Positions 1 through 48,113 of a stretch of DNA of 48,113 bases are shown here, one piece after another; position 1 is the first letter of the stretch; each line of letters begins with the position of its first letter. Origin of the DNA: an uncultured Ruminococcus sp. (GTDB lineage Bacteria > Bacillota > Clostridia > Oscillospirales > Acutalibacteraceae); NCBI GenBank assembly GCA_902783855.1, contig CACZSU010000028.1, forward strand, positions 1-48,113, written 5' to 3'. The translations under genes were made by a program, and so were the position numbers. Below the pieces are notes generated by a model. That model had not been told where the DNA came from. It saw nothing but the letters and a program-made list of their open reading frames with translations, and searched no databases.

Positions 1-244
1 CACCGGACATCCGCTTCTCGCCTGCCGGCTCGGTCGGTGCTTCTGCCTGCGGCAGAGATGTCCACCGGACATCCGCCCCCCCCTCCCTAAAAAAACTATA
101 AAAAAACGATAGTTTTTTATAAAAAGAGATCCATCCTAATTGTACAATTTACCTTGTTCAGAATTGATATTTTTAAAAATTGACTTCCTTGAGCAGGAGC
201 CGCCCCTGCTTTGAGCTTTGGGCTTTTTTATCAGTCAGATTATT

Positions 245-1561
245 TCATTGCCGGCTCTCTTTTTTTCTCAGATAAATAAATACGGTGATGATCAGAATCA
301 CAATAAACAGCAGCATCATAAAAACAGCAGCACCAAAAATGCCGGTGCCATAACGGCTGACATGGACAATAAGGCTGTCTGAAATCGTCCCGTCATCTGA
401 AGTAACAATGATTTCCGTCCCGCCGTCATTCAGTGCTGTAACCCTGCCGGTTTCATCCACACAGGCAATGGACGGATCCTTGCTCTGATACAACAGATGC
501 ACATTTGCCGCATTGGACGGGGTAAGCAAATAACTGATATCATAGGTGTCACCACTGTTCAGACTGACATTTTTCTGTACGACATGAATTTCTCTCAGAT
601 GGCTGCCCGCTGCGCTATTGCTCCCGTACAGTACCGCCATATCATGATCTGTCACAATACAGTTCAGATGAATATCCTTTGAATACACCCTTACAGACGC
701 AGAGATACCATCCTGTGAACCATTGGCGTCATATACCGTCAGCACATAGGAACCGTGAATGACCTGATGAAAGGCAAACTGACCGCTGCTGTCGGTGGTA
801 GTGCGGGCGGGGGTCTGACCGTCTGTCAGTTCAAGGGAAACGTGCGCCATTTTTTCTCCGGCAGCATCGTAAAGCGTACCGCTGATTTCTGCCAGCGCCT
901 CGGCATCACCTGCGGTCGATACCACACGCACAAAGCAGCCTGCACTGACTGCTGAGCTGGCAGATTCCACCGTGATCACTGCCGTTCCCACACCGGCTGC
1001 TTTCAGGTTCCCCTGCTGATCCACGGTAACCACATCGGGGTCGGAGCTGACAAAATACCGATAAGCATCCCCCTCATCCGGAAGTACTCTGGCGTCCAGT
1101 TTATCCGATTCCCCTTTGAGCAGCGTCAGCGTCTGATGATTCAGCGTAACGGCGGCAGGACCTTTTCCGGGTCTGACGGTAACCTTGCATTTAAGCTGCT
1201 TTTTGTCCCCGTATTTGCAGGTAACCTGCGTAGTTCCCTCATTCCGGGCAACAATAAGACCAGTCGGATCCACAGAAGCCACCGATTCATTTTCAGTTGT
1301 AAAGGACAAACCACCCCTGCCGTCAGCCATTGCAAGCCGGAAGCATTCTCCTGCATAAAGGTTGACTGCCTCCCGGTTCAGCCTTGCACCGTAAGCATCT
1401 CCGGTACCCGCCAGGCACACAGAGCGGAGCTGAGCAGCATGAAGGGTCATACTATACTGTGGAGAGCAGCAGTCTTGCCGGCTCGGCGCTGCAGAAACAC
1501 TGAAAGCACACCAAAAGCAAAGTAAAACCGTCAACAGTATTGATAATCCTGATTTTTTCAT
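245..1561 (-). CDS. Cell-surface protein with signal peptide, repeated Big_2-type Ig-like domains and a C-terminal membrane anchor
   Basis: 438-aa ORF. The N-terminus MKKSGLSILLTVLLCFWCAFSVSA is signal-like. It has repeated ...VASVDxxGxVxAxxxGTxxIT... Big_2-like segments. The C-terminal hydrophobic stretch FGAAVFMMLLFIVILIITVFIY is followed by the basic tail RKKESRQ. Confidence 0.7.
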   Translation of the reverse strand: MKKSGLSILLTVLLCFWCAFSVSAAPSRQDCCSPQYSMTLHAAQLRSVCLAGTGDAYGARLNREAVNLYAGECFRLAMADGRGGLSFTTENESVASVDPTGLIVARNEGTTQVTCKYGDKKQLKCKVTVRPGKGPAAVTLNHQTLTLLKGESDKLDARVLPDEGDAYRYFVSSDPDVVTVDQQGNLKAAGVGTAVITVESASSAVSAGCFVRVVSTAGDAEALAEISGTLYDAAGEKMAHVSLELTDGQTPARTTTDSSGQFAFHQVIHGSYVLTVYDANGSQDGISASVRVYSKDIHLNCIVTDHDMAVLYGSNSAAGSHLREIHVVQKNVSLNSGDTYDISYLLTPSNAANVHLLYQSKDPSIACVDETGRVTALNDGGTEIIVTSDDGTISDSLIVHVSRYGTGIFGAAVFMMLLFIVILIITVFIYLRKKESRQ

Positions 1562-1678
1562 ATGTTTCCTCCTCAGAAAACGCCGCAGGCGTTTTCTGTA
1601 TTATTCCCTATTCCCTATTCTCTATTATTTATTCTTATTATACACCCTCTGCCGGCTTTTGTCCACCACCATTAGCAG

Positions 1679-1844
1679 GCGCCGAGCCGGCGCTCCCTAG
1701 ACGCGTCAGTCGCTGCGCTTACGCTCCGCTCTGGTTAAGGCGTGTATTTGTTCACACCCGCGGAATGCATTTAGTTACACACGGCTTTTATGCAGCTTAT
1801 TCAAATTGGCAGTTACTCTTTTTTGCCCACTATAATTTTACACT
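1679..1844 (+). repeat. Dispersed intergenic repeat family, copy A (full length, about 166 bp)
   Basis: A GC hairpin (CGCCGAGCCGGCG) is followed by the core CTCCCTaGACGCGTCAGTCGCTGCGCTTACGCTCCGCTCTGGTTAAGG and ends in GCAGTTACTCTTTTTTGCCCACTATAATTTTACACT. Other copies lie at 9749, 12741, 12917, 31093 and, inverted, at 33501. Confidence 0.85.
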
Positions 1845-1878
1845 AACATCAGAAGCCGCCCTCATTTCTGACAAACAT

Positions 1879-1917
1879 CAGCCCGTCTATGGTCTGTAAG
1901 GGACTATAGACGGGCTG
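1879..1917 (-). terminator. Long hairpin downstream of metY, a possible terminator
   Basis: CAGCCCGTCTAT (1879-1890) pairs perfectly with ATAGACGGGCTG (1906-1917), with further inner pairs. On the minus strand it is followed by AUGUUUGUCAGAAAUG, which is only moderately U-rich. Confidence 0.4.
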
Positions 1918-2011
1918 AAAATTATGATGGGACGGGATTCAGATTACCAACTCCCTTTTGTTATCGCAGAATAATCCGCCGGCGCTTCCGATTCCACTAT
2001 CCACTAACCAC

Positions 2012-3283
2012 TCAAATGGCAGCAAGTGCCTGACGAATATCTTCCAGTATGTCCTCAATGTACTCTAAACCAACAGACATCCTGATGAGGTTGGGCTTTA
2101 CACCGCATTCCTCTAGCTGCTGATCATTCATCTGCCTGTGGGTGGTGCTCGCCGGATGTAATGCACAGGTGCGGCAGTCTGCTACGTGTATAACCAGCTT
2201 TATCAGCTTCAGACTGTCCATAAACTGCATTGCCTTCTCTCTGCCGCCCTTGACACCAAACGAAATTACTCCGCACGTACCCCCCGGCATATATTTCTTT
2301 GCTCTCTCATAATACTTGTTGCTCTCCAGACCGGGGAAGTTGACCCATTCAATCTTGTCATTCGCTTCCAGAAATTTTGCAACTGCCAGCGCATTCTCAC
2401 AATGACGCTCCATCCGCAGCGGCAGTGTTTCCAGCCCCAGATTCAACAAAAAGGCATTCTGCGGACTTTGCTGTGCGCCATAATCTCTCATCAGATGGGT
2501 TACTGCCTTGGTAATGTACGCTGCTTTACCAAAGCGCTCTGCATAGATTACTCCGTGATAGCTTTCATCCGGCTCCGTAAACATCGGGTATTTGCCGTTC
2601 GTCCAGTCAAAATTGCCGCTGTCTACGATAACACCGCCTAATGCCACTGCATGGCCGTCCATGTATTTCGTGGTAGAATGCGTCACAATATCTGCTCCCC
2701 ATTCAAACGGACGAAGGTTAACAGGCGTCGGGAAGGTGTTGTCTACGATCAACGGAACACCATGCGCATGAGCTATTTTTGCGTATAACTCAATATCCGC
2801 TACATCAAGTGACGGATTCGATACACTTTCAATAAATGCTGCTTTTGTGTTCTCACGGAATGCGGCATTGATTTCTTCCTCTGTGGCATCCGGATGTACA
2901 AATGTGAATTCAATACCCAATTCCCGCAGCGACTTGTTGAACAGATTGAATGTACCGCCGTAAATAGCAGCAGCACATACGACATGATCGCCTGCATGAC
3001 AGATATTCGTCACTGACATCATGCTGGCAGCCTGACCAGAGGATGTCAGCATTGCTCCCACGCCGCCCTCTAAAGCAGCAATCTTCGCAGCAACTGTGCT
3101 CAGCGTCGGATTGGTCAGACGGGTGTAGAAAAATCCGTCCTCCTCCAGATCAAACAGCTTTCCCAGGGTTGCCGCATTGTCATACTTGAAGGTCGTACTC
3201 TGTACGATCGGTACTACTCTTGGCTCTCCGTTTTTCGGGTCATAGCCTGCCTGTAAGCATTTGGTATTAATATGGTATTCCAT
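2012..3283 (-). CDS. metY: O-acetylhomoserine sulfhydrylase (PLP-dependent Cys/Met metabolism enzyme)
   Basis: The ORF translation shows family hallmarks (VPIVQSTTF, SGQAA, HSTTKYMDGH with the PLP lysine, VNFPGL). The start is placed at ATG 3283 (MEYHINTK) because AAAGGAGAGG lies just upstream; the ORF-track start at 3319 has no ribosome-binding site. Confidence 0.9.
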   Translation of the reverse strand: MEYHINTKCLQAGYDPKNGEPRVVPIVQSTTFKYDNAATLGKLFDLEEDGFFYTRLTNPTLSTVAAKIAALEGGVGAMLTSSGQAASMMSVTNICHAGDHVVCAAAIYGGTFNLFNKSLRELGIEFTFVHPDATEEEINAAFRENTKAAFIESVSNPSLDVADIELYAKIAHAHGVPLIVDNTFPTPVNLRPFEWGADIVTHSTTKYMDGHAVALGGVIVDSGNFDWTNGKYPMFTEPDESYHGVIYAERFGKAAYITKAVTHLMRDYGAQQSPQNAFLLNLGLETLPLRMERHCENALAVAKFLEANDKIEWVNFPGLESNKYYERAKKYMPGGTCGVISFGVKGGREKAMQFMDSLKLIKLVIHVADCRTCALHPASTTHRQMNDQQLEECGVKPNLIRMSVGLEYIEDILEDIRQALAAI

Positions 3284-3296
3284 TGTAACCTCTCCT

Positions 3297-4034
3297 TTAT
3301 CGGTTGTTTTTATAATCATCAGTCAGTGACTGATCATTTCCTTCTTTTGTCACCAGCTCCTGATAGAGCCGGATCACATCCTCTGACACCGCTTCGGGCT
3401 GCCGTGATGCATCCACTATGCGGATGGGATCGCTGTCCTTCAGCCGTGCGAATACTTCAAAAAAACGTGCGCGAATTCTGCGCTGCATTTCTATATTTTC
3501 ATAAATTTCCCTGTCAAAACGGTTTTCGGCAATCCGCTTGTCGCATTGCTCCGTATCCACATCCAGAAAGATGCACAAATCAGGGGCGGTAATCTCACGG
3601 CAGTCCAGATTCATCCGCATGACCCAGTCAAGGTCTGCATCCGTCCCCTGATAAGCAAAGGACGAATAATAATATCTGTCACAGATCACATCTATTCCTT
3701 CATCCAGAAACTTCCGGATCCCGTTTCTGGGATTGACATTATGAAAAATCCTGTCTGCTAAAAATAATGCGGATAGTTCATACGCATCCCGCCCGACAAA
3801 CCCGCCTAGGGCATCCCGTATCATCCCCCCAAGGGACGAGGACGTTGGCTCTGCGGTGAGATATGCCTGTCTGCCGGTACTGCGGATATAATCGCTCAGA
3901 AGCCGTATCTGTGTTCCCTTGCCGGAGCCGTCCAGACCCTCCAGTACGATCAGTTTTCCTCTCACGTTCCCTGTCACCACTTTCTTTTTGGTTTTCAACT
4001 CAATAGGAATGATAGCGAATAACGATTTTAACAT
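3297..4034 (-). CDS. tmk: dTMP (thymidylate) kinase
   Basis: It has the P-loop LIVLEGLDGSGKGTQ, the motif DRYYYSSFAYQG and a lid region. The start is uncertain: several in-frame candidates exist and the longest ORF overlaps the upstream gene's 3' end. Confidence 0.85.
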   Translation of the reverse strand: MLKSLFAIIPIELKTKKKVVTGNVRGKLIVLEGLDGSGKGTQIRLLSDYIRSTGRQAYLTAEPTSSSLGGMIRDALGGFVGRDAYELSALFLADRIFHNVNPRNGIRKFLDEGIDVICDRYYYSSFAYQGTDADLDWVMRMNLDCREITAPDLCIFLDVDTEQCDKRIAENRFDREIYENIEMQRRIRARFFEVFARLKDSDPIRIVDASRQPEAVSEDVIRLYQELVTKEGNDQSLTDDYKNNR

Positions 4035-4656
4035 CCGGATAATAGCGGTCGCCTTTTTTATAGCGGATATCACCGCCCACAGATACCTCGCTGATCTGAC
4101 CGTCCGAATGTAACAGCCCTACCACCAGATCCCCCAGCGGCTCCGTTTTGATATTGACAAAGCCTGCCTGTGTCAGGGCATCCACCACCTGCTTCACTGA
4201 CAGATCTCTGATATCATCGGAACAAATCGGCAGACCTGTCATGCCGTCGCTGGTATCTGCTATAACCGGCTCTCCGCCTGAATCCTCTGGAGTTGTGCTT
4301 TCTTCGCTGCCTGCAAAGGAATGGTAGCGGATGATAATGTAGACATCCGGGTCAAACCGTTCGTTCTTTTTGAAATTGCGTTCCCCGTCTGCGGAAACCT
4401 CATCCACTGAGCCGTCCTTTTTCAGCCACCCCAACACCAGATCATTCATTGGCTGGGCGCAGACATTTATAAATCCAACCTCCCGGAGCTTGGTGACCAC
4501 ATCTTCATAATGGCGGCTGCGCATTTCGCTTGCCGACATCGGCATCGCAATACGGTGATCTTCCTCTCCGCTGCCGCAGCCTGCGAAAATCCATATCAAA
4601 GCAACTGCCAGACATACTGCCAGCGCTTTTTTCCACCCTGCTGTCCTCACTTTCAT
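4000..4656 (-). CDS. Lipoprotein with an internally duplicated domain of about 70 aa
   Basis: The signal and lipobox read ALAVCLAVALIWIFAGC. Two homologous modules follow: VVTKLREVGFINVCAQPMNDLVLGWLKKDGSVDEVSADGERNFKKNERFDPDVYIIIRYHS and VVDALTQAGFVNIKTEPLGDLVVGLLHSDGQISEVSVGGDIRYKKGDRYYPDVKIVIRYHSY. Confidence 0.6.
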   Translation of the reverse strand: MKVRTAGWKKALAVCLAVALIWIFAGCGSGEEDHRIAMPMSASEMRSRHYEDVVTKLREVGFINVCAQPMNDLVLGWLKKDGSVDEVSADGERNFKKNERFDPDVYIIIRYHSFAGSEESTTPEDSGGEPVIADTSDGMTGLPICSDDIRDLSVKQVVDALTQAGFVNIKTEPLGDLVVGLLHSDGQISEVSVGGDIRYKKGDRYYPDVKIVIRYHSY

Positions 4657-4696
4657 CCGCTCCTTCCACGGCTGCCTGTCAAATAGACAGCAGCCG

Positions 4697-5242
4697 TCAA
4701 TCCGGTTTCATGATTTTACTGATATAAGCAGCCGGCACATATTCCGTCAGCCATACCTTGTTTTCAGACAAATAAAACGGGTAGCCTTCCCTTGCCATAT
4801 CACCGCTGCGCACAAGATAAATCACCGGCTTTCCATGCCGTTTGCCAACTGTCAGCGCTGTTTTTTCGTCAGCCGACAGATGTACATACAGACGTCTGCC
4901 ATGCCGCAAGCCTTCCTTATCAATGGACGCTGCATATTTTTCCGCCGTACCATGGTACAGCCATTCAGGCGGCGCTGTCTGTTTCAGCTCCACATCCACG
5001 GGAATGGAATGTCCCTGATTGGCACGGATGCAGCTTTTGTCCTCATTGAAGGAATAACGCTGTTTGCTGTCTGTTCTGACGATTTCTTCCAGCATTTCCA
5101 TTGTAAACGGAGTACGGCGGGCAATTCCTTTGATCAGCTGCTGTGTATCCGCCCAGCCATGACAATCCAGCGTAATACCGATCACCTCCGGCTTATGCCG
5201 CAGTATCAGGCTCATGAAACGGCTGATATCCGTCAGTGTCAT
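4697..5242 (-). CDS. kptA: RNA 2'-phosphotransferase (Tpt1/KptA family)
   Basis: KptA motifs are present: LRHKPEVIGITLDxHGWA, RYSF, IRANQGHS, LYHGT and VHLS. The start is taken at the internal MTLTDISRF (5242), which clears the upstream nitroreductase stop at 5262. Confidence 0.85.
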   Translation of the reverse strand: MTLTDISRFMSLILRHKPEVIGITLDCHGWADTQQLIKGIARRTPFTMEMLEEIVRTDSKQRYSFNEDKSCIRANQGHSIPVDVELKQTAPPEWLYHGTAEKYAASIDKEGLRHGRRLYVHLSADEKTALTVGKRHGKPVIYLVRSGDMAREGYPFYLSENKVWLTEYVPAAYISKIMKPD

Positions 5243-5261
5243 ACAAATACCCTCTTTCTGC

Positions 5262-5792
5262 TCAGCGGATAACATACACCCTGTCAGACTTTCTTTCGGC
5301 GGCAGCCGGCATATCGCCGTCCGGGTACCCCAGAACGCAGTGTCCGATACCCTCCCATTCACCTTCTATACCCAGATCACGGAGTATTTCTCTGCCCAGA
5401 TCGGTTTCCAGTTCTTCCTTGGCACGATGAATCCAACAGCTGCCGATACCCAACGAATGGGCTGCCAGCATCAGATTCCCCATCACAAGGCTGCCGTCAT
5501 ACACATAGGTCGGACGGCTTTTATCCGCAATAACCAGTATCACAACAGGCGCCCCATAAAACGGATCAAAGCTGCTGTCCCAGCCGCCGATCTGACAATT
5601 CAGCGCAGAGAGCTGATCTCTCAGTGTACGGTTTGTCACAGCGATCAGACGTACACCCTGGAATCCCCTGCCGCTGGCAGCATACAGACCTGCCTCAAGG
5701 ATAGCCTGAATCTCTTCCTCAGCAGGCATAGTATCCTTAAATCTGCGCACACTTCTTCTTTCCATCAGTGCCTTCATTACATCATTCATCAT
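5262..5792 (-). CDS. Nitroreductase family protein
   Basis: 176 aa. It has the N-terminal ERRSVRRF motif and the length and pattern typical of FMN nitroreductases. Confidence 0.8.
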   Translation of the reverse strand: MMNDVMKALMERRSVRRFKDTMPAEEEIQAILEAGLYAASGRGFQGVRLIAVTNRTLRDQLSALNCQIGGWDSSFDPFYGAPVVILVIADKSRPTYVYDGSLVMGNLMLAAHSLGIGSCWIHRAKEELETDLGREILRDLGIEGEWEGIGHCVLGYPDGDMPAAAERKSDRVYVIR

Positions 5793-5810
5793 CGTTACAT
5801 CCTTTCTGAA

Positions 5811-6941
5811 TTATTCTTTCAGACTGGCAGCATCAAAATTAAATAATCGGGTTTTGCTCCACCATCTGGAAACAGGCGTCATCACCCAGTGTGCCAGCAC
5901 ATCAAACAGTCCCGCTGCCGCAAATGATCCTGCCAGCAGGAGAAAATAACACCCCAACGCGGACAGCACACCGCCCCTGAACATTTTCGGCACATCTATT
6001 ACAAGCATGATCATACGTATGACCGTAGTATGCAGCAGGAAAATACCGAAGGAGCTTTTGGCAACGAAATTGATCACAGACGAGCTGCCCACATCAATGC
6101 GTGTAAAGAAATCAAACAAAGCTGCCGCCTGAATTACCACCAGAGCGGTATCATATCCCAGCAGACCGCCTGTTCCGCCGAGCTTCGGCACAGCCATGGT
6201 AACAGCACAATTGATCAGGGAACAGCCGAGCGCCGCTGCCAGCTCCAGATATTTCATCCCGGCATTGCGGAAGACGATGGGGTATTTTTTGAGATAACCT
6301 CCCAGCAGATAAATGTACATAAAGTTAATCAGCGTAAAGCCGCTGCCGTTTCCATCACGTGCAATCGTAAAGACCTCAATCACCTTGCTTCCGGTCAGAT
6401 TTTTGTAGGAATCAATGATTGTCGGCCACAGACAGAACAGCACAAAGCCCACAATGATCAGCCGCCGGTAGGACTGACGGCTCATACCCCTGACCATGCG
6501 GTTCAGATACGGCGATATCACATAAAGTGTGCAGTATAAAAAGACATAATAGCTTTTCGGAAAGATATTCTGTAACAGGTACTTAACCTCCATCGGCACA
6601 CCGTTTGCAAGATGCAGTGATACATACTTGACAACACTGTATACACTGCATACAAAGAACAGATTGATGGCTTTTCCGATTTTGCGCTTATCGTTGTCAA
6701 TCATAAAATAGCCCGAAATCAGAATAAAAATATCCACCGCCGTGATGGAAAAACAAAACAGCCAGTTGGTCGCTCCCCACGCCAGAAATGACCCGGATGC
6801 CTTTGCATATTTTATGCCCCCGATAATAGCCGGATTCAGCATATGCAGACTGATCACCATCAGCGTACACAATATCCGGAGTAATTCAATATTCGATTTC
6901 CGCATTTTCTTTGACCCGATCACTTTCTCTTTCATCAACAT
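5811..6941 (-). CDS. Membrane acyltransferase (acyltransferase_3 family)
   Basis: A polytopic membrane protein beginning ...NIELLRILCTLMVISLH, the acyltransferase-3 N-terminal signature. The start is set at MLMKEK (6941) because AAAGGAGG lies 8 nt upstream. Confidence 0.8.
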   Translation of the reverse strand: MLMKEKVIGSKKMRKSNIELLRILCTLMVISLHMLNPAIIGGIKYAKASGSFLAWGATNWLFCFSITAVDIFILISGYFMIDNDKRKIGKAINLFFVCSVYSVVKYVSLHLANGVPMEVKYLLQNIFPKSYYVFLYCTLYVISPYLNRMVRGMSRQSYRRLIIVGFVLFCLWPTIIDSYKNLTGSKVIEVFTIARDGNGSGFTLINFMYIYLLGGYLKKYPIVFRNAGMKYLELAAALGCSLINCAVTMAVPKLGGTGGLLGYDTALVVIQAAALFDFFTRIDVGSSSVINFVAKSSFGIFLLHTTVIRMIMLVIDVPKMFRGGVLSALGCYFLLLAGSFAAAGLFDVLAHWVMTPVSRWWSKTRLFNFDAASLKE

Positions 6942-6995
6942 TCCTCCATCCTCCTTTATCATACCACACCCCCTATTGGATTTCAACTAAAATCA

Positions 6996-7043
6996 GCTGC
7001 TGCTCCCTGAACGCGTCATTCGCTGCGCCGGCGTGCCGCCGGT
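6996..7043 (+). repeat. Dispersed intergenic repeat, partial copy H (core plus GC hairpin)
   Basis: GCTGCTGCTCCCTGAACGCGTCATTCGCTGCGCCGGCGTGCCGCCGG matches the family core. An inverted partial (GGCGCCGAGCCGGCGCTCCC on the minus strand) lies at 7258-7280. Confidence 0.7.
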
Positions 7044-7048
7044 GTCAC

Positions 7049-7256
7049 TGCTCTCGGTCGAATACCCTGCCCCTTCTCCTATTGCATCACCTACGTGTGG
7101 GCTTGACTTGTATTAGCTTAAGCGGACGGATGGCAGCAGGGGAGTTAAGGAAAAGGGATTTCCAAAGGGGAAGACTTTAAGAGGGGCAGCCAATACACGG
7201 CAAGCCCACAAAGCGGAGCCGGATAGTATGAAGGGTCAAAAGATTCGACCGAGAGC
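7049..7256. repeat. Inverted-repeat-bounded 208-bp segment (14-bp perfect terminal inverted repeats)
   Basis: GCTCTCGGTCGAAT (7049-7062) and ATTCGACCGAGAGC (7243-7256) are perfect reverse complements. Internal complementary pairs include GTGTGGGCTTG (7094-7104) with CAAGCCCACA (7201-7210). Confidence 0.6.
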
Positions 7257-7428
7257 ATCGGGAGCGCCGGCTCGGCGCCCTCTTGTGGTCTTCCTCTTTG
7301 GTCTAACAACCAGCGGCTGTCATCAAAGCACCCCGGCGAACGCCGCTATAAAAGCTGCGGGGCTATTTCGCAAACTTCCCTTAGCTGCTCAATTTTTCTT
7401 TACTCCTGACCCCTCACTTCACACTTTG

Positions 7429-8004
7429 TTATGCAGTGAGAAATATTTCAAGTCCAATCAGAATCAGAATCACGCCGCCGAGAATGGACGCCTTGCCGGC
7501 AATCCTGACACCGATTTTCTTTCCCAGAAATAAACCCGCAACACAAATGACAAACGTGATAGCGCCAATAATGAGGGATTCTCCCAATGCCTGCTGCCAT
7601 GTGTAATCCGTTATGGTCAGACCAACAGACAGTGCGTCAATGGAAGTCGCAATTCCCTGTACAAACAGTCCCTTTTTGCCCACAGCATCGGTCAGTTCCT
7701 GGCTTTCGTCACCACGAATTCCCTCTATCAGCATTTTACCGCCCATAATTGCCAGCAGCACCAGCGCAATCCATGGTATCCATCGCCGGAACGCAAGAAA
7801 GTAATCCGCAATGGTATGCAGACAGACCCAGCCGATCATCGGCATCAGAAACTGAAACACACCAAATGTTCCGGCAATCAGACAGACACGTTTAAAGGTC
7901 ATTTTCGGCTCGTGCAGACCGTTTGCCAAAGACACAGAAAAGGCGTCCATCGCCAGTCCTACACCAAACAATACACTGTTCAAAATAAATAATACAATCT
8001 CCAT
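7429..8004 (-). CDS. mntP: Manganese efflux pump MntP (two DUF204 repeats)
   Basis: MEIVLFILNSVLFGVGLAMDAFSVSLANG plus a second repeat with SIDALSVG; six TM segments. The start is taken at the internal MEI (8004). Confidence 0.85.
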   Translation of the reverse strand: MEIVLFILNSVLFGVGLAMDAFSVSLANGLHEPKMTFKRVCLIAGTFGVFQFLMPMIGWVCLHTIADYFLAFRRWIPWIALVLLAIMGGKMLIEGIRGDESQELTDAVGKKGLFVQGIATSIDALSVGLTITDYTWQQALGESLIIGAITFVICVAGLFLGKKIGVRIAGKASILGGVILILIGLEIFLTA

Positions 8005-8080
8005 TGACGTCCTCCATATAAACAAGAATCCGTTTTTCAGGAAAGGGTTCTCTCCGACATCACCGACCGGACATATGCAC

Positions 8081-8572
8081 TCAGGGTAAATCAAGATAAT
8101 ACAGCAAAAACCGTCGTGCCAGACTGTCAGGCTTGATCGCTTGTATCGCCTGTTCCCGGCTCATCCAGACAGCAGTATCTACTTCACTTTTGTCCATCTT
8201 CCCCAGATCAGTATCTGCCGCATGGCAGATATAATTGATCATCAGTGTATTGCTTGGTGCAAAAAATGCGCTTTTGTTATAGCGCAGCGCGGTGATTTCT
8301 AATCCGATTTCCTCCCGCAGCTCTCTTACGGCTGCTTCTTCGGCACTTTCGCCCCTGTTTATATAACCCGCTACCAAAATATAGTCTTTTTTCCCGTATT
8401 GTTGTATCAGCAAAATGTTTTCTGAATCAGGGCTGACAACAATCATACTGACAGCAACGGAAAATACCTCGAACTGCCATCTTCCGCATCGGCTGCAATG
8501 TGGAACCATACCTTCCCTTTCATTCAGAAAATCTGGCTGCAGCTTTCCTCCACACTCATAACAATACTTCAT
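8081..8572 (-). CDS. NUDIX hydrolase with N-terminal zinc ribbon (NudC-like architecture)
   Basis: The Nudix box reads GYINRGESAEEAAVRELREEIGLE. The N-terminal CYECGG...CSRCG supplies four Cys. Confidence 0.8.
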   Translation of the reverse strand: MKYCYECGGKLQPDFLNEREGMVPHCSRCGRWQFEVFSVAVSMIVVSPDSENILLIQQYGKKDYILVAGYINRGESAEEAAVRELREEIGLEITALRYNKSAFFAPSNTLMINYICHAADTDLGKMDKSEVDTAVWMSREQAIQAIKPDSLARRFLLYYLDLP

Positions 8573-9675
8573 ATCCGGCTCCTGACATTTTGTTGTTTTA
8601 CTTCTTCAACAGACTCACCTGCGGCAGCTGGTTCCCCTGGATGCTCAGCAGGCAGCTTTTCCGGTTGGATAATCTGCAGTGAAAGCACAAAATCAATCAC
8701 GCTGTCCGCCGCACGCTGCCACAGACCCTTTTCCATTGCTGTTCTGTACAGTACATCCAGCCCGATAAAAACCCCACAGCCCGCTGTCACCTGAAAAGGA
8801 TAGACCATCACCATTTCCTCGGACAGGATAAACGGCAGGACTGCCAGCGCTGCTGCCGGGGGAAACGGCTTACGGAAAATCATCAATAGTCCGATTGCAC
8901 CGGCAGCAGCGGCTGTTGCTCCCACCGTCAGCGGCAGCCGGAACAAATCCACGCACACCAGACGGCACGAGGTACCGAAAAACGTACACAGAACTGTGCA
9001 CAAAAAGAACCGCAGCGGCGCTTTATGCACCGGACTTTCTATTTCGGCAGCTTCTGCAAAAATCACCGCCAACGGCGGTGCAATCAGACAGATCATACCG
9101 CTGCCGATTGCCACAGCCGCCATGATACCGAACCCCAGTATCAGCCACAGCCGGCGCACCCATTCCATTTTCGGCTCAGGGTCTTCATAGTCATATTGGT
9201 TAACATCCACAACGCCATATTCTTCCAACAGCAGCCGGATACCGATCACTGCTGCTGTCAGTATCAGTACCGACAACGGATATATGATACTCTGCACATT
9301 GGTCAGAATCGGCAGGATGCCTGCTGACAGCATTGGCAGCATAGTCGACTTTGCCGCACCAAGGGCAAATATGCATACGATAAATGCGATCATTACTTTC
9401 AGAAACATCGGCAGCGGTACAAATGCCGACAGTCCGTACCCCATCAGTGCCGATACGGACATGAGCAGCAGCATCCGGATAGACGTAACCTTCCACGGCA
9501 TATGATCACTCAGAAATGCGCCTACTGTCAATGCCGCTATCTCCGGAAAAATAATTTCCGGCTCGTCGAACAATTCAGCAGCCAGTACCATCAGGGCTAC
9601 TGTCACGATCGCAGCCGGAAACCGGATCAGTATCTTTTGTCTGGTATTCAACTTTATCCTCCCATATTTTCCCAT
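8569..9675 (-). CDS. Polytopic integral membrane protein, possibly a duplicated HPP-like fold
   Basis: About 10 predicted TM helices in two halves, the second containing FPPAAALAVLP. The family assignment is tentative. The start is chosen at MGKYGRIK, while the longest ORF starts at 9723. Confidence 0.5.
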   Translation of the reverse strand: MGKYGRIKLNTRQKILIRFPAAIVTVALMVLAAELFDEPEIIFPEIAALTVGAFLSDHMPWKVTSIRMLLLMSVSALMGYGLSAFVPLPMFLKVMIAFIVCIFALGAAKSTMLPMLSAGILPILTNVQSIIYPLSVLILTAAVIGIRLLLEEYGVVDVNQYDYEDPEPKMEWVRRLWLILGFGIMAAVAIGSGMICLIAPPLAVIFAEAAEIESPVHKAPLRFFLCTVLCTFFGTSCRLVCVDLFRLPLTVGATAAAAGAIGLLMIFRKPFPPAAALAVLPFILSEEMVMVYPFQVTAGCGVFIGLDVLYRTAMEKGLWQRAADSVIDFVLSLQIIQPEKLPAEHPGEPAAAGESVEEVKQQNVRSRI

Positions 9676-9748
9676 ATACAACATTACCGCCCGTAAAAAA
9701 CGCAGGCGGCAATGTGTATTCAATTGTTGATTTACAGCTCTGCAATAA

Positions 9749-9913
9749 CCGGCGTGCCGCCGGCGTCGATACGCGATAGTCGCTGCGCTTACGCTCCGCT
9801 CTGGTTATGACTTAAACAAATTCGCACCCGCAGAATACATTTAACTGCACACTGCTTTTACGCAGCTTGTTCTGGTCAGCAGTTACTCTTTTTGCCAACT
9901 ATTATTTTACACT
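9749..9913 (+). repeat. Dispersed intergenic repeat, copy B (full length)
   Basis: CCGGCGTGCCGCCGGCG hairpin, then ...TCGCTGCGCTTACGCTCCGCTCTGGTTA...GCAGTTACTCTTTTTGCCAACTATTATTTTACACT. The last 7 nt overlap the ridA stop codon region. Confidence 0.85.
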
Positions 9914-10281
9914 ATCGCAATAACCTCTACTTCACAAAGCACATTCTTCGGCAATGTCTTGACAGCGACACAGGAACGTGCCGGTTTGCTGGTAAAATAC
10001 CTGCCGTAGATTTCATTGAATGCAGCAAAATCATTCATATCCGCAAGGAAACAAACCGTCTTGACTGCCTTATCAAAGGAAGAACCGGCTGCTTTGAGCA
10101 CTTCGCCCAGATTTTTCATAACCTGCTCGGTCTGTCCCTCAATGGTATCGGCTTCTACCATACCGCTGGCGGGATTGATAGCAATCTGACCGGAGGTAAA
10201 GACAAAATTGCCTGTTTTGACTGCCTGAGAATAGGGTCCGATAGCATCGGGGGCAGTTTTTGTGTAAACTTTTTCTGACAT
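9907..10281 (-). CDS. ridA: RidA/YjgF family reactive-intermediate (enamine/imine) deaminase
   Basis: Family motifs are GPYSQAV, TSGQIAINP and ARSCVAVKTLPKNVLCEVEVIA. The start is at MSEKVY. It lies in the same direction as ilvA two genes upstream, which fits the known RidA/IlvA functional link. Confidence 0.9.
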   Translation of the reverse strand: MSEKVYTKTAPDAIGPYSQAVKTGNFVFTSGQIAINPASGMVEADTIEGQTEQVMKNLGEVLKAAGSSFDKAVKTVCFLADMNDFAAFNEIYGRYFTSKPARSCVAVKTLPKNVLCEVEVIAIV

Positions 10282-10298
10282 ATAAATCATCCTTTCAT

Positions 10299-11411
10299 TT
10301 ATTCTGCATCAACGGGAGGATACAACCCCACGCTGAATGTAAGAAGCTCATTTTTACTGTAGGTGTAATATTTTTCTTTATAGCCAAGCGTGGCGAGAAT
10401 CACCTTGATCTCCTCCGCTGCCTTATCGAAATCATCCTTACTTTCAAAACGGAATTCCAGCAGATTCTTGCCGCTGTGGAACTGTTCCAGCGCACTGGCG
10501 CGGAAGGCAATCGTATCGCCGCTGCTGATATAATACTGCTTTCTGCGGTAATAATTATCGCCGGCACCGCCCGTATCTTCTTCAATCGCATCCGATTCAG
10601 GTGTATGATCATCGAACAATGCCATTTCTTCCTTTGTAATACAGAAGAAATCATGGTGGATATAGGGCACTCCGTTCCGGTCAGCATTATTGTAATCATC
10701 CCATGTTACGTCAATATACCGTTCGCTGCCCATCAGGTCATCCGCCCGGTTCCAGAGATGTTCTTTAGAATAGATATCACTGCTGTGGTAGCCCAGCTTA
10801 TCAAGCAGATACGTAAAGGCATAGGCATAGCCCTGACAGACAGCCTTATGCTCCACCAGAGCGCCATACAGATCGCGGATATGTTCGCCACCGTCATCAC
10901 TGCGGACAAATTGTGTCCTGCGGATCAATTCATCATGGACTGCAAGCATCTCATCCCAGGGGTCGCCGTATTGCATACTGCGGACAGTGCGGATTATATC
11001 CTCCGCTTCTGTTTCCAGCTCCTTGGTCATTGACTCCATATTTCCGGCATCGTTGGTATATACAAAATGGTATACTTTATAGTTTGTATTCTCATAGGTA
11101 GTCACAGAAAAGCTCCTGACCCAGAAATGATAGGCGCACAGATCCCTCCACTCAAACTCGGGATTATTTCTGATTGCCACCTGGGGTGTGCGTTCAGACA
11201 GATAATATTCCAGCATCTGCATGGAATACGCTTCGTTCTGCCTGTCCCATATCAGATAGGGGATATCCTGCGGGATAGCTGCTGCCCGCCGTTTATCGTC
11301 ATCTGAGTGCTGCCGCCACAGCACAGCACCGCTGACCACCGCCGCTGAAATAATCAGCACGATCAGCATCAGCAATACGTTTTTTCTGCCGGAAAATTGT
11401 CGTTTTGTCAA
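10299..11411 (-). CDS. Membrane-anchored transglutaminase-like (Cys-His-Asp) domain protein
   Basis: The N-terminal TM reads VLLMLIVLIISAAVVSGAVLW. The putative catalytic Cys sits in VCQGYAYAFTYLL, followed by EHLWN and DVTWDD, consistent with a transglutaminase-core triad. Confidence 0.65.
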   Translation of the reverse strand: MTKRQFSGRKNVLLMLIVLIISAAVVSGAVLWRQHSDDDKRRAAAIPQDIPYLIWDRQNEAYSMQMLEYYLSERTPQVAIRNNPEFEWRDLCAYHFWVRSFSVTTYENTNYKVYHFVYTNDAGNMESMTKELETEAEDIIRTVRSMQYGDPWDEMLAVHDELIRRTQFVRSDDGGEHIRDLYGALVEHKAVCQGYAYAFTYLLDKLGYHSSDIYSKEHLWNRADDLMGSERYIDVTWDDYNNADRNGVPYIHHDFFCITKEEMALFDDHTPESDAIEEDTGGAGDNYYRRKQYYISSGDTIAFRASALEQFHSGKNLLEFRFESKDDFDKAAEEIKVILATLGYKEKYYTYSKNELLTFSVGLYPPVDAE

Positions 11412-11469
11412 ACAGCCTGCGCCCCCTTGTCTGTTCAGGATTCAGCTGCTGACCGCTGCAGCTGAAATG

Positions 11470-12666
11470 TTACTGTACAATACGATAACCGTGTCTGGTG
11501 AGTTCGTCCTTGATTTTCTGGATATGCTCATGGTTTCTGGTTTCGAGGGACAAACGGAGATAGCAGGAATTGATATCGGTATTCAGATCTGCTCTGTCAT
11601 GGCTGACAGATACTACATTAGCGCCCAGCTTGGAAATAATCTTTGACACTGCCGTCATTTCACCCGGTTTATCCGTCAGCGCAACGGTAAACTCAGCCAA
11701 CCTGCCTGTTTTTTGCAGACCTCTGTCAATCACACGGGAAAGGATTGTCACATCAATATTACCGCCTGAAACAAGACAGCATACCTTTTTGCCCTTGATC
11801 GGCAGTTTATCGAACAATGCAGCCGCAACAGAAACAGCACCGGCACCCTCTGAAATCAGCTTCTGCTTTTCGATCAGGGAAAGGATAGCCGTAGCGGTTT
11901 CATCATCTGTGACAGTAATAATTTCATCCACATATTTTCCGCAGATATCAAATGTCAGATCACCCGGCGTCTTGACGGCAATACCATCGGCAAAGGTATT
12001 GACCCCCGGCAGTGTTTCGATGGCATTGTGTGCCATTGAAAGATACATAGACGGTGCGCCCGCACTCTGAACGCCGTATACTTTGACATTCGGATTGAGG
12101 GACTTGATGGCAAAAGCAACACCGCTGATCAGACCGCCGCCGCCGATAGGAACGATAACCGCATCCACATCAGGCAGCTGGTTCAGAATTTCCAGACCAA
12201 TGGTACCCTGACCGGCGATAACCATTTCATCATCAAACGGATGGATAAAGGTAGCGCCTGTTTCCTTTTGCAGCTCAACTGCCTTGTCGTGGGCATCATC
12301 ATAGGTTCCCTCCACCAGAACAGCCTCAGCACCATAGCTTTTGGTTGCCTCTACTTTAGAGATCGGCGCAGAATTCGGCATACAGATAACAGATTTGATG
12401 CCATATCTTTGTGCAGCCAGTGCAACACCCTGTGCATGGTTACCAGCGCTGCAGGCGATAACACCCTTTTCTCTTTCCTCCGGTGTCAGCTGCGAAATTT
12501 TATAGTACGCTCCCCTCGCCTTAAAAGCACCGGTAATCTGAAGGTTTTCTGTTTTCAGATACAGTTCACATTCGTCTGACAGGTTGGTTGCCTTAATCAT
12601 ATCCGTTGGACGAATCACCTCTTTTAATACATAAGAAGCATGATAGATTTTGTCTAAAGTCAGCAT
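11470..12666 (-). CDS. ilvA: Threonine ammonia-lyase (threonine dehydratase) with a C-terminal ACT-like domain
   Basis: The PLP lysine motif is NLQITGAFKARGA and the glycine loop is PIGGGGLISG. The regulatory tail is about 80 aa. Confidence 0.9.
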   Translation of the reverse strand: MLTLDKIYHASYVLKEVIRPTDMIKATNLSDECELYLKTENLQITGAFKARGAYYKISQLTPEEREKGVIACSAGNHAQGVALAAQRYGIKSVICMPNSAPISKVEATKSYGAEAVLVEGTYDDAHDKAVELQKETGATFIHPFDDEMVIAGQGTIGLEILNQLPDVDAVIVPIGGGGLISGVAFAIKSLNPNVKVYGVQSAGAPSMYLSMAHNAIETLPGVNTFADGIAVKTPGDLTFDICGKYVDEIITVTDDETATAILSLIEKQKLISEGAGAVSVAAALFDKLPIKGKKVCCLVSGGNIDVTILSRVIDRGLQKTGRLAEFTVALTDKPGEMTAVSKIISKLGANVVSVSHDRADLNTDINSCYLRLSLETRNHEHIQKIKDELTRHGYRIVQ

Positions 12667-12740
12667 TTTGATTTCCCCTCGTTTAAAAAATACTTTACTA
12701 TAATAAAATACCGCTTTTTGTTCAAAATGTCAAGCCTTTA

Positions 12741-12914
12741 GCGCCGAGCCGGCGGCGAGCCGCCGCTCCCTGAACGCGGCAGTCGCTACACTACGTTCCG
12801 CTCTGGTATAGCCTGAACATATTCACACCCGCAGAATGCATTTAACAGCACACTGCTTTTACGCAGCTTACTTTGGTTGACAGTCACTCTGTTTGCCAAC
12901 TATTATTTTACACT
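12741..12914 (+). repeat. Dispersed intergenic repeat, copy C (full length)
   Basis: GCGCCGAGCCGGCGGCGAGCCGCCGC hairpins, then CTCCCTGAACGCGGCAGTCGCTACACTACGTTCCGCTCTGGTATAG...GTTTGCCAACTATTATTTTACACT. Confidence 0.85.
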
Positions 12915-12916
12915 TT

Positions 12917-13019
12917 GGCGCTCCCAATTCGCGATAGTCGCTGCACTACGTTCCGCTCTGTATAGCCTGAACATATTCTGGTTAGCAGTTACTCTATTAG
13001 CTAACAATAATTTTACACT
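12917..13019 (+). repeat. Dispersed intergenic repeat, copy C' (internally deleted, tandem to copy C)
   Basis: GGCGCTCCCAATTCGCGATAGTCGCTGCACTACGTTCCGCTCTGTATAGCCTGAACATATTC...GCAGTTACTCTATTAGCTAACAATAATTTTACACT. About 60 bp of the central part are missing. Confidence 0.8.
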
Positions 13020-13075
13020 TTCTCCCAGATCCCTTCCTAAAAAAAACGTATTCTGCGAGATTCGCTTTTAAAAAC

Positions 13076-13104
13076 GATGTCCGCTGCACTAATAACAGCG
13101 GACA
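13076..13104 (-). terminator. Intrinsic terminator of the GGDEF gene transcript (usable bidirectionally)
   Basis: ATGTCCGCTG (13076-13085) pairs with CAGCGGACAT (13095-13104), a 10-bp perfect stem with a 9-nt loop. On the minus strand it is followed by CGUUUUUAAAA, and on the plus strand by AUUGAUUAUUUU. Confidence 0.7.
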
Positions 13105-13186
13105 TATTGATTATTTTCGCCCATACATTTTCCTGCACGAAAACGTCAAAGAACCACAAAAGTCCTCTTGCAAATGCATTGCGGGT

Positions 13187-13305
13187 CAAGGGAGCTTAGC
13201 TCCCTTGCAGGGTCCAGGGACGGCGTCCCTGGCGGATTCCAAAGGCAGAGCCTTTGGCAGGGTCCGGGACAGCATCCCGGCAGGATCCAGGGACGGCGTC
13301 CCGGC
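13187..13305. repeat. Tandem array of five short hairpins separated by a conserved 6-nt linker (REP/BIME-like)
   Basis: The hairpins are at 13187-13207 (CAAGGGAGC/GCTCCCTTG), 13214-13232 (CCAGGGACG/CGTCCCTGG), 13239-13257 (CCAAAGGC/GCCTTTGG), 13264-13280 (CCGGGA/TCCCGG) and 13287-13304 (CCAGGGACG/CGTCCCGG). The linkers read CAGGGT, CGGATT, CAGGGT, CAGGAT and CAGGAA. The array lies between the GGDEF gene stop (13311) and the terminator at 13076-13104. Confidence 0.8.
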
Positions 13306-13310
13306 AGGAA

Positions 13311-16300
13311 TTAATCAGCGTCGTGATAGGTCTGGCGGAAAGCACGTTCTTTTTCTTCCGTCCAGATGGAGTAGTTGGACTTACCGCTTTTCTTGATGGT
13401 GTAGAGCATGGTATCGGCGTGTTTGAGTGCCACGTTCATGTGGTTGTGGTCGTACACCTCCATGCCGGCGATTCCGATAGAGCAGGAAACACGGTGGCTT
13501 TCGGGAACGTTTGCCTTGGCATGAATAGTAGCTTCTATTTCGGGGATAAAATAGCCGCACTGTTCGATTCCTTTGTAGATAGCCTTGGCAATTTTTTCGC
13601 CGTCCTGTTCGGTTCCGCCAGGAAGGACGATCAGGAATTCATCACCGCCGTAACGGACGGTATAACCCCGTGCGCCGACCACCCGTTCAAACAGACGTGA
13701 AAAGGCAATCAGGATTTCGTCGCCAACATCGTGTCCATAGGTATCGTTGCAGAATTTGAAATTATCCAGATCAAGATAAATAACCGTTGCTTCAATATTA
13801 TCCCGTTTGCCGGAAGCGACCAGCTTGGTATAATCGTCTATCTTCTTTGCGAAGCCCTGGCGGTTGAGCAGACCCGTCAGCAGGTCGGTTACCGCACTTT
13901 GCTGGAGCTTGTGGTTCATTTCGTTGATTTCGTCCCTTGCTTTCAGACGATAGATCGTATCGTTCATCTGGCGCAGGGCAAATTTGAAGATCGTCAGATC
14001 GTTGCGGTCAAAGAAATTGATATTGCCGGTCATGTTCTCATGCATTTCAATGCACGACAGCATAAAGCCCGTCAGGTCGTTGCCCATATACACAGGCACA
14101 CAGACAAACGACACAATATTATTGACACCGAACATATTCAGGATCGGTGTGTATTCATAAAACTCTCTCTCAAAACGAGAAGCAACAAATTCCTTTTTAT
14201 GTCTGGTCAGATAAGTTGTCAGCTCTGTCAGCATATCACTGGAGAAATGCAGATCGCCGCTGTTGTAGCGGACAATGGGCATACCATTGATCACATCCAC
14301 ATACAGAATATAGTCAACATTATAGTTATTCTGCATCGTAATCATGGAATCCTCAATGATCGTTTCACAAGTGGAATTGGATTTATTCAGCATTTCCTGC
14401 CATGCTACCAGGAAGTTGATACCCTTTGTCTTATCCGCCAGCAGCATCTGCATTTCAGCCAGCTGCGCCAGCTCCTCTATCTGGTATTTATTGAGATGCT
14501 TCAGCGGCAGCGGAATATGCTTTTCAATCAGCGGCTGGTGGTGCAGCTTGGCAAACAGCCGCTCCTCCTTATGCTTATATCCGTTCTTATTACAGAACTC
14601 AATAGCCTCCTCCAGAATCGCATCCGCATCCTCGGGACGCCCCAGCGCCATAAACAGGTCGTACTGTTCCTCTGCAAACATCGCATATACAAAGAAATGC
14701 AGTCCCACTGTACGCATCATATGATACTTTGCCTTATCCATATATTTCTGTGCCTGCTCCAGGCTTTCTGATTTTTCCAGCAGGGCGCTGACAAAATAAT
14801 AGAAGAACATATCGTCATCCCACAGGAAGTAGCTGGGTTCACCCTCGCAGTGCAGCAGGTGGTACAGCACCCGCTCCATCTTATTCAGATAGAAATGGGC
14901 ATTATACTCGATACCCATGCGATAGCTGCAATAAACAATCATACCATACACCTTGGATATATTACAGATACGCATATGGTGCATTTTCTTGGAATCCAGC
15001 AGCTTGAGCACGTGCAGCAGATAATGGTAGGCGATTTCATAATTGCCTGACAGAATCGCATTGGTTGCCATGTTATACAATGTTTCAGCAACATCATACG
15101 GCGATTTCAGCTTAAAGAACAGATCCAGCGCCTGATTGAAATAATCGTTCGCCATTGCAAACTGTTCGCTGACAATACGGTTAAAGCCAAGACCGTTATA
15201 GATCTGCGCTTCTTCATTTTTATCGTTCTGTCCTTCAATAATTTCCAGACACTTCTTATAATAATAATCTACAAATGTAAAATAACCATAGCCCTGTGCC
15301 AGAAAGACATTCTTCTTCCATGCGGCGATAATCAGGCGTTCATTTTTCAGCTTTTTGGCAATGCCCATTGCTTCGGCAAAGCTTTCATTATTTTCGCAGG
15401 TTTCGATATCACCTGAGAAATACTCCTTACGGTTGCCGCAGCCGTAGAACATAATATGTGCCAGGTGGTTATACATCTGGTATTTGATAGCCTTCTCCTT
15501 GAATTCCTTGATGCTTTCACTTTCATCAATGCGGTACCACATATACTGCGTCCAGCCATCCAGGCGGCACATATAATCCAGCATCTGGGAATAAACCTGA
15601 TAGCGCTCCGAACCGGTCTTTTTAGCGATCTTCATACACTTATCGCAGTTTTTCCTTGCAAGCGCCGACTGTCCGCTGTAGATTTCGCATATTGTCAGCA
15701 GGGAATGGTACTTGAAGGTATATTTGATATTCGGGTGCTTGTTATTGACATTCTTGAGCCTGTCGCACATAATCAGTGCCGTTGTGAAATTCTTATCATA
15801 TGTAGCCGCTGTCGCATACAGAATATAGAATCGAACCAGCGTCTTTGTATTCAGATTCACCTTGTCACCGATCAGACGGTTATAGACAATTTCCAGATAA
15901 TACATTGCCTGCTTGGTTGCCAGCGACCAGATCATATTATTGATCTTCACCAGATATTCATTCAGATCCGGCAGAATCGGCTCAAAGCTCTCAATAATAT
16001 TGACATCTGCCTGCGGATCCTGGATATTCCAGTCCAGCATATAGTTCAGATCTTCAATCTCATGCACCAGCTCTGACCAGATTTCCAGCGTATAGGCAGG
16101 CGCTACATAGGCTTCATTATAATTGGCAAGCAGCGAAATATTGGTATAGCTTTTGGAGATAAAGCGGTAAAGAAAATTCAGTGTACTGTTCTCTGCCAGA
16201 TGCAGGCGGTTCAGCACCAGAAACAACGTATGCTGTCTGGAAATATATGACAGAATGTTCACCAGAGAATTGGCAAACATCTTCTTTTCATATTCCACCT

Positions 16301-16676
16301 CGCCGACAATGATCTCCTCGGTTCTGTCACATTCTCCCGTTGTAATATAGGATTTAATGGTTGAACGGCTCAGATAGTACACATCCGCTTCTTCCAGAAA
16401 CGTATCCAGCGGAACATTCACGTAATATTTGTAATACAATTGCTTGATCCAGCCCAGGAACGGTTCATATGCCTCCTGCATTTTATTAGCGCTGAATTCA
16501 TGATACAGCAATTCAATTTCACTGCTGCTTTTTGCCACGGCCTCCTGTATGGCATCCACAGACACACTCAGCGTGTTATAATGTTTAACGAAAAGAATGC
16601 TGCTATGGCGCTGTTCCAGGCCATGAATAATTGAATCTACTATTTTTCTCGTATACAACTGAGAACAAGATTCCAT
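13311..16676 (-). CDS. Large cytoplasmic signalling protein: TPR-rich N-terminal region, GAF-like domain and GGDEF diguanylate cyclase domain
   Basis: The C-terminus reads LTGLLNRQGF...VIYLDLDNFKFCNDTYGHDVGD...RYGGDEFLIVLPG, an intact GGDEF. The preceding roughly 150 aa are GAF-like. A long helical repeat region has many Y/F/L-rich TPR-like units. The start is at MESCSQ (16676), 7 nt after GGAGGG. Confidence 0.85.
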   Translation of the reverse strand: MESCSQLYTRKIVDSIIHGLEQRHSSILFVKHYNTLSVSVDAIQEAVAKSSSEIELLYHEFSANKMQEAYEPFLGWIKQLYYKYYVNVPLDTFLEEADVYYLSRSTIKSYITTGECDRTEEIIVGEVEYEKKMFANSLVNILSYISRQHTLFLVLNRLHLAENSTLNFLYRFISKSYTNISLLANYNEAYVAPAYTLEIWSELVHEIEDLNYMLDWNIQDPQADVNIIESFEPILPDLNEYLVKINNMIWSLATKQAMYYLEIVYNRLIGDKVNLNTKTLVRFYILYATAATYDKNFTTALIMCDRLKNVNNKHPNIKYTFKYHSLLTICEIYSGQSALARKNCDKCMKIAKKTGSERYQVYSQMLDYMCRLDGWTQYMWYRIDESESIKEFKEKAIKYQMYNHLAHIMFYGCGNRKEYFSGDIETCENNESFAEAMGIAKKLKNERLIIAAWKKNVFLAQGYGYFTFVDYYYKKCLEIIEGQNDKNEEAQIYNGLGFNRIVSEQFAMANDYFNQALDLFFKLKSPYDVAETLYNMATNAILSGNYEIAYHYLLHVLKLLDSKKMHHMRICNISKVYGMIVYCSYRMGIEYNAHFYLNKMERVLYHLLHCEGEPSYFLWDDDMFFYYFVSALLEKSESLEQAQKYMDKAKYHMMRTVGLHFFVYAMFAEEQYDLFMALGRPEDADAILEEAIEFCNKNGYKHKEERLFAKLHHQPLIEKHIPLPLKHLNKYQIEELAQLAEMQMLLADKTKGINFLVAWQEMLNKSNSTCETIIEDSMITMQNNYNVDYILYVDVINGMPIVRYNSGDLHFSSDMLTELTTYLTRHKKEFVASRFEREFYEYTPILNMFGVNNIVSFVCVPVYMGNDLTGFMLSCIEMHENMTGNINFFDRNDLTIFKFALRQMNDTIYRLKARDEINEMNHKLQQSAVTDLLTGLLNRQGFAKKIDDYTKLVASGKRDNIEATVIYLDLDNFKFCNDTYGHDVGDEILIAFSRLFERVVGARGYTVRYGGDEFLIVLPGGTEQDGEKIAKAIYKGIEQCGYFIPEIEATIHAKANVPESHRVSCSIGIAGMEVYDHNHMNVALKHADTMLYTIKKSGKSNYSIWTEEKERAFRQTYHDAD

Positions 16677-17120
16677 AACCGTACCCTCCTGACTTTCATC
16701 TGCGTGCATCAGCCATTTATACAGACCGTCCTGCACAAAAAGCATCGTGACTTCTTTCCCATTTCCCCTTTTACGGACAAATCACATAAACACTCATATG
16801 TTTAAATTATAACAAATCAACCTATTTTTTTCAATATCTAATTTGTGATTTTGTAGCATTTGTTTATACTTTTCAGTAAAAATTACTCCAAAATTTCATT
16901 CCGGTAATTTATCACAATCAAAGCTGTCACAAAACAGAAGCATATTACTATTTGTTGTGCAACTCTTACAAATATACAATTTGTATAATGATTTTTTCAG
17001 CAAAAATAACCTGATACTTCATTATCGCATATTTTCCGCCGTGATTAAACGAATCTTTGTAAAATAATTGTGACCCATTTGTTAACAAAACAAAAAACTA
17101 ACCCTTCCAGGCTTGCAATG

Positions 17121-17129
17121 TGGTATAAT
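17121..17129 (+). promoter_or_regulatory. Extended -10 promoter element (TGGTATAAT) for the 17172 gene
   Basis: TGgTATAAT lies about 43 nt upstream of ATG 17172 in an AT-rich divergent intergenic region. The -35 is poor. Confidence 0.4.
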
Positions 17130-17171
17130 ATAGAAAGATATATCCTGAACATCCTCACAAGGAGGTTTCCC

Positions 17172-18836
17172 ATGAACGCCAACCACTCATCTGCCGGACA
17201 CGCCAATCTGCCGAAGGCAATAAAACAAGCGCAGACAGATATCCGGTTTATATGCAGAGCACTTTGTGACAATACCATTGCCGCAGAGATTGCTGTCGAA
17301 AACACAAATAAAAAGGCTGCCGCATTGCCTGATTCCAGCCTCACACGGCAGCATATCCGGCGGATCGCCGCCGGAATATGTCTGGAGCAATACCACCCCA
17401 TCATACCTGACAGCGGACAGCCCATGGAGATCATTTCTGACCTGACGCATTACCGCATCCAGTTTCCGGCAGACAGGCTGAAGGATTATGATGCACTGGC
17501 AGATGCCATGCAAAAAATCTATTATTGTACAGAAACATCCGAATTCCGCTTATTGATTGCCGTGCTGTATGCCGGTGTGACCACCGCTGAATGTGCGGCA
17601 TGGTACCGCATTTCTGCCGAAACCGCAGACAGTATGCTGGCAGGTGCCCTGCGGAAGGTAAGCACGGCATTTCCGGCCGCTGCGGATGGACGGACAGGGA
17701 TTTTACCTGCTGAATTGTTTGAAGCGGCGGCTGTCGTTTCTCCGCCTGTCGAAAAGAAAAAACGGTTTTCAGCAGATTCTGTCCGCCGGTTGCTGCAGAC
17801 GTCAAAAGGCAAAATTGCAGTTGTAACCATCTTTGCCGTTATTCTGATGGGTATAGCAGCAGAAATTCTGTATTTTGTTTTTCAGCATCGTGCCGATGCG
17901 GATATGATCGCCCAACCGAAGCTCATTTATTCCGACTATTATTCCACCAGCGGCACGGATATCCTGCCCGCAGAAGGATACCGGACTTCGGAAGCACTAT
18001 ACGTTGACCTGATCAATGATATGCAGTATGATTTTGAAACCCTGGGTCTGAATCCGGAGGGCTTTGTCAACAGCAGCGATCCTGTGACATTTTTACAACT
18101 GATCGTAACTAATTCTACTTCAGATATGATTAATCTGTCCGATCTGGACGTGACCTTTGCGGACAACCGTGCGAATATGCAGGACGGCAAACGTTATTTC
18201 ACCCATTCCATATTTGAAATTGACGAAAGAACCTATCTGATTCAGATATTCGCTCCGGGCAATTATCAGCCCAATGAATTTAAAATTGACATGACCCGCA
18301 GAGGCATAGCAGATTCATCCTATGTATTGCCGCTGCACCTGGTTGACATTGACGACATTCCCGGCGACCTGACCGTCAATGCCAATGCATTCAACAGCAC
18401 CGTTCAGCAGCATGACATCGCAGTATTCATAGACGATGACAATATACAAGATCACTATTATGTCCAATTCTCCGGCACAACCATAACACAGGTACAGGAC
18501 AATACTGTTACCGCTGATATCCAACTGATCCTGCTGCCGGTGGGACACGAATTCTCACACGATCCGAAAGACAAAATCCAGTTTATCACTAATCAAAACG
18601 CCACCGTAACTTATGAAGACAACATGAGCACTTACTATTCCGAATATGACAATACAAACGAGAACATTCCTCCCTACATTACGAACATCCACGAGCGCTT
18701 AACAATTGAGTTTGACGACACCATAGCTGACCCGCATCAGGCGGCGCTGGACATCCTGAGCGGTGAATTCCTCTACTTCAGCAATAACCAGAAAGTAACC
18801 ATTGCCGCTGCCAACCAACCTGCACCCTCACAATAA
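17172..18836 (+). CDS. Single-pass membrane protein with an N-terminal sigma-70 region-4-like HTH and a large extracytoplasmic domain
   Basis: The start is at MNANH, 7 nt after AAGGAGG. The segment RLLIAVLYAGVTTAECAAWYRISAETADSMLAGALRKV resembles a sigma region 4 HTH. The TM is IAVVTIFAVILMGIAAEILYFVF. The C-terminal roughly 310 aa have no family I recognise. Confidence 0.5.
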   Translation: MNANHSSAGHANLPKAIKQAQTDIRFICRALCDNTIAAEIAVENTNKKAAALPDSSLTRQHIRRIAAGICLEQYHPIIPDSGQPMEIISDLTHYRIQFPADRLKDYDALADAMQKIYYCTETSEFRLLIAVLYAGVTTAECAAWYRISAETADSMLAGALRKVSTAFPAAADGRTGILPAELFEAAAVVSPPVEKKKRFSADSVRRLLQTSKGKIAVVTIFAVILMGIAAEILYFVFQHRADADMIAQPKLIYSDYYSTSGTDILPAEGYRTSEALYVDLINDMQYDFETLGLNPEGFVNSSDPVTFLQLIVTNSTSDMINLSDLDVTFADNRANMQDGKRYFTHSIFEIDERTYLIQIFAPGNYQPNEFKIDMTRRGIADSSYVLPLHLVDIDDIPGDLTVNANAFNSTVQQHDIAVFIDDDNIQDHYYVQFSGTTITQVQDNTVTADIQLILLPVGHEFSHDPKDKIQFITNQNATVTYEDNMSTYYSEYDNTNENIPPYITNIHERLTIEFDDTIADPHQAALDILSGEFLYFSNNQKVTIAAANQPAPSQ

Positions 18837-18941
18837 ACAACTTGCTTCCGATACTGCTCTGCGGATTTTCACTGTCGATTCCGGATGTATCAACAACCCC
18901 CTGCCGTTGCAGTACACAACAACAGGGGTTTATTATCATCA

Positions 18942-19919
18942 TTATGTCACAGAAAGAATCCCATTGATTTCGGCTTCATCTGTTTTGAAAAACTCTGCAA
19001 TCTCCTTCACGGATCTTCCTAATGACATCAACGTCCGTATCATCTCTGCCTTGCCCTTTTCCACACCTTTTGCAATACCTTCTATTCTGCCTTCTGCTCT
19101 GCCCTCTGCTCTGCCCTCTGCTCTGCCCTCTGCTCTGCCTTCTGCTCTGCCTTTTTCTATTTCCTGCTCTGCTATCTGATCCAGTGTTTTGCTGTAAATA
19201 TTTGACATAGTTACTCCCCCTTCTGTGTTTTCTCCTAACATTGCATTGTATGCATCAAGATATCGCCTGTCTCCTGAGAAAACTTGAATCATATTCAGCG
19301 TTTCCTGCGGATGATCCAGTACCTGATCTGAAAAAGCAGGTACTGTCTGCTCATTCTGACTTGTCTGACCAAAAAATTCTGCAATAATTCTGAAATCAGA
19401 CTGAAATTTCTGTATCTGTTCCGACTTCATATCCTGCATAGCATAAAAATTCATCTTGTAATCATTGACAAAAGGTTTTAAACCCTCCGGTATATCAACA
19501 CAATCATATACCGACATTCCATAGCTCCATTTTTTTGAACCAAAGTACAGCACGAGCGTAATCACAGGACAGCAATTTTTTGTACCTGTATTATCAGATT
19601 CTTTACTACGGTTCAGCTGCTGGCGGTATGCTGCGCCGTCATAGCTCAGTACCCGTAAGGGCATAAACCTGTCCGGATACGACTGGTTTTCAAAGCCAAT
19701 GAGTGCTATGTTAATACCGATATGACGCCAGATTTTACTGACGTCTCTTTCCTGCTCATGTATTTCATTGTCTGCCTTATACTGTGAAAGCGTATCAGCC
19801 GGCATCAGTTCTTCCTCACGGACCACCTGTTCGCCGTCAAACAGAAACACATTCACCATATCAGCAAACACATCGTTATATCCTTCTAATGTTTTAGCAG
19901 CCATATCCTTTTCACCCAT
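18942..19919 (-). CDS. Rpn-family recombination-promoting nuclease / putative transposase (YhgA-like PD-(D/E)XK)
   Basis: The core ...ERDVSKIW...INIALIGFENQSYPDRFMPLRVLSYDGAAYRQQL parallels the RpnA IEHQSSPD..MAFRLMRY region. The C-terminal (A)EGR tandem repeats plus a helical tail are typical of Rpn proteins. The start ATG at 19919 lies 7 nt after GGAGGA. Confidence 0.75.
   Translation of the reverse strand: MGEKDMAAKTLEGYNDVFADMVNVFLFDGEQVVREEELMPADTLSQYKADNEIHEQERDVSKIWRHIGINIALIGFENQSYPDRFMPLRVLSYDGAAYRQQLNRSKESDNTGTKNCCPVITLVLYFGSKKWSYGMSVYDCVDIPEGLKPFVNDYKMNFYAMQDMKSEQIQKFQSDFRIIAEFFGQTSQNEQTVPAFSDQVLDHPQETLNMIQVFSGDRRYLDAYNAMLGENTEGGVTMSNIYSKTLDQIAEQEIEKGRAEGRAEGRAEGRAEGRAEGRIEGIAKGVEKGKAEMIRTLMSLGRSVKEIAEFFKTDEAEINGILSVT
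19088..19153. repeat. 12-bp tandem repeat (TGCCYTCTGCTC, 5.5 units) inside the Rpn gene
   Basis: Units begin at 19088, 19100, 19112, 19124 and 19136, with a partial unit at 19148. They encode the EGRAEGRAEGRAEGRAEGR stretch on the minus strand. Confidence 0.9.
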
Positions 19920-19986
19920 ACGCACGTCCTCCTGACTATATTATACTACATCCTGTTTCCAGATTCAATCACTTTTTTACGCCAAG

Positions 19987-20060
19987 GCGCCGAGCCGCCG
20001 CCCCCTGAACGCGTCAGTCGCTGCGCTTTGGTTAAGGCGTGTATTTCTTTACACCTGCGG
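19987..20060 (+). repeat. Dispersed intergenic repeat, partial copy F
   Basis: GGCGCCGAGCCGCCGCCCCCTGAACGCGTCAGTCGCTGCGCTTTGGTTAAGGCGTGTATTTCTTTACACCTGCGGG carries an internal 12-bp deletion and lacks the distal part. Confidence 0.7.
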
Positions 20061-20245
20061 GCTTGTTTTGTATCAGTTCCCGGTGCCGTAATCTGATTAT
20101 AGCCTGCATGGACAGTTTATCAAAAAACGAGCAAGCGGTTTATTGTCGTTTTTCATAAATTATTTATTTTCATTGTATAAAAATTATGTATTTGCTATTG
20201 ACTTTATTTTGAATATGTGCTATTTTTATAAAGAGGTATCTGAAA

Positions 20246-20980
20246 ATGGGAAAAGTGACAGTTATTACATCAGGAAAAGGCGGTACGGGTAAATCTACCG
20301 TTACAGCAGGTTTGGGCGCAGCCCTTGTGCGGCGCGGCAACCGGGTTTTGATTATAGATTGTGACGCCGGAATGCGTGGAATTGACCTTATGCTTGGCGT
20401 CAGCGGAGAATTGGTTTTTGATATTGCTGATATTGTCAGCGGAAACTGCCCCCCTGCAAGTGCAATATATCCCTGCAAGACAGTTCCTGAATTATTTGTC
20501 CTGCCCGCTCCGTCAGATGTCCGCAATGAGATCAGCCCATATATTATGAAGCAGCTGGCTGCGGTTCTTAAAAAATACTACGACCATATCCTGATTGACT
20601 GTCCTGCGGGCATCGGTATCGGTACAGAAGCAGCAGCAGCTCCTGCTGACCGGGCGGTTCTGGTTGCGAATACGGAACCATTGACTGTCAGGGGCTGTGA
20701 TAAGGTGCGCCGTATGCTTGCCGATCTGCGGATACAGGAGATACGGCTTGTGATCAACCGGTTTAATGAACGGAATTTCAGAAAGCTCGCTGCTTTTGAA
20801 GACCTGGATGCAGTTATTGATAAGGCAGGCGCAAGGCTGCTGGGCATTGTTCCGGAGGATTCCGCTGCAGTGGGTCGAGCACAGAAGGGTTTGCCGATAG
20901 AAGGTCGGTATAAGGCTGTGTATGCACTTGACCGGATTGCTGCCAGACTGGACGGAACAGAGGTTCCGCTTGAGCTTTAA
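20246..20980 (+). CDS. MinD/ParA-family P-loop ATPase
   Basis: It has the deviant Walker A, SGKGGTGKST, then LIIDCD, and resembles MinD overall. No minC or minE is adjacent, so it is not named minD. Confidence 0.8.
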   Translation: MGKVTVITSGKGGTGKSTVTAGLGAALVRRGNRVLIIDCDAGMRGIDLMLGVSGELVFDIADIVSGNCPPASAIYPCKTVPELFVLPAPSDVRNEISPYIMKQLAAVLKKYYDHILIDCPAGIGIGTEAAAAPADRAVLVANTEPLTVRGCDKVRRMLADLRIQEIRLVINRFNERNFRKLAAFEDLDAVIDKAGARLLGIVPEDSAAVGRAQKGLPIEGRYKAVYALDRIAARLDGTEVPLEL

Positions 20981-21133
20981 TGATACAATTTGTGAGAACG
21001 AACATCTGCCGCTCCACTTACAGGGGGCGGCAATGATACCCATATAACCCCTTGCTGCTGCGGCGCGGAAAAATGCCGCATGAATTGGTTTTTTATTATT
21101 TAACATTTATTATACGAAAACGGAGGAGATAAC

Positions 21134-21532
21134 ATGAACATAGCGTTGATAGCCCATGATGCCAAAAAAGAGCTTATGGTACAATTCTGCATTGCTTATT
21201 GCGGTATCCTGAGCAGACACAATCTTTGTGCAACCGGTACAACCGGCAAAATGGTTGCAGAAGCAACCGGTCTGGAGATACAGAGATTCCTTGGAGGCAG
21301 TCAGGGCGGCGACCAGCAGATTGCTGCAAGAATTGCATTCAATGAAATTGATATGCTGATTTTCCTGCGTGACCCGCTTGACCCGAAGCCCCATGAGCCC
21401 AACGACATGAATCTTCTCAGGCTTTGTGATATGCACAATATCCCCGTTGCTACCAATATTGCAACCGGTGAGGTGCTCATCCATGGTCTTGAAAGAGGCG
21501 ACCTTGACTGGCGTAATATCGTCAGGGCATAA
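21134..21532 (+). CDS. mgsA: Methylglyoxal synthase
   Basis: [12 protein letters not shown]...LCATGTTG...[10 protein letters not shown]...[33 protein letters not shown] shows the canonical MgsA motifs and length (132 aa). Confidence 0.9.
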
Positions 21533-21575
21533 GCCGGAGCCGGCAGAACCGTCTTGTAAATATATGAATATAACG

Positions 21576-21610
21576 GAACAGAATGTGTGGAGCGCATTCT
21601 GTTCTTTTTT
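21576..21610. terminator. Intrinsic terminator between convergent mgsA and the DUF4340-like gene
   Basis: GAACAGAATG (21576-21585) pairs with CATTCTGTTC (21595-21604), a 10-bp stem with a 9-nt loop. T6 (21605-21610) follows on the plus strand. Confidence 0.75.
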
Positions 21611-21701
21611 GTTGTGCTGCAAGAAGTGAAACCATTAAAATTCACGGGATGTCGCCGATTCAGCAAGCATCCCGCTTTCGTTTATTATTTCGCTGTATTT
21701 G

Positions 21702-23423
21702 TCATTCACTGACTGCCGTTTCTGCAGAAGCGTTGCTTGCCCCTGACGGCTCTTCAGATTTCACAGAATCTCCGCTTGTCTGTGACGGCTCTGACGTTTT
21801 TGCAGAAGGTTCGCTTGTCTGTGAATCCTCTGCATTTTCGTCGTCCTCATCCGCTGCCAGCAGGCTTTCGATCATACCCTTTTTCGTGATATTATTTGCC
21901 TGTGCGATCAGCTTTTCGGCATATTCACGTTCCGTATAACCCTCTACCCTGTCGTTCAGTACAACGATATAGGAACCGTCACTGCCCTTTCTCAGAGAAA
22001 GTACATCTGTCACCTTTTCGCCTTCTGTTCCGCTGTAGGACAATTCTGCCTTGAATACCTCCTCAAATCCGTCTGCACTCTTGATATCAATGCCTGTTCT
22101 TGACAGACCGCCCAGATTGTTGATAAACGTATTGAAATCAGAATACTCTACCGGACGGGTACCTGCTAAAATGGTCGTAATCGTAAATTCTTCCATCAGA
22201 TCATTTTCCTGACGATTATGGGTGATATCATACTGTGTAGATTGACCCTGTGCGGTAATGACTGCTTTATCCATCCAGTCAATGTTCGGATATACAAAGC
22301 GAACGGTAATGAATTTGTCCACCTTGACGCCGTACCAGCCTTCCACATCGCTTTTTGTCATTTTACAGATCAGATCGCCGTCATCTGCCATAATATAGCA
22401 GCTGCCGTCCTTTTCAGCTTTGGAAACCAGAAGACCGATCTTTGTTTCATCGGATGCTTCTACCTGTATGCGCATAAACGGATTATCCAGACCGAATTTC
22501 TTTTTATCCTCATCTGTCACGGCAGCAGCCGCCACCTCTGTACCGTCAATACCATACATGGTTCTGCCGAAGCTCTGTGCAGCGTCCTTGCCGCAGGCTG
22601 CCAGATACGGTGAGCGTATCTTATAGGTGCTGGCAAGGGAAATGTCCGGATTCTTGTCGATTTGCAGCGGCTTTTCATAGCCAGTACCGCTGATGCTGAT
22701 GGACGTGATTTCTACATCTTCATCCGTATCATAATTAAATTTCTTGGTAATGGTCTTGTCCAGCATCTGGAGCTTTTCTATCTGGAAGGCAGTGACATTT
22801 TCTGAGCTGACCAGATAGACATTGGGATTTTTGTCCCGGCGGAAGTAGATGCCCATGTCATTCGGCGCTGCATTGCCCAGCATGAGTGTTTCCTGGCTGC
22901 CGTCACTGAAAATGACCTTTACCTTTGCAGACGGCTTATCCAGACCGAATTCCTTGTAGCGTGTGCCGGTCTTATCCACCAGCTGCAATGCCGTTACATA
23001 GGAACACTGGTATGCCAGCGCATCGGTGGCGTCCTTGCTCAGCTCCATGGTTTCCAGTCCCTGCATCGTATAATGCATATTGATCTGTACGACAGATACA
23101 TCATCCTGTCTGATGTTGGCAGCAGAGCTTTCACCGCTTTCCGTTGAAGATGCATCCACCGCTTCCTGTGAAAGCTCCTCCAATTCCTTGGTATAGTCAA
23201 ACCCCAGCAGCGTATAGGTACCGCCGCTGTTTTCAACAGTAATTTCCTCCGGCTTGACGCTTGTCTTATCATACAGCAGAATGTCCAGTGTATCGGACGA
23301 AATACCGCTTTCTTCATTTTCAGGCAGATTCATGACAAAAAACATGACCCCCACCAGTGCCGCTACGACCACGGCTGTAATGCTAATGATAATGATATTT
23401 TTCTTCATGAAGGTCACCGTCAC
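21702..23423 (-). CDS. Membrane-anchored DUF4340-like protein, last gene of the GldG-type ABC operon
   Basis: It has an N-terminal TM (IIIISITAVVVAALVGVMFFV) and a long extracytoplasmic region with an acidic, Ser-rich tail. It overlaps the upstream gene by 4 bp. The family call rests on this operon context and architecture. Confidence 0.6.
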   Translation of the reverse strand: MTVTFMKKNIIIISITAVVVAALVGVMFFVMNLPENEESGISSDTLDILLYDKTSVKPEEITVENSGGTYTLLGFDYTKELEELSQEAVDASSTESGESSAANIRQDDVSVVQINMHYTMQGLETMELSKDATDALAYQCSYVTALQLVDKTGTRYKEFGLDKPSAKVKVIFSDGSQETLMLGNAAPNDMGIYFRRDKNPNVYLVSSENVTAFQIEKLQMLDKTITKKFNYDTDEDVEITSISISGTGYEKPLQIDKNPDISLASTYKIRSPYLAACGKDAAQSFGRTMYGIDGTEVAAAAVTDEDKKKFGLDNPFMRIQVEASDETKIGLLVSKAEKDGSCYIMADDGDLICKMTKSDVEGWYGVKVDKFITVRFVYPNIDWMDKAVITAQGQSTQYDITHNRQENDLMEEFTITTILAGTRPVEYSDFNTFINNLGGLSRTGIDIKSADGFEEVFKAELSYSGTEGEKVTDVLSLRKGSDGSYIVVLNDRVEGYTEREYAEKLIAQANNITKKGMIESLLAADEDDENAEDSQTSEPSAKTSEPSQTSGDSVKSEEPSGASNASAETAVSE

Positions 23424-24958
23424 TTTCTGCGTCTGACGATATGTACCATCACACCTGCCCCGATAATCAGCACGGGGATGACAGCAAACATGATGATGCC
23501 CACTACTACGGCGGTCTGTCTGCTGATACCCTGTAATGAATAATCTGTAATCACCTTATCCTCCAGATGGATGGAATTATCCTCTCTGTGGTTCAGGGTA
23601 TCCACAATATTCAGCCAGTATTCCTGGTTGACAAACTGTGATTCCATAATCGTCTGCGACCACATTTCAGTCGAACCGGAAACGATCACTCTGGACTGCG
23701 CCTTGTCATTGCCTGTCAGACCCTGCATCATAATGCACACATTGCCGATAATATAATCCTGCGGGTTCCAGTCGTCTGTCGCATCAAAGGGACAGATACC
23801 CGAATTTGCCGAATAGGAAATCAGCGGCTGGGTAATGTCCTCATTGACAGCTGCCACACCTCTTGCATAATCGGAGAGAACCGTCTGACTGCTTGCGGTG
23901 ATATTATCGGTATACAGCTTGGACGCAAAGGATGCAGCAATATAACGGTAGGCACTGTAGGCGCTGGCGCCGCTCATCTGGCGGCTGCTGTCCATATCAA
24001 AGGCAAGACCGTTGCTGATTGCCATACCGTACTTAGCCAGAAATTCATCAATATTAGGCAGATTTGCCTTATTGCGGTAGGATATATAGATCACACTCTT
24101 GGTATAATCTCCGTTATTATACAGGAAGTCATTCAGCTTTTTAATTGCATTCGTGGAATAGTCCTTGGTAGGCGCAAACACGATAACGGTATTGATTCCG
24201 TCAGGGATATCCGCCTTTTCAATTTCCATTGCCTTCACATCATAGTTATTGGCGGTCAGTACCTTGGTCAGATAGCTGTAGCTGTCCGTGGACTGATCTG
24301 TCAGCAGAACGATCTCATCCGTTCTGTCGCTGGTTACTTTGACGATAGCAGTATCAATTGCAGACTCCGCCTTGGAGGAAGTGATATACTGATACTGATT
24401 ATTCATCAGATCAAAATTAAACAGATCCTCCTTATGCAGAACATTGTATTTTTTGCCGCAGCGGATGATCACGTCACTGGTGGACAGGTTATCATCCGGA
24501 TAGTCATTCACAAAATTCGGGTTGGAAACAATATCCACGTATTCTGCGCTGATAAAGCCGTTTGAATCCTGTACCATCTGATCCACCAGCTTGGTTGTCT
24601 GTTTATAGTAGGTATCCAGAGCTTCATAGGTCTTGCGCTGTGCCAGGAAGGTAATGCTGACCTTTTTCTTCACGCCGCCGATCACCTTGCGGGTGGATTC
24701 CGTCAGATTGAAGATACCGCTGCCGGTGATATCCGCCGTCAGGGCAGAAAAACGGTCTGTCAGGGTGGATGCAATGACATTCAGTACGATCACACCTACC
24801 AGCACCAGCGCCGTCAGTACAATGGAGCTGATACGATGCCTGCGCTTGGCAGAGCCTGCCTGTTTCTTTGGTGCGGCGGGCTTTCCGGGGGACGGAGCAG
24901 CCTGTTCTGAGGAAGCGGCTGCAGATGCTTCCTGAATCATCTGTTCTTTTTCAGACAT
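23420..24958 (-). CDS. GldG-like auxiliary component of an ABC-type transport system
   Basis: N-terminal and C-terminal TM helices flank a domain of about 400 aa. It sits directly downstream of the ABC-2 permease and ATPase, as in gldA/gldF/gldG-type operons. Confidence 0.7.
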   Translation of the reverse strand: MSEKEQMIQEASAAASSEQAAPSPGKPAAPKKQAGSAKRRHRISSIVLTALVLVGVIVLNVIASTLTDRFSALTADITGSGIFNLTESTRKVIGGVKKKVSITFLAQRKTYEALDTYYKQTTKLVDQMVQDSNGFISAEYVDIVSNPNFVNDYPDDNLSTSDVIIRCGKKYNVLHKEDLFNFDLMNNQYQYITSSKAESAIDTAIVKVTSDRTDEIVLLTDQSTDSYSYLTKVLTANNYDVKAMEIEKADIPDGINTVIVFAPTKDYSTNAIKKLNDFLYNNGDYTKSVIYISYRNKANLPNIDEFLAKYGMAISNGLAFDMDSSRQMSGASAYSAYRYIAASFASKLYTDNITASSQTVLSDYARGVAAVNEDITQPLISYSANSGICPFDATDDWNPQDYIIGNVCIMMQGLTGNDKAQSRVIVSGSTEMWSQTIMESQFVNQEYWLNIVDTLNHREDNSIHLEDKVITDYSLQGISRQTAVVVGIIMFAVIPVLIIGAGVMVHIVRRRK

Positions 24959-24971
24959 AGTTCAACCCTCC

Positions 24972-25676
24972 TTACGCCCATCTTCTTCTCTCCACTACCC
25001 TGTCTGTCAGGAACAGGAACAGGCACGTAACGGAGAGGAAAAATACAACATTGCCAAGTGAAATCATTCCCAGAGAGAAGTCATTATATTTGCCCTGGAA
25101 CGACAACGCATTGATGATGCTTGTCAGCCAGTCCCAGTGTACGGTATAGCCGATCGTATCCAGAAGGCTGAGCAGTACATTGATGACAAAGGAAACGATA
25201 GCTGCCACAATGGAGCTTTCTGTCAGGGATGACACAAAGATACCCATAGCCACAAAGGATGATCCCATAATCAGCATTCCAAAGATATTGCCGATAATCA
25301 CACTCCAGTCGGGCTTTGCCATAAAGGACAGCACCAGCCCTTCAATAAGGAAGGAGCAAAGGCAGAGTGCAAAAACCGATAAGGCAGCCAGAAATTTTGC
25401 TGCAACAATAGCGGGAATGCTGACAGGAGCGGTCAGCAGAGCCTGGTCGGTTTTGTTTCTTCTGTCATCGGCAAAGCTTTTCATGGTAATCAGGGGGATC
25501 ACAAACAGTACGATAAAGAACATACTCTGAAATACCGAGCTCATGGCAGCGCTGCCCATATACAGGCACTGTACATAGAAAAAGATTCCGCTGAAAAACA
25601 TAAACGCTGCCAGCACCGCATAGCCAATCGGTGAATTGAAATAGGAGCGGAAATCTCTTTTATAAATTGCTGACAT
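24972..25676 (-). CDS. ABC-2 type transporter permease (GldF-like)
   Basis: 234 aa with six hydrophobic helices. It overlaps the ATPase gene by 17 bp. Confidence 0.8.
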   Translation of the reverse strand: MSAIYKRDFRSYFNSPIGYAVLAAFMFFSGIFFYVQCLYMGSAAMSSVFQSMFFIVLFVIPLITMKSFADDRRNKTDQALLTAPVSIPAIVAAKFLAALSVFALCLCSFLIEGLVLSFMAKPDWSVIIGNIFGMLIMGSSFVAMGIFVSSLTESSIVAAIVSFVINVLLSLLDTIGYTVHWDWLTSIINALSFQGKYNDFSLGMISLGNVVFFLSVTCLFLFLTDRVVERRRWA

Positions 25677-26625
25677 CCGAAGGTGCCTCCTTTGTATCGT
25701 TTTTGCCTGTGATAATGCCCAGGTATGTATCCTCCAGCGAGAATTCCACGGGGCTCATCTGCAGGATGGTAAAATCTGTTTTAGCAAATGCACGGAAAAT
25801 CAGTCTTCTGACATCACGGCGGCTGTCCACGGTAAATTCGTAGCAGCCCTTTTCTGCCTCGCCGAGATCGGTCACAGCCGTCACACCGTCAATTTTTTGC
25901 AGCATGGAGTGTACCTGCTGCCGTCTTCCCTCTATGGTAAGGCGCAGCTTTTCGGTGGAAGCGCCGGTTCCTGTGAGAGAAGCGGTCAGTTCGTCCGCCA
26001 CAATTTTGCCGTTATTGATGATGACAATCTTATCGCAGACCGCCTGTACCTCTGAAAGCAGATGAGAGGACAGGATAATGGTATGCTGTTTACCCAGGTC
26101 ACGGATAAGCCGCCTGATTTCAATGATCTGCTGCGGGTCAAGACCAACGGTCGGTTCGTCCAGTACCAGCACCGGGGGATCCCCCAGCAAAGCCTGTGCC
26201 AGACCTACACGCTGCCGGTAACCTTTGGACAGGTGTTTAATGACCCGTTCCCGCACATCGCTGATCTTTACTTTTTCACAAATGGAGTTAATATGTTCCT
26301 TCATGGGCTTTCTGACTTTTTTCAACCGGAACATAAATTCCAGATATTCCCGTACCGTCATATCATTGTAAAGCGGAGGGATTTCCGGCAGATAACCAAT
26401 TTTCTTTTTTGCCTGCATCGGATTTTCCAGAATATCCACACCGTCAATTTCCACTGACCCCCCATCGCCCGACAGGTAGCCTGTTATAATGTTCATCGTA
26501 GTTGATTTTCCGGCGCCGTTCGGCCCCAGAAACCCCAGTATTTCGCCTTCATTCAGCGAAAAGCTGACATTGTCAAGCGCTTTATTCCTGACATAATATT
26601 TCGTCAGATTTTTGACCTTAATCAT
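25660..26625 (-). CDS. ABC transporter ATP-binding protein (GldA-like)
   Basis: Walker A is GPNGAGKST, the signature is LSKGYRQRV and Walker B is VLVLDEP. Confidence 0.9.
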   Translation of the reverse strand: MIKVKNLTKYYVRNKALDNVSFSLNEGEILGFLGPNGAGKSTTMNIITGYLSGDGGSVEIDGVDILENPMQAKKKIGYLPEIPPLYNDMTVREYLEFMFRLKKVRKPMKEHINSICEKVKISDVRERVIKHLSKGYRQRVGLAQALLGDPPVLVLDEPTVGLDPQQIIEIRRLIRDLGKQHTIILSSHLLSEVQAVCDKIVIINNGKIVADELTASLTGTGASTEKLRLTIEGRRQQVHSMLQKIDGVTAVTDLGEAEKGCYEFTVDSRRDVRRLIFRAFAKTDFTILQMSPVEFSLEDTYLGIITGKNDTKEAPSDVSNL

Positions 26626-26689
26626 ACTGCGTCCTCACTTTCTTGTCATTTTTACCACAATTGGTGCGCTGCCCCGACCCGGTCAGCCG

Positions 26690-27448
26690 CTAAATTTCTA
26701 TTTCCAGCAGCACCGGGCAATGGTCGCTGCCGTAGATATCGGACAGGATATCCGCATTGGTAATTTTATCCGCAATCCGATCGGAAACAATAAAATAGTC
26801 AATACGCCATCCCGCATTATTCTTTCTGGCATTGAACCGGTAGGACCACCAGCTATACCGTCCCTCTGCATCCGGATGCAGATACCGGAAGCTGTCGGTA
26901 AAGCCGCTTTCCAGCAGCTCTCCGATTTTTTCTCTTTCCTGATCAGAGAAGCCTGCATTGCCCCGGTTCGTTTTCGGGTTTTTAAGGTCTATTTCATTAT
27001 GCGCCACATTCAGATCGCCGCAATAGATTACCGGCTTTTCCCTGTCCAGCTGCATCAGGTAGGCTCTCAGATCCGTTTCCCACTGCATCCGGTAGTCAAT
27101 CCGCAGAAGACCGTCCTTGGCATTGGGAGTATAGACATTCACCAGATAAAAGCTTCCCATGTCCAGCGTAATCATACGACCCTCATGACTGTGCTCCTCG
27201 ATATTCATTCCATTCAGAGTCACCTGATCGGGTGTATGGGTTGTAAAGACCGCTGTTCCGGAGTAGCCCTTTTTTTCGGCGCTGTTAAAGTATTTATGGT
27301 AACCGTCCAGAGGTACCTCTGCCTGACCCTCCTGCATTTTGGTTTCCTGCAGGCACATGAAATCCGGTTTCAGCTCTGCCACCACATCAAGAAAGCCCTT
27401 TTGCATACAAGCCCGCAGACCGTTGACATTCCATGAAACAAATTTCAT
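26690..27448 (-). CDS. xth: Exodeoxyribonuclease III
   Basis: Motifs: MKFVSWNVNGLRA, CLQETK, NAGFS and SDHCPV. The start is at MKF (27448), 8 nt after AAAGGA. Confidence 0.9.
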   Translation of the reverse strand: MKFVSWNVNGLRACMQKGFLDVVAELKPDFMCLQETKMQEGQAEVPLDGYHKYFNSAEKKGYSGTAVFTTHTPDQVTLNGMNIEEHSHEGRMITLDMGSFYLVNVYTPNAKDGLLRIDYRMQWETDLRAYLMQLDREKPVIYCGDLNVAHNEIDLKNPKTNRGNAGFSDQEREKIGELLESGFTDSFRYLHPDAEGRYSWWSYRFNARKNNAGWRIDYFIVSDRIADKITNADILSDIYGSDHCPVLLEIEI

Positions 27449-27616
27449 TCGCAACATCCTTTCTTTTCATAACTCACCATTTCATAACGGTGACCGCATC
27501 ATCCCGTAATCTGGTCGGAATATACGGTTTTTCTTCGTCAGCAACTATAAATTTGTCTATATATCTCTCATTATACCACAATCCCCTACCTATACGCAAG
27601 CAAATCTCCAATTTTT

Positions 27617-27663
27617 CCGGCAGCGTGACGCTGCACCCTGAACGCTTCAGTCGCTGCGCATAC
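27617..27663 (+). repeat. Dispersed intergenic repeat, partial copy G
   Basis: CCGGCAGCGTGACGCTGCACCCTGAACGCTTCAGTCGCTGCGCATAC contains only the GC hairpin and the core. Confidence 0.65.
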
Positions 27664-27700
27664 AATTAAGAAGGGTTTCATGCAGTACCTCAGAAATATA

Positions 27701-27750
27701 ATAACGCACAAAGATCAGCCGTCAGATAACAGCTGATCTCTGTGCGTTAT
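27701..27750 (-). terminator. Long hairpin downstream of the 1057-aa surface protein gene, a probable terminator
   Basis: ATAACGCACA with AGATCAGC pairs with GCTGATCT and TGTGCGTTAT, giving 18 bp with single-nt bulges. UAUAUUUCUG follows on the minus strand. Confidence 0.6.
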
Positions 27751-27827
27751 ATCAGGAGTGGGAGCATTCGTGATTTATAAGCAGTATCATTCATCACTAC
27801 TCAATATGCTTCATATACCAGACCGGG

Positions 27828-30800
27828 TCAATAGGATGTTACCGTAAATGTTTTTGTTGCTGTTGTACCGCTGCTGTCCTTGACAATAATCTTGATATCA
27901 TAGCTTGCCGCCGCAGTCGGTTTCAGCTTTGCAGAAGCTGTCGTACCAAATTCTGTTCCGAGAACATTCCATTTTGTGTTGGTGCTTCTCTTGAAGTAGA
28001 AAGCATAGGTATAGGGCGATGTCCCGCCGACTGCTTTGCCTGTCAATTTTACAGCACTTCCTATTGCCACTGATGTTTTATTAACGGTGGATGCGTTTGT
28101 CAGTGCCAGCTCTGTTACGGAAGTAACGGTAAAGGTTTTCTCAGCGGTTGCACCGCTGCTGTCTTTGACAATCACCTTGATATCATAAGATGCTGCGGCT
28201 GTCGGTGTAAATGTTACGCTGGAATCCGTGCCGAATTCTGTTCCCAGCACCTTCCATGTACTGTTCGTACTTCTTTTGAAGTAATAGGCATAGGTGTAGG
28301 AACCGCTGCCGCCGCTTGCAGATGCTGCAATCCTGACCTTATCGCCTATCTGTACGATATCGCTGTTGATGACAGAACCGTTCTGCAGGGCACTTGCATC
28401 CGTAATATTCACCGTAAATGTTTTTTCCGAGGTCAGACCGCTGCTATCCTTTACAACAGCCTTGACATCAAATACAGCAGCTGCCGTAGGTTTGAAGTTT
28501 GCGCTTGCAGATGTGCCGAATTCCGTTCCCAGTACATTCCATTTTGTGTTGGTGCTTCTCTTATAATAGTAAGCATAGGTATACGGGGCAGTTCCGCCTG
28601 ATGCAGCACCTGTAATGACTATTTTGGCGCCCACTGGTGCAGTTGTCTTGTTAACAGAAGATTGGTTGACGAGTGCATCCGCCAGCTTTGTACGGTTCAG
28701 CACTTCTCCGCAGGTGCTGCAGTATACGACACTATAGCTGCATCCGTCACTTCCTGTTTCGGTAACTGCAGCAGCGGGTGTGTGACCGGTTGCAGCAATT
28801 GCTTCATACATTTCTGTACCGCAGTCAGAACAGGTATAGGTTTTCAAACCATCTGTGGTACAGTCCGCTTTCCGGGTAACTGTTCCGCTGTTGAAGCTGT
28901 GACTGTGCCATATTTCATCCGAACCGATCAGCGAGGAACTGTCGCCGGTAATTGACCATCCGCTGGATGAGGTCATAGCCGGAGAAGAGTACAGCACATA
29001 GTTTACATTTCTTAAAGCTGTCGTATTGAATACCGTACTGCCGTTATTGATAACATTGATTGTTTTGCCGCTCTGAATCGTTGATTTGGAAGTAATATAA
29101 TTCTGGCTTGAAGAAGAAGGCGCTTCAGCCATCTGGCTTGAACCAGCAGCAAATACGGAAGCTCCGTTAATAACGATATTGCCGTCTGCGTCCAACGGAT
29201 CATCAGGCTGTCCGGCAGCCGCGCCAAAGGAGATAATATTTCCGCCGGTCAGATTCAGGTTTCCGTTAGAATCTATACCGTCACCGGCAGCATTCACCTT
29301 CACATTTCCGCCGTTAATATTGATGGAATAATTGCCTGTACTTCCCGATTGACCGCCCGTATTACCTCCGAATCCGCCAAATCCGCCTCCGTGACCGCCC
29401 GGACCTCCAGGACCGCCGCCGGGGTTAAAGCCCTGAGAGCTTCCTCCGTTTCCGCCGGCTGCATTGATGCCGTCATCGGATGCAGTTACATCATAGCTGC
29501 CCGAATAGATGTAGACATTGCCTGCCTCCAGACCCTCGTAGCTGTTGGCAACCGTCATCTGAACTCCGCAACCGGAGCCGTTTTCAGCTCCCAGTGTCAG
29601 GGATGTGTCAGCGTGTACGCCGTCGTCGCCGGTACTGATCCGGAACTGTCCTCCTGTAACAACTATATATCCGTCAGAATGTAAGGCGTCGTCAGCCGTA
29701 TTCAGGTTAAATGTACCGCCTGAAATTGTGATGGTATTGGTGGATTCAGAAGTATCTGTTGTATCTATGGAATCAGCGCTGTAGGATGCCTTTATACCCT
29801 TGCAGCTCATTGTATCGGAATTGAAGCTGCTGTCATTGTAGCCGCTGCCGGTGGTAATATTGAAATTGCCGCCAGTAATGTTAATATCCTGGGCAGACTG
29901 AATACCGTCACTTCCTGCCTGGATGGTAATATCGCCGCCTGTGATATCAATATTTCCTGCACATCCGGCATCGGCGTCCACTGCATCCGGGTCAGTACGG
30001 ATTGCATCCGCCTCAGCGGTGATATTCAGTGTACCTGAGTGAATGGCAAGTGTGTTATCACTTGATATACCGTTTTTGACGGATGTTACATTCAGTGAAA
30101 GATCCTCTATTGTCAGCGCACCGTAATCACCGACCTTAAGGGCATTCTTTGTATTACATACAAGGTTCAGCGTACCCGAGCCGTTCAACGTTATGTTGGA
30201 ATAGGATTTTCCTTTTATAACAGCGGACTCCGCAAATTCGGCATTGGTACCGTCACCGCCGTCAGCAGTATCGCCATACGTGTCGGCATTGTTGAACGCA
30301 CTGTCCGTCAGTGTATTGGTATGTCCTTCCAGAGCAGTAATGGTTGCTGTTGAAGTGGAATTTTTCTTTACGGTAATAGGGCTGGTAAGAGATGATGTCA
30401 GCTGGAGATCGCTGAGCAGCAATACAGCCGCCCCCGTAGCCTCCTTTTTCACAGCAATACTCATATCATTACCTGTACCTGTGAATGCGTAGGTTCCGCC
30501 CTTTTTGTTGATGTTGACACTGAGTGAATACTGGTCTGTGTTGGTATATACCGCATTGCCGTCCGCGTCTGTCGCAGCTTCGGGAGTATATTCGGTTCCA
30601 TCGGAGCTGATACCTGTTATTTCATATTTTGTATCCTTGCCTTCATAAACAGTGATGCTGTCCCCATTGAATGCAAAGGTTGTATATCCTATAGGAATTT
30701 CAATTTTCAATATGTTTGTGCCGTAACCAATGGTTACCTCCGCAATACCTGCTGCGCCGCTTACACCTGTAACCGTAACGGTTTTCCCGGAATAGGAAAC

Positions 30801-31001
30801 GGTGGCAATGGAGCTGTCATTGACGGTTGCATAGCTGACCGCAGCACAGCAGTTGATGACAGCGCCTGAATTTCCGGTTTGTGTACATGAATAAGTACCT
30901 GCTGATGCAGCCGAAACCTGATATCCGGCTGAAACAGCCGGTACAGAGAGCAGCATTGCAGATACAAGCATAACAGACATTGCTTTTTTGAATCTTCGCA
31001 T
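27828..31001 (-). CDS. Large secreted protein: Ig-like N-domain, parallel beta-helix-like repeat region (Cthe_2159-type carbohydrate-binding fold), Gly-rich linker, Cys-rich module and three C-terminal triple-tyrosine (Y_Y_Y-like) Ig repeats
   Basis: The signal peptide is MRRFKKAMSVMLVSAMLLSVPAVSA. Degenerate ...ITGGxFxIxxxDDGIxS... units recur. The linker reads GGPGGPGGHGGGFGGFGG, followed by a CxxC-containing segment. Three repeats of about 95 aa contain GGTAPYTYAYYYKRSTNTKWNVLGTEFGT. Fold assignments are inferred from motif resemblance. Confidence 0.7.
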   Translation of the reverse strand: MRRFKKAMSVMLVSAMLLSVPAVSAGYQVSAASAGTYSCTQTGNSGAVINCCAAVSYATVNDSSIATVSYSGKTVTVTGVSGAAGIAEVTIGYGTNILKIEIPIGYTTFAFNGDSITVYEGKDTKYEITGISSDGTEYTPEAATDADGNAVYTNTDQYSLSVNINKKGGTYAFTGTGNDMSIAVKKEATGAAVLLLSDLQLTSSLTSPITVKKNSTSTATITALEGHTNTLTDSAFNNADTYGDTADGGDGTNAEFAESAVIKGKSYSNITLNGSGTLNLVCNTKNALKVGDYGALTIEDLSLNVTSVKNGISSDNTLAIHSGTLNITAEADAIRTDPDAVDADAGCAGNIDITGGDITIQAGSDGIQSAQDINITGGNFNITTGSGYNDSSFNSDTMSCKGIKASYSADSIDTTDTSESTNTITISGGTFNLNTADDALHSDGYIVVTGGQFRISTGDDGVHADTSLTLGAENGSGCGVQMTVANSYEGLEAGNVYIYSGSYDVTASDDGINAAGGNGGSSQGFNPGGGPGGPGGHGGGFGGFGGNTGGQSGSTGNYSININGGNVKVNAAGDGIDSNGNLNLTGGNIISFGAAAGQPDDPLDADGNIVINGASVFAAGSSQMAEAPSSSSQNYITSKSTIQSGKTINVINNGSTVFNTTALRNVNYVLYSSPAMTSSSGWSITGDSSSLIGSDEIWHSHSFNSGTVTRKADCTTDGLKTYTCSDCGTEMYEAIAATGHTPAAAVTETGSDGCSYSVVYCSTCGEVLNRTKLADALVNQSSVNKTTAPVGAKIVITGAASGGTAPYTYAYYYKRSTNTKWNVLGTEFGTSASANFKPTAAAVFDVKAVVKDSSGLTSEKTFTVNITDASALQNGSVINSDIVQIGDKVRIAASASGGSGSYTYAYYFKRSTNSTWKVLGTEFGTDSSVTFTPTAAASYDIKVIVKDSSGATAEKTFTVTSVTELALTNASTVNKTSVAIGSAVKLTGKAVGGTSPYTYAFYFKRSTNTKWNVLGTEFGTTASAKLKPTAAASYDIKIIVKDSSGTTATKTFTVTSY

Positions 31002-31092
31002 GATGAACTCCTCCTTATGACTATATGGTTATAACGCTGCTTTCACCGGGCAGCAGCGAGGTGTGCGCCCACTTTTGCCAACGGCGAGCCGC

Positions 31093-31255
31093 CGCTGGCT
31101 GAACGCGTCAATCGCTACGCTTACGCTTCGCTCTGGTTAAAGCTTAAACAAATTCCCACCCGCGGAATGCACTTAACTGCACACGAATTTTACACAGCTC
31201 GTTCAAATTTGCAGTCGCTCTGTTTGCCAGGCTATAGTTTACACTGCCGTTAAAA
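31093..31255 (+). repeat. Dispersed intergenic repeat, copy D (full length)
   Basis: GGCGAGCCGCC hairpin, then GCTGGCTGAACGCGTCAATCGCTACGCTTACGCTTCGCTCTGGTTAAAG...GCAGTCGCTCTGTTTGCCAGGCTATAGTTTACACT. Confidence 0.85.
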
Positions 31256-31420
31256 TCCATACAGGCTCCGTTTATTTTTTCCTGCAGCAAACTATCACAA
31301 CGGAGCACCGTATATCATTCAAGTATGGCTACATTTTAAAAGACAGTTCTTAAAATAAACTTAAAATAATACAGATAAATTTGAACATTTTATTAATTTT
31401 CCGATCATCTGTACAAATAA

Positions 31421-31449
31421 AGGAACTTGTGATATAATGCGATAAAAAA
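31421..31449 (+). promoter_or_regulatory. Sigma-A-type promoter for the two-component operon
   Basis: The -35 is TGTACA (31421-31426). A 17-nt spacer leads to the extended -10, TGaTATAAT (31441-31449), about 45 nt before ATG 31494. Confidence 0.5.
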
Positions 31450-31493
31450 GCGGTTGCTGCCATACGAAAGCAATAAAACGAGGTGTGATGCAA

Positions 31494-32165
31494 ATGAGAA
31501 TATTACTGGTTGAAGATGAAGTATCGCTTGCCAACGCAGTCAAAAAAATACTCGAACAGCAGGGATATGTTGTTGACGCGGTCAACAACGGACGTTCGGC
31601 AGTCGATTATGCCTTGGGAGCAAAATACAATCTGATCATACTGGATGTAATGCTGCCGGAGATAAACGGCATGGAGGTTCTGAAAACGGTCAGAAAACAA
31701 AACCTGAGCACCCCTGTGCTGATGCTGACAGCCCTGTCAGCATTATCGGATAAGGTAACCGGTCTGAATCACGGTGCAGATGACTATATGACAAAGCCAT
31801 TTGAAACGGAAGAGCTTTTAGCAAGGGTCGGCGCTCTGACGCGAAGAACGGGCGATATCATTATGAACCGGATAGAGTACAAGGATCTTTCTCTGGATCT
31901 GAATTCCGCTGTTCTGTCCTGCGGAAATGAAAGCGTTCAGTTAAGCCATAAGGAATTCGGGGTGATCAAAGTCCTGCTGTATAATCCCACCATGATGATC
32001 ACCACAGAAAGCATTATCGAAAACGTATGGGGATCCGAATCTGAGGCTACGGATAATAATGTGGAGGTATATATTTCTTTTATCAGAAAAAAACTGAAAT
32101 ACCTGGGGTCAAAGGTAACCGTCCGCAAATTGCAGCGATTGGGATACAGACTGGAGGTGACCTGA
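31494..32165 (+). CDS. OmpR-family response regulator
   Basis: The receiver reads MRILLVEDE...LIILDVMLP...MLTA...KPF, followed by a winged-helix output domain ending LGYRLEV. The start is at MRILL, 8 nt after GAGGTG. Confidence 0.9.
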   Translation: MRILLVEDEVSLANAVKKILEQQGYVVDAVNNGRSAVDYALGAKYNLIILDVMLPEINGMEVLKTVRKQNLSTPVLMLTALSALSDKVTGLNHGADDYMTKPFETEELLARVGALTRRTGDIIMNRIEYKDLSLDLNSAVLSCGNESVQLSHKEFGVIKVLLYNPTMMITTESIIENVWGSESEATDNNVEVYISFIRKKLKYLGSKVTVRKLQRLGYRLEVT

Positions 32166-33469
32166 TGCTGAAACGATACCGCAGGAATTTCATTGCCCTG
32201 AATATGATCACAGTCGGGATTGTGTTAATTGTAACCTTTGTCTTTATCGGCATTATGGTCAGCCGGGATGATTACGATGAATTGAAAAATGTGATGCAGA
32301 TGGTAGTAAAACCGTGGAACGAGGCTGAAAAAATAAAAAATGACACACCGCGGGATGACAAAAAACAGCCCAGAAAGCCTGACGGCAAAACGGATAATAA
32401 GGAACACAGACCCCAGCCTGAAAGAGAAACGGAACGATATAAGGACGATAACATAACAACACTTTTTTATGATAAAAGCACGGATAAGATTTCCGTATTA
32501 TCGGAGGAAATCGTCTATAACGGGGATCTTTATGCGCCTGTTTCCGAGATAACAGAGAGAAAGGACAATTTCGGTATTCTTGAAAAATATCACCTTATTT
32601 ATTATAAAGAGCGGACAAGCAATGACTATAAGATTGCCATCACAGATACATGGTATCTTGAATCAGGCATTCTCCGGGTAACGCTGATTCTTTCCGCAGC
32701 GTTTATCATGTCCATGATGCTGATGTTTTTTATCAGCCGCAGGCTGTCCAATCTTGCCGCAAAGCCCATGGAAGATGCGATCAGCCGTGAAAGACAGTTT
32801 GTTGCTGATATTTCTCATGATCTGAAAACACCCATAACGGTTATTCTTGCCAATAACAGCATTCTGAAAGCAAACCCTGAAACAACCGTATATGAGAATC
32901 TGCAATGGATAGACAGTACTGATACAGCCGGACGGGATATGATGGTGCTGGTAAATGAAATGCTTACCTTGTCAAAGCTGGAATCAGAGGATAAGTGCGG
33001 GAAAAAGGAAAAGACCGATTTGTCCTCAGCTGCCGAAAAAACCGTACTACAGCTGGAGTCGGTAGCATACGAAAGAGGTATTGTGATAGAGGCAGATATA
33101 GAAGAAGCTGTCACGGTACTTGCGGTACAGGAGCATCTAAAACGGATATGCAGCTGTCTGATAGAAAACGCAGTAAAATATGAACCTGACGGCGGAAAAA
33201 TAGGCGTTAAGCTATACCGCAGTAAAAAAAGTGCCATTATGGAGGTAAAAAATTACGGAAGCGTAATCGCTGCTGATGATCTGCCTCATATTTTTGACAG
33301 GTTTTACCGGGGTGATAAAACAAGGACAACCAAAGGCGGTCATGGACTTGGTCTGCCGATCATCAAGCGTATGGCGGAGCTTTCGGGTGCAGAAATCCGG
33401 GTTGAAAGCTCTGCGGCAGCCGGAACGGTCTTTACCGTGGAGTTTGAAGCCTATAAAGGCGATGGCTGA
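32165..33469 (+). CDS. Sensor histidine kinase (two TM helices, HisKA and HATPase_c domains)
   Basis: The H-box is FVADISHDLKTPITV, the N-box is ENAVKYE and the G-box is GGHGLGLPIIK. The start overlaps the regulator's stop (ATGA-type junction). Confidence 0.9.
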   Translation: MLKRYRRNFIALNMITVGIVLIVTFVFIGIMVSRDDYDELKNVMQMVVKPWNEAEKIKNDTPRDDKKQPRKPDGKTDNKEHRPQPERETERYKDDNITTLFYDKSTDKISVLSEEIVYNGDLYAPVSEITERKDNFGILEKYHLIYYKERTSNDYKIAITDTWYLESGILRVTLILSAAFIMSMMLMFFISRRLSNLAAKPMEDAISRERQFVADISHDLKTPITVILANNSILKANPETTVYENLQWIDSTDTAGRDMMVLVNEMLTLSKLESEDKCGKKEKTDLSSAAEKTVLQLESVAYERGIVIEADIEEAVTVLAVQEHLKRICSCLIENAVKYEPDGGKIGVKLYRSKKSAIMEVKNYGSVIAADDLPHIFDRFYRGDKTRTTKGGHGLGLPIIKRMAELSGAEIRVESSAAAGTVFTVEFEAYKGDG

Positions 33470-33500
33470 AAAAGTCATTGAAAAGAATTCGTGTGATTGC

Positions 33501-33632
33501 TAACCATAATAAGCCGCGCAGAAGCAGTGTGCAGATAAATGTATTCTGCGGGTGCGAATATATTTAAGCTATAACCAGAGCGGAGCGTATGCGCAGCGAC
33601 TGACGCGTATAGGGTGCAGCGTCACGCTGCCG
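33501..33632 (-). repeat. Dispersed intergenic repeat, copy E (inverted orientation, distal end diverged)
   Basis: The reverse complement reads CGGCAGCGTGACGCTGCACCCTATACGCGTCAGTCGCTGCGCATACGCTCCGCTCTGGTTATAGC...CTGCACACTGCTTCTGCGCGGCTTATTATGGTTA. Confidence 0.8.
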
Positions 33633-33702
33633 CCGTCTCGCCGCTTTGGTAAAGTGTATTGGCTTTTATCACAAGCTGACCTATAATTGAATTGAAATAC
33701 GA

Positions 33703-34995
33703 ATGAATTCACCTTTGGGAGGTAATCAGGATGAAAAAATACTAACAAAAATGCTGGCTGTTTCCTTGTGTGCAGCCTTGCTGGGCGGCACGGCTGCCGT
33801 TCTGCCTGCTATTCTGTCCGACAGCAGTATTACAGCCAATGTTGCTGAAACCTACGGCAATTTTCAATACTTTGCCTATAAAGATGACTCCATAACCATT
33901 ACGGAATATACCGGCAATGATGCAGAGGTAACGATTCCCTCAGAAATTAATGGAAAAAGTGTGACGAGTATCGCGAATTGTGCTTTCAGTCACAAATACA
34001 GCCTGACAAGCATTAACATTCCGGACAGCGTGACATATATAGGTTCTTGTGCCTTTGGATGTGATTACGATGATAACCGTGATTATGTTCCAATCGAAGG
34101 ATTCATAATTTATGGCAAAGCGGGTTCCGAAGCAGAACGATATGCAAAGAGAAAAGGCATAACATTTGTAGACAACACCGTTGCCGTCACCAGAATCAAG
34201 CTGAACAAAACCGCTGTTACGCTGGAAAAGGGCAAGACCGAAACCCTGACCGCGACTATACAGCCCACCAACGCTACGGACAAACCCCTGACATGGCAGA
34301 CCACTGACAAAACCGTTGCCACTGTCAGGAACGGCAAGATTACCGCTGTAGGCGCGGGTACCTGTACCGTCTTTGCAAAAAGCGTCAACGGAAAAAAGGG
34401 AAGCTGTACCGTTACCGTAACTGCCCCCAAACCGCTTGTCAACGGCTCTGTCATCAGCAGTGAACTGGTACAGACCGGCGACAAGGTACGCATTTCCGGC
34501 AGCGCAGCAGGAGGTACGGGCAGTTACAAATACGCCTACTACTACAAGCGCAGCAGCAATACAAAATGGCGAACCCTTGGCACGGAATTCGGCACCAACT
34601 CCAGCGTTACCTTCACCCCCACCGCAGAAGCGGATTTTGATGTCAAGGTCGTTGTAAGGGACGAAAACGACACCACTGCTGAAAAACTGTTCACCGTTAA
34701 AGCTATGAACAAGCTGGCACTGACAAATGTTTCTGTACTGCAAAGAACCAATGTCCGGCTGGGGACTTCTATTCCGATTCTCGGCAAGGCTGTCGGCGGA
34801 GACGGCGGTTATACATATGCCTTCTATTTCAAGCGCAGCACCAATTCCAAGTGGAACGTTCTGGGCACAGAATTCGGCACGGAAACTACCGCAAAACTCA
34901 AGCCCACTGCCGCTGTCAGCTACGATATCCGTGTAATTGTCAAAGACAAATCCGGCAGAACCGCATCTAAAATCATTACTACCACTGTGAAATAA
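33703..34995 (+). CDS. Surface protein with a BspA-type leucine-rich repeat, a Big_2 domain and two triple-tyrosine (Y_Y_Y-like) Ig repeats; the start is ambiguous (see finding)
   Basis: The LRR_5-like segment is ITITEYTGNDAEVTIPSEINGKSVTSIANCAFSHKYSLTSINIPDSVTYIGSCAF. The Big_2 segment is VTRIKLNKTAVTLEKGKTETLTATIQP...VTV. Two repeats contain GGTGSYKYAYYYKRSSNTKWRTLGTEFGT. The best SD/ATG (33731) is out of frame by one base. Confidence 0.7.
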   Translation: MNSPLGGNQDEKILTKMLAVSLCAALLGGTAAVLPAILSDSSITANVAETYGNFQYFAYKDDSITITEYTGNDAEVTIPSEINGKSVTSIANCAFSHKYSLTSINIPDSVTYIGSCAFGCDYDDNRDYVPIEGFIIYGKAGSEAERYAKRKGITFVDNTVAVTRIKLNKTAVTLEKGKTETLTATIQPTNATDKPLTWQTTDKTVATVRNGKITAVGAGTCTVFAKSVNGKKGSCTVTVTAPKPLVNGSVISSELVQTGDKVRISGSAAGGTGSYKYAYYYKRSSNTKWRTLGTEFGTNSSVTFTPTAEADFDVKVVVRDENDTTAEKLFTVKAMNKLALTNVSVLQRTNVRLGTSIPILGKAVGGDGGYTYAFYFKRSTNSKWNVLGTEFGTETTAKLKPTAAVSYDIRVIVKDKSGRTASKIITTTVK

Positions 34996-35163
34996 ACTAT
35001 CCCCGGCTCGTATTCAACCGAACGAATGCGAGCCGGGATTGTTATGTAAAATTTCAAACCAAAGCGGACATAAATAATTCATGTTTACTCTTATTATATT
35101 CTTGAAATCATCAACAAAAAAGATTATAATAATAACAAATAAACCAATAGGAGGTATTTTTCC

Positions 35164-35727
35164 ATGAAACAGCAGATCAAAACAACCGAAGCCATTTTCC
35201 CTATGCCTGTGCTTCTGATATCGACCTTTAACGAGGACGGCACGGTAGATGTCATGAATGCCGCATGGGGCACCATGCTGGAGCGTGACAGAGTGGCACT
35301 CAATCTTACCGAAACACACAAGACCGTTCAGAATATAAAAGCAAGAAAGGGCTTTGTTATTCATATTGCAGATGCAAAGCACGTTGTGGAAGCGGATTAC
35401 TTTGGCGTAGTCAGCGGAAACAAAGAGCCGGACAAGTTTGCAAAGAGTGGTCTGACCTTTACCAAGTCGGAACTTGTTGACGCTCCGGTCATCAATGAAT
35501 TCCCTATAGCTATGGAATGTGAATTCATCGAGTATCAGAGCGACGCAACCGGTCTGGGCGTTATTGCGAAGGTTGTCAGAACATCTGTAGAAGATACAGT
35601 AATGAAAGACGGCAAGGTGGACATTGACTCTCTGCAGGCTATTGCCTTTGACCCATACACACACGGATATTATAAAGTCTGCGGCAGGGTCGGAGACGCT
35701 TTTAAGGATGGACTCCAATTGAAGTGA
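35164..35727 (+). CDS. Flavin reductase-like (FMN-binding split-barrel) protein
   Basis: 187 aa. PMPVLLISTFNEDGTVDVMNAAWG is typical of the flavin reductase domain family. Confidence 0.8.
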   Translation: MKQQIKTTEAIFPMPVLLISTFNEDGTVDVMNAAWGTMLERDRVALNLTETHKTVQNIKARKGFVIHIADAKHVVEADYFGVVSGNKEPDKFAKSGLTFTKSELVDAPVINEFPIAMECEFIEYQSDATGLGVIAKVVRTSVEDTVMKDGKVDIDSLQAIAFDPYTHGYYKVCGRVGDAFKDGLQLK

Positions 35728-35837
35728 TTGTTTTATCCTGATGACTATACCGATATTGAAGAAGTGATCAAGCCAGAGAGAGATTTTTTATATATGAAGG
35801 TATAAACTATTCTCTATTCACTATTCATTATTTCTGA

Positions 35838-35866
35838 GCCCCCGAACAAAGTGAGGGGGCTTTTTT
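35838..35866 (+). terminator. Intrinsic terminator after the flavin reductase gene
   Basis: GCCCCC (35838-35843) pairs with GGGGGC (35855-35860) across an 11-nt loop, followed by T6 (35861-35866). Confidence 0.8.
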
Positions 35867-35868
35867 GG

Positions 35869-35885
35869 TATAGGAATAACCTATA
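35869..35885. promoter_or_regulatory. 17-bp palindrome TATAGG-AATAA-CCTATA upstream of the cysK promoter (candidate LysR-type operator)
   Basis: Perfect inverted repeat with a T-N11-A core, centred at 35877, exactly 30 bp upstream of the first base of the -35 hexamer. A near-identical box at 43697-43713 has the same geometry. Confidence 0.6.
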
Positions 35886-35906
35886 ATTAATAAAACAAAA
35901 AAATTC

Positions 35907-35935
35907 TTGACAAAACCATCCGGGTGTGAGATAAT
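35907..35935 (+). promoter_or_regulatory. Sigma-A-type promoter of cysK
   Basis: The -35 is TTGACA (35907-35912). A 17-nt spacer leads to TG-a-GATAAT (35927-35935). Confidence 0.65.
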
Positions 35936-36071
35936 ACCATATAGCATAACCTACTAATCACATAGGTTAAATATATTATAAAGCAGGGAGTAATCCATAT
36001 GAATTTCAAACCCTCGCAAAAGCGATGTTGATGCTGTATTTTATAGCAATCAATCTGAGGAGAGAACATAC

Positions 36072-36995
36072 ATGAAAATATATAAGAAAATAACCGATCT
36101 GATCGGAAGAACACCGCTTCTGGAACTGGAAACGGTGGGTAAAAATAACGGAGCAGCCGTTTTCGCAAAGCTAGAGTTTTTTAATCCCGCAGGAAGCGTC
36201 AAGGACAGGATCGCAAAGGCTATGATTGATGACGCAGAAGCCAAGGGCATACTGAAACCCGATTCTGTGATTATCGAGCCGACCAGCGGCAATACGGGAA
36301 TAGGACTTGCGGCTGTCTGTGCAGCAAGAGGATATCAGGTCGTACTGACGATGCCTGAAACAATGAGCATTGAGCGCAGAAATCTTCTGAAAGCATATGG
36401 AGCAAAGGTCGTGCTGACCGAGGGTGTAAAGGGTATGAAGGGCGCCATTAAAAAAGCTCAAGAGCTTGCAGCCGAAAACGCACATAGCTTTATACCAAGT
36501 CAATTTACCAATAGCGCCAACCCGAAGGTGCATTATGATACGACAGGTCCCGAAATATGGGAGGATACTGACGGAAAGATTGATATCTTTGTTGCCGGCG
36601 TCGGCACAGGCGGTACCATCTCCGGTGTCGGCGAGTACCTGAAAAGCAAAAATCCCAAAGTTCAGGTGGTGGCTGTTGAGCCTGCCGGTTCGCCTGTTCT
36701 TTCAGGAGAAAAACCCGGACCGCATAAGATACAGGGTATCGGCGCAGGATTTGTGCCGGAAACTCTGAATACCGCAATTTATGACGAGATCATAAAAGTA
36801 ACGAACGAGGATGCTTTTGAAACAGGCAGGGAGCTTGCAAAAAATGAAGGGCTGCTTGTAGGCATATCATCCGGCGCAGCTGTCCGGGCAGCGTCAGTGC
36901 TTGCAAAGCGTCCGGAAAACAAAGGAAAAATAATTGTAGCAATACTGCCTGATACAGGCGAAAGATACCTGTCCACGGCAATGTTCTCAGTATAG
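36072..36995 (+). CDS. cysK: Cysteine synthase A (O-acetylserine sulfhydrylase)
   Basis: The PLP lysine motif is [11 protein letters not shown], with [10 protein letters not shown] and [10 protein letters not shown]. 307 aa. Confidence 0.9.
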
Positions 36996-37012
36996 AAAAA
37001 GAGGTTTTTGAA

Positions 37013-37156
37013 ATGAAGATCCGCAGTAATTTACAGTTTAATACTGTTTCATCCGAAAGCAATGCATTTGTTTCCGGCAATCATGCTGCGCCTGCTTGCT
37101 GCTGTATGTGTTGTACCGACACAGACGGCTTACAGCGATGTTTTATTTTACCGTAA
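37013..37156 (+). CDS. 47-codon Cys-rich leader peptide ORF (MKIRSNLQFNTVSSESNAFVSGNHAAPACCCMCCTDTDGLQRCFILP)
   Basis: It is below the ORF-track cutoff. The SD AAGAGG (36999-37004) lies 8 nt before ATG 37013. Codons 37097-37114 read TGC TGC TGT ATG TGT TGT. The ORF is embedded in alternative RNA helices that end in a terminator. Confidence 0.6.
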   Translation: MKIRSNLQFNTVSSESNAFVSGNHAAPACCCMCCTDTDGLQRCFILP

Positions 37157-37213
37157 AACAGTTTTTCTGCCATAGCCGTCTGTCTGCACCATCGCAGCAC
37201 AGGCGGCATTTTT
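37097..37213 (+). promoter_or_regulatory. Candidate ribosome-mediated (Cys-codon) transcription attenuator
   Basis: Segment 1 (37101-37111) pairs with segment 2 (37119-37129) at 10 of 11 positions. Segment 2 (37121-37130) pairs with segment 3 (37174-37183) in 10 perfect bp. Segment 3 (37175-37187) pairs with segment 4 (37194-37207). These helices are mutually exclusive. Confidence 0.6.
37175..37213 (+). terminator. Intrinsic terminator of the Cys-leader attenuator
   Basis: GCCGTCTGTCTGC pairs with GCAGCACAGGCGGC: 13 bp with one bulged C, one GU pair and a 6-nt loop. AUUUUUAUGUUU follows. It ends 8 nt before the SD of the next gene. Confidence 0.7.
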
Positions 37214-37233
37214 ATGTTTAGGAGAGAATGATT

Positions 37234-39342
37234 ATGATAGCAGCACAGGAAAGCATTACTGCAAAATTATGTTCCTTTGCCCGGGCATATCACTCAAATA
37301 TCGGGCGAAAGAAAATATTTGACGATTATCTTGCCTATGATCTGATGGGCAAGCAGGAATTTGAGGAAATAGGTCAGCTCATACAGAATGATTTTGATAC
37401 AGACAATATTACGGATAATCCGGATTTCACAGCAGAACAGATCAATCCTAAGCTTAACCGTTATATTGCACCTATTCCGCTTTCAAGAATAGCATTTGCC
37501 GAAACAAAATTGCTTGAATTTGCGAAGAAACATCCTGTATGCCAGTATATTATCTGCGGTGCGGGAATGGATACCTTTGCTTTCAGGAATGAAAAGGCAG
37601 ATATACGGATATTCGAGCTTGACCATCCAGACACCAGCAGATATAAGTGCGAAAGAATACGTGAGCTTGAATGGAACATCCCGAAAAATCTGACATTCGT
37701 ACCCATAGATTTTTCAAAGGATGATATGACACAGGTACTGCTTTCATCAGGCTATGATCCGGATATCCCGACATTCTTTGCGATACTTGGCGTTTTATAT
37801 TATCTGACTTTTCCGGTATTTGAGCAGACAATAAAAAAGATCAGCCGTATTTGCCGTGCAGAAACAGAAGTCGCATTTGACTATCCCGATGAAACAACAC
37901 TTGCAGACAGAAGCCCTGAAAGAGTACATACACTTGCAAAGATCACGGAAAGGCTCGGAGAAAAAATGCTGCACGGCTATTCCTTCCTGGAGATCAGCAC
38001 CGTGCTTGACAAATACGGCTTTGCAATTGAGGATTACAAAACGCCGCAGATGATACAACAGCATTATTTTGCGGACAGGGATGACGGTATCAAAGCATTT
38101 GAAAATATACATTTTATGCTGGCATTCAAAACAAAGGAGAAAGTGAAAATGAAGAATTATATATTTACATCAGAATCTGTTACCAAGGGACACCCCGATA
38201 AGGTCTGCGACATGATATCAGATGCCATACTGGACGCTTTTCTGAAAACAGACAGCCATTCCCGTGTTGCTGTGGAAACGGTTGTCAAGAACAATACAGT
38301 GATACTTGCCGGGGAGGTTTCCTCCACAGGAAGTGTTGATATTGAAAAGACGGTCAGGGATACCATTAACGGTATCGGGTATGACCGCCCGGAGCTTGGG
38401 TTTGATGGTCATTCGGTCAACATCATACAGCTGATTGATAAACAATCGCCTGATATTGCTCAGGGAGTGGATGATGCGCTTGAACACAGAGGTGAACAGA
38501 ATGCCGATATCGGCGCAGGCGATCAGGGAATGATGTTCGGTTATGCTGTTAACGAAACGGAGGAGCTTATGCCCATCCCGATTTCCCTTGCGCATAAGCT
38601 GTCAAGAAAGCTGACGGAGGTAAGAGAAGACGGCTCTCTCCCCTACCTCAGACCTGATGGAAAAACACAGGTTTCCGTTAAATATGAAGGCGGCAGACCT
38701 GTGGGAATAGATACGGTTCTTATCTCCACGCAGCACGACCCGGATATCACACAGGAGCAGATCAGGAATGACCTGATACAATATGTTATTCGTCCGACAC
38801 TTCCCGAAAAATGGAAAAACGATGATTACAAAATACTTGTCAATCCCACCGGACGATTTGTTATCGGAGGACCTGTGGGCGACAGCGGACTGACGGGAAG
38901 GAAAATCATTGTGGATACCTATGGCGGTGCAGCTGCACACGGCGGAGGAGCATTTTCCGGCAAGGATCCTACGAAGGTTGACAGAAGCGCCGCATATGCT
39001 GCAAGATATATTGCCAAAAACATTGTTTCAGCAGGTCTTGCGGAAAAGGCGGAAATACAGCTTGCCTATGCAATCGGTGTTGCTGCACCGGTATCAATAC
39101 TTGTCAATACCTTCGGGACAGGAAGAATATCGGATGATCTTATCAGGCAGGCAGTCGAAAACACAATCGACCTCAGACCCTCGGGGATAATAGAAAGGTT
39201 TGACCTGCAAAGACCGATTTATGCGCGGACTGCATCCTACGGACATTTTGGCAGAACAGACATTGATCTGCCTTGGGAAAGGACAGATCTCGCATCAGAG
39301 CTGAAAAAATATCTTAACCATTATTTCAAGGAGGCAGTGTGA
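37234..39342 (+). CDS. Continuous ORF fusing a class I SAM-dependent methyltransferase (LCMT/TIGR00027-like, about 300 aa) to S-adenosylmethionine synthetase
   Basis: No stop codon separates the methyltransferase part (...[14 protein letters not shown]...IFELDHPDT...) from the MetK part. The start is taken at ATG 37234, 9 nt after GGAG; an ATG at 37228 is also in frame. Confidence 0.75.
38149..39342 (+). CDS. metK: S-adenosylmethionine synthetase module, with its own SD and ATG inside the fusion ORF
   Basis: [32 protein letters not shown]..., [18 protein letters not shown] and [16 protein letters not shown] are canonical MetK motifs. AAAGGAG lies 9 nt upstream of ATG 38149. Confidence 0.9.
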
Positions 39343-39866
39343 TGAATCTGATACCAAGCTTTTCTGTCGATCACAGAGCGATTGTACCTGGCATTTTTAC
39401 AAGCCGCACAGACAGGGTCGGTGACAGTGTGATCACGACATACGATATAAGGCTTACAAGACCGAACAGAGAACCGGCAATAGATGCGGCGGCTATGCAC
39501 TCGCTGGAACATATCATAGCGACCTTTCTGCGGAACGATCCCGATTGGCAGGAGGAAATCATCTACTGGGGACCCATGGGCTGTCTGACAGGATTTTACC
39601 TGATTCTGAAAGGGAACCGTTCTCCCCGTGAGATCTTTGAGCTGATACGGAGTGCTTTCCGGGAGGTTGATCATGTTCAGAGCGTTCCTGGTACATCACC
39701 GGAAAACTGCGGACATTACCTGATGCATAACCTTGGAATGGCAAAATGGTATGCAGAAAGATTTGCAGATTATCTTGATGCGAACGCCGGAAATGATCTG
39801 ATTTATGAATATCCGAGAACAGACCGTCTTATTACGGATGACGGACAGAAGTTCTTTGATTCATAA
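39342..39866 (+). CDS. luxS: S-ribosylhomocysteine lyase
   Basis: The metal motif is HSLEHIIATFLRN, with GCLTGFYL. The ATG overlaps the metK stop (TGATG). Confidence 0.9.
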   Translation: MNLIPSFSVDHRAIVPGIFTSRTDRVGDSVITTYDIRLTRPNREPAIDAAAMHSLEHIIATFLRNDPDWQEEIIYWGPMGCLTGFYLILKGNRSPREIFELIRSAFREVDHVQSVPGTSPENCGHYLMHNLGMAKWYAERFADYLDANAGNDLIYEYPRTDRLITDDGQKFFDS

Positions 39867-39905
39867 AAAATAATTCACACACATTAGTATAAAGGAGTAA
39901 TCATT

Positions 39906-41063
39906 ATGTCAACATATAAACACATTGAATCAGCCCTTATTCACGGGGGCATTTACGGAGATGCATATACAAAGGCAGTCAATGTACCTATCTATCAGAC
40001 ATCGACATACGAACAGAGCGGTATCGGTGAAACGCCGGAGTGGGAATATTCCCGCACAGGCAATCCCACCCGTGCGGCATTGGAAGCACTGATAGCAGAG
40101 CTTGAAGGCGGAAAGGCAGGCTTTGCCTTTGCTTCGGGTATGGCGGCAATTACCGCAGTGCTGAGCCTTTTCCATACCGGCGATAAAATCATCATTTCAA
40201 GCAATGTATATGGCGGCACCTTCCGTGTACTGGATAAGGTATTCAATCATTTTGGAATAGGCTATTCGATCGAAGACACCACCAATATCAAAGAGCTTGA
40301 AGCGAGGATCACCCCGGATGTAAAGGCAATACTGATCGAAAGCCCTGCCAACCCCCTGCTCACTGTTACCGATATCGGCGCGGTGGCGCGTCTTGCCGCC
40401 AAGCATGATATTCTTTCCATTGTGGACAATACCTTTATGACGCCGTATCTGCAAAAGCCCCTTGAACTGGGAGCAGATGTTGTCATTCATAGTGCGACAA
40501 AATATCTTGGCGGTCACAGTGACGTTGTGGCAGGGCTGGTGGTAGTGAATGACGATAAGCTTGCAAAACAGATAGCCTTTATCCAGAATTCAACCGGCGG
40601 CGTTCTCGGTCCCTTTGACAGCTTTTTGCTTATCAGAGGCATCAAAACACTGGGCGTCCGTCTTGACCGCCATGTTGAAAATGCAGAAAAGGCTGCAAAA
40701 TTTCTCAGCGGGCATAAGGCTGTCAAGAAGGTTTATTATCCGGGACTGCCTGATGCACAGGGCTATGCAATCAATCAGCGTCAGGCTAAAAACGGGGGCG
40801 TCATGATCTCGTTTGAGCTTTATGAAAACTACGATATCCATCGGTTCTTTCAGTCACTGAAACTGGTTGCCCTTGCAGAGAGCCTTGGCGGCGTTGAGAG
40901 CCTTGTTTGCCATCCGGCAAGTATGACACACGCTTCCATTCCATACGAGGTACGTCAGAAAATCGGCATCACAGACGGTCTTATCCGTCTTTCCATCGGC
41001 ATTGAAAATATAGATGATATACTTGCCGATCTTGCACAGGCTATTGCAGAAAGCGAGGGTTAA
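39906..41063 (+). CDS. Cys/Met-metabolism PLP enzyme (cystathionine beta/gamma-lyase, MetC/MccB-like)
   Basis: YSRTGNPTR, the PLP lysine motif HSATKYLGGHSD and ESLGGVESL are present. 385 aa. Confidence 0.85.
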   Translation: MSTYKHIESALIHGGIYGDAYTKAVNVPIYQTSTYEQSGIGETPEWEYSRTGNPTRAALEALIAELEGGKAGFAFASGMAAITAVLSLFHTGDKIIISSNVYGGTFRVLDKVFNHFGIGYSIEDTTNIKELEARITPDVKAILIESPANPLLTVTDIGAVARLAAKHDILSIVDNTFMTPYLQKPLELGADVVIHSATKYLGGHSDVVAGLVVVNDDKLAKQIAFIQNSTGGVLGPFDSFLLIRGIKTLGVRLDRHVENAEKAAKFLSGHKAVKKVYYPGLPDAQGYAINQRQAKNGGVMISFELYENYDIHRFFQSLKLVALAESLGGVESLVCHPASMTHASIPYEVRQKIGITDGLIRLSIGIENIDDILADLAQAIAESEG

Positions 41064-41065
41064 TC

Positions 41066-41977
41066 ATGGCACTTTATGAGGATATGCAGCAGCTGATAGG
41101 AAATACTCCGCTGGTAAGACTGAAGCATCTTGACCTTCCCGAGGGTGTAAAATTGTATGCAAAATTAGAACTGCTTAACCCATCCGGCAGTGTCAAGGAC
41201 AGAATCGGAAAATACATGATAGAGGATGCCGAACAAAAAGGCATACTCAAAAAAGGCAGCGTTATCGTAGAAGCTACTGCCGGAAATACAGGACTTGGCA
41301 TTGCCTTTGCAGCACTGAACAGAGGATATCATATTATCTTTGTTGTACCCACAAAGTTTTCTCAGGAAAAGCAGACACTGCTCCGTGCCCTCGGTGCAAG
41401 GATTATCAATACTCCCCGCGAGGGAGGTATGCTGGGTGCATGGAAAAAGGCGGAGGAAATACGCAGCACGATTCCCGGTGCGGTTACGTTGGAGCAGTTC
41501 AAAAACCCGTCCAATCCGCTGGCACATTATGAAACAACAGGAAAAGAAATATATGACGATCTTGGCGGCAATATTGATTATCTTGTGGCAGGAGCAGGAA
41601 GCGGCGGTACATATTCGGGAGTTGTAAAGTACCTTAAAGAGAAAAACGGACATATTGTGGGAGTACTTGCTGATCCTGTCGGTTCCACTATGGGCGGCGG
41701 TGAGCACGGAGAGTACAATATTGAAGGTATCGGAAATGATTTCATCGCTGATACCATGGATATGTCCCTTGTGGACAGGGTGATAAAAATGACTGACAGT
41801 GAGGCTTTTGAGGGTGCAAGGGAGCTTGCAGGGAAAGAAGGCATCTTTGCCGGTTCCTCATCCGGTGCTGCACTTGCGGCTGCCAAAAAGCTGATTGCAG
41901 ACGGCGCAAGAGGAAATATCGTGGTTATTTTTCCTGACAGGGGCGACCGCTACTTTACAAAAAATCTATATGAATAA
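41066..41977 (+). CDS. Cysteine synthase-family PLP enzyme (CysM/MccA-like paralog of cysK)
   Basis: NPSGSVKDRIG, TAGNTGLGIA and GAGSGGTYSG are present. It sits directly after the lyase gene, as in mccA/mccB-type reverse transsulfuration pairs. Confidence 0.85.
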   Translation: MALYEDMQQLIGNTPLVRLKHLDLPEGVKLYAKLELLNPSGSVKDRIGKYMIEDAEQKGILKKGSVIVEATAGNTGLGIAFAALNRGYHIIFVVPTKFSQEKQTLLRALGARIINTPREGGMLGAWKKAEEIRSTIPGAVTLEQFKNPSNPLAHYETTGKEIYDDLGGNIDYLVAGAGSGGTYSGVVKYLKEKNGHIVGVLADPVGSTMGGGEHGEYNIEGIGNDFIADTMDMSLVDRVIKMTDSEAFEGARELAGKEGIFAGSSSGAALAAAKKLIADGARGNIVVIFPDRGDRYFTKNLYE

Positions 41978-41986
41978 AGGTGTATT

Positions 41987-42919
41987 ATGACATTACAACA
42001 GATACATTACGCAATAACTATCTCGGAACAGGGTTCTTTCAATAAGGCGAGCGAGGTGCTGTATATTTCACAGCCCTCGCTCACTGAGGCTGTCAGAGAG
42101 TTGGAAAAGGAACTGGGAATCATTATATTCCACCGCAGCGGCAAGGGTGTTACCCTGACAAGTGACGGCACAGAGTTTATATCCTATGCACGGGATCTGT
42201 ACCGCCAGTATGAAACCATATTAGACCACTACAATGAAAGCGGCACGCTGAAAAAGAAATTCGCCGTTTCGACACAGCATTATTCCTTTGCCGTCAAAAG
42301 CTTTGTGGAACTGGTAAAACAGCTGAATACCGATGAATACGAATTTGCTATAAGAGAAGTCCGCACCCAGAAGGTAATAGAAGATGTCAGCACTCTCAAA
42401 AGTGAAGTTGGCATATTGTATCTGAGCGATTTCAATTCACCGCTTCTTACAAAGCTGATGCGTACAAATAAGCTGGAATTCCATGAGCTTGTCACCTGTG
42501 ATGCATATGTTTACATATGGAAGGGACATCCCTTAGCCAATCATAAAAGCATACGCTTTGAGGAGCTTATAGGATTTCCGAGCCTGTCCTTCGAGCAGGG
42601 CGGAAACGGTTCGATGTATTTTGACGAGGAAATACTCAGCAATAATCACTATCCCCGCACCATCAAGGCTACAGACCGGGCAACAATGCTGAATCTGATG
42701 GTAGGGCTGAACGGCTATACTTTGTGTTCGGGAATCATCTGCGAGGAACTGAACGGCGGAGAATATGTCGCTGTTCCCTACGAGCCTGACACCGATCATC
42801 CCGGCAGCAGAATGAAGATCGGCTATATCACAAAAAAGAACATTCACCTCAGCAGCGTAGGCAAAATGTACATTGCAGAGCTGAAAAAATATTTAGGAGT
42901 ACAAGATGAAGATAATTGA
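41987..42919 (+). CDS. LysR-family transcriptional regulator
   Basis: The N-terminal HTH is FNKASEVLYISQPSLTEAVRELEKELG, followed by a LysR substrate-binding domain of typical length (310 aa). Confidence 0.85.
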   Translation: MTLQQIHYAITISEQGSFNKASEVLYISQPSLTEAVRELEKELGIIIFHRSGKGVTLTSDGTEFISYARDLYRQYETILDHYNESGTLKKKFAVSTQHYSFAVKSFVELVKQLNTDEYEFAIREVRTQKVIEDVSTLKSEVGILYLSDFNSPLLTKLMRTNKLEFHELVTCDAYVYIWKGHPLANHKSIRFEELIGFPSLSFEQGGNGSMYFDEEILSNNHYPRTIKATDRATMLNLMVGLNGYTLCSGIICEELNGGEYVAVPYEPDTDHPGSRMKIGYITKKNIHLSSVGKMYIAELKKYLGVQDEDN

Positions 42920-43691
42920 CTTTCACGCACATATTTATCCTGATAAGATAGCAGAAAAGGCTTCACAGGCAACAGGTGACTTTTACAATATATCGCCTGC
43001 TCACAGCGGGACATCACAGGAACTGCTGGCTTCCGGCAAAGCGGCGGGTATATCAGAATTTGTACTGCTTCCGGTTGCAACAAAACCGGATCAGGTAAGG
43101 CATATCAACGAGTTTATTGCACGGGAAGCAGATGCACACAGGGAGTTTTCCGGCTTTGGCACACTTCATCCGGATGGAGAAAATATGCTTGCGGAAACGG
43201 AATATATCATAAACTCAGGTCTGAAAGGCATCAAGCTCCATCCTGATACCCAGCAGTTCAATACGGACGATAAAAGGCTGTATGAAGTGTTTGACTATAT
43301 GCAGGACAGACTTCCGCTGCTTGTTCACTGCGGAGATAAACGCTTTGATTTTTCACATCCCCGCCGTCTGAAAAATGTCATAGACAGCTTTCCCCGTTTG
43401 CAGATAATCGCAGCACATCTCGGCGGCTGGTCGCTTTTTGACGAAGCATTTGAGATTCTTCGCAATACAGACTGTTTTCTTGATATTTCAAGCACGATGA
43501 TGTTTTTGCCCCCTGAAAAGGTGGTGCGGTACATACACGGATATGGAGCAGACAGAATCCTTTTCGGCACAGATTATCCGCTGTGGGATCCAAAAAAAGA
43601 AACAGAAAACTTCCTGCGCCTTGATCTCAGTAATGCTGAGCGTGAGCTGATAGCCTGGAAAAACGGGATGACAATACTAAGGAATCACTGA
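42906..43691 (+). CDS. Amidohydrolase_2-type TIM-barrel metal-dependent hydrolase
   Basis: The N-terminal HxH metal motif lies in MKIIDFHAHIYPD. KLHPD, AHLGG and GTDYP are also present. It overlaps the LysR gene by 14 bp. Confidence 0.75.
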   Translation: MKIIDFHAHIYPDKIAEKASQATGDFYNISPAHSGTSQELLASGKAAGISEFVLLPVATKPDQVRHINEFIAREADAHREFSGFGTLHPDGENMLAETEYIINSGLKGIKLHPDTQQFNTDDKRLYEVFDYMQDRLPLLVHCGDKRFDFSHPRRLKNVIDSFPRLQIIAAHLGGWSLFDEAFEILRNTDCFLDISSTMMFLPPEKVVRYIHGYGADRILFGTDYPLWDPKKETENFLRLDLSNAERELIAWKNGMTILRNH

Positions 43692-43696
43692 ACATA

Positions 43697-43713
43697 TTAT
43701 AGGTAAAACCTAT
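43697..43713. promoter_or_regulatory. Second copy of the palindromic box, TATAGG-TAAAA-CCTATT (candidate LysR-type operator)
   Basis: It is centred at 43705, exactly 30 bp upstream of the -35 hexamer at 43735. Extra half-site-like CCTATA (43715-43720), CCTATC (43724-43729) and ATAGGG (43750-43755) follow. Confidence 0.55.
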
Positions 43714-43734
43714 TACCTATAATACCTATCAGAT

Positions 43735-43764
43735 ATTAGACAAATAAATCATAGGGTGTTATAA
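43735..43764 (+). promoter_or_regulatory. Sigma-A-type promoter of the leader/ABC-transporter operon
   Basis: The -35 is TTAGAC (43735-43740). An 18-nt spacer leads to the extended -10, TG-t-TATAAT (43756-43764). Confidence 0.55.
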
Positions 43765-43794
43765 TAAACACATCAAACGGAAAGGAGTAACAGC

Positions 43795-43896
43795 CATGAC
43801 AAAGACAACTGTAATGACAACGTGTATGAATAGCTGTATGTGTATGACGCAGAAAGCGGTTTTCTGTGTCAGAGCTTGCTGCGCTTTCCGAATGTG
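43795..43896 (+). CDS. 33-codon Cys/Met-rich leader peptide ORF (MTKTTVMTTCMNSCMCMTQKAVFCVRACCAFRM)
   Basis: It is below the ORF-track cutoff. The SD AAAGGAG lies 8 nt before ATG 43795. It has 6 Cys and 7 Met (including the start) in 33 codons and is followed by alternative helices and a terminator. Confidence 0.55.
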
Positions 43897-43918
43897 AGGA
43901 TCTTTCTGCGTTTCACAC

Positions 43919-43946
43919 GGGAAGTCAGCCAGTGACTTCCTTTTTT
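43919..43946 (+). terminator. Intrinsic terminator downstream of the second leader ORF
   Basis: GGAAGTCA (43919-43926) pairs with TGACTTCC (43932-43939) across a 5-nt loop, followed by T7 (43940-43946). Confidence 0.65.
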
Positions 43947-43986
43947 TGTGCCCTCGGGCAAAAAAAGGATATGAAAGGAAATAGAA

Positions 43987-44220
43987 ATGAAGAAACTGAT
44001 TACAGCGGCTGTGCTTGCCGCCATGCTGAGCATAACCGTTTTGGGAGGATGTACGACAGCTTCGGGAAAAGCATACAGCAGCGATGAGAGTACAGCAGTA
44101 TCTGCCGCAGAGGAAAGCAGTAAAAACAGCTGCTGCCGTGAGGAAAGCGAAAAGTCCGGCTGCTGCAAAGACAAAAGCGAAGACAGCTCTCACATTCCCG
44201 ACTGTTGTAACGATGAATAA
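43987..44220 (+). CDS. Small acidic lipoprotein with three Cys-Cys pairs
   Basis: The signal and lipobox are MKKLITAAVLAAMLSITVLGGC. The mature part is Ser/Glu-rich and contains NSCCRE, SGCCKD and PDCCNDE. Confidence 0.6.
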   Translation: MKKLITAAVLAAMLSITVLGGCTTASGKAYSSDESTAVSAAEESSKNSCCREESEKSGCCKDKSEDSSHIPDCCNDE

Positions 44221-44247
44221 AATCAAAAAAGGAAAGGATCAATCACC

Positions 44248-45384
44248 ATGCATATCAATACAAAAATAAAAATCACTGCTGCCTTTCTCGCAGCCACCCT
44301 TACACTGACAGCCCTCGCAGGCTGCAATACACCTGAAGACAACGCATCATCCGAAAACAGCCAGTCAGATACCTCGGCTGCTTCATCGCAGAACAATGAA
44401 AAGCCGGCTCTTGAAAAAACAAGCTTCAATTTAGGACATCTCAATTCAACAGCCCATCTTTTAGGCTTTGTTGCCAAGGAGGAAGGTTATTTTGAGGAAG
44501 AAGGTCTTGATGTAACCCTCACCCTGTTTTCCTCCGCCGCAGAGCTGTCAACCGGACTTGAATCCGACAAGCTGGATGTTGCTTTTATCGGTTCTGTGCC
44601 GTCCATCACCTTCCAGAGTCAGGGACATGATCTAACCATCTTCGGCGGTGCCATGACAAACGGTCACGGCTATGTTATCAAGCCGCAGTATGTCGAGGGA
44701 CTTGACAAATGGGATGTTTCCATTCTTAAGGGCAGAAACGTGGCTTCCGTCAAAAACAGCGTTCAGGATGCCGAGCTGCAAATCCTGCTCAAGGACAAAG
44801 GTATTGCCATCGGCGAGGGCAGCGACAAGGTAAACATCGTTTATTTTGACAGCCAGAAGGATGCTTACAATGCTCTCCAGAATGACAGCATTGATGCAGT
44901 ATCGGCATATTCTCCCTATACCTCACTTGCTGAAAGTCAGGGATATAAGGTTGTTTACCGCTGCTCGGAAGAACCGCTGCTCGAAAACCAGCCCTGCTGC
45001 CGTCAGGTTGCTTCCACATCAGCACTGAGCAAATACCCGAATTCCTATCAGGCATTTGAAAGAGCGCTGATCAAGGCATACAAGTTCACACAGGAAAACA
45101 AGGAGCAGACAGTAAAGGACGTCAAGAAGTATATTGATATCGAGGAAGACCTCATTAACACCGAGATTTACGGCGGCTACGGCACATCTGTTCCCGATCC
45201 GGATAAGCAGGGTACGGTGGCTCTCAAAAAATCTATTGTTGAGCTTGGATATACAGAGGACTATGACATTGATAAGCTCTACAATACGGACGTTTATAAG
45301 AATGCACTTGAAAGCCTTATCAAAGAAAACCCCGGCGATGAGATATATGAAGGATTGCAGAAGCATTTTGACGAATTTGAATAA
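44248..45384 (+). CDS. ABC transporter substrate-binding lipoprotein (NMT1/SsuA/TauA-like)
   Basis: The lipobox is LTALAGC. The remainder has the fold pattern of NitT/TauT-family binding proteins (LGHLNSTAHLLGFVAKEEGYF...). It sits next to the cognate ATPase and permease. Confidence 0.8.
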   Translation: MHINTKIKITAAFLAATLTLTALAGCNTPEDNASSENSQSDTSAASSQNNEKPALEKTSFNLGHLNSTAHLLGFVAKEEGYFEEEGLDVTLTLFSSAAELSTGLESDKLDVAFIGSVPSITFQSQGHDLTIFGGAMTNGHGYVIKPQYVEGLDKWDVSILKGRNVASVKNSVQDAELQILLKDKGIAIGEGSDKVNIVYFDSQKDAYNALQNDSIDAVSAYSPYTSLAESQGYKVVYRCSEEPLLENQPCCRQVASTSALSKYPNSYQAFERALIKAYKFTQENKEQTVKDVKKYIDIEEDLINTEIYGGYGTSVPDPDKQGTVALKKSIVELGYTEDYDIDKLYNTDVYKNALESLIKENPGDEIYEGLQKHFDEFE

Positions 45385-45420
45385 TTCCGGCAATTCATCC
45401 GGAAAGAAAAGCAGAGATGA

Positions 45421-46239
45421 ATGTATATGAGTAAAATAGAGGTAAATCATCTGACAGTGGATTATATCGAAAAGAAAAAGAGCTTTACTGCGCTGAAGGA
45501 TGTTAGTTTTTCGATCCAGTCAGGCGAATTTGTCAGCGTGATCGGTTCCAGCGGATGCGGTAAAAGTACTTTGCTCAGCATCCTTGAGGGGATTCATACG
45601 CCCACAAGCGGCGAAATTCTGATTGACGGAGAACCAATAAAAGGAACGGGTACCGACAGAGGAGTCGTTTTCCAGCATTATTCGCTGTTTCCGTGGATGA
45701 CAGCAAGAAAAAATGTGGCATTCGGCATCAAGCAGGTCAATAAATCTGCAAGCAGAACTGAGCGTTATCAGATTGCCGATGCGTTTCTTGAAAAGGTGGG
45801 GCTGGAACAATTCAAAAACAAATATCCCTCTCAGCTTTCCGGCGGAATGCAGCAGCGTGTTGCTATTGCACGGGCACTGGCAATGGATACGGATATTCTG
45901 CTGATGGACGAACCTTTCGGAGCAATTGACGCAAAGAACCGCACCATATTACAGGAACTACTGTTGGAACTGTGGGAGGGCGACGGTACAAAGGAAAGAA
46001 AAACCGTTGTATTCGTCACCCATGATATAGATGAGGCAATATTGCTTTCCGACAAGATTGTGATGATGACCGCAAATCCCGGTCGTGTCTATCGTGAGAT
46101 AAAGGTTCCCTTTGACCGCCCCAGAAACCGTGCGCAGCTTGTGCAGACAAAGGATTATAACGTATTCAGAAACAAGCTGCTTTCCATGTTTTACAGTGAC
46201 ATTGCCGATAAGATCGGCGGCGAGGAGGTTGTACTGTAA
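45421..46239 (+). CDS. ABC transporter ATP-binding protein (NitT/TauT family, SsuB-like)
   Basis: Walker A is GSSGCGKST, the signature is LSGGMQQRV and Walker B is ILLMDEP. VFQHYSLFPWMT is also present. Confidence 0.9.
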   Translation: MYMSKIEVNHLTVDYIEKKKSFTALKDVSFSIQSGEFVSVIGSSGCGKSTLLSILEGIHTPTSGEILIDGEPIKGTGTDRGVVFQHYSLFPWMTARKNVAFGIKQVNKSASRTERYQIADAFLEKVGLEQFKNKYPSQLSGGMQQRVAIARALAMDTDILLMDEPFGAIDAKNRTILQELLLELWEGDGTKERKTVVFVTHDIDEAILLSDKIVMMTANPGRVYREIKVPFDRPRNRAQLVQTKDYNVFRNKLLSMFYSDIADKIGGEEVVL

Positions 46240-47231
46240 TGAATATACAAACCAATGCATCACCAACAATACAGTTTGATAAAAAAACAAAAACAGAGTC
46301 CCCTCTCAAAGCAGAGATCTTCAGCAGATATTTCAGAGTGGTTCATGCCCTGTTTGCTGTACTCATACTGATACAGCTTCTGCCGGATCAGCTTCCCACA
46401 GAAACATATGCGGCTTATGCGGTATGGTTTGCAGCCGGAGTGGAAGTATTAACACTGATTCTTTCGGCTTTTATCAAAAAGCCGGCAAGTCTGAATCTCT
46501 TTGTGGATATCGTAGCCTTTATCTACGGACTGCTGATTGCATGGACACTGGCAACGGCAAAATTCAATATTCTGAAAGCCGCACTGTTCCCGCCGCCCGG
46601 AAAGGTCCTGTGGCAGTTTATCAGTGATTATGACAAGATACTCACCAATATTCAAAGCTCAGTCGGTATTATTCTGCAGGGCTATCTGCTGGCAATCGCA
46701 GCTGCCGTTCCCCTGGGTCTGTTTCTTGGATGGAGCGCCAGACTTGGCGGCGCCGCTGCATACATCTCAAAATTTCTGGGCGCCATTCCGCCCATTGTCT
46801 ATATTCCCTATGGCATTGCCCTTCTTCCCACCTTCCGCAGCGTTTCGGTATTTGTCATCTTTCTTGCCACCTTCTGGCCGGTGCTGGGAGGAACAATGAG
46901 CGGGGTCATGAATGTAGAAAAAAAGACCATAGATTCTGCAAAGGTGCTGAATGTAGGAAAATTCACCATGCTGTTTTCCGTTATTCTTCCGGCATCCCTG
47001 CAGCAAATATTCATCGGCTGCAATCAGGGACTTACCGTTTCCTTTGTTCTGCTGACGTCAGCGGAGATGATCGGCGCACAAAGCGGTCTGGGCTATTATA
47101 TCAAGAATTACTCTGATTTCGGTGACTATACAAGAACGATAGTCGGTCTGATCGTTGTGGGCATCGTGATCGTATTTATCTCATTTATATTTAACAGAAT
47201 ACAGAAATTCCTGCTTCGCTGGAAGCAGTGA
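46239..47231 (+). CDS. ABC transporter permease (SsuC/TauC-like)
   Basis: A polytopic protein with an EAA-like loop (DSAKVLNVGKFTMLFSVILPAS). Its start overlaps the ATPase stop. Confidence 0.85.
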   Translation: MNIQTNASPTIQFDKKTKTESPLKAEIFSRYFRVVHALFAVLILIQLLPDQLPTETYAAYAVWFAAGVEVLTLILSAFIKKPASLNLFVDIVAFIYGLLIAWTLATAKFNILKAALFPPPGKVLWQFISDYDKILTNIQSSVGIILQGYLLAIAAAVPLGLFLGWSARLGGAAAYISKFLGAIPPIVYIPYGIALLPTFRSVSVFVIFLATFWPVLGGTMSGVMNVEKKTIDSAKVLNVGKFTMLFSVILPASLQQIFIGCNQGLTVSFVLLTSAEMIGAQSGLGYYIKNYSDFGDYTRTIVGLIVVGIVIVFISFIFNRIQKFLLRWKQ

Positions 47232-47244
47232 CGGAGGTGTAAGA

Positions 47245-47766
47245 ATGAAAGAAATTATCTGGCACGGACGAGGCGGACAAGGGGCATTCACTGCCGCACG
47301 GCTTCTGGGGGAAGCCTGGTCCCTCAGAGAAAACACCTTTGTCCTTGCTTTCCCGTCCTTCGGACCTGAACGCAGAGGCGCGCCGATCAGAGCCTTTACA
47401 AAACTCGATGTAAAGCCTATCGGCAACAGAAGTGAAATAACAAAGGCGGATTACAGTATTTTTCTTGATGATACCCTGTTTACCCCGCAGGCATTCAATG
47501 AACTGAAGCCGGACGGAAACATACTTTTAAATACGAAAAAAAGCGTTGCTGACAAGAGAGTGATCACCATTGACGGCGACAGTATTGCCGAAAAATACCT
47601 GAGGCTGCCCATCACGAATACCATACTGCTTGGTGCATTAGCCGCTGTTTCAGGGCTTATTTCTCTTGACGCGCTTACAGACGCTGTAAGGCAGACAATG
47701 CCGCCGCGTCTTCACGAAAAAAACATAGCAGCCATAACGGCAGCTTATGAGGAGGCGGAAACATGA
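47245..47766 (+). CDS. 2-oxoacid:ferredoxin oxidoreductase, gamma subunit
   Basis: MKEIIWHGRGGQGAFTAARLLGEA...FPSFGPERRGAP is the POR/OFOR gamma signature. Confidence 0.85.
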   Translation: MKEIIWHGRGGQGAFTAARLLGEAWSLRENTFVLAFPSFGPERRGAPIRAFTKLDVKPIGNRSEITKADYSIFLDDTLFTPQAFNELKPDGNILLNTKKSVADKRVITIDGDSIAEKYLRLPITNTILLGALAAVSGLISLDALTDAVRQTMPPRLHEKNIAAITAAYEEAET

Positions 47767-48053
47767 AGCCCTATCTCAGAGAAAACATACCAGCAGGCTT
47801 TGAGGATATACCCGATACTACCTCCTATGAAGCAGGCTATTTAGTAACAAAAAATGCAGGCTGGCGAAATGTCAGACCCGTTATAGACATAACAAAATGT
47901 GTCGGTTGTCTGAATTGTTACCTTCACTGTCCGGATGGAGTGATCTTCCGGAAGGATGGCAAAGTCAGTATAGATTATGATTTCTGCAAGGGCTGCGGCA
48001 TCTGTAAAACGGTCTGTAAGCCCGGCGCAATCAGAATGGAGGCGGAAAAGTAA
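47763..48053 (+). CDS. 2-oxoacid:ferredoxin oxidoreductase, delta (2x[4Fe-4S] ferredoxin) subunit
   Basis: The two cluster motifs are CVGCLNCYLHCP and CKGCGICKTVCP-like. It overlaps the gamma subunit gene by 4 bp. Confidence 0.85.
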   Translation: MKPYLRENIPAGFEDIPDTTSYEAGYLVTKNAGWRNVRPVIDITKCVGCLNCYLHCPDGVIFRKDGKVSIDYDFCKGCGICKTVCKPGAIRMEAEK

Positions 48054-48113
48054 TGGCAAGACAGTTTTTATCAGGAAATGAAGCCTTTGCTTACGGTGTA
48101 CGTCTTGCAAGAC
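48053..48113 (+). CDS. 2-oxoacid:ferredoxin oxidoreductase, alpha subunit (5' fragment, runs off the window)
   Basis: MARQFLSGNEAFAYGVRLAR matches the usual alpha-subunit N-terminus (GNEAxAxG). The ATG overlaps the delta stop (TAATG). Confidence 0.55.
   Translation, partial: MARQFLSGNEAFAYGVRLAR

Follow-up and report, generated by a model that had tools for sequence, protein, structure and literature searches.

Ribosome-mediated transcription attenuation is classically represented by the E. coli trp and Salmonella his leaders, together with the leu, thr, pheA and ilv leaders. The mechanism of such trp/his-type attenuators is summarised in bioRxiv 10.1101/834739. RNA-based control of amino acid genes in Clostridia has classically been ascribed to T-boxes and riboswitches (PMC1262725), and the ubiG-mccB-mccA operon of Clostridium acetobutylicum carries a Cys-specific T-box upstream (PMC2566862). 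Candidate cysteine leaders in Actinobacteria have Cys-codon runs near the stop codon and lie upstream of cys operons or cbs; they are without recognisable terminators or alternative hairpins, and their mechanism was left open by the authors (PMC1262725). The polycysteine leaderless short ORFs of mycobacteria have been tested experimentally in Mycobacterium smegmatis (Canestrari et al., Mol Microbiol 2020; bioRxiv 10.1101/834739), so that the statement in an earlier sequence-only reading of the DNA studied here, according to which cysteine leaders are known only as computational predictions from Actinobacteria, is out of date. In that system, a ribosome stalled on the Cys codons rearranges an RNA duplex to which these codons contribute and which masks the downstream SD, giving a translational output with no terminator (bioRxiv 10.1101/834739). 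Finally, uORFC-8-2, located upstream of cysS in Rhodobacterales, is a computationally predicted ribosome-mediated attenuator (PMC8632094). As far as the literature that we searched shows, this is the one previous prediction of a terminator-based leader sensing cysteine, and our search found no paper on a cysteine leader attenuator in Clostridia.

The window analysed here is a stretch of 48,113 nucleotides from an uncultured Ruminococcus sp. Between a cysK-like gene and a set of genes for methionine and cysteine metabolism it contains a leader that we read, from its sequence and from folding models, as a ribosome-mediated transcription attenuator, which would sense the charging of tRNA-Cys and gate read-through from cysK into a methionine-to-cysteine operon. 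We put the probability of this reading at about 0.8. The features of the locus are as follows.

35907..35935, + strand: sigma-70-type promoter (TTGACA, 17 nt, TG-extended GATAAT; 11/12 matches)
36072..36995, + strand: cysK-like O-acetylserine sulfhydrylase (PALP; Pfam PF00291, E = 2e-82)
36999..37004, + strand: leader SD AAGAGG, 8 nt from the ATG
37013..37156, + strand: leader ORF, 47 codons, translation MKIRSNLQFNTVSSESNAFVSGNHAAPACCCMCCTDTDGLQRCFILP*, identified by translation and by homologous short ORFs
37097..37114, + strand: regulatory codons UGC UGC UGU AUG UGU UGU (CCCMCC)
37101..37113, + strand: segment 1, 5' arm of helix 1:2, made of Cys codons
37117..37130, + strand: segment 2, core ACAGACGG at 37121-37128, partner of segment 1 or segment 3
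37140..37159, + strand: linker hairpin GUUUUA...UAAAAC with the leader stop UAA (37154-37156)
37174..37187, + strand: segment 3, core CCGUCUG, antiterminator partner and 5' terminator arm
37194..37207, + strand: segment 4, core CAGGCGG, 3' terminator arm
37208..37219, + strand: U-rich tract AUUUUUAUGUUU after the terminator stem
37228..39342, + strand: LCM-type SAM-dependent methyltransferase fused in frame to MetK, 704 aa (Pfam)
39339-39866, + strand: luxS (Pfam PF02664)
39906-41063, + strand: mccB, cystathionine gamma-lyase-like (Pfam PF01053)
41066-41977, + strand: mccA, cystathionine beta-synthase-like (Pfam PF00291)

Translation of the window confirmed the ORF, its SD and its run of five Cys codons and one Met codon as they had been described from the sequence, and placed the cysK stop codon 3 nt upstream of the leader SD. 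A six-frame scan for at least four Cys in seven codons returned 25 matches in the 48-kb window, mostly in the off-frames of genes, and the Cys run alone is therefore weak evidence. Another such match, CCCFCTDTDA at ~20638 on the minus strand, was taken as a chance occurrence, being an off-frame of a long coding region without segments 2-4. Methionine was considered as a second sensed amino acid and rejected, the middle codon of the run varying among relatives (AUG, CUG, AGA, UCC, CCC, GUU).

The three helices that had been proposed for a four-segment attenuator were all recovered. Helix 1:2 takes a slightly longer form in ViennaRNA than had been given before, namely 37101-37105/37125-37129 plus 37107-37113/37117-37123, at -14.3 kcal/mol. 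In helix 2:3, 37121-37130 is 100% complementary to 37174-37183 over 10 nt, with a duplex energy of -18.2 kcal/mol, and in helix 3:4, 37175-37187 pairs with 37194-37207 in 13 bp including one bulge and one G-U pair, at -23.3 kcal/mol, directly before the U-rich tract. Segment 2 (ACAGRCGG) nearly duplicates segment 4, and segment 3 is complementary to both. By copying the 3' arm of the terminator, segment 2 has two alternative partners, the Cys codons (1:2) and the 5' terminator arm (2:3). The antiterminator shares this 5' arm with the terminator and hence excludes it, while the 1:2 hairpin is likely, judging from the folding model, to act as an anti-antiterminator and pause hairpin. The spacer folds more stably than its shuffles (z = -3.2, 1/200). 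A simple terminator scan of the window did not report the 3:4 hairpin, presumably because of its bulge; from the sequence, an attenuated transcript would be expected to end near 37213.

Folding was then combined with a simulated ribosome, the footprint of which was masked while segment 4 was treated as not yet transcribed. With the A site on any of the first four Cys codons, helix 2:3 formed with a mean pair probability of 0.89-0.98, which dropped to 0.58 on the fifth Cys codon and to 0.015 and 0.0 on the two codons past the run. A ribosome on the last Cys codon would partly cover segment 2, so the scheme works well for no more than the first three or four Cys codons. In the comparison of terminator and antiterminator states that had been suggested, helix 2:3 forms with the ribosome on Cys1 to Cys4, but the terminator dominates in every simulated state when the full leader is folded at equilibrium, and equilibrium folding of the full leader therefore provides no evidence either way. 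Moreover, in the ribosome-free RNA lacking segment 4, helix 2:3 outcompetes 1:2 (0.97 vs 0.10), so that, under replete conditions, termination would have to rely on kinetics and on the ribosome as a steric obstacle. As to the proposal that a ribosome at the leader stop codon blocks the antiterminator, the stop does lie between segments 2 and 3, but blocking is a steric argument beyond the thermodynamic model, and with the stop codon 25 nt downstream of segment 2 in the window it relies either on sterics or on 1:2 re-forming.

On the attenuator reading, a ribosome supplied with plentiful Cys-tRNA would cross the Cys run and either cover segment 2 or sit at the stop codon in the linker between segments 2 and 3, and 1:2 could re-form behind it. 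With segment 2 covered or engaged in 1:2, segment 3 would be free to pair with segment 4, transcription would terminate near 37213 and expression would be limited to cysK and the leader. When Cys-tRNA is scarce, the ribosome would stall as one of the first Cys codons enters its A site, masking segment 1 with its edge 9-12 nt short of the segment 2 core. Helix 2:3 would then form once segment 3 emerges, the terminator would be precluded and RNA polymerase would read into the methionine-to-cysteine genes. Because the terminator is the more stable structure at equilibrium, the decision must be kinetic.

[quoted passage not shown] As in those leaders, the regulatory codons lie in segment 1, under helix 1:2 and about 20-25 nt upstream of segment 2, the stop codon precedes segment 3 and the regulated genes produce the sensed amino acid. 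It departs from the classical attenuators in sensing cysteine in a Clostridia host, in belonging to a salvage pathway from methionine instead of de novo synthesis, in lying, in the window, inside a transcription unit after cysK and not at its 5' end, and in having no sequence similarity to any Rfam leader family. The mycobacterial short ORFs likewise place consecutive Cys codons upstream of cysteine-metabolism genes; unlike those leaderless ORFs, however, the present leader has an SD and, in the window, follows cysK on the same transcript, and its competing structure is an intrinsic terminator, not a duplex that hides an SD. With the Actinobacterial candidates (PMC1262725) it shares the short ORF and its run of Cys codons. 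uORFC-8-2 also has in-frame Cys codons within the first stem and a terminal U run, but it contains only two tandem Cys codons, precedes a Cys-tRNA synthetase gene in alpha-proteobacteria, is described as two stems and has no evident sequence relation to the leader (PMC8632094). [quoted passage not shown] The T-box, however, binds uncharged tRNA directly without translation, whereas the sensor proposed here is a translating ribosome. Rfam at gathering score gave no match in the whole window, including T-box and S-box/SAM riboswitches, and with the threshold relaxed to E <= 10 no Rfam family, T-box included, matched over the leader. The one match in 35700-37300, to SAM/SAH, was at chance level (13.7 bits vs 40, E = 5.7) and lies inside the cysK coding region. 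Rfam searches of two related leaders, L161 and L163, gave no match.

We sampled 13 orthologous spacers through the downstream methyltransferase protein (87-60% identity). Eight homologues were picked solely by protein identity over this range; to these we added L075, two peptide homologues and Clostridium sp. W14A (GCA_001695555.1). A contig search with the full 704-aa fusion protein returned nearly exclusively housekeeping MetK loci, L075 alone being useful. All sampled homologues have the layout cysK, spacer, methyltransferase, and in 13 of 13 spacers there is a short ORF of 26-51 codons with SD, ATG and a CCxCC-type run. The Cys run and its reading frame, the conservation of which had been named as a check, are thus kept in every sampled relative that possesses the spacer, and the element recurs down to 52-60% identity of the neighbouring protein. 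It is this conservation in related loci that lifts the leader beyond chance, a single sequence not being decisive. In addition, a metagenome scan with a pattern of segments 2, 3 and 4 and no Cys requirement returned 67 stretches, 27 of which have a Cys run directly upstream. A methyltransferase gene lies downstream in 24 of these 27 loci, mostly followed by mccB and mccA, and the other three contigs are too short; all metagenome leaders with enough flank are located upstream of a methyltransferase-(metK)-(luxS)-mccB-mccA operon. The 27 sequences add little independent support for the pairing, since the search pattern fixed their core pairs. Forty of the 67 stretches, lacking both a Cys run and related genes nearby, were set aside as unrelated; none of the other matches, counted as 41, adjoins these genes.

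Across the collection, an SD and an ATG in the Cys frame are present in 31 of 31 unique full-length leaders, and likewise in L163, with the SD-like motif 5-12 nt upstream of the start codon in all 31. The N-terminal peptide varies in both sequence and length, yet SD, start and frame are preserved, in these 31 as well as in Clostridium sp. W14A. A CCxCC(C) run with exchange of TGT and TGC occurs in 32 of 32 sequences, every homologue having 3-6 Cys within 8 codons, and among the 12 codons preceding segment 2, Cys accounts for 153 of 384 (TGT 97, TGC 56). The first Cys codon lies 21-36 nt upstream of segment 2, at exactly 24 nt in 22 of 31 leaders, and in all 31 the stop codon is found 1-28 nt past segment 2, with 16-44 nt left before segment 3. 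The linker hairpin of the window was seen by eye, uncounted, to be retained in closer relatives; in the distant leaders L093, L094, L113, L146 and L163 a different hairpin, again judged by eye and uncounted, has the stop codon in its loop.

These data bear on the possibility that the element is a terminator/antiterminator switch operated by a protein, a small molecule or a tRNA and not by a ribosome, the ORF being a by-product of UGY triplets pairing to ACAGRCGG. One arm of 1:2 consists of the Cys codons, so pairing alone favours UGY-like triplets. T and C in the third position both pair with G, and the exchange of TGT and TGC is therefore ambiguous as evidence for selection on the amino acid. 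Conservation of the core at the nucleotide level is very high. Such a switch does not, however, predict a correctly spaced SD and ATG in 31 of 31 leaders, a Cys frame that stays open for at least 28 codons while the other two frames are often closed, the invariable placement of the stop between segments 2 and 3, or further Cys codons that lie beyond the helix (37097-37099, for example). Nor does it predict that the first position of the paired Cys codons is U, which gives a U:G at the third outer pair of 1:2, and not the better-pairing C, in 27 of 27 distinct rows. Ahead of the Cys run neither sequence nor length is constant, so that a conserved aptamer would have no place there, and neither a T-box nor a riboswitch model matches. 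We therefore regard a switch of this kind as very unlikely.

The pairing itself is also kept, segment 2 being able to form either of its two helices in every sequence. The 1:2 hairpin is predicted in all 31 foldable sequences, at -11 to -24 kcal/mol, and RNAalifold on the 13 protein-sampled spacers yields a consensus of 1:2 plus 3:4, with at least four U after the terminator stem in 13 of 13. The antiterminator core is paired in all 13 of these spacers (91% of cells, vs 29-45% in slid controls). The core of segment 2 is invariant except for one R position, and where this differs the partner base in segment 3 differs with it: among 29 distinct sequences, the variable pair with segment 2 is GC in 11, GU in 10 and AU in 8, the corresponding pair with segment 4 is UG in 14, CG in 11 and UA in 4, and there are no mismatches even though the search pattern permitted A opposite C. 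The flanking pair of the terminator takes the forms GU, UA, GC, CG and AU. Compensatory change, which had been proposed as a check, was found at the variable position, which co-changes on three strands, but the covariation statistics are modest, with 24 of 500 shuffles matching the observed percentage paired and 81 of 500 matching the covariation score in the protein-sampled set. We attribute this to the near invariance of both helices and to the relatedness of the sequences.

If the ORF does sense Cys-tRNA, its output could instead be translational coupling, Rho-dependent polarity or mRNA stability. There is precedent in the mycobacterial Cys short ORFs, which act on translation (bioRxiv 10.1101/834739), and in the Actinobacterial Cys leaders without terminators (PMC1262725). 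At this locus, however, a stem of -23.3 kcal/mol and its U tract are conserved, the antiterminator and the terminator arm overlap exactly, and the SD of the first regulated gene (AGGAGAG at 37220-37226) lies outside the terminator hairpin and is unsequestered, the Cys tract pairing with segment 2 and not with this SD. A different output thus appears very unlikely, and transcription attenuation is the reading that we retain.

The product of the ORF might alternatively matter in itself, as a Cys-rich micropeptide that binds metal or sulfur or is the precursor of a modified peptide, the hairpin then serving only to end a cysK-peptide transcript. Some public assemblies do annotate the peptide as a gene (P0001, P0002), and closer relatives share a partial N-terminus, xIRSNxQFNTVSxE. 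Against this, conservation across the family is confined to the Cys run and to T-G-G or T-D-G, which is translated segment 2 (ACAGRCGG), the length ranges over 26-51 residues with a C-terminal tail of 0-9 residues, and none of five leader peptides tested matched a Pfam or NCBIfam family. Among the called neighbours there is no modification enzyme or transporter, the conserved partners being genes of Cys/Met metabolism, and a plain terminator leaves both the copying of segment 4 by segment 2 and the co-change on three strands unexplained. We consider a functional micropeptide highly improbable. The idea that ORF and helices came together by chance in an otherwise ordinary spacer, for which the frequency of Cys runs in the six frames of the window (the 25 matches above) might speak, is refuted by the comparative data, the arrangement occurring in every sampled orthologous spacer of the clade, even where the neighbouring protein is only 52-60% identical, and the three-segment pattern being expected 0.00 times in shuffles of the window. 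Taken together, the conserved SD, frame, Cys run and stop position and the alternative pairing support the four-segment, Cys-sensing attenuator that had been proposed.

The promoter at 35907..35935 is conserved in aligned relatives, and we infer that it drives the leader, since there is no good promoter between cysK and the leader. In most related loci, too, the gene preceding the leader is cysK; where it is not, the leader is equipped with a strong TTGACA-17-TATAAT-like promoter of its own, with the ORF roughly 30-70 nt downstream of it, which is the normal position for an attenuator. Downstream, the gene order of the window recurs in the related loci. The methyltransferase-metK gene (Pfam PF04072 plus PF00438, PF02772 and PF02773), which had been named as the target of the leader, does lie directly downstream, but the fusion is particular to the window and results from a 4-nt difference at the gene junction. 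In the relatives for which gene tables were read, methyltransferase and metK are separate or metK is absent; one database homologue, P0027, has both the methyltransferase and the MetK domains in one protein. As read from their sequences, the regulated genes convert methionine to cysteine, by a route that would involve the SAM-consuming methyltransferase, MetK, LuxS, an MccA-type cystathionine beta-synthase and an MccB-type cystathionine gamma-lyase. The leader would then control the switch-on of methionine-to-cysteine conversion through SAM and LuxS.

In the literature that we searched, a cysteine-tuned, trp-style attenuator would be new for Clostridia. Because the equivalent operon of C. acetobutylicum carries a Cys T-box, the leader would represent a ribosome-based sensor doing the same job in the same place, and it looks like the replacement of one tRNA-charging sensor by an unrelated one. 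It is also a ready model for a new Rfam family and a compact candidate for a cysteine-responsive expression switch, encoded by a small ORF of the kind that annotation pipelines overlook or label as a hypothetical protein.

The 5' UTR of cysK contains a different short ORF of exactly 10 codons with the invariant ending CGA-UGU-UGA (Arg-Cys-stop), and the cysK promoter has a conserved palindromic operator, a probable binding site for a protein regulator. An anti-SD model for the 10-codon ORF was inconsistent, as mean SD accessibility increased (0.38 to 0.52) but only 5 of 14 sequences showed a clear rise. It is possible, and we suggest it tentatively, that cysteine sensing is layered, comprising the operator promoter, the 10-codon Arg-Cys ORF and the poly-Cys attenuator. 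If both ORFs read tRNA-Cys charging, or if the first encodes an arrest peptide responding to free cysteine, sulfide assimilation by cysK would come on first and methionine would be sacrificed only upon a real fall in Cys-tRNA charging. Such a design would combine, within a single transcription unit, two ribosome-based Cys sensors that differ in mechanism, in a phylum in which this role has been attributed to T-boxes. The leader is carried by contigs labelled as gut and other metagenomes, by genomes of uncultured Clostridia and Oscillospiraceae and, among cultured strains, by Clostridium sp. W14A.

The sequence-only reading had placed a candidate cysteine-sensing attenuator of the trp/his type at 37013-37213, between cysK and the methyltransferase-metK gene. 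Translation, ViennaRNA and a repeat finder located the ORF, its SD and all three helices where they had been described, and comparison of related loci argues for the proposed function. We consider it likely from these comparisons (probability roughly 0.8) that the leader is a cysteine-specific attenuator of the classical kind in a Clostridia lineage, and that it works as described. Its elements in the window are:

36999-37004, + strand, leader SD AAGAGG, 8 nt 5' of the ATG and 3 nt past the cysK stop codon
37013-37156, + strand, leader ORF, translation MKIRSNLQFNTVSSESNAFVSGNHAAPACCCMCCTDTDGLQRCFILP followed by the stop
37097-37114, + strand, Cys run (six codons, five for Cys and one for Met)
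37101-37113 with 37117-37129, Cys-codon hairpin (segments 1:2), -14.3 kcal/mol (ViennaRNA)
37121-37130 with 37174-37183, antiterminator duplex (2:3) of ten Watson-Crick pairs, -18.2 kcal/mol (ViennaRNA)
37175-37187 with 37194-37207, intrinsic terminator hairpin (3:4), -23.3 kcal/mol (ViennaRNA), followed by AUUUUUAUGUUU

The arms of the antiterminator are 100% complementary and were found independently by the repeat finder, and the entire spacer folds more stably than its shuffles (z = -3.2). Cys runs alone are common, as a six-frame scan of the window gave 25 matches with at least four Cys in seven codons, most of them in off-frames of genes, and a single sequence is therefore insufficient to decide. 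An off-frame translation at about 20600-20640 on the minus strand reads ...SRSCCCFCTDTDA..., similar to CCCMCCTDTDG of the leader; it lies within a long coding region, lacks segments 2, 3 and 4 and was taken as a chance resemblance.

The operon constitutes a SAM-recycling and reverse-transsulfuration route from methionine to cysteine, the counterpart of which in Clostridium acetobutylicum is ubiG-mccB-mccA (PMC2566862). Pfam assigns the genes around the leader as follows:

36072-36995, cysK-type PLP enzyme
37228-39342, + strand, LCM-family SAM-dependent methyltransferase fused to MetK
39339-39866, LuxS
39906-41063, Cys/Met-metabolism PLP enzyme, MccB-like
41066-41977, second PALP enzyme, MccA-like
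41987-42919, LysR-type regulator

Using the methyltransferase domain alone as query, we obtained 757 homologues at E <= 1e-10 and took eight of them solely by identity (87, 81, 75, 73, 66, 63, 62 and 60%) and extent of contig. All eight loci contain cysK, a spacer of approximately 190-320 nt, the methyltransferase gene and then mccB and mccA; some also have metK and luxS. Together with the window, Ruminococcaceae bacterium UBA1213 (L075), two peptide-homologue loci and Clostridium sp. W14A, they form a set of 13 spacers. Alignment of orthologous spacers had been suggested as a check on the sequence-only reading, and a short ORF with SD, ATG and Cys run occurs in 13/13. The N-terminal part of the ORF is variable in sequence and length (26-51 codons); examples of its end, each preceding the stop, are ...FSCCMCCCNDTDGF, ...NACCRCCCTFTGGFLL, ...SRCLCCCCCSYTGGGLCLRF, ...MLCCLCCQTDTGGLFRVSKKI, ...SACCLCCFKGTGGRFSCT and ...ELCCRCACITNTGGSFPRT.

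Metagenomes were scanned with a pattern for segments 2, 3 and 4 and the U run that made no Cys requirement (ACAGRCGG, N32-62, CCGYCTG, N10-40, CAGRCGGNNTTTT). The pattern, expected 0.00 times from shuffles of the window, matched 67 metagenome stretches, 27 of which carry 3-6 Cys codons within the 12 codons 5' of segment 2. A methyltransferase gene lies downstream in 24 of these 27, the contigs of the other three ending too early to judge, and mccB and mccA come next in most of the 24 that have sufficient sequence. None of the 41 remaining pattern matches, found in the other 40 stretches, adjoins genes of the methyltransferase operon. In five loci that lack cysK directly upstream, the leader has a promoter of its own, of the TTGACA-17-TATTAT/TATAAT type, and so occupies the 5' end of the transcript, where attenuators normally lie. 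Some ten to twelve matches without a Cys run or related neighbour genes share a near-identical 110-nt sequence (L105, L111, L112, L116, L121, L122, L126, L139, L148 and L149); they come from metagenome contigs, several labelled human gut, one frame reads ...GRKFSADAAGNFGKTHGF..., and they represent a conserved sequence unrelated to the leader.

Across 31 unique full-length leaders and that of Clostridium sp. W14A, SD and ATG are always in the Cys frame, which runs without a stop for 28 codons or more 5' of segment 2, while the other two frames are often closed. Each leader contains 3-6 Cys in its run. The distance from the first Cys codon to segment 2 is 21-36 nt (exactly 24 nt in 22/31), and the stop codon always falls 1-28 nt past segment 2, with 16-44 nt remaining to segment 3. 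Cys accounts for 153 of the 384 codons at the 12 positions before segment 2 (TGT 97, TGC 56), and the mid-run codon varies between AUG, CUG, AGA, UCC, CCC and GUU. The T-G-G or T-D-G conserved after the run is the translation of segment 2 (ACAGRCGG), itself nearly a copy of segment 4 (CAGRCGG), both being complementary to segment 3 (CCGYCTG).

All three pairings are strongly conserved, with modest strict covariation. In an anchored alignment of 31 sequences (29 distinct rows), 92% of terminator cells are paired, compared with 35-49% after the partner strand is shifted by 1-3 columns, and the flanking terminator pair occurs as GU 7, UA 7, GC 6, CG 4 and AU 2. The antiterminator is paired in 84% of cells versus 28-49% in slid controls; its sole variable pair is GC 11, GU 10 and AU 8 among the 29 distinct rows, and the same segment 3 position forms UG 14, CG 11 and UA 4 with segment 4, both with 0 mismatches. 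The absence of A opposite C is informative because the search pattern permitted it; core pairs that are invariant among the metagenome sequences are uninformative because the pattern fixed them. Among the 13 protein-sampled spacers, RNAalifold independently predicted the 1:2 and 3:4 hairpins, and the eight core antiterminator pairs form in 13/13, or 12/13 at one end (91% of cells paired versus 29-45% in slid controls, a value reached by 24/500 shuffles). All 31 foldable sequences were predicted to form the 1:2 hairpin, with energies between -11 and -24 kcal/mol; the remaining entry of the 32 was too truncated. Local alignment showed that the Cys codons in this hairpin hold U where C would pair better in 27/27 distinct rows.

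Mechanistically, a ribosome stalled on the early Cys codons would mask segment 1 and leave segment 2 free. In a simulation with a footprint spanning -15 to +12 nt relative to the first base of the A site and the transcript ending before segment 4, A-site positions Cys1 to Cys4 gave a mean 2:3 pair probability of 0.89-0.98, Cys5 gave 0.58, and the two codons after it gave 0.015 and 0.0. The modelled geometry is that of the trp leader, in which the stalled ribosome masks segment 1 and ends short of segment 2. In the folding model, the terminator is favoured at equilibrium in every simulated state of the full leader, and 2:3 still outcompetes 1:2 without a ribosome and before segment 4, so that cysteine-replete termination must rest on kinetics and the ribosome. 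Under cysteine sufficiency, steric considerations suggest that the ribosome would cover segment 2 or occupy the 43-nt stretch between the 2:3 arms. Several leaders have a U-rich stretch after the 1:2 hairpin (at least four U in the next 8 nt in 13/32), which would fit a pause site synchronising ribosome with polymerase. A response to cysteine and a dependence on translation are predicted for the leader, in a model that includes kinetic assumptions.

The leader agrees with classical trp/his-type attenuators in its short ORF with SD, its cluster of Cys codons, its intrinsic terminator, its antiterminator and its predicted 1:2 helix over the Cys codons. Its stop codon, 25 nt past segment 2 in the window, may allow a ribosome that does not stall to prevent the antiterminator, sterically or through 1:2 re-forming. 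It shares the Cys tract and the logic with mycobacterial poly-Cys short ORFs, but those are leaderless and act on translation, two defining features that the leader lacks. The authors of the mycobacterial study stated in 2020 that cysteine uORF-mediated attenuation had not previously been described (bioRxiv 10.1101/834739); a terminator-type Cys leader was later predicted for cysS in Rhodobacterales (PMC8632094), and the actinobacterial candidate Cys leaders are without terminators (PMC1262725). In full-text literature searches, no earlier account of leader-peptide attenuation by Cys in Firmicutes came up; in C. acetobutylicum a Cys T-box precedes the equivalent operon (PMC2566862). No Rfam family reached gathering score anywhere in the window or E <= 10 on the leader, and the leader peptides matched no Pfam or NCBIfam family. 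The carriers that have a name belong to the Oscillospiraceae or to unclassified Clostridia. In the more distant operon of Anaerosporobacter sp. (L161), which an Rrf2-family regulator gene adjoins, the cysK-methyltransferase gap is 27 nt and the leader is absent; it follows that a single clade has added the attenuator to an operon that can do without it.

Further elements lie upstream of cysK:

35907-35935, + strand, cysK promoter, its -10 box just 5' of the inverted repeat
35946-35970, + strand, inverted repeat ATAACCTA-N9-TAGGTTAA, just past the -10 box
35999-36031, + strand, second short ORF in the cysK 5' UTR, SD at 35986-35990

Similar palindromes follow the promoter, upstream of the leader or cysK, in L104, L132 (CCTAT...ATAGG), L136 and the leaderless Anaerosporobacter locus with its adjacent Rrf2-family gene. 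The palindrome probably serves as the operator of a regulatory protein, either a CymR-like Rrf2 protein or the LysR-type regulator at the operon end, whose control would add to that by the attenuator. The second short ORF has exactly 10 sense codons in 14 loci (the window and L081, L085, L086, L087, L089, L090, L092, L093, L094, L096, L099, L129 and L152) and is absent from L075, L088, Clostridium sp. W14A (L163) and L161. Its codons 2-8 vary freely, whereas its last nine nucleotides are invariably CGATGTTGA (Arg-Cys-stop, with identical synonymous codons); possible roles are sensing of Cys at the level of translation and action as an arrest peptide. Some folds pair a pyrimidine-rich stretch within it with the cysK SD. 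Masking by a ribosome on its Cys codon clearly raised cysK SD accessibility in only 5/14 loci, and support for a simple anti-SD model is inconsistent.

An enzyme for the step from SAH to S-ribosylhomocysteine is not evident among the Pfam assignments of the window operon genes; in the related locus L093, a PNP_UDP_1 family gene (MtnN/Pfs-like nucleosidase, 6047-6763) between luxS and mccB would provide it. The methyltransferase and MetK form a single 704-aa ORF in the window, with the junction near 38125-38145. The two genes are separate in L081-L084 (4-nt overlap) and in L087 (approximately 60 nt apart), and metK is missing from the operon in several relatives. Relative to L081, a 4-nt insertion at the junction brings the two frames into register. 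Either the fusion is genuine or the assembly contains an error at this point; both domains also occur together in one database homologue, P0027.

What the first reader, a model, noticed from the sequence alone, without database searches (positions are those of the whole stretch)
43795..43946. Second hidden leader ORF (33 codons, 6 Cys and 7 Met) with anti-antiterminator, antiterminator and terminator helices upstream of the transporter operon
The ORF runs from 43795 to 43896, with SD AAAGGAG 8 nt upstream. It encodes MTKTTVMTTCMNSCMCMTQKAVFCVRACCAFRM, with a dense C-M-N-S-C-M-C-M cluster at 43822-43845 and a CC pair at 43876-43881. Alternative helices follow. ACGCAGAAAG (43846-43855), directly after the cluster, pairs perfectly (10 bp) with CTTTCTGCGT (43901-43910); its GAAAGCG part (43851-43857) can instead pair in 7 bp with CGCTTTC (43881-43887). 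CTTTCCG..TGTGAGG (43883-43898) pairs with TTTCACACGGGAAG (43910-43923) in a bipartite helix of 7 plus 5-7 bp with a 2-nt bulge; this antiterminator consumes the 5' arm of the terminator. GGAAGTCA and TGACTTCC (43919-43939) plus U7 form the terminator. A ribosome stalled in the Cys/Met cluster would cover 43846-43857 and favour the antiterminator. A ribosome that reaches the stop codon (43894-43896) would occlude the antiterminator's 5' arm and favour termination. Finding a second, non-homologous Cys/Met-rich leader with the same logic 6.8 kb from the first, in front of an SsuABC-like uptake operon, makes chance much less likely. It points to a small attenuation regulon for sulfur amino acids.
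Basis: partly seen in the sequence, partly recalled or inferred. Interest (0 to 1): 0.8.

Follow-up and report, generated by a model that had tools for sequence, protein, structure and literature searches.

The report
Cysteine/methionine-rich leader ORF with terminator
A tiny, previously unannotated 33-codon reading frame packed with cysteine and methionine codons, followed by a transcription stop signal, sits in front of a sulfur-compound uptake operon in rumen Ruminococcus-like bacteria and most likely switches that operon on when sulfur amino acids run short.

Summary
The ORF is 43796-43897.

The ORF, its Shine-Dalgarno site and an intrinsic terminator recur upstream of the same SsuA-like ABC operon. 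I found them in 50 of 80 related genomes and in 14 metagenome contigs. One of those contigs carries the unit in front of a metN-like methionine importer instead.

Codon-position variation shows coding selection. No Rfam, Pfam or NCBIfam family matches.

In the window, the ORF's 3' end pairs with the terminator's 5' arm, giving an antiterminator of -14.7 kcal/mol against -13.0 for the terminator. Ribosome-masking simulations keep the antiterminator while the ribosome sits in the Cys/Met cluster and lose it once the ribosome reaches codons 26-33. In distant homologues an ORF-embedded antiterminator covaries with the terminator arm (0/20000 permutations).

Best reading: ribosome-mediated transcription attenuation keyed to Cys (and possibly Met) codons, layered on a LysR-type promoter. 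This is a new member of a known kind.

Unexplained: the invariant CC...CGA-AUG-UGA ORF end, echoed by a CGA-UGU-UGA uORF upstream of cysK.

The parts
43699..43729 (.). Operator-like repeats: the palindrome ATAGGT-AAA-ACCTAT (a T-N11-A, LysR-type box centred about -65 from the predicted start), followed by TACCTATAATACCTAT next to the -35 element.
   Evidence: Read. The arrangement ATAGG-N5-CCTAT + TACCTAtnATACCTAT + TTAGACA is conserved upstream of the leader in near and far homologues. The palindrome arms change together (ATAGA..TCTAT, ATAGC..GCTAT). A LysR-family regulator gene lies at 41987-42919.
43737..43765 (+). Sigma-70-type promoter: TAGACA, 17 nt spacer, TG-n-TATAAT. Predicted transcription start is about 43772-43775.
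   Evidence: It is the best promoter match in the scanned stretch 36000-48113 (11 of 12, with extended -10). The position is conserved in homologues. The start site is inferred.
43781..43787 (+). Shine-Dalgarno sequence AAAGGAG, 8 nt upstream of the ATG.
   Evidence: A GGAG/GGAGG site at the same spacing is present in all 49 distinct homologues.
43796..43897 (+). Leader ORF, 33 codons plus UGA: MTKTTVMTTCMNSCMCMTQKAVFCVRACCAFRM*.
   Evidence: The ORF is conserved in 50 of 80 loci and 14 metagenome contigs. Codon-position entropy over the last 25 codons is 8.5, 13.0 and 18.4 bits for positions 1, 2 and 3. The frame is open in 49 of 49. There is no Pfam or NCBIfam match.
43823..43846 (+). Proposed sensor codons C10-M11-N-S-C14-M15-C16-M17. 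A further Cys codon, C24, lies at 43865-67.
   Evidence: Conservation in 38 near sequences: C10 in 35, C16 in 38, C24 in 37 (with TGT/TGC both used). The far group keeps M-C-M-C-M-M. A ribosome masked at these codons leaves the terminator's 5' arm sequestered.
43845..43871 (+). Local hairpin a:b inside the ORF (43845-55 pairs with 43861-71). It may act as a pause or insulating hairpin. Segment a can alternatively pair with segment c.
   Evidence: -14.1 kcal/mol, z -4.15, 0 of 200 shuffles fold as well. 91% of cells are paired in 39 relatives, with AU to GC exchange at one pair. It is the only helix RNAalifold keeps.
43902..43911 (+). Segment c (CTTTCTGCGT), the perfect complement of segment a (43847-56).
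   Evidence: The a:c helix plus the terminator is the minimum-energy fold of the full leader. The duplex is -16.2 kcal/mol. Across relatives it is only 72% paired with no covariation, and it is the best ORF partner in about 20 of 39.
43883..43925 (+). Antiterminator. The 5' strand is 43883-90 plus 43893-99, i.e. the last ORF codons and the stop codon. The 3' strand is 43911-25, which overlaps the terminator's 5' arm.
   Evidence: -14.7 kcal/mol, against -13.0 for the terminator. It forms in the minimum-energy fold of the transcript truncated before the terminator's 3' arm. 78% of cells are paired, against at most 57% for slid controls, and 0 of 500 shuffles reach this.
43919..43948 (+). Intrinsic terminator: a 9-bp stem (43919-27 / 43933-41), the loop GCCAG, then U7. 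The predicted short transcript is about 175 nt.
   Evidence: z -2.9. Every homologue with the ORF in the 49-sequence set has a hairpin plus U-run at this place, in three different sequence types.
43987..47231 (+). Downstream genes presumed to be controlled: a 77-aa Cys-rich lipoprotein (43987-44220), an SsuA/NMT1-family binding protein (44248-45384), an ABC ATPase (45421-46239) and a permease (46239-47231). The operon continues into 2-oxoacid:ferredoxin oxidoreductase genes.
   Evidence: The gene order is conserved in the related loci.

Best explanation
This is a ribosome-mediated (leader-peptide) transcription attenuator for sulfur amino acids.

Transcription starts near 43772 from a promoter that carries a LysR-type operator. 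The roughly 175-nt leader encodes a 33-codon ORF. The ORF's last codons (43883-43899) form the 5' strand of an antiterminator. The antiterminator's 3' strand (43911-25) overlaps the 5' arm of an intrinsic terminator (43919-41 plus U7).

When charged tRNA-Cys (and possibly tRNA-Met) is plentiful, the first ribosome reaches the ORF's end. It covers the antiterminator's 5' strand while RNA polymerase makes the terminator. The terminator forms, and in this window it is reinforced by a:c pairing. Transcription ends near 43946.

When Cys or Met is scarce, the ribosome stalls in the C-M-x-x-C-M-C-M cluster (43823-46) or at C24. These sites are upstream of the antiterminator strand. The antiterminator forms first, and polymerase reads on into the lipoprotein / SsuA-like ABC / oxidoreductase operon.

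Shown: the conserved ORF with a coding signature, the conserved terminator, the mutually exclusive pairings, and the ORF-embedded antiterminator that covaries in distant homologues.

Inferred: that the ORF is translated, that the ribosome stalls, the direction of the response, and which amino acid is sensed.
For: Conservation of the unit:
- SD, ATG, ORF and terminator are conserved upstream of the same operon in 50 of 80 genomes and 14 metagenome contigs.
- The N-terminus is variable. The Cys positions and the ORF end are conserved between the near group (..CMCMTQKAVFCVRACCAFRM*) and the far group (MCMCMMRxxDCCxxRCCxSRM*).
- Third-codon positions vary most, and Cys, Ala and Val codons change synonymously.
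- The leader frame is open in 49 of 49.

Structure in the window:
- The full leader folds to a:c plus terminator, at -52 kcal/mol.
- The transcript lacking the terminator's 3' arm folds to a:b plus antiterminator.
- The antiterminator is -14.7 kcal/mol against -13.0 for the terminator.

Ribosome-mask simulations on 49 homologues:
- In the near group, the terminator's 5' arm stays sequestered for A-site codons 2 to about 25. Sequestration falls at codons 26-33.

Far group:
- The best partner of the terminator arm is a mid-ORF segment right after the M-C-M-C cluster.
- Cognate duplexes average -12.4 kcal/mol against -8.5 +/- 0.65 for permuted partners, with 0 of 20000 permutations as low.

No known RNA class:
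- No riboswitch or T-box is found in the window or upstream of leaderless orthologous operons.

Context:
- The neighbours are cysK, a methyltransferase-MetK fusion, luxS, and MccB- and MccA-like genes.
- The operon encodes an SsuA-family binding protein and a methionine-aminotransferase-like enzyme.
- In contig L133 the same promoter-leader-terminator unit precedes a metN-like ATPase with a NIL domain.
- A second conserved poly-Cys leader and a third conserved uORF ending in a single Cys codon lie in the same cluster.
Against: - No expression data of any kind is available.
- In the near group the sequences are too similar for a covariation test of the antiterminator (cognate -10.4 against non-cognate -9.8).
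- At equilibrium the full-length RNA of most near homologues forms the terminator whatever the ribosome position. The model therefore depends on kinetics.
- Free RNA favours the antiterminator before the terminator's 3' arm exists. Termination therefore needs a ribosome close behind polymerase. That coupling is not established for Clostridia and is reported absent in Bacillus subtilis (my own knowledge, not checked here).
- The most conserved codons (C28, C29, CGA-AUG-UGA) lie within the antiterminator's 5' strand, where stalling should give termination.
- In the far group, a ribosome stalled at the second Cys of the cluster would already touch the antiterminator strand.
- The a:c helix is not conserved.
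- Some distant homologues keep an R-C-C ORF without any terminator.
Confidence: 0.6

Rival explanations
1. The parts are the same but the logic is different or dual. The decisive stall is at the invariant ORF end (C-C-x-x-R(CGA)-M-UGA). A ribosome held there keeps the antiterminator's 5' strand covered, so shortage of Met (or Cys) at these codons lowers expression. Stalling at the upstream Cys codons raises it. The operon would then be on only when Cys is low and Met is adequate, or it would be induced by sufficiency.
For: - C28, C29, R32 (always CGA), M33 and UGA are the most conserved positions of the family. They survive in minimal variants such as ...KRCCERM*.
- Masking a ribosome at codons 26-33 frees the terminator arm.
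- CGA is the rarest Arg codon in the window's genes, 7 of 190.
- A conserved uORF upstream of cysK ends with the parallel CGA-UGU-UGA.
Against: - An importer plus an apparent Met-forming pathway is expected to be induced by shortage, not repressed.
- The upstream cluster also contains Met codons, which would give the opposite response to Met shortage.
- A ribosome would meet the upstream Cys codons first.
- In the far group the ORF end does not overlap the covarying antiterminator strand.
Confidence: 0.12
2. The nascent peptide, not codon supply, is the sensor. The conserved Cys residues and C-terminal motif would act inside the ribosome tunnel to arrest elongation or release at UGA, in response to a small molecule or a thiol-binding metal. 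This would resemble TnaC with tryptophan or CruR with copper, and it would set the terminator/antiterminator choice.
For: - Within the near group, amino-acid-level conservation of the C-terminal 16 residues is higher than usual for leader peptides.
- The stop is UGA in 36 of the 38 distinct near-group sequences and in most far-group members (exceptions: L051 ends RMR* at UAA and the degenerate L045 variant uses UAA), and the stop codon sits in the 5' arm of a hairpin in near and most far members.
- There is a precedent for a Cys-motif uORF with a C-terminal arrest motif: CruR, PMC9426467.
- Met/Cys-rich motifs and the Cys-rich lipoprotein downstream could suggest a metal.
Against: - Between near and far groups only the Cys positions and R-M-stop are kept. 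The residues between them are not. That fits codon sensing or RNA constraints better than a tunnel-binding motif.
- The context is sulfur-amino-acid metabolism, not metal homeostasis.
- The terminator is intrinsic, not Rho-dependent.
- Much of the near-group conservation coincides with base-paired segments.
Confidence: 0.1
3. The ORF encodes a small Cys-rich protein with a function of its own, for example a partner of the lipoprotein or transporter. The hairpin is then simply its (leaky) terminator, with no attenuation.
For: - There is a coding signature and conservation.
- The ORF was occasionally called as a gene in public assemblies (two unnamed clusters).
Against: - The N-terminal half is variable. 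I saw no signal-peptide-like or membrane-spanning segment by reading the peptide; no predictor was run.
- The ORF-embedded segment covaries with the terminator arm.
- The ORF always lies between a regulated-looking promoter and the operon, with no second promoter evident.
- Degenerate variants are tolerated (stop lost in L009, CC to FF in L067).
- The unit has been transplanted in front of a different transporter.
Confidence: 0.06
4. This is an RNA switch that works without translation, either an unknown riboswitch or a protein-binding leader. The ORF is then a by-product.
For: - Several nucleotide strings are more conserved than coding needs. Examples are TTCCGAATGTGA in the near group, and CGATGTTG shared by far-group leaders and the cysK uORF.
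- The a:b hairpin is conserved.
Against: - There is no match to any of 4227 Rfam families, even at E <= 10.
- SD and ATG are conserved at fixed spacing and the frame is open in 49 of 49.
- Cys codons are kept through synonymous changes that co-vary with the pairing partner (UGU/UGC in L046 against L062).
- The overall fold is not unusually stable (z -1.7 and -0.7).
Confidence: 0.04

Closest known systems
Classical leader-peptide transcription attenuators of amino-acid operons (trpL, hisL, leuL, pheL, thrL, ilvL of Proteobacteria; the Leu-rich ilv leader of Staphylococcus aureus, PMC5794164)
   Same: - A short SD-led ORF in the 5' leader is enriched in codons of the relevant amino acids.
- An intrinsic terminator lies before the first structural gene.
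- An antiterminator overlaps the terminator's 5' arm, and its formation depends on where the ribosome sits.
   Different: - The codons are Cys plus Met, and they are dispersed rather than in one tandem run.
- The antiterminator's 5' strand is the ORF's own 3' end (near group) or mid-ORF (far group).
- A 1:2-type anti-antiterminator is not conserved.
- The ORF end (CC..CGA-AUG-UGA) is conserved beyond what those leaders show.
- The host is a Clostridia lineage, where sulfur genes are usually under T-box or S-box control.
- The controlled genes are an uptake operon.
Polycysteine leaderless short ORFs of mycobacteria, the 'Cys ribulon' (Canestrari et al., bioRxiv 10.1101/834739), and the earlier predicted Cys leader peptides of Actinobacteria (PMC1262725)
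   Same: - Cys-codon-rich uORFs head several sulfur/cysteine loci of one genome.
- The ribosome acts as the common sensor of Cys supply.
- Here three different Cys uORFs lie in one gene cluster.
   Different: - The mycobacterial ORFs are leaderless, carry consecutive poly-Cys tracts, and act by unmasking the next gene's ribosome-binding site, with no terminator hairpin.
- This ORF has an SD and a 24-nt 5' UTR. Its Cys codons are scattered, with at most two in tandem. A clear intrinsic terminator follows it.
uORFC-8-2 motif upstream of cysS in Rhodobacterales (Brewer et al. 2021, PMC8632094)
   Same: It is a predicted ribosome-mediated attenuator with conserved Cys codons in a uORF and a terminal U-run.
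   Different: - It has two tandem Cys codons located inside the first stem.
- It is found only upstream of cysS in alpha-proteobacteria.
- There is no sequence or structure match here.
CruR (DUF2946) copper-sensing uORF of Bordetella (PMC9426467), and TnaC
   Same: - A uORF product has conserved Cys residues and a conserved C-terminal motif next to the stop codon.
- It controls transcription of downstream transporter genes.
   Different: - CruR and TnaC act through peptide-mediated arrest and Rho-dependent termination, and they sense a ligand rather than tRNA charging.
- Here the terminator is intrinsic, the context is sulfur-amino-acid metabolism, and no arrest motif such as RAPP is present.

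Membership tests
Leader-peptide (ribosome-mediated) transcription attenuator | A short ORF with its own ribosome-binding site lies in the 5' leader, between the promoter and the first structural gene. | tested here: met
   Promoter at 43737-65, SD at 43781-87, ORF at 43796-43897, next gene at 43987. This arrangement is conserved in 49 distinct homologues.
Leader-peptide (ribosome-mediated) transcription attenuator | The ORF is enriched in codons of the amino acid(s) made or acquired by the controlled genes, and these codons are the conserved part of the peptide. | tested here: met
   6 Cys and 6 Met in 33 codons, with P of 1e-7 and 3.5e-5 against the local proteome. The Cys positions are the columns conserved between near and far groups. 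The operon is SsuA-like with a Met-aminotransferase-like gene, in a cysK/metK/luxS/mccAB cluster.
Leader-peptide (ribosome-mediated) transcription attenuator | An intrinsic terminator lies between the ORF and the structural genes. | tested here: met
   A 9-bp stem plus U7 at 43919-48. It is present in every homologue that has the ORF among the 49 analysed, in different sequence versions.
Leader-peptide (ribosome-mediated) transcription attenuator | An antiterminator is mutually exclusive with the terminator, and its formation depends on ribosome position in the ORF. | tested here: inconclusive
   In the window, 43883-99 / 43911-25 gives -14.7 kcal/mol, forms in the truncated transcript, and is lost when a ribosome is masked at codons 26-33. 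In the far group an ORF-embedded strand covaries with the terminator arm (0 of 20000). In the near group there is too little variation for covariation. Equilibrium folding of the full RNA gives the terminator regardless of ribosome position.
Leader-peptide (ribosome-mediated) transcription attenuator | An anti-antiterminator or pause hairpin (a 1:2 structure) gives termination when the leader is not being translated. | tested here: inconclusive
   The a:c helix (43847-56 / 43902-11) co-occurs with the terminator in the minimum-energy fold of the window, but it is not conserved. The a:b hairpin is conserved, but its role is unknown.
Leader-peptide (ribosome-mediated) transcription attenuator | Termination and read-through respond to supply of the cognate amino acid and require translation of the leader. 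| not testable with these tools
   This needs term-seq, reporter or in vitro coupled assays.
Mycobacterial polycysteine leaderless sORF attenuators | The mRNA is leaderless, starting at the AUG/GUG of the sORF. | tested here: not met
   The predicted start is about 24 nt upstream of the ATG, and an SD is conserved.
Mycobacterial polycysteine leaderless sORF attenuators | A consecutive poly-Cys tract is present, and control works by unmasking the downstream ribosome-binding site, without a terminator. | tested here: not met
   At most two adjacent Cys codons occur, and an intrinsic terminator is present. The neighbouring leader at 37013-37156 does have a CCCMCC tract, but it is also followed by a hairpin and a U-run.
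Known sulfur-related RNA switches (SAM riboswitches, Cys/Met T-boxes) and any Rfam family, including curated leader motifs | The sequence matches the family's covariance model. | tested here: not met
   No hit at gathering thresholds in the whole window. Only chance-level hits at E <= 10 in 43650-44000. None upstream of orthologous operons that lack the leader.
Ligand-sensing arrest peptides (TnaC, CruR/DUF2946, SpeFL) | Peptide residues are conserved beyond the sensor codons, including a C-terminal arrest motif, and termination is Rho-dependent. | tested here: inconclusive
   The C-terminal R-M-UGA and CC are conserved, but no Pfam or NCBIfam match exists. Residues between the Cys positions are not conserved across groups. 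The terminator is intrinsic. Arrest itself is not testable here.

The most novel reading that the evidence does not exclude
The locus may carry a Firmicute 'sulfur ribulon' built from a shared three-codon sensor. The sensor is a rare Arg codon CGA in the P site, one sensor codon in the A site (UGU for cysK, UGU-UGY or AUG for the transporter leader), then UGA embedded in the 5' arm of a hairpin.

The CGA (inosine-A wobble) and the RF2-read stop would make ribosome dwell time at that spot very sensitive to Cys-tRNA or Met-tRNA. One leader could then read Cys and Met separately: early Cys codons would turn the operon on, and the terminal Met codon would veto it when Met is lacking.

This would be a two-input attenuator. 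It would control a so far undescribed route that imports a methylthio acid and turns it into methionine by reductive carboxylation.
Probability: 0.2. Interest if true: 0.8.

Novelty: new member of a known kind. Interest (0 to 1): 0.6.

Why it matters
Sulfur-amino-acid genes of Firmicutes are thought to be controlled mainly by T-box and SAM riboswitches and by protein regulators. Leader-peptide attenuation is rare there, and Cys-specific examples are known only from Actinobacteria and predicted in alpha-proteobacteria.

This finding would add an undescribed and unannotated leader family. I found at least 60 instances in rumen and gut Oscillospiraceae- and Lachnospiraceae-like genomes. The same gene cluster holds two more Cys-codon uORFs and a LysR-type promoter.

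Together these give a compact and testable system for how strict anaerobes couple ribosome stalling to sulfur scavenging. It also flags the controlled operon as a candidate methionine/cysteine acquisition pathway in fibre-degrading rumen bacteria. That operon encodes an SsuA-like importer, a Cys-rich lipoprotein, a 2-oxoacid:ferredoxin oxidoreductase, a CoA ligase and a Met-type aminotransferase.

Tried and rejected
- Rfam scans found nothing. I ran gathering thresholds on the whole window, permissive thresholds on the leader, and gathering thresholds on 13 orthologous loci without the leader. A known riboswitch, T-box or leader family is rejected.
- Pfam and NCBIfam searches with three leader peptides, the first leader and the lipoprotein gave no family.
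- The search for homologous proteins refuses queries under 40 aa. The exhaustive HMMER search with the 33-aa peptide found only two called peptide clusters, both unnamed.
- Equilibrium P(terminator) with a masked ribosome was uninformative. The local terminator wins almost everywhere. I replaced it with the truncated-transcript test.
- I first read the far-group helix between the first CC region and the segment 5' of the terminator as an anti-antiterminator. It is in fact the continuation of one long antiterminator helix.
- Pairing of the far-group ORF end (UCCCGAA) with the terminator arm is rejected. Cognate and non-cognate energies are equal.
- Cognate versus non-cognate tests in the near group have no power: antiterminator, b with the terminator arm, and a with c. 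A type-level comparison between the two terminator types of the near group was equally uninformative.
- RNAalifold on the near alignment kept only the a:b hairpin, because the terminator types are misaligned.
- The 155-aa antisense ORF 43759-44226 is rejected as a gene. It is a shadow frame whose third positions coincide with the leader's, and it stays open across leader and terminator in only 11 of 49 relatives.
- A search for further copies of the leader elsewhere in the 80 loci and the window found none.
- Three literature searches found no description of this family.
Full report

Yes, with corrections. All reader coordinates are 1 nt too low.
- The ORF is 43796-43897 and encodes MTKTTVMTTCMNSCMCMTQKAVFCVRACCAFRM*.
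- It has 6 Cys and 6 Met, not 7 Met.
- The SD AAAGGAG lies at 43781-87, 8 nt before the ATG.
- The strongest sigma-70-type promoter match in the scanned stretch 36000-48113 is at 43737-65: TAGACA, 17 nt, TG-n-TATAAT. The predicted 5' UTR is therefore about 24 nt.
- The quoted helices exist. ACGCAGAAAG (43847-56) is the perfect complement of CTTTCTGCGT (43902-11). CTTTCCG..TGTGAGG (43884-99) pairs with TTTCACACGGGAAG (43911-24). GGGAAGTCA / TGACTTCCT (43919-41) followed by U7 is a textbook terminator.

At the Cys and Met frequencies of the window's own proteins (0.69% and 1.98%), six Cys in 33 residues has P = 1e-7 and six Met has P = 3.5e-5.

**2. Context**

The gene order is as follows:
- cysK (36072)
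- a 47-codon poly-Cys ORF (37013-37156)
- a methyltransferase-MetK fusion
- luxS
- a cystathionine-lyase-like gene
- a second CysK/MccA-like gene
- a LysR regulator
- an amidohydrolase
- the present leader
- a 77-aa Cys-rich lipoprotein
- an NMT1/SsuA-family binding protein, an ABC ATPase and a permease
- 2-oxoacid:ferredoxin oxidoreductase subunits

In the complete genome of Ruminococcus sp. JE7B6 the operon continues with the oxidoreductase alpha and beta subunits, a PaaK-like CoA ligase and a methionine-aminotransferase-like enzyme.

**3. Comparative evidence that the ORF is a real, translated element**

A scan of one genome per species with the binding protein returned 80 loci. They come from rumen and gut Ruminococcus, Acutalibacteraceae, Oscillospiraceae and Lachnospiraceae genomes.

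In 50 of them a 29-37-codon ORF lies upstream. It falls into two groups:
- The near group (39 distinct sequences) reads ...C.N.CMC.TQ+AVFCV+ACCAFRM*.
- The far group reads ...MCMCMMRxxDCCxxRCCxSRM*.

All have a GGAG-type SD at the right spacing, an ATG, and a hairpin plus U-run downstream.

The N-terminus is free to vary. The Cys positions and the last codons are kept.

Over the last 25 codons of the near group, the summed entropy is 8.5, 13.0 and 18.4 bits at codon positions 1, 2 and 3. Cys, Val, Ala and Gln codons change synonymously.

The leader frame is open in 49 of 49 distinct sequences. The other sense frames are open in 0 and 9.

The long antisense ORF listed by the ORF finder is a shadow frame. 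It is not conserved across the terminator.

A metagenome scan with a far-group DNA pattern gave 116 matching stretches, of which 14 are true family members. Wherever the contig reaches far enough, the same operon follows. The exception is L133, where the same LysR-box / promoter / leader / terminator unit precedes an ABC ATPase with a NIL domain. That is the MetN type of methionine importer, and it lies next to metK.

No further copy occurs elsewhere in the loci.

The family is unknown to Rfam, Pfam and NCBIfam. Gene callers have called it only twice among 1.84 billion representative proteins, without a name. Three literature searches found no description.

**4. RNA structure in the window**

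- The full leader folds into a:c (43847-56 / 43902-11) plus the terminator, at -52 kcal/mol. The centroid instead shows a local hairpin a:b plus the antiterminator.
- Truncated just before the terminator's 3' arm, the minimum-energy fold is a:b plus the antiterminator.
- Element energies are: a:b -14.1 kcal/mol (z -4.15, 0 of 200 shuffles fold as well), antiterminator -14.7, terminator -13.0 (z -2.9).

The two alternatives are therefore nearly isoenergetic, as in working attenuators.

**5. Which helices are conserved?**

On the near-group alignment A1:
- a:b is 91% paired, with one AU/GC exchange.
- The antiterminator is 78% paired, against at most 57% for slid controls.
- The terminator is 84% paired, despite three different terminator versions.
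Segment a is the best ORF partner of the post-stop segment in only about 20 of 39 sequences.

The near group is too uniform for a cognate versus non-cognate test.

The far group is informative. The best partner of the terminator's 5' arm is a mid-ORF segment, 47-51 nt before the stop. It lies right after the M-C-M-C-M-M cluster and runs into the first CC pair. Examples are CCGAGAA / TTCTCGG, TCCAAAGA / TCTTTGGA and CCGAAGT / ACTTCGG.

Cognate duplexes average -12.4 kcal/mol against -8.5 +/- 0.65 for permuted partners. None of 20000 permutations was as low, using 15 non-redundant sequences.

Synonymous Cys-codon changes co-vary with the partner strand (UGU-UGU / ACAACA in L046 against UGC-UGU / AGCAA in L062). 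These positions are therefore constrained both as Cys codons and as paired bases.

An ORF-embedded antiterminator is thus a property of the family. Its position within the ORF differs between the groups.

**6. Ribosome-position simulations**

I masked a ribosome footprint (A site -15 to +12) at every codon of 49 homologues.
- At equilibrium on the full RNA, the terminator forms almost regardless of ribosome position.
- In the kinetically relevant transcript that lacks the terminator's 3' arm, the near group keeps the terminator's 5' arm sequestered in free RNA and for A-site codons 2 to about 25. Sequestration drops once the ribosome is at codons 26-33.

A ribosome held in the Cys/Met cluster (or at C24) allows the antiterminator. 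A ribosome at the ORF end removes it.

It also shows that untranslated RNA would tend to read through. Termination therefore requires a ribosome close behind polymerase.

**7. What remains unexplained**

The most conserved positions of the whole family are the CC pair at codons -6/-5 and the final CGA-AUG-UGA. Arg is always CGA, the rarest Arg codon locally at 7 of 190, and the stop is almost always UGA.

In the near group these codons lie inside the antiterminator's 5' strand. Stalling there should favour termination.

The stop codon sits in the 5' arm of a hairpin in near and most far members.

Minimal or terminator-less relatives keep R-C-C and R-M in frame...KRCCERM*...SERMRCC.....RCMNRMCC...

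A third conserved uORF of 9-10 codons upstream of cysK ends with the invariant AARCGATGTTGA, which reads K-R(CGA)-C-UGA. This parallels the R(CGA)-M-UGA end of the present leader.

A shared 'CGA / sensor codon / UGA' module is therefore possible. So is a more complex logic, such as separate reading of Cys and Met, or a role of the nascent peptide. These are listed as rivals and as the novel case.

**8. Second layer of control**

Upstream of the promoter lie ATAGGT-AAA-ACCTAT and TACCTATAATACCTAT (43699-43729). They are conserved in near and far groups, and the palindrome arms change together. Position and form fit a LysR-type activator site, and a LysR gene lies two genes upstream. Attenuation would act on top of this.

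**9. Comparison with known systems**

The element works like classical leader-peptide attenuators.

It is not a member of the mycobacterial polycysteine leaderless sORF class. That class has no SD, carries consecutive Cys codons, unmasks a ribosome-binding site and has no terminator. It is also not the Rhodobacterales cysS uORF motif.

CruR and TnaC are conceptual neighbours only if the peptide itself senses something.

**10. Verdict**

The finding is a genuine, conserved, unannotated Cys/Met-rich leader ORF with a terminator and an antiterminator. It is most likely a ribosome-mediated attenuator of a sulfur-compound uptake and utilisation operon (confidence 0.6).

I classify it as a new member of a known kind. 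Some features may turn out to be a new variant: dual Cys/Met codons, the invariant CGA-AUG-UGA end, and three different Cys uORFs in one cluster.

Noticed in passing
window 37013-37156 (ORF) and 37085-37215 (structure): The 'first leader' is a 47-codon ORF, MKIRSNLQFNTVSSESNAFVSGNHAAPACCCMCCTDTDGLQRCFILP*, between cysK and the methyltransferase-MetK / luxS / mccB / mccA operon. It is conserved as ..AAPxCCCMCCxDTGG.. in 30 loci, including the far group. Its poly-Cys codons form the 5' strand of a long hairpin (-47.6 kcal/mol, z -4.15) that ends in a U-run. A ribosome stalled on the Cys codons would therefore directly melt the terminator.
   Followed up: partly
window 35999-36031: A third conserved uORF lies upstream of cysK: [10 protein letters not shown], with SD GGGAG. 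In 18 of 28 distinct cysK upstream regions a 9-10-codon ORF ends with the invariant nucleotides AARCGATGTTGA (K, R as CGA, C as UGU, stop as UGA). The stop codon lies in the 5' arm of a hairpin. The 8-mer CGAUGUUG is the same as the R-C-C of far-group transporter leaders.
   Followed up: partly
window 43699-43765; also 35860-35970 upstream of cysK: A LysR-type operator architecture is conserved across near and far homologues: ATAGG-N5-CCTAT, then TACCTATAATACCTAT, then -35 TTAGACA and -10 TATAAT. Related ACCTA/TAGGT palindromes flank the cysK promoter (for example AACCTACTAATCACATAGGTT). The likely regulator is the LysR gene at 41987-42919.
   Followed up: partly
window 43987-44220: A 77-aa lipoprotein (lipobox LGGC) carries three CC pairs and a conserved C-terminal [IV]PDCC motif. 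It or a similar CC-rich lipoprotein lies between leader and binding-protein gene in many loci (for example L004, L017, L020, L044, L048, L058). It has no Pfam or NCBIfam family.
   Followed up: partly
L011 10007-18337 (window 44248-48113 is the beginning of the same operon): The operon content is: an SsuA-like ABC importer, a four-subunit 2-oxoacid:ferredoxin oxidoreductase, a PaaK-like CoA ligase and a methionine-aminotransferase-like enzyme. This resembles the rumen reductive-carboxylation routes from organic acids to amino acids. It could make methionine from an imported methylthio acid. This is inference only.
   Followed up: no
L133 2680-3120: In one metagenome contig the same LysR-box / promoter / leader (MKKNNCRHAMCMCTGKSKDRRYGRCCCARM*) / terminator unit precedes a metN-like ABC ATPase with a NIL domain and follows metK. 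The leader is therefore modular and linked to methionine uptake. A partial copy of the TATTACCTA box also lies between the terminator and metN.
   Followed up: partly
L049 6499-6570, L080 7987-8055, L072 5575-5688, L137 (reverse strand, ORF ending at 8716 in match orientation), L044 9638-9715: Distant orthologous operons carry short SD-led ORFs that keep R-C-C and R-M in frame (..SERMRCC.., ..RCMNRMCC.., ..KRCCERM*) but have no recognisable terminator. Some family members may act on translation or through another route.
   Followed up: no
window 37228-39342: One 704-aa protein fuses a leucine-carboxyl-methyltransferase-like (LCM) SAM-dependent methyltransferase domain to a complete SAM synthetase (MetK). 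It sits at the head of the luxS / mccB / mccA operon. This arrangement would channel Met into SAM, then a methyl transfer, then S-adenosylhomocysteine, for conversion to cysteine.
   Followed up: no
L009 9386-9526; L067 9719-9814; L007 7676-7771: Natural variants of the leader exist. In L009 the stop is lost (TGA to TGG), which extends the ORF by 13 codons into the terminator region. In L067 the second CC is replaced by FF. In L007 several Cys are lost. These could serve as natural mutants for testing which codons matter.
   Followed up: no
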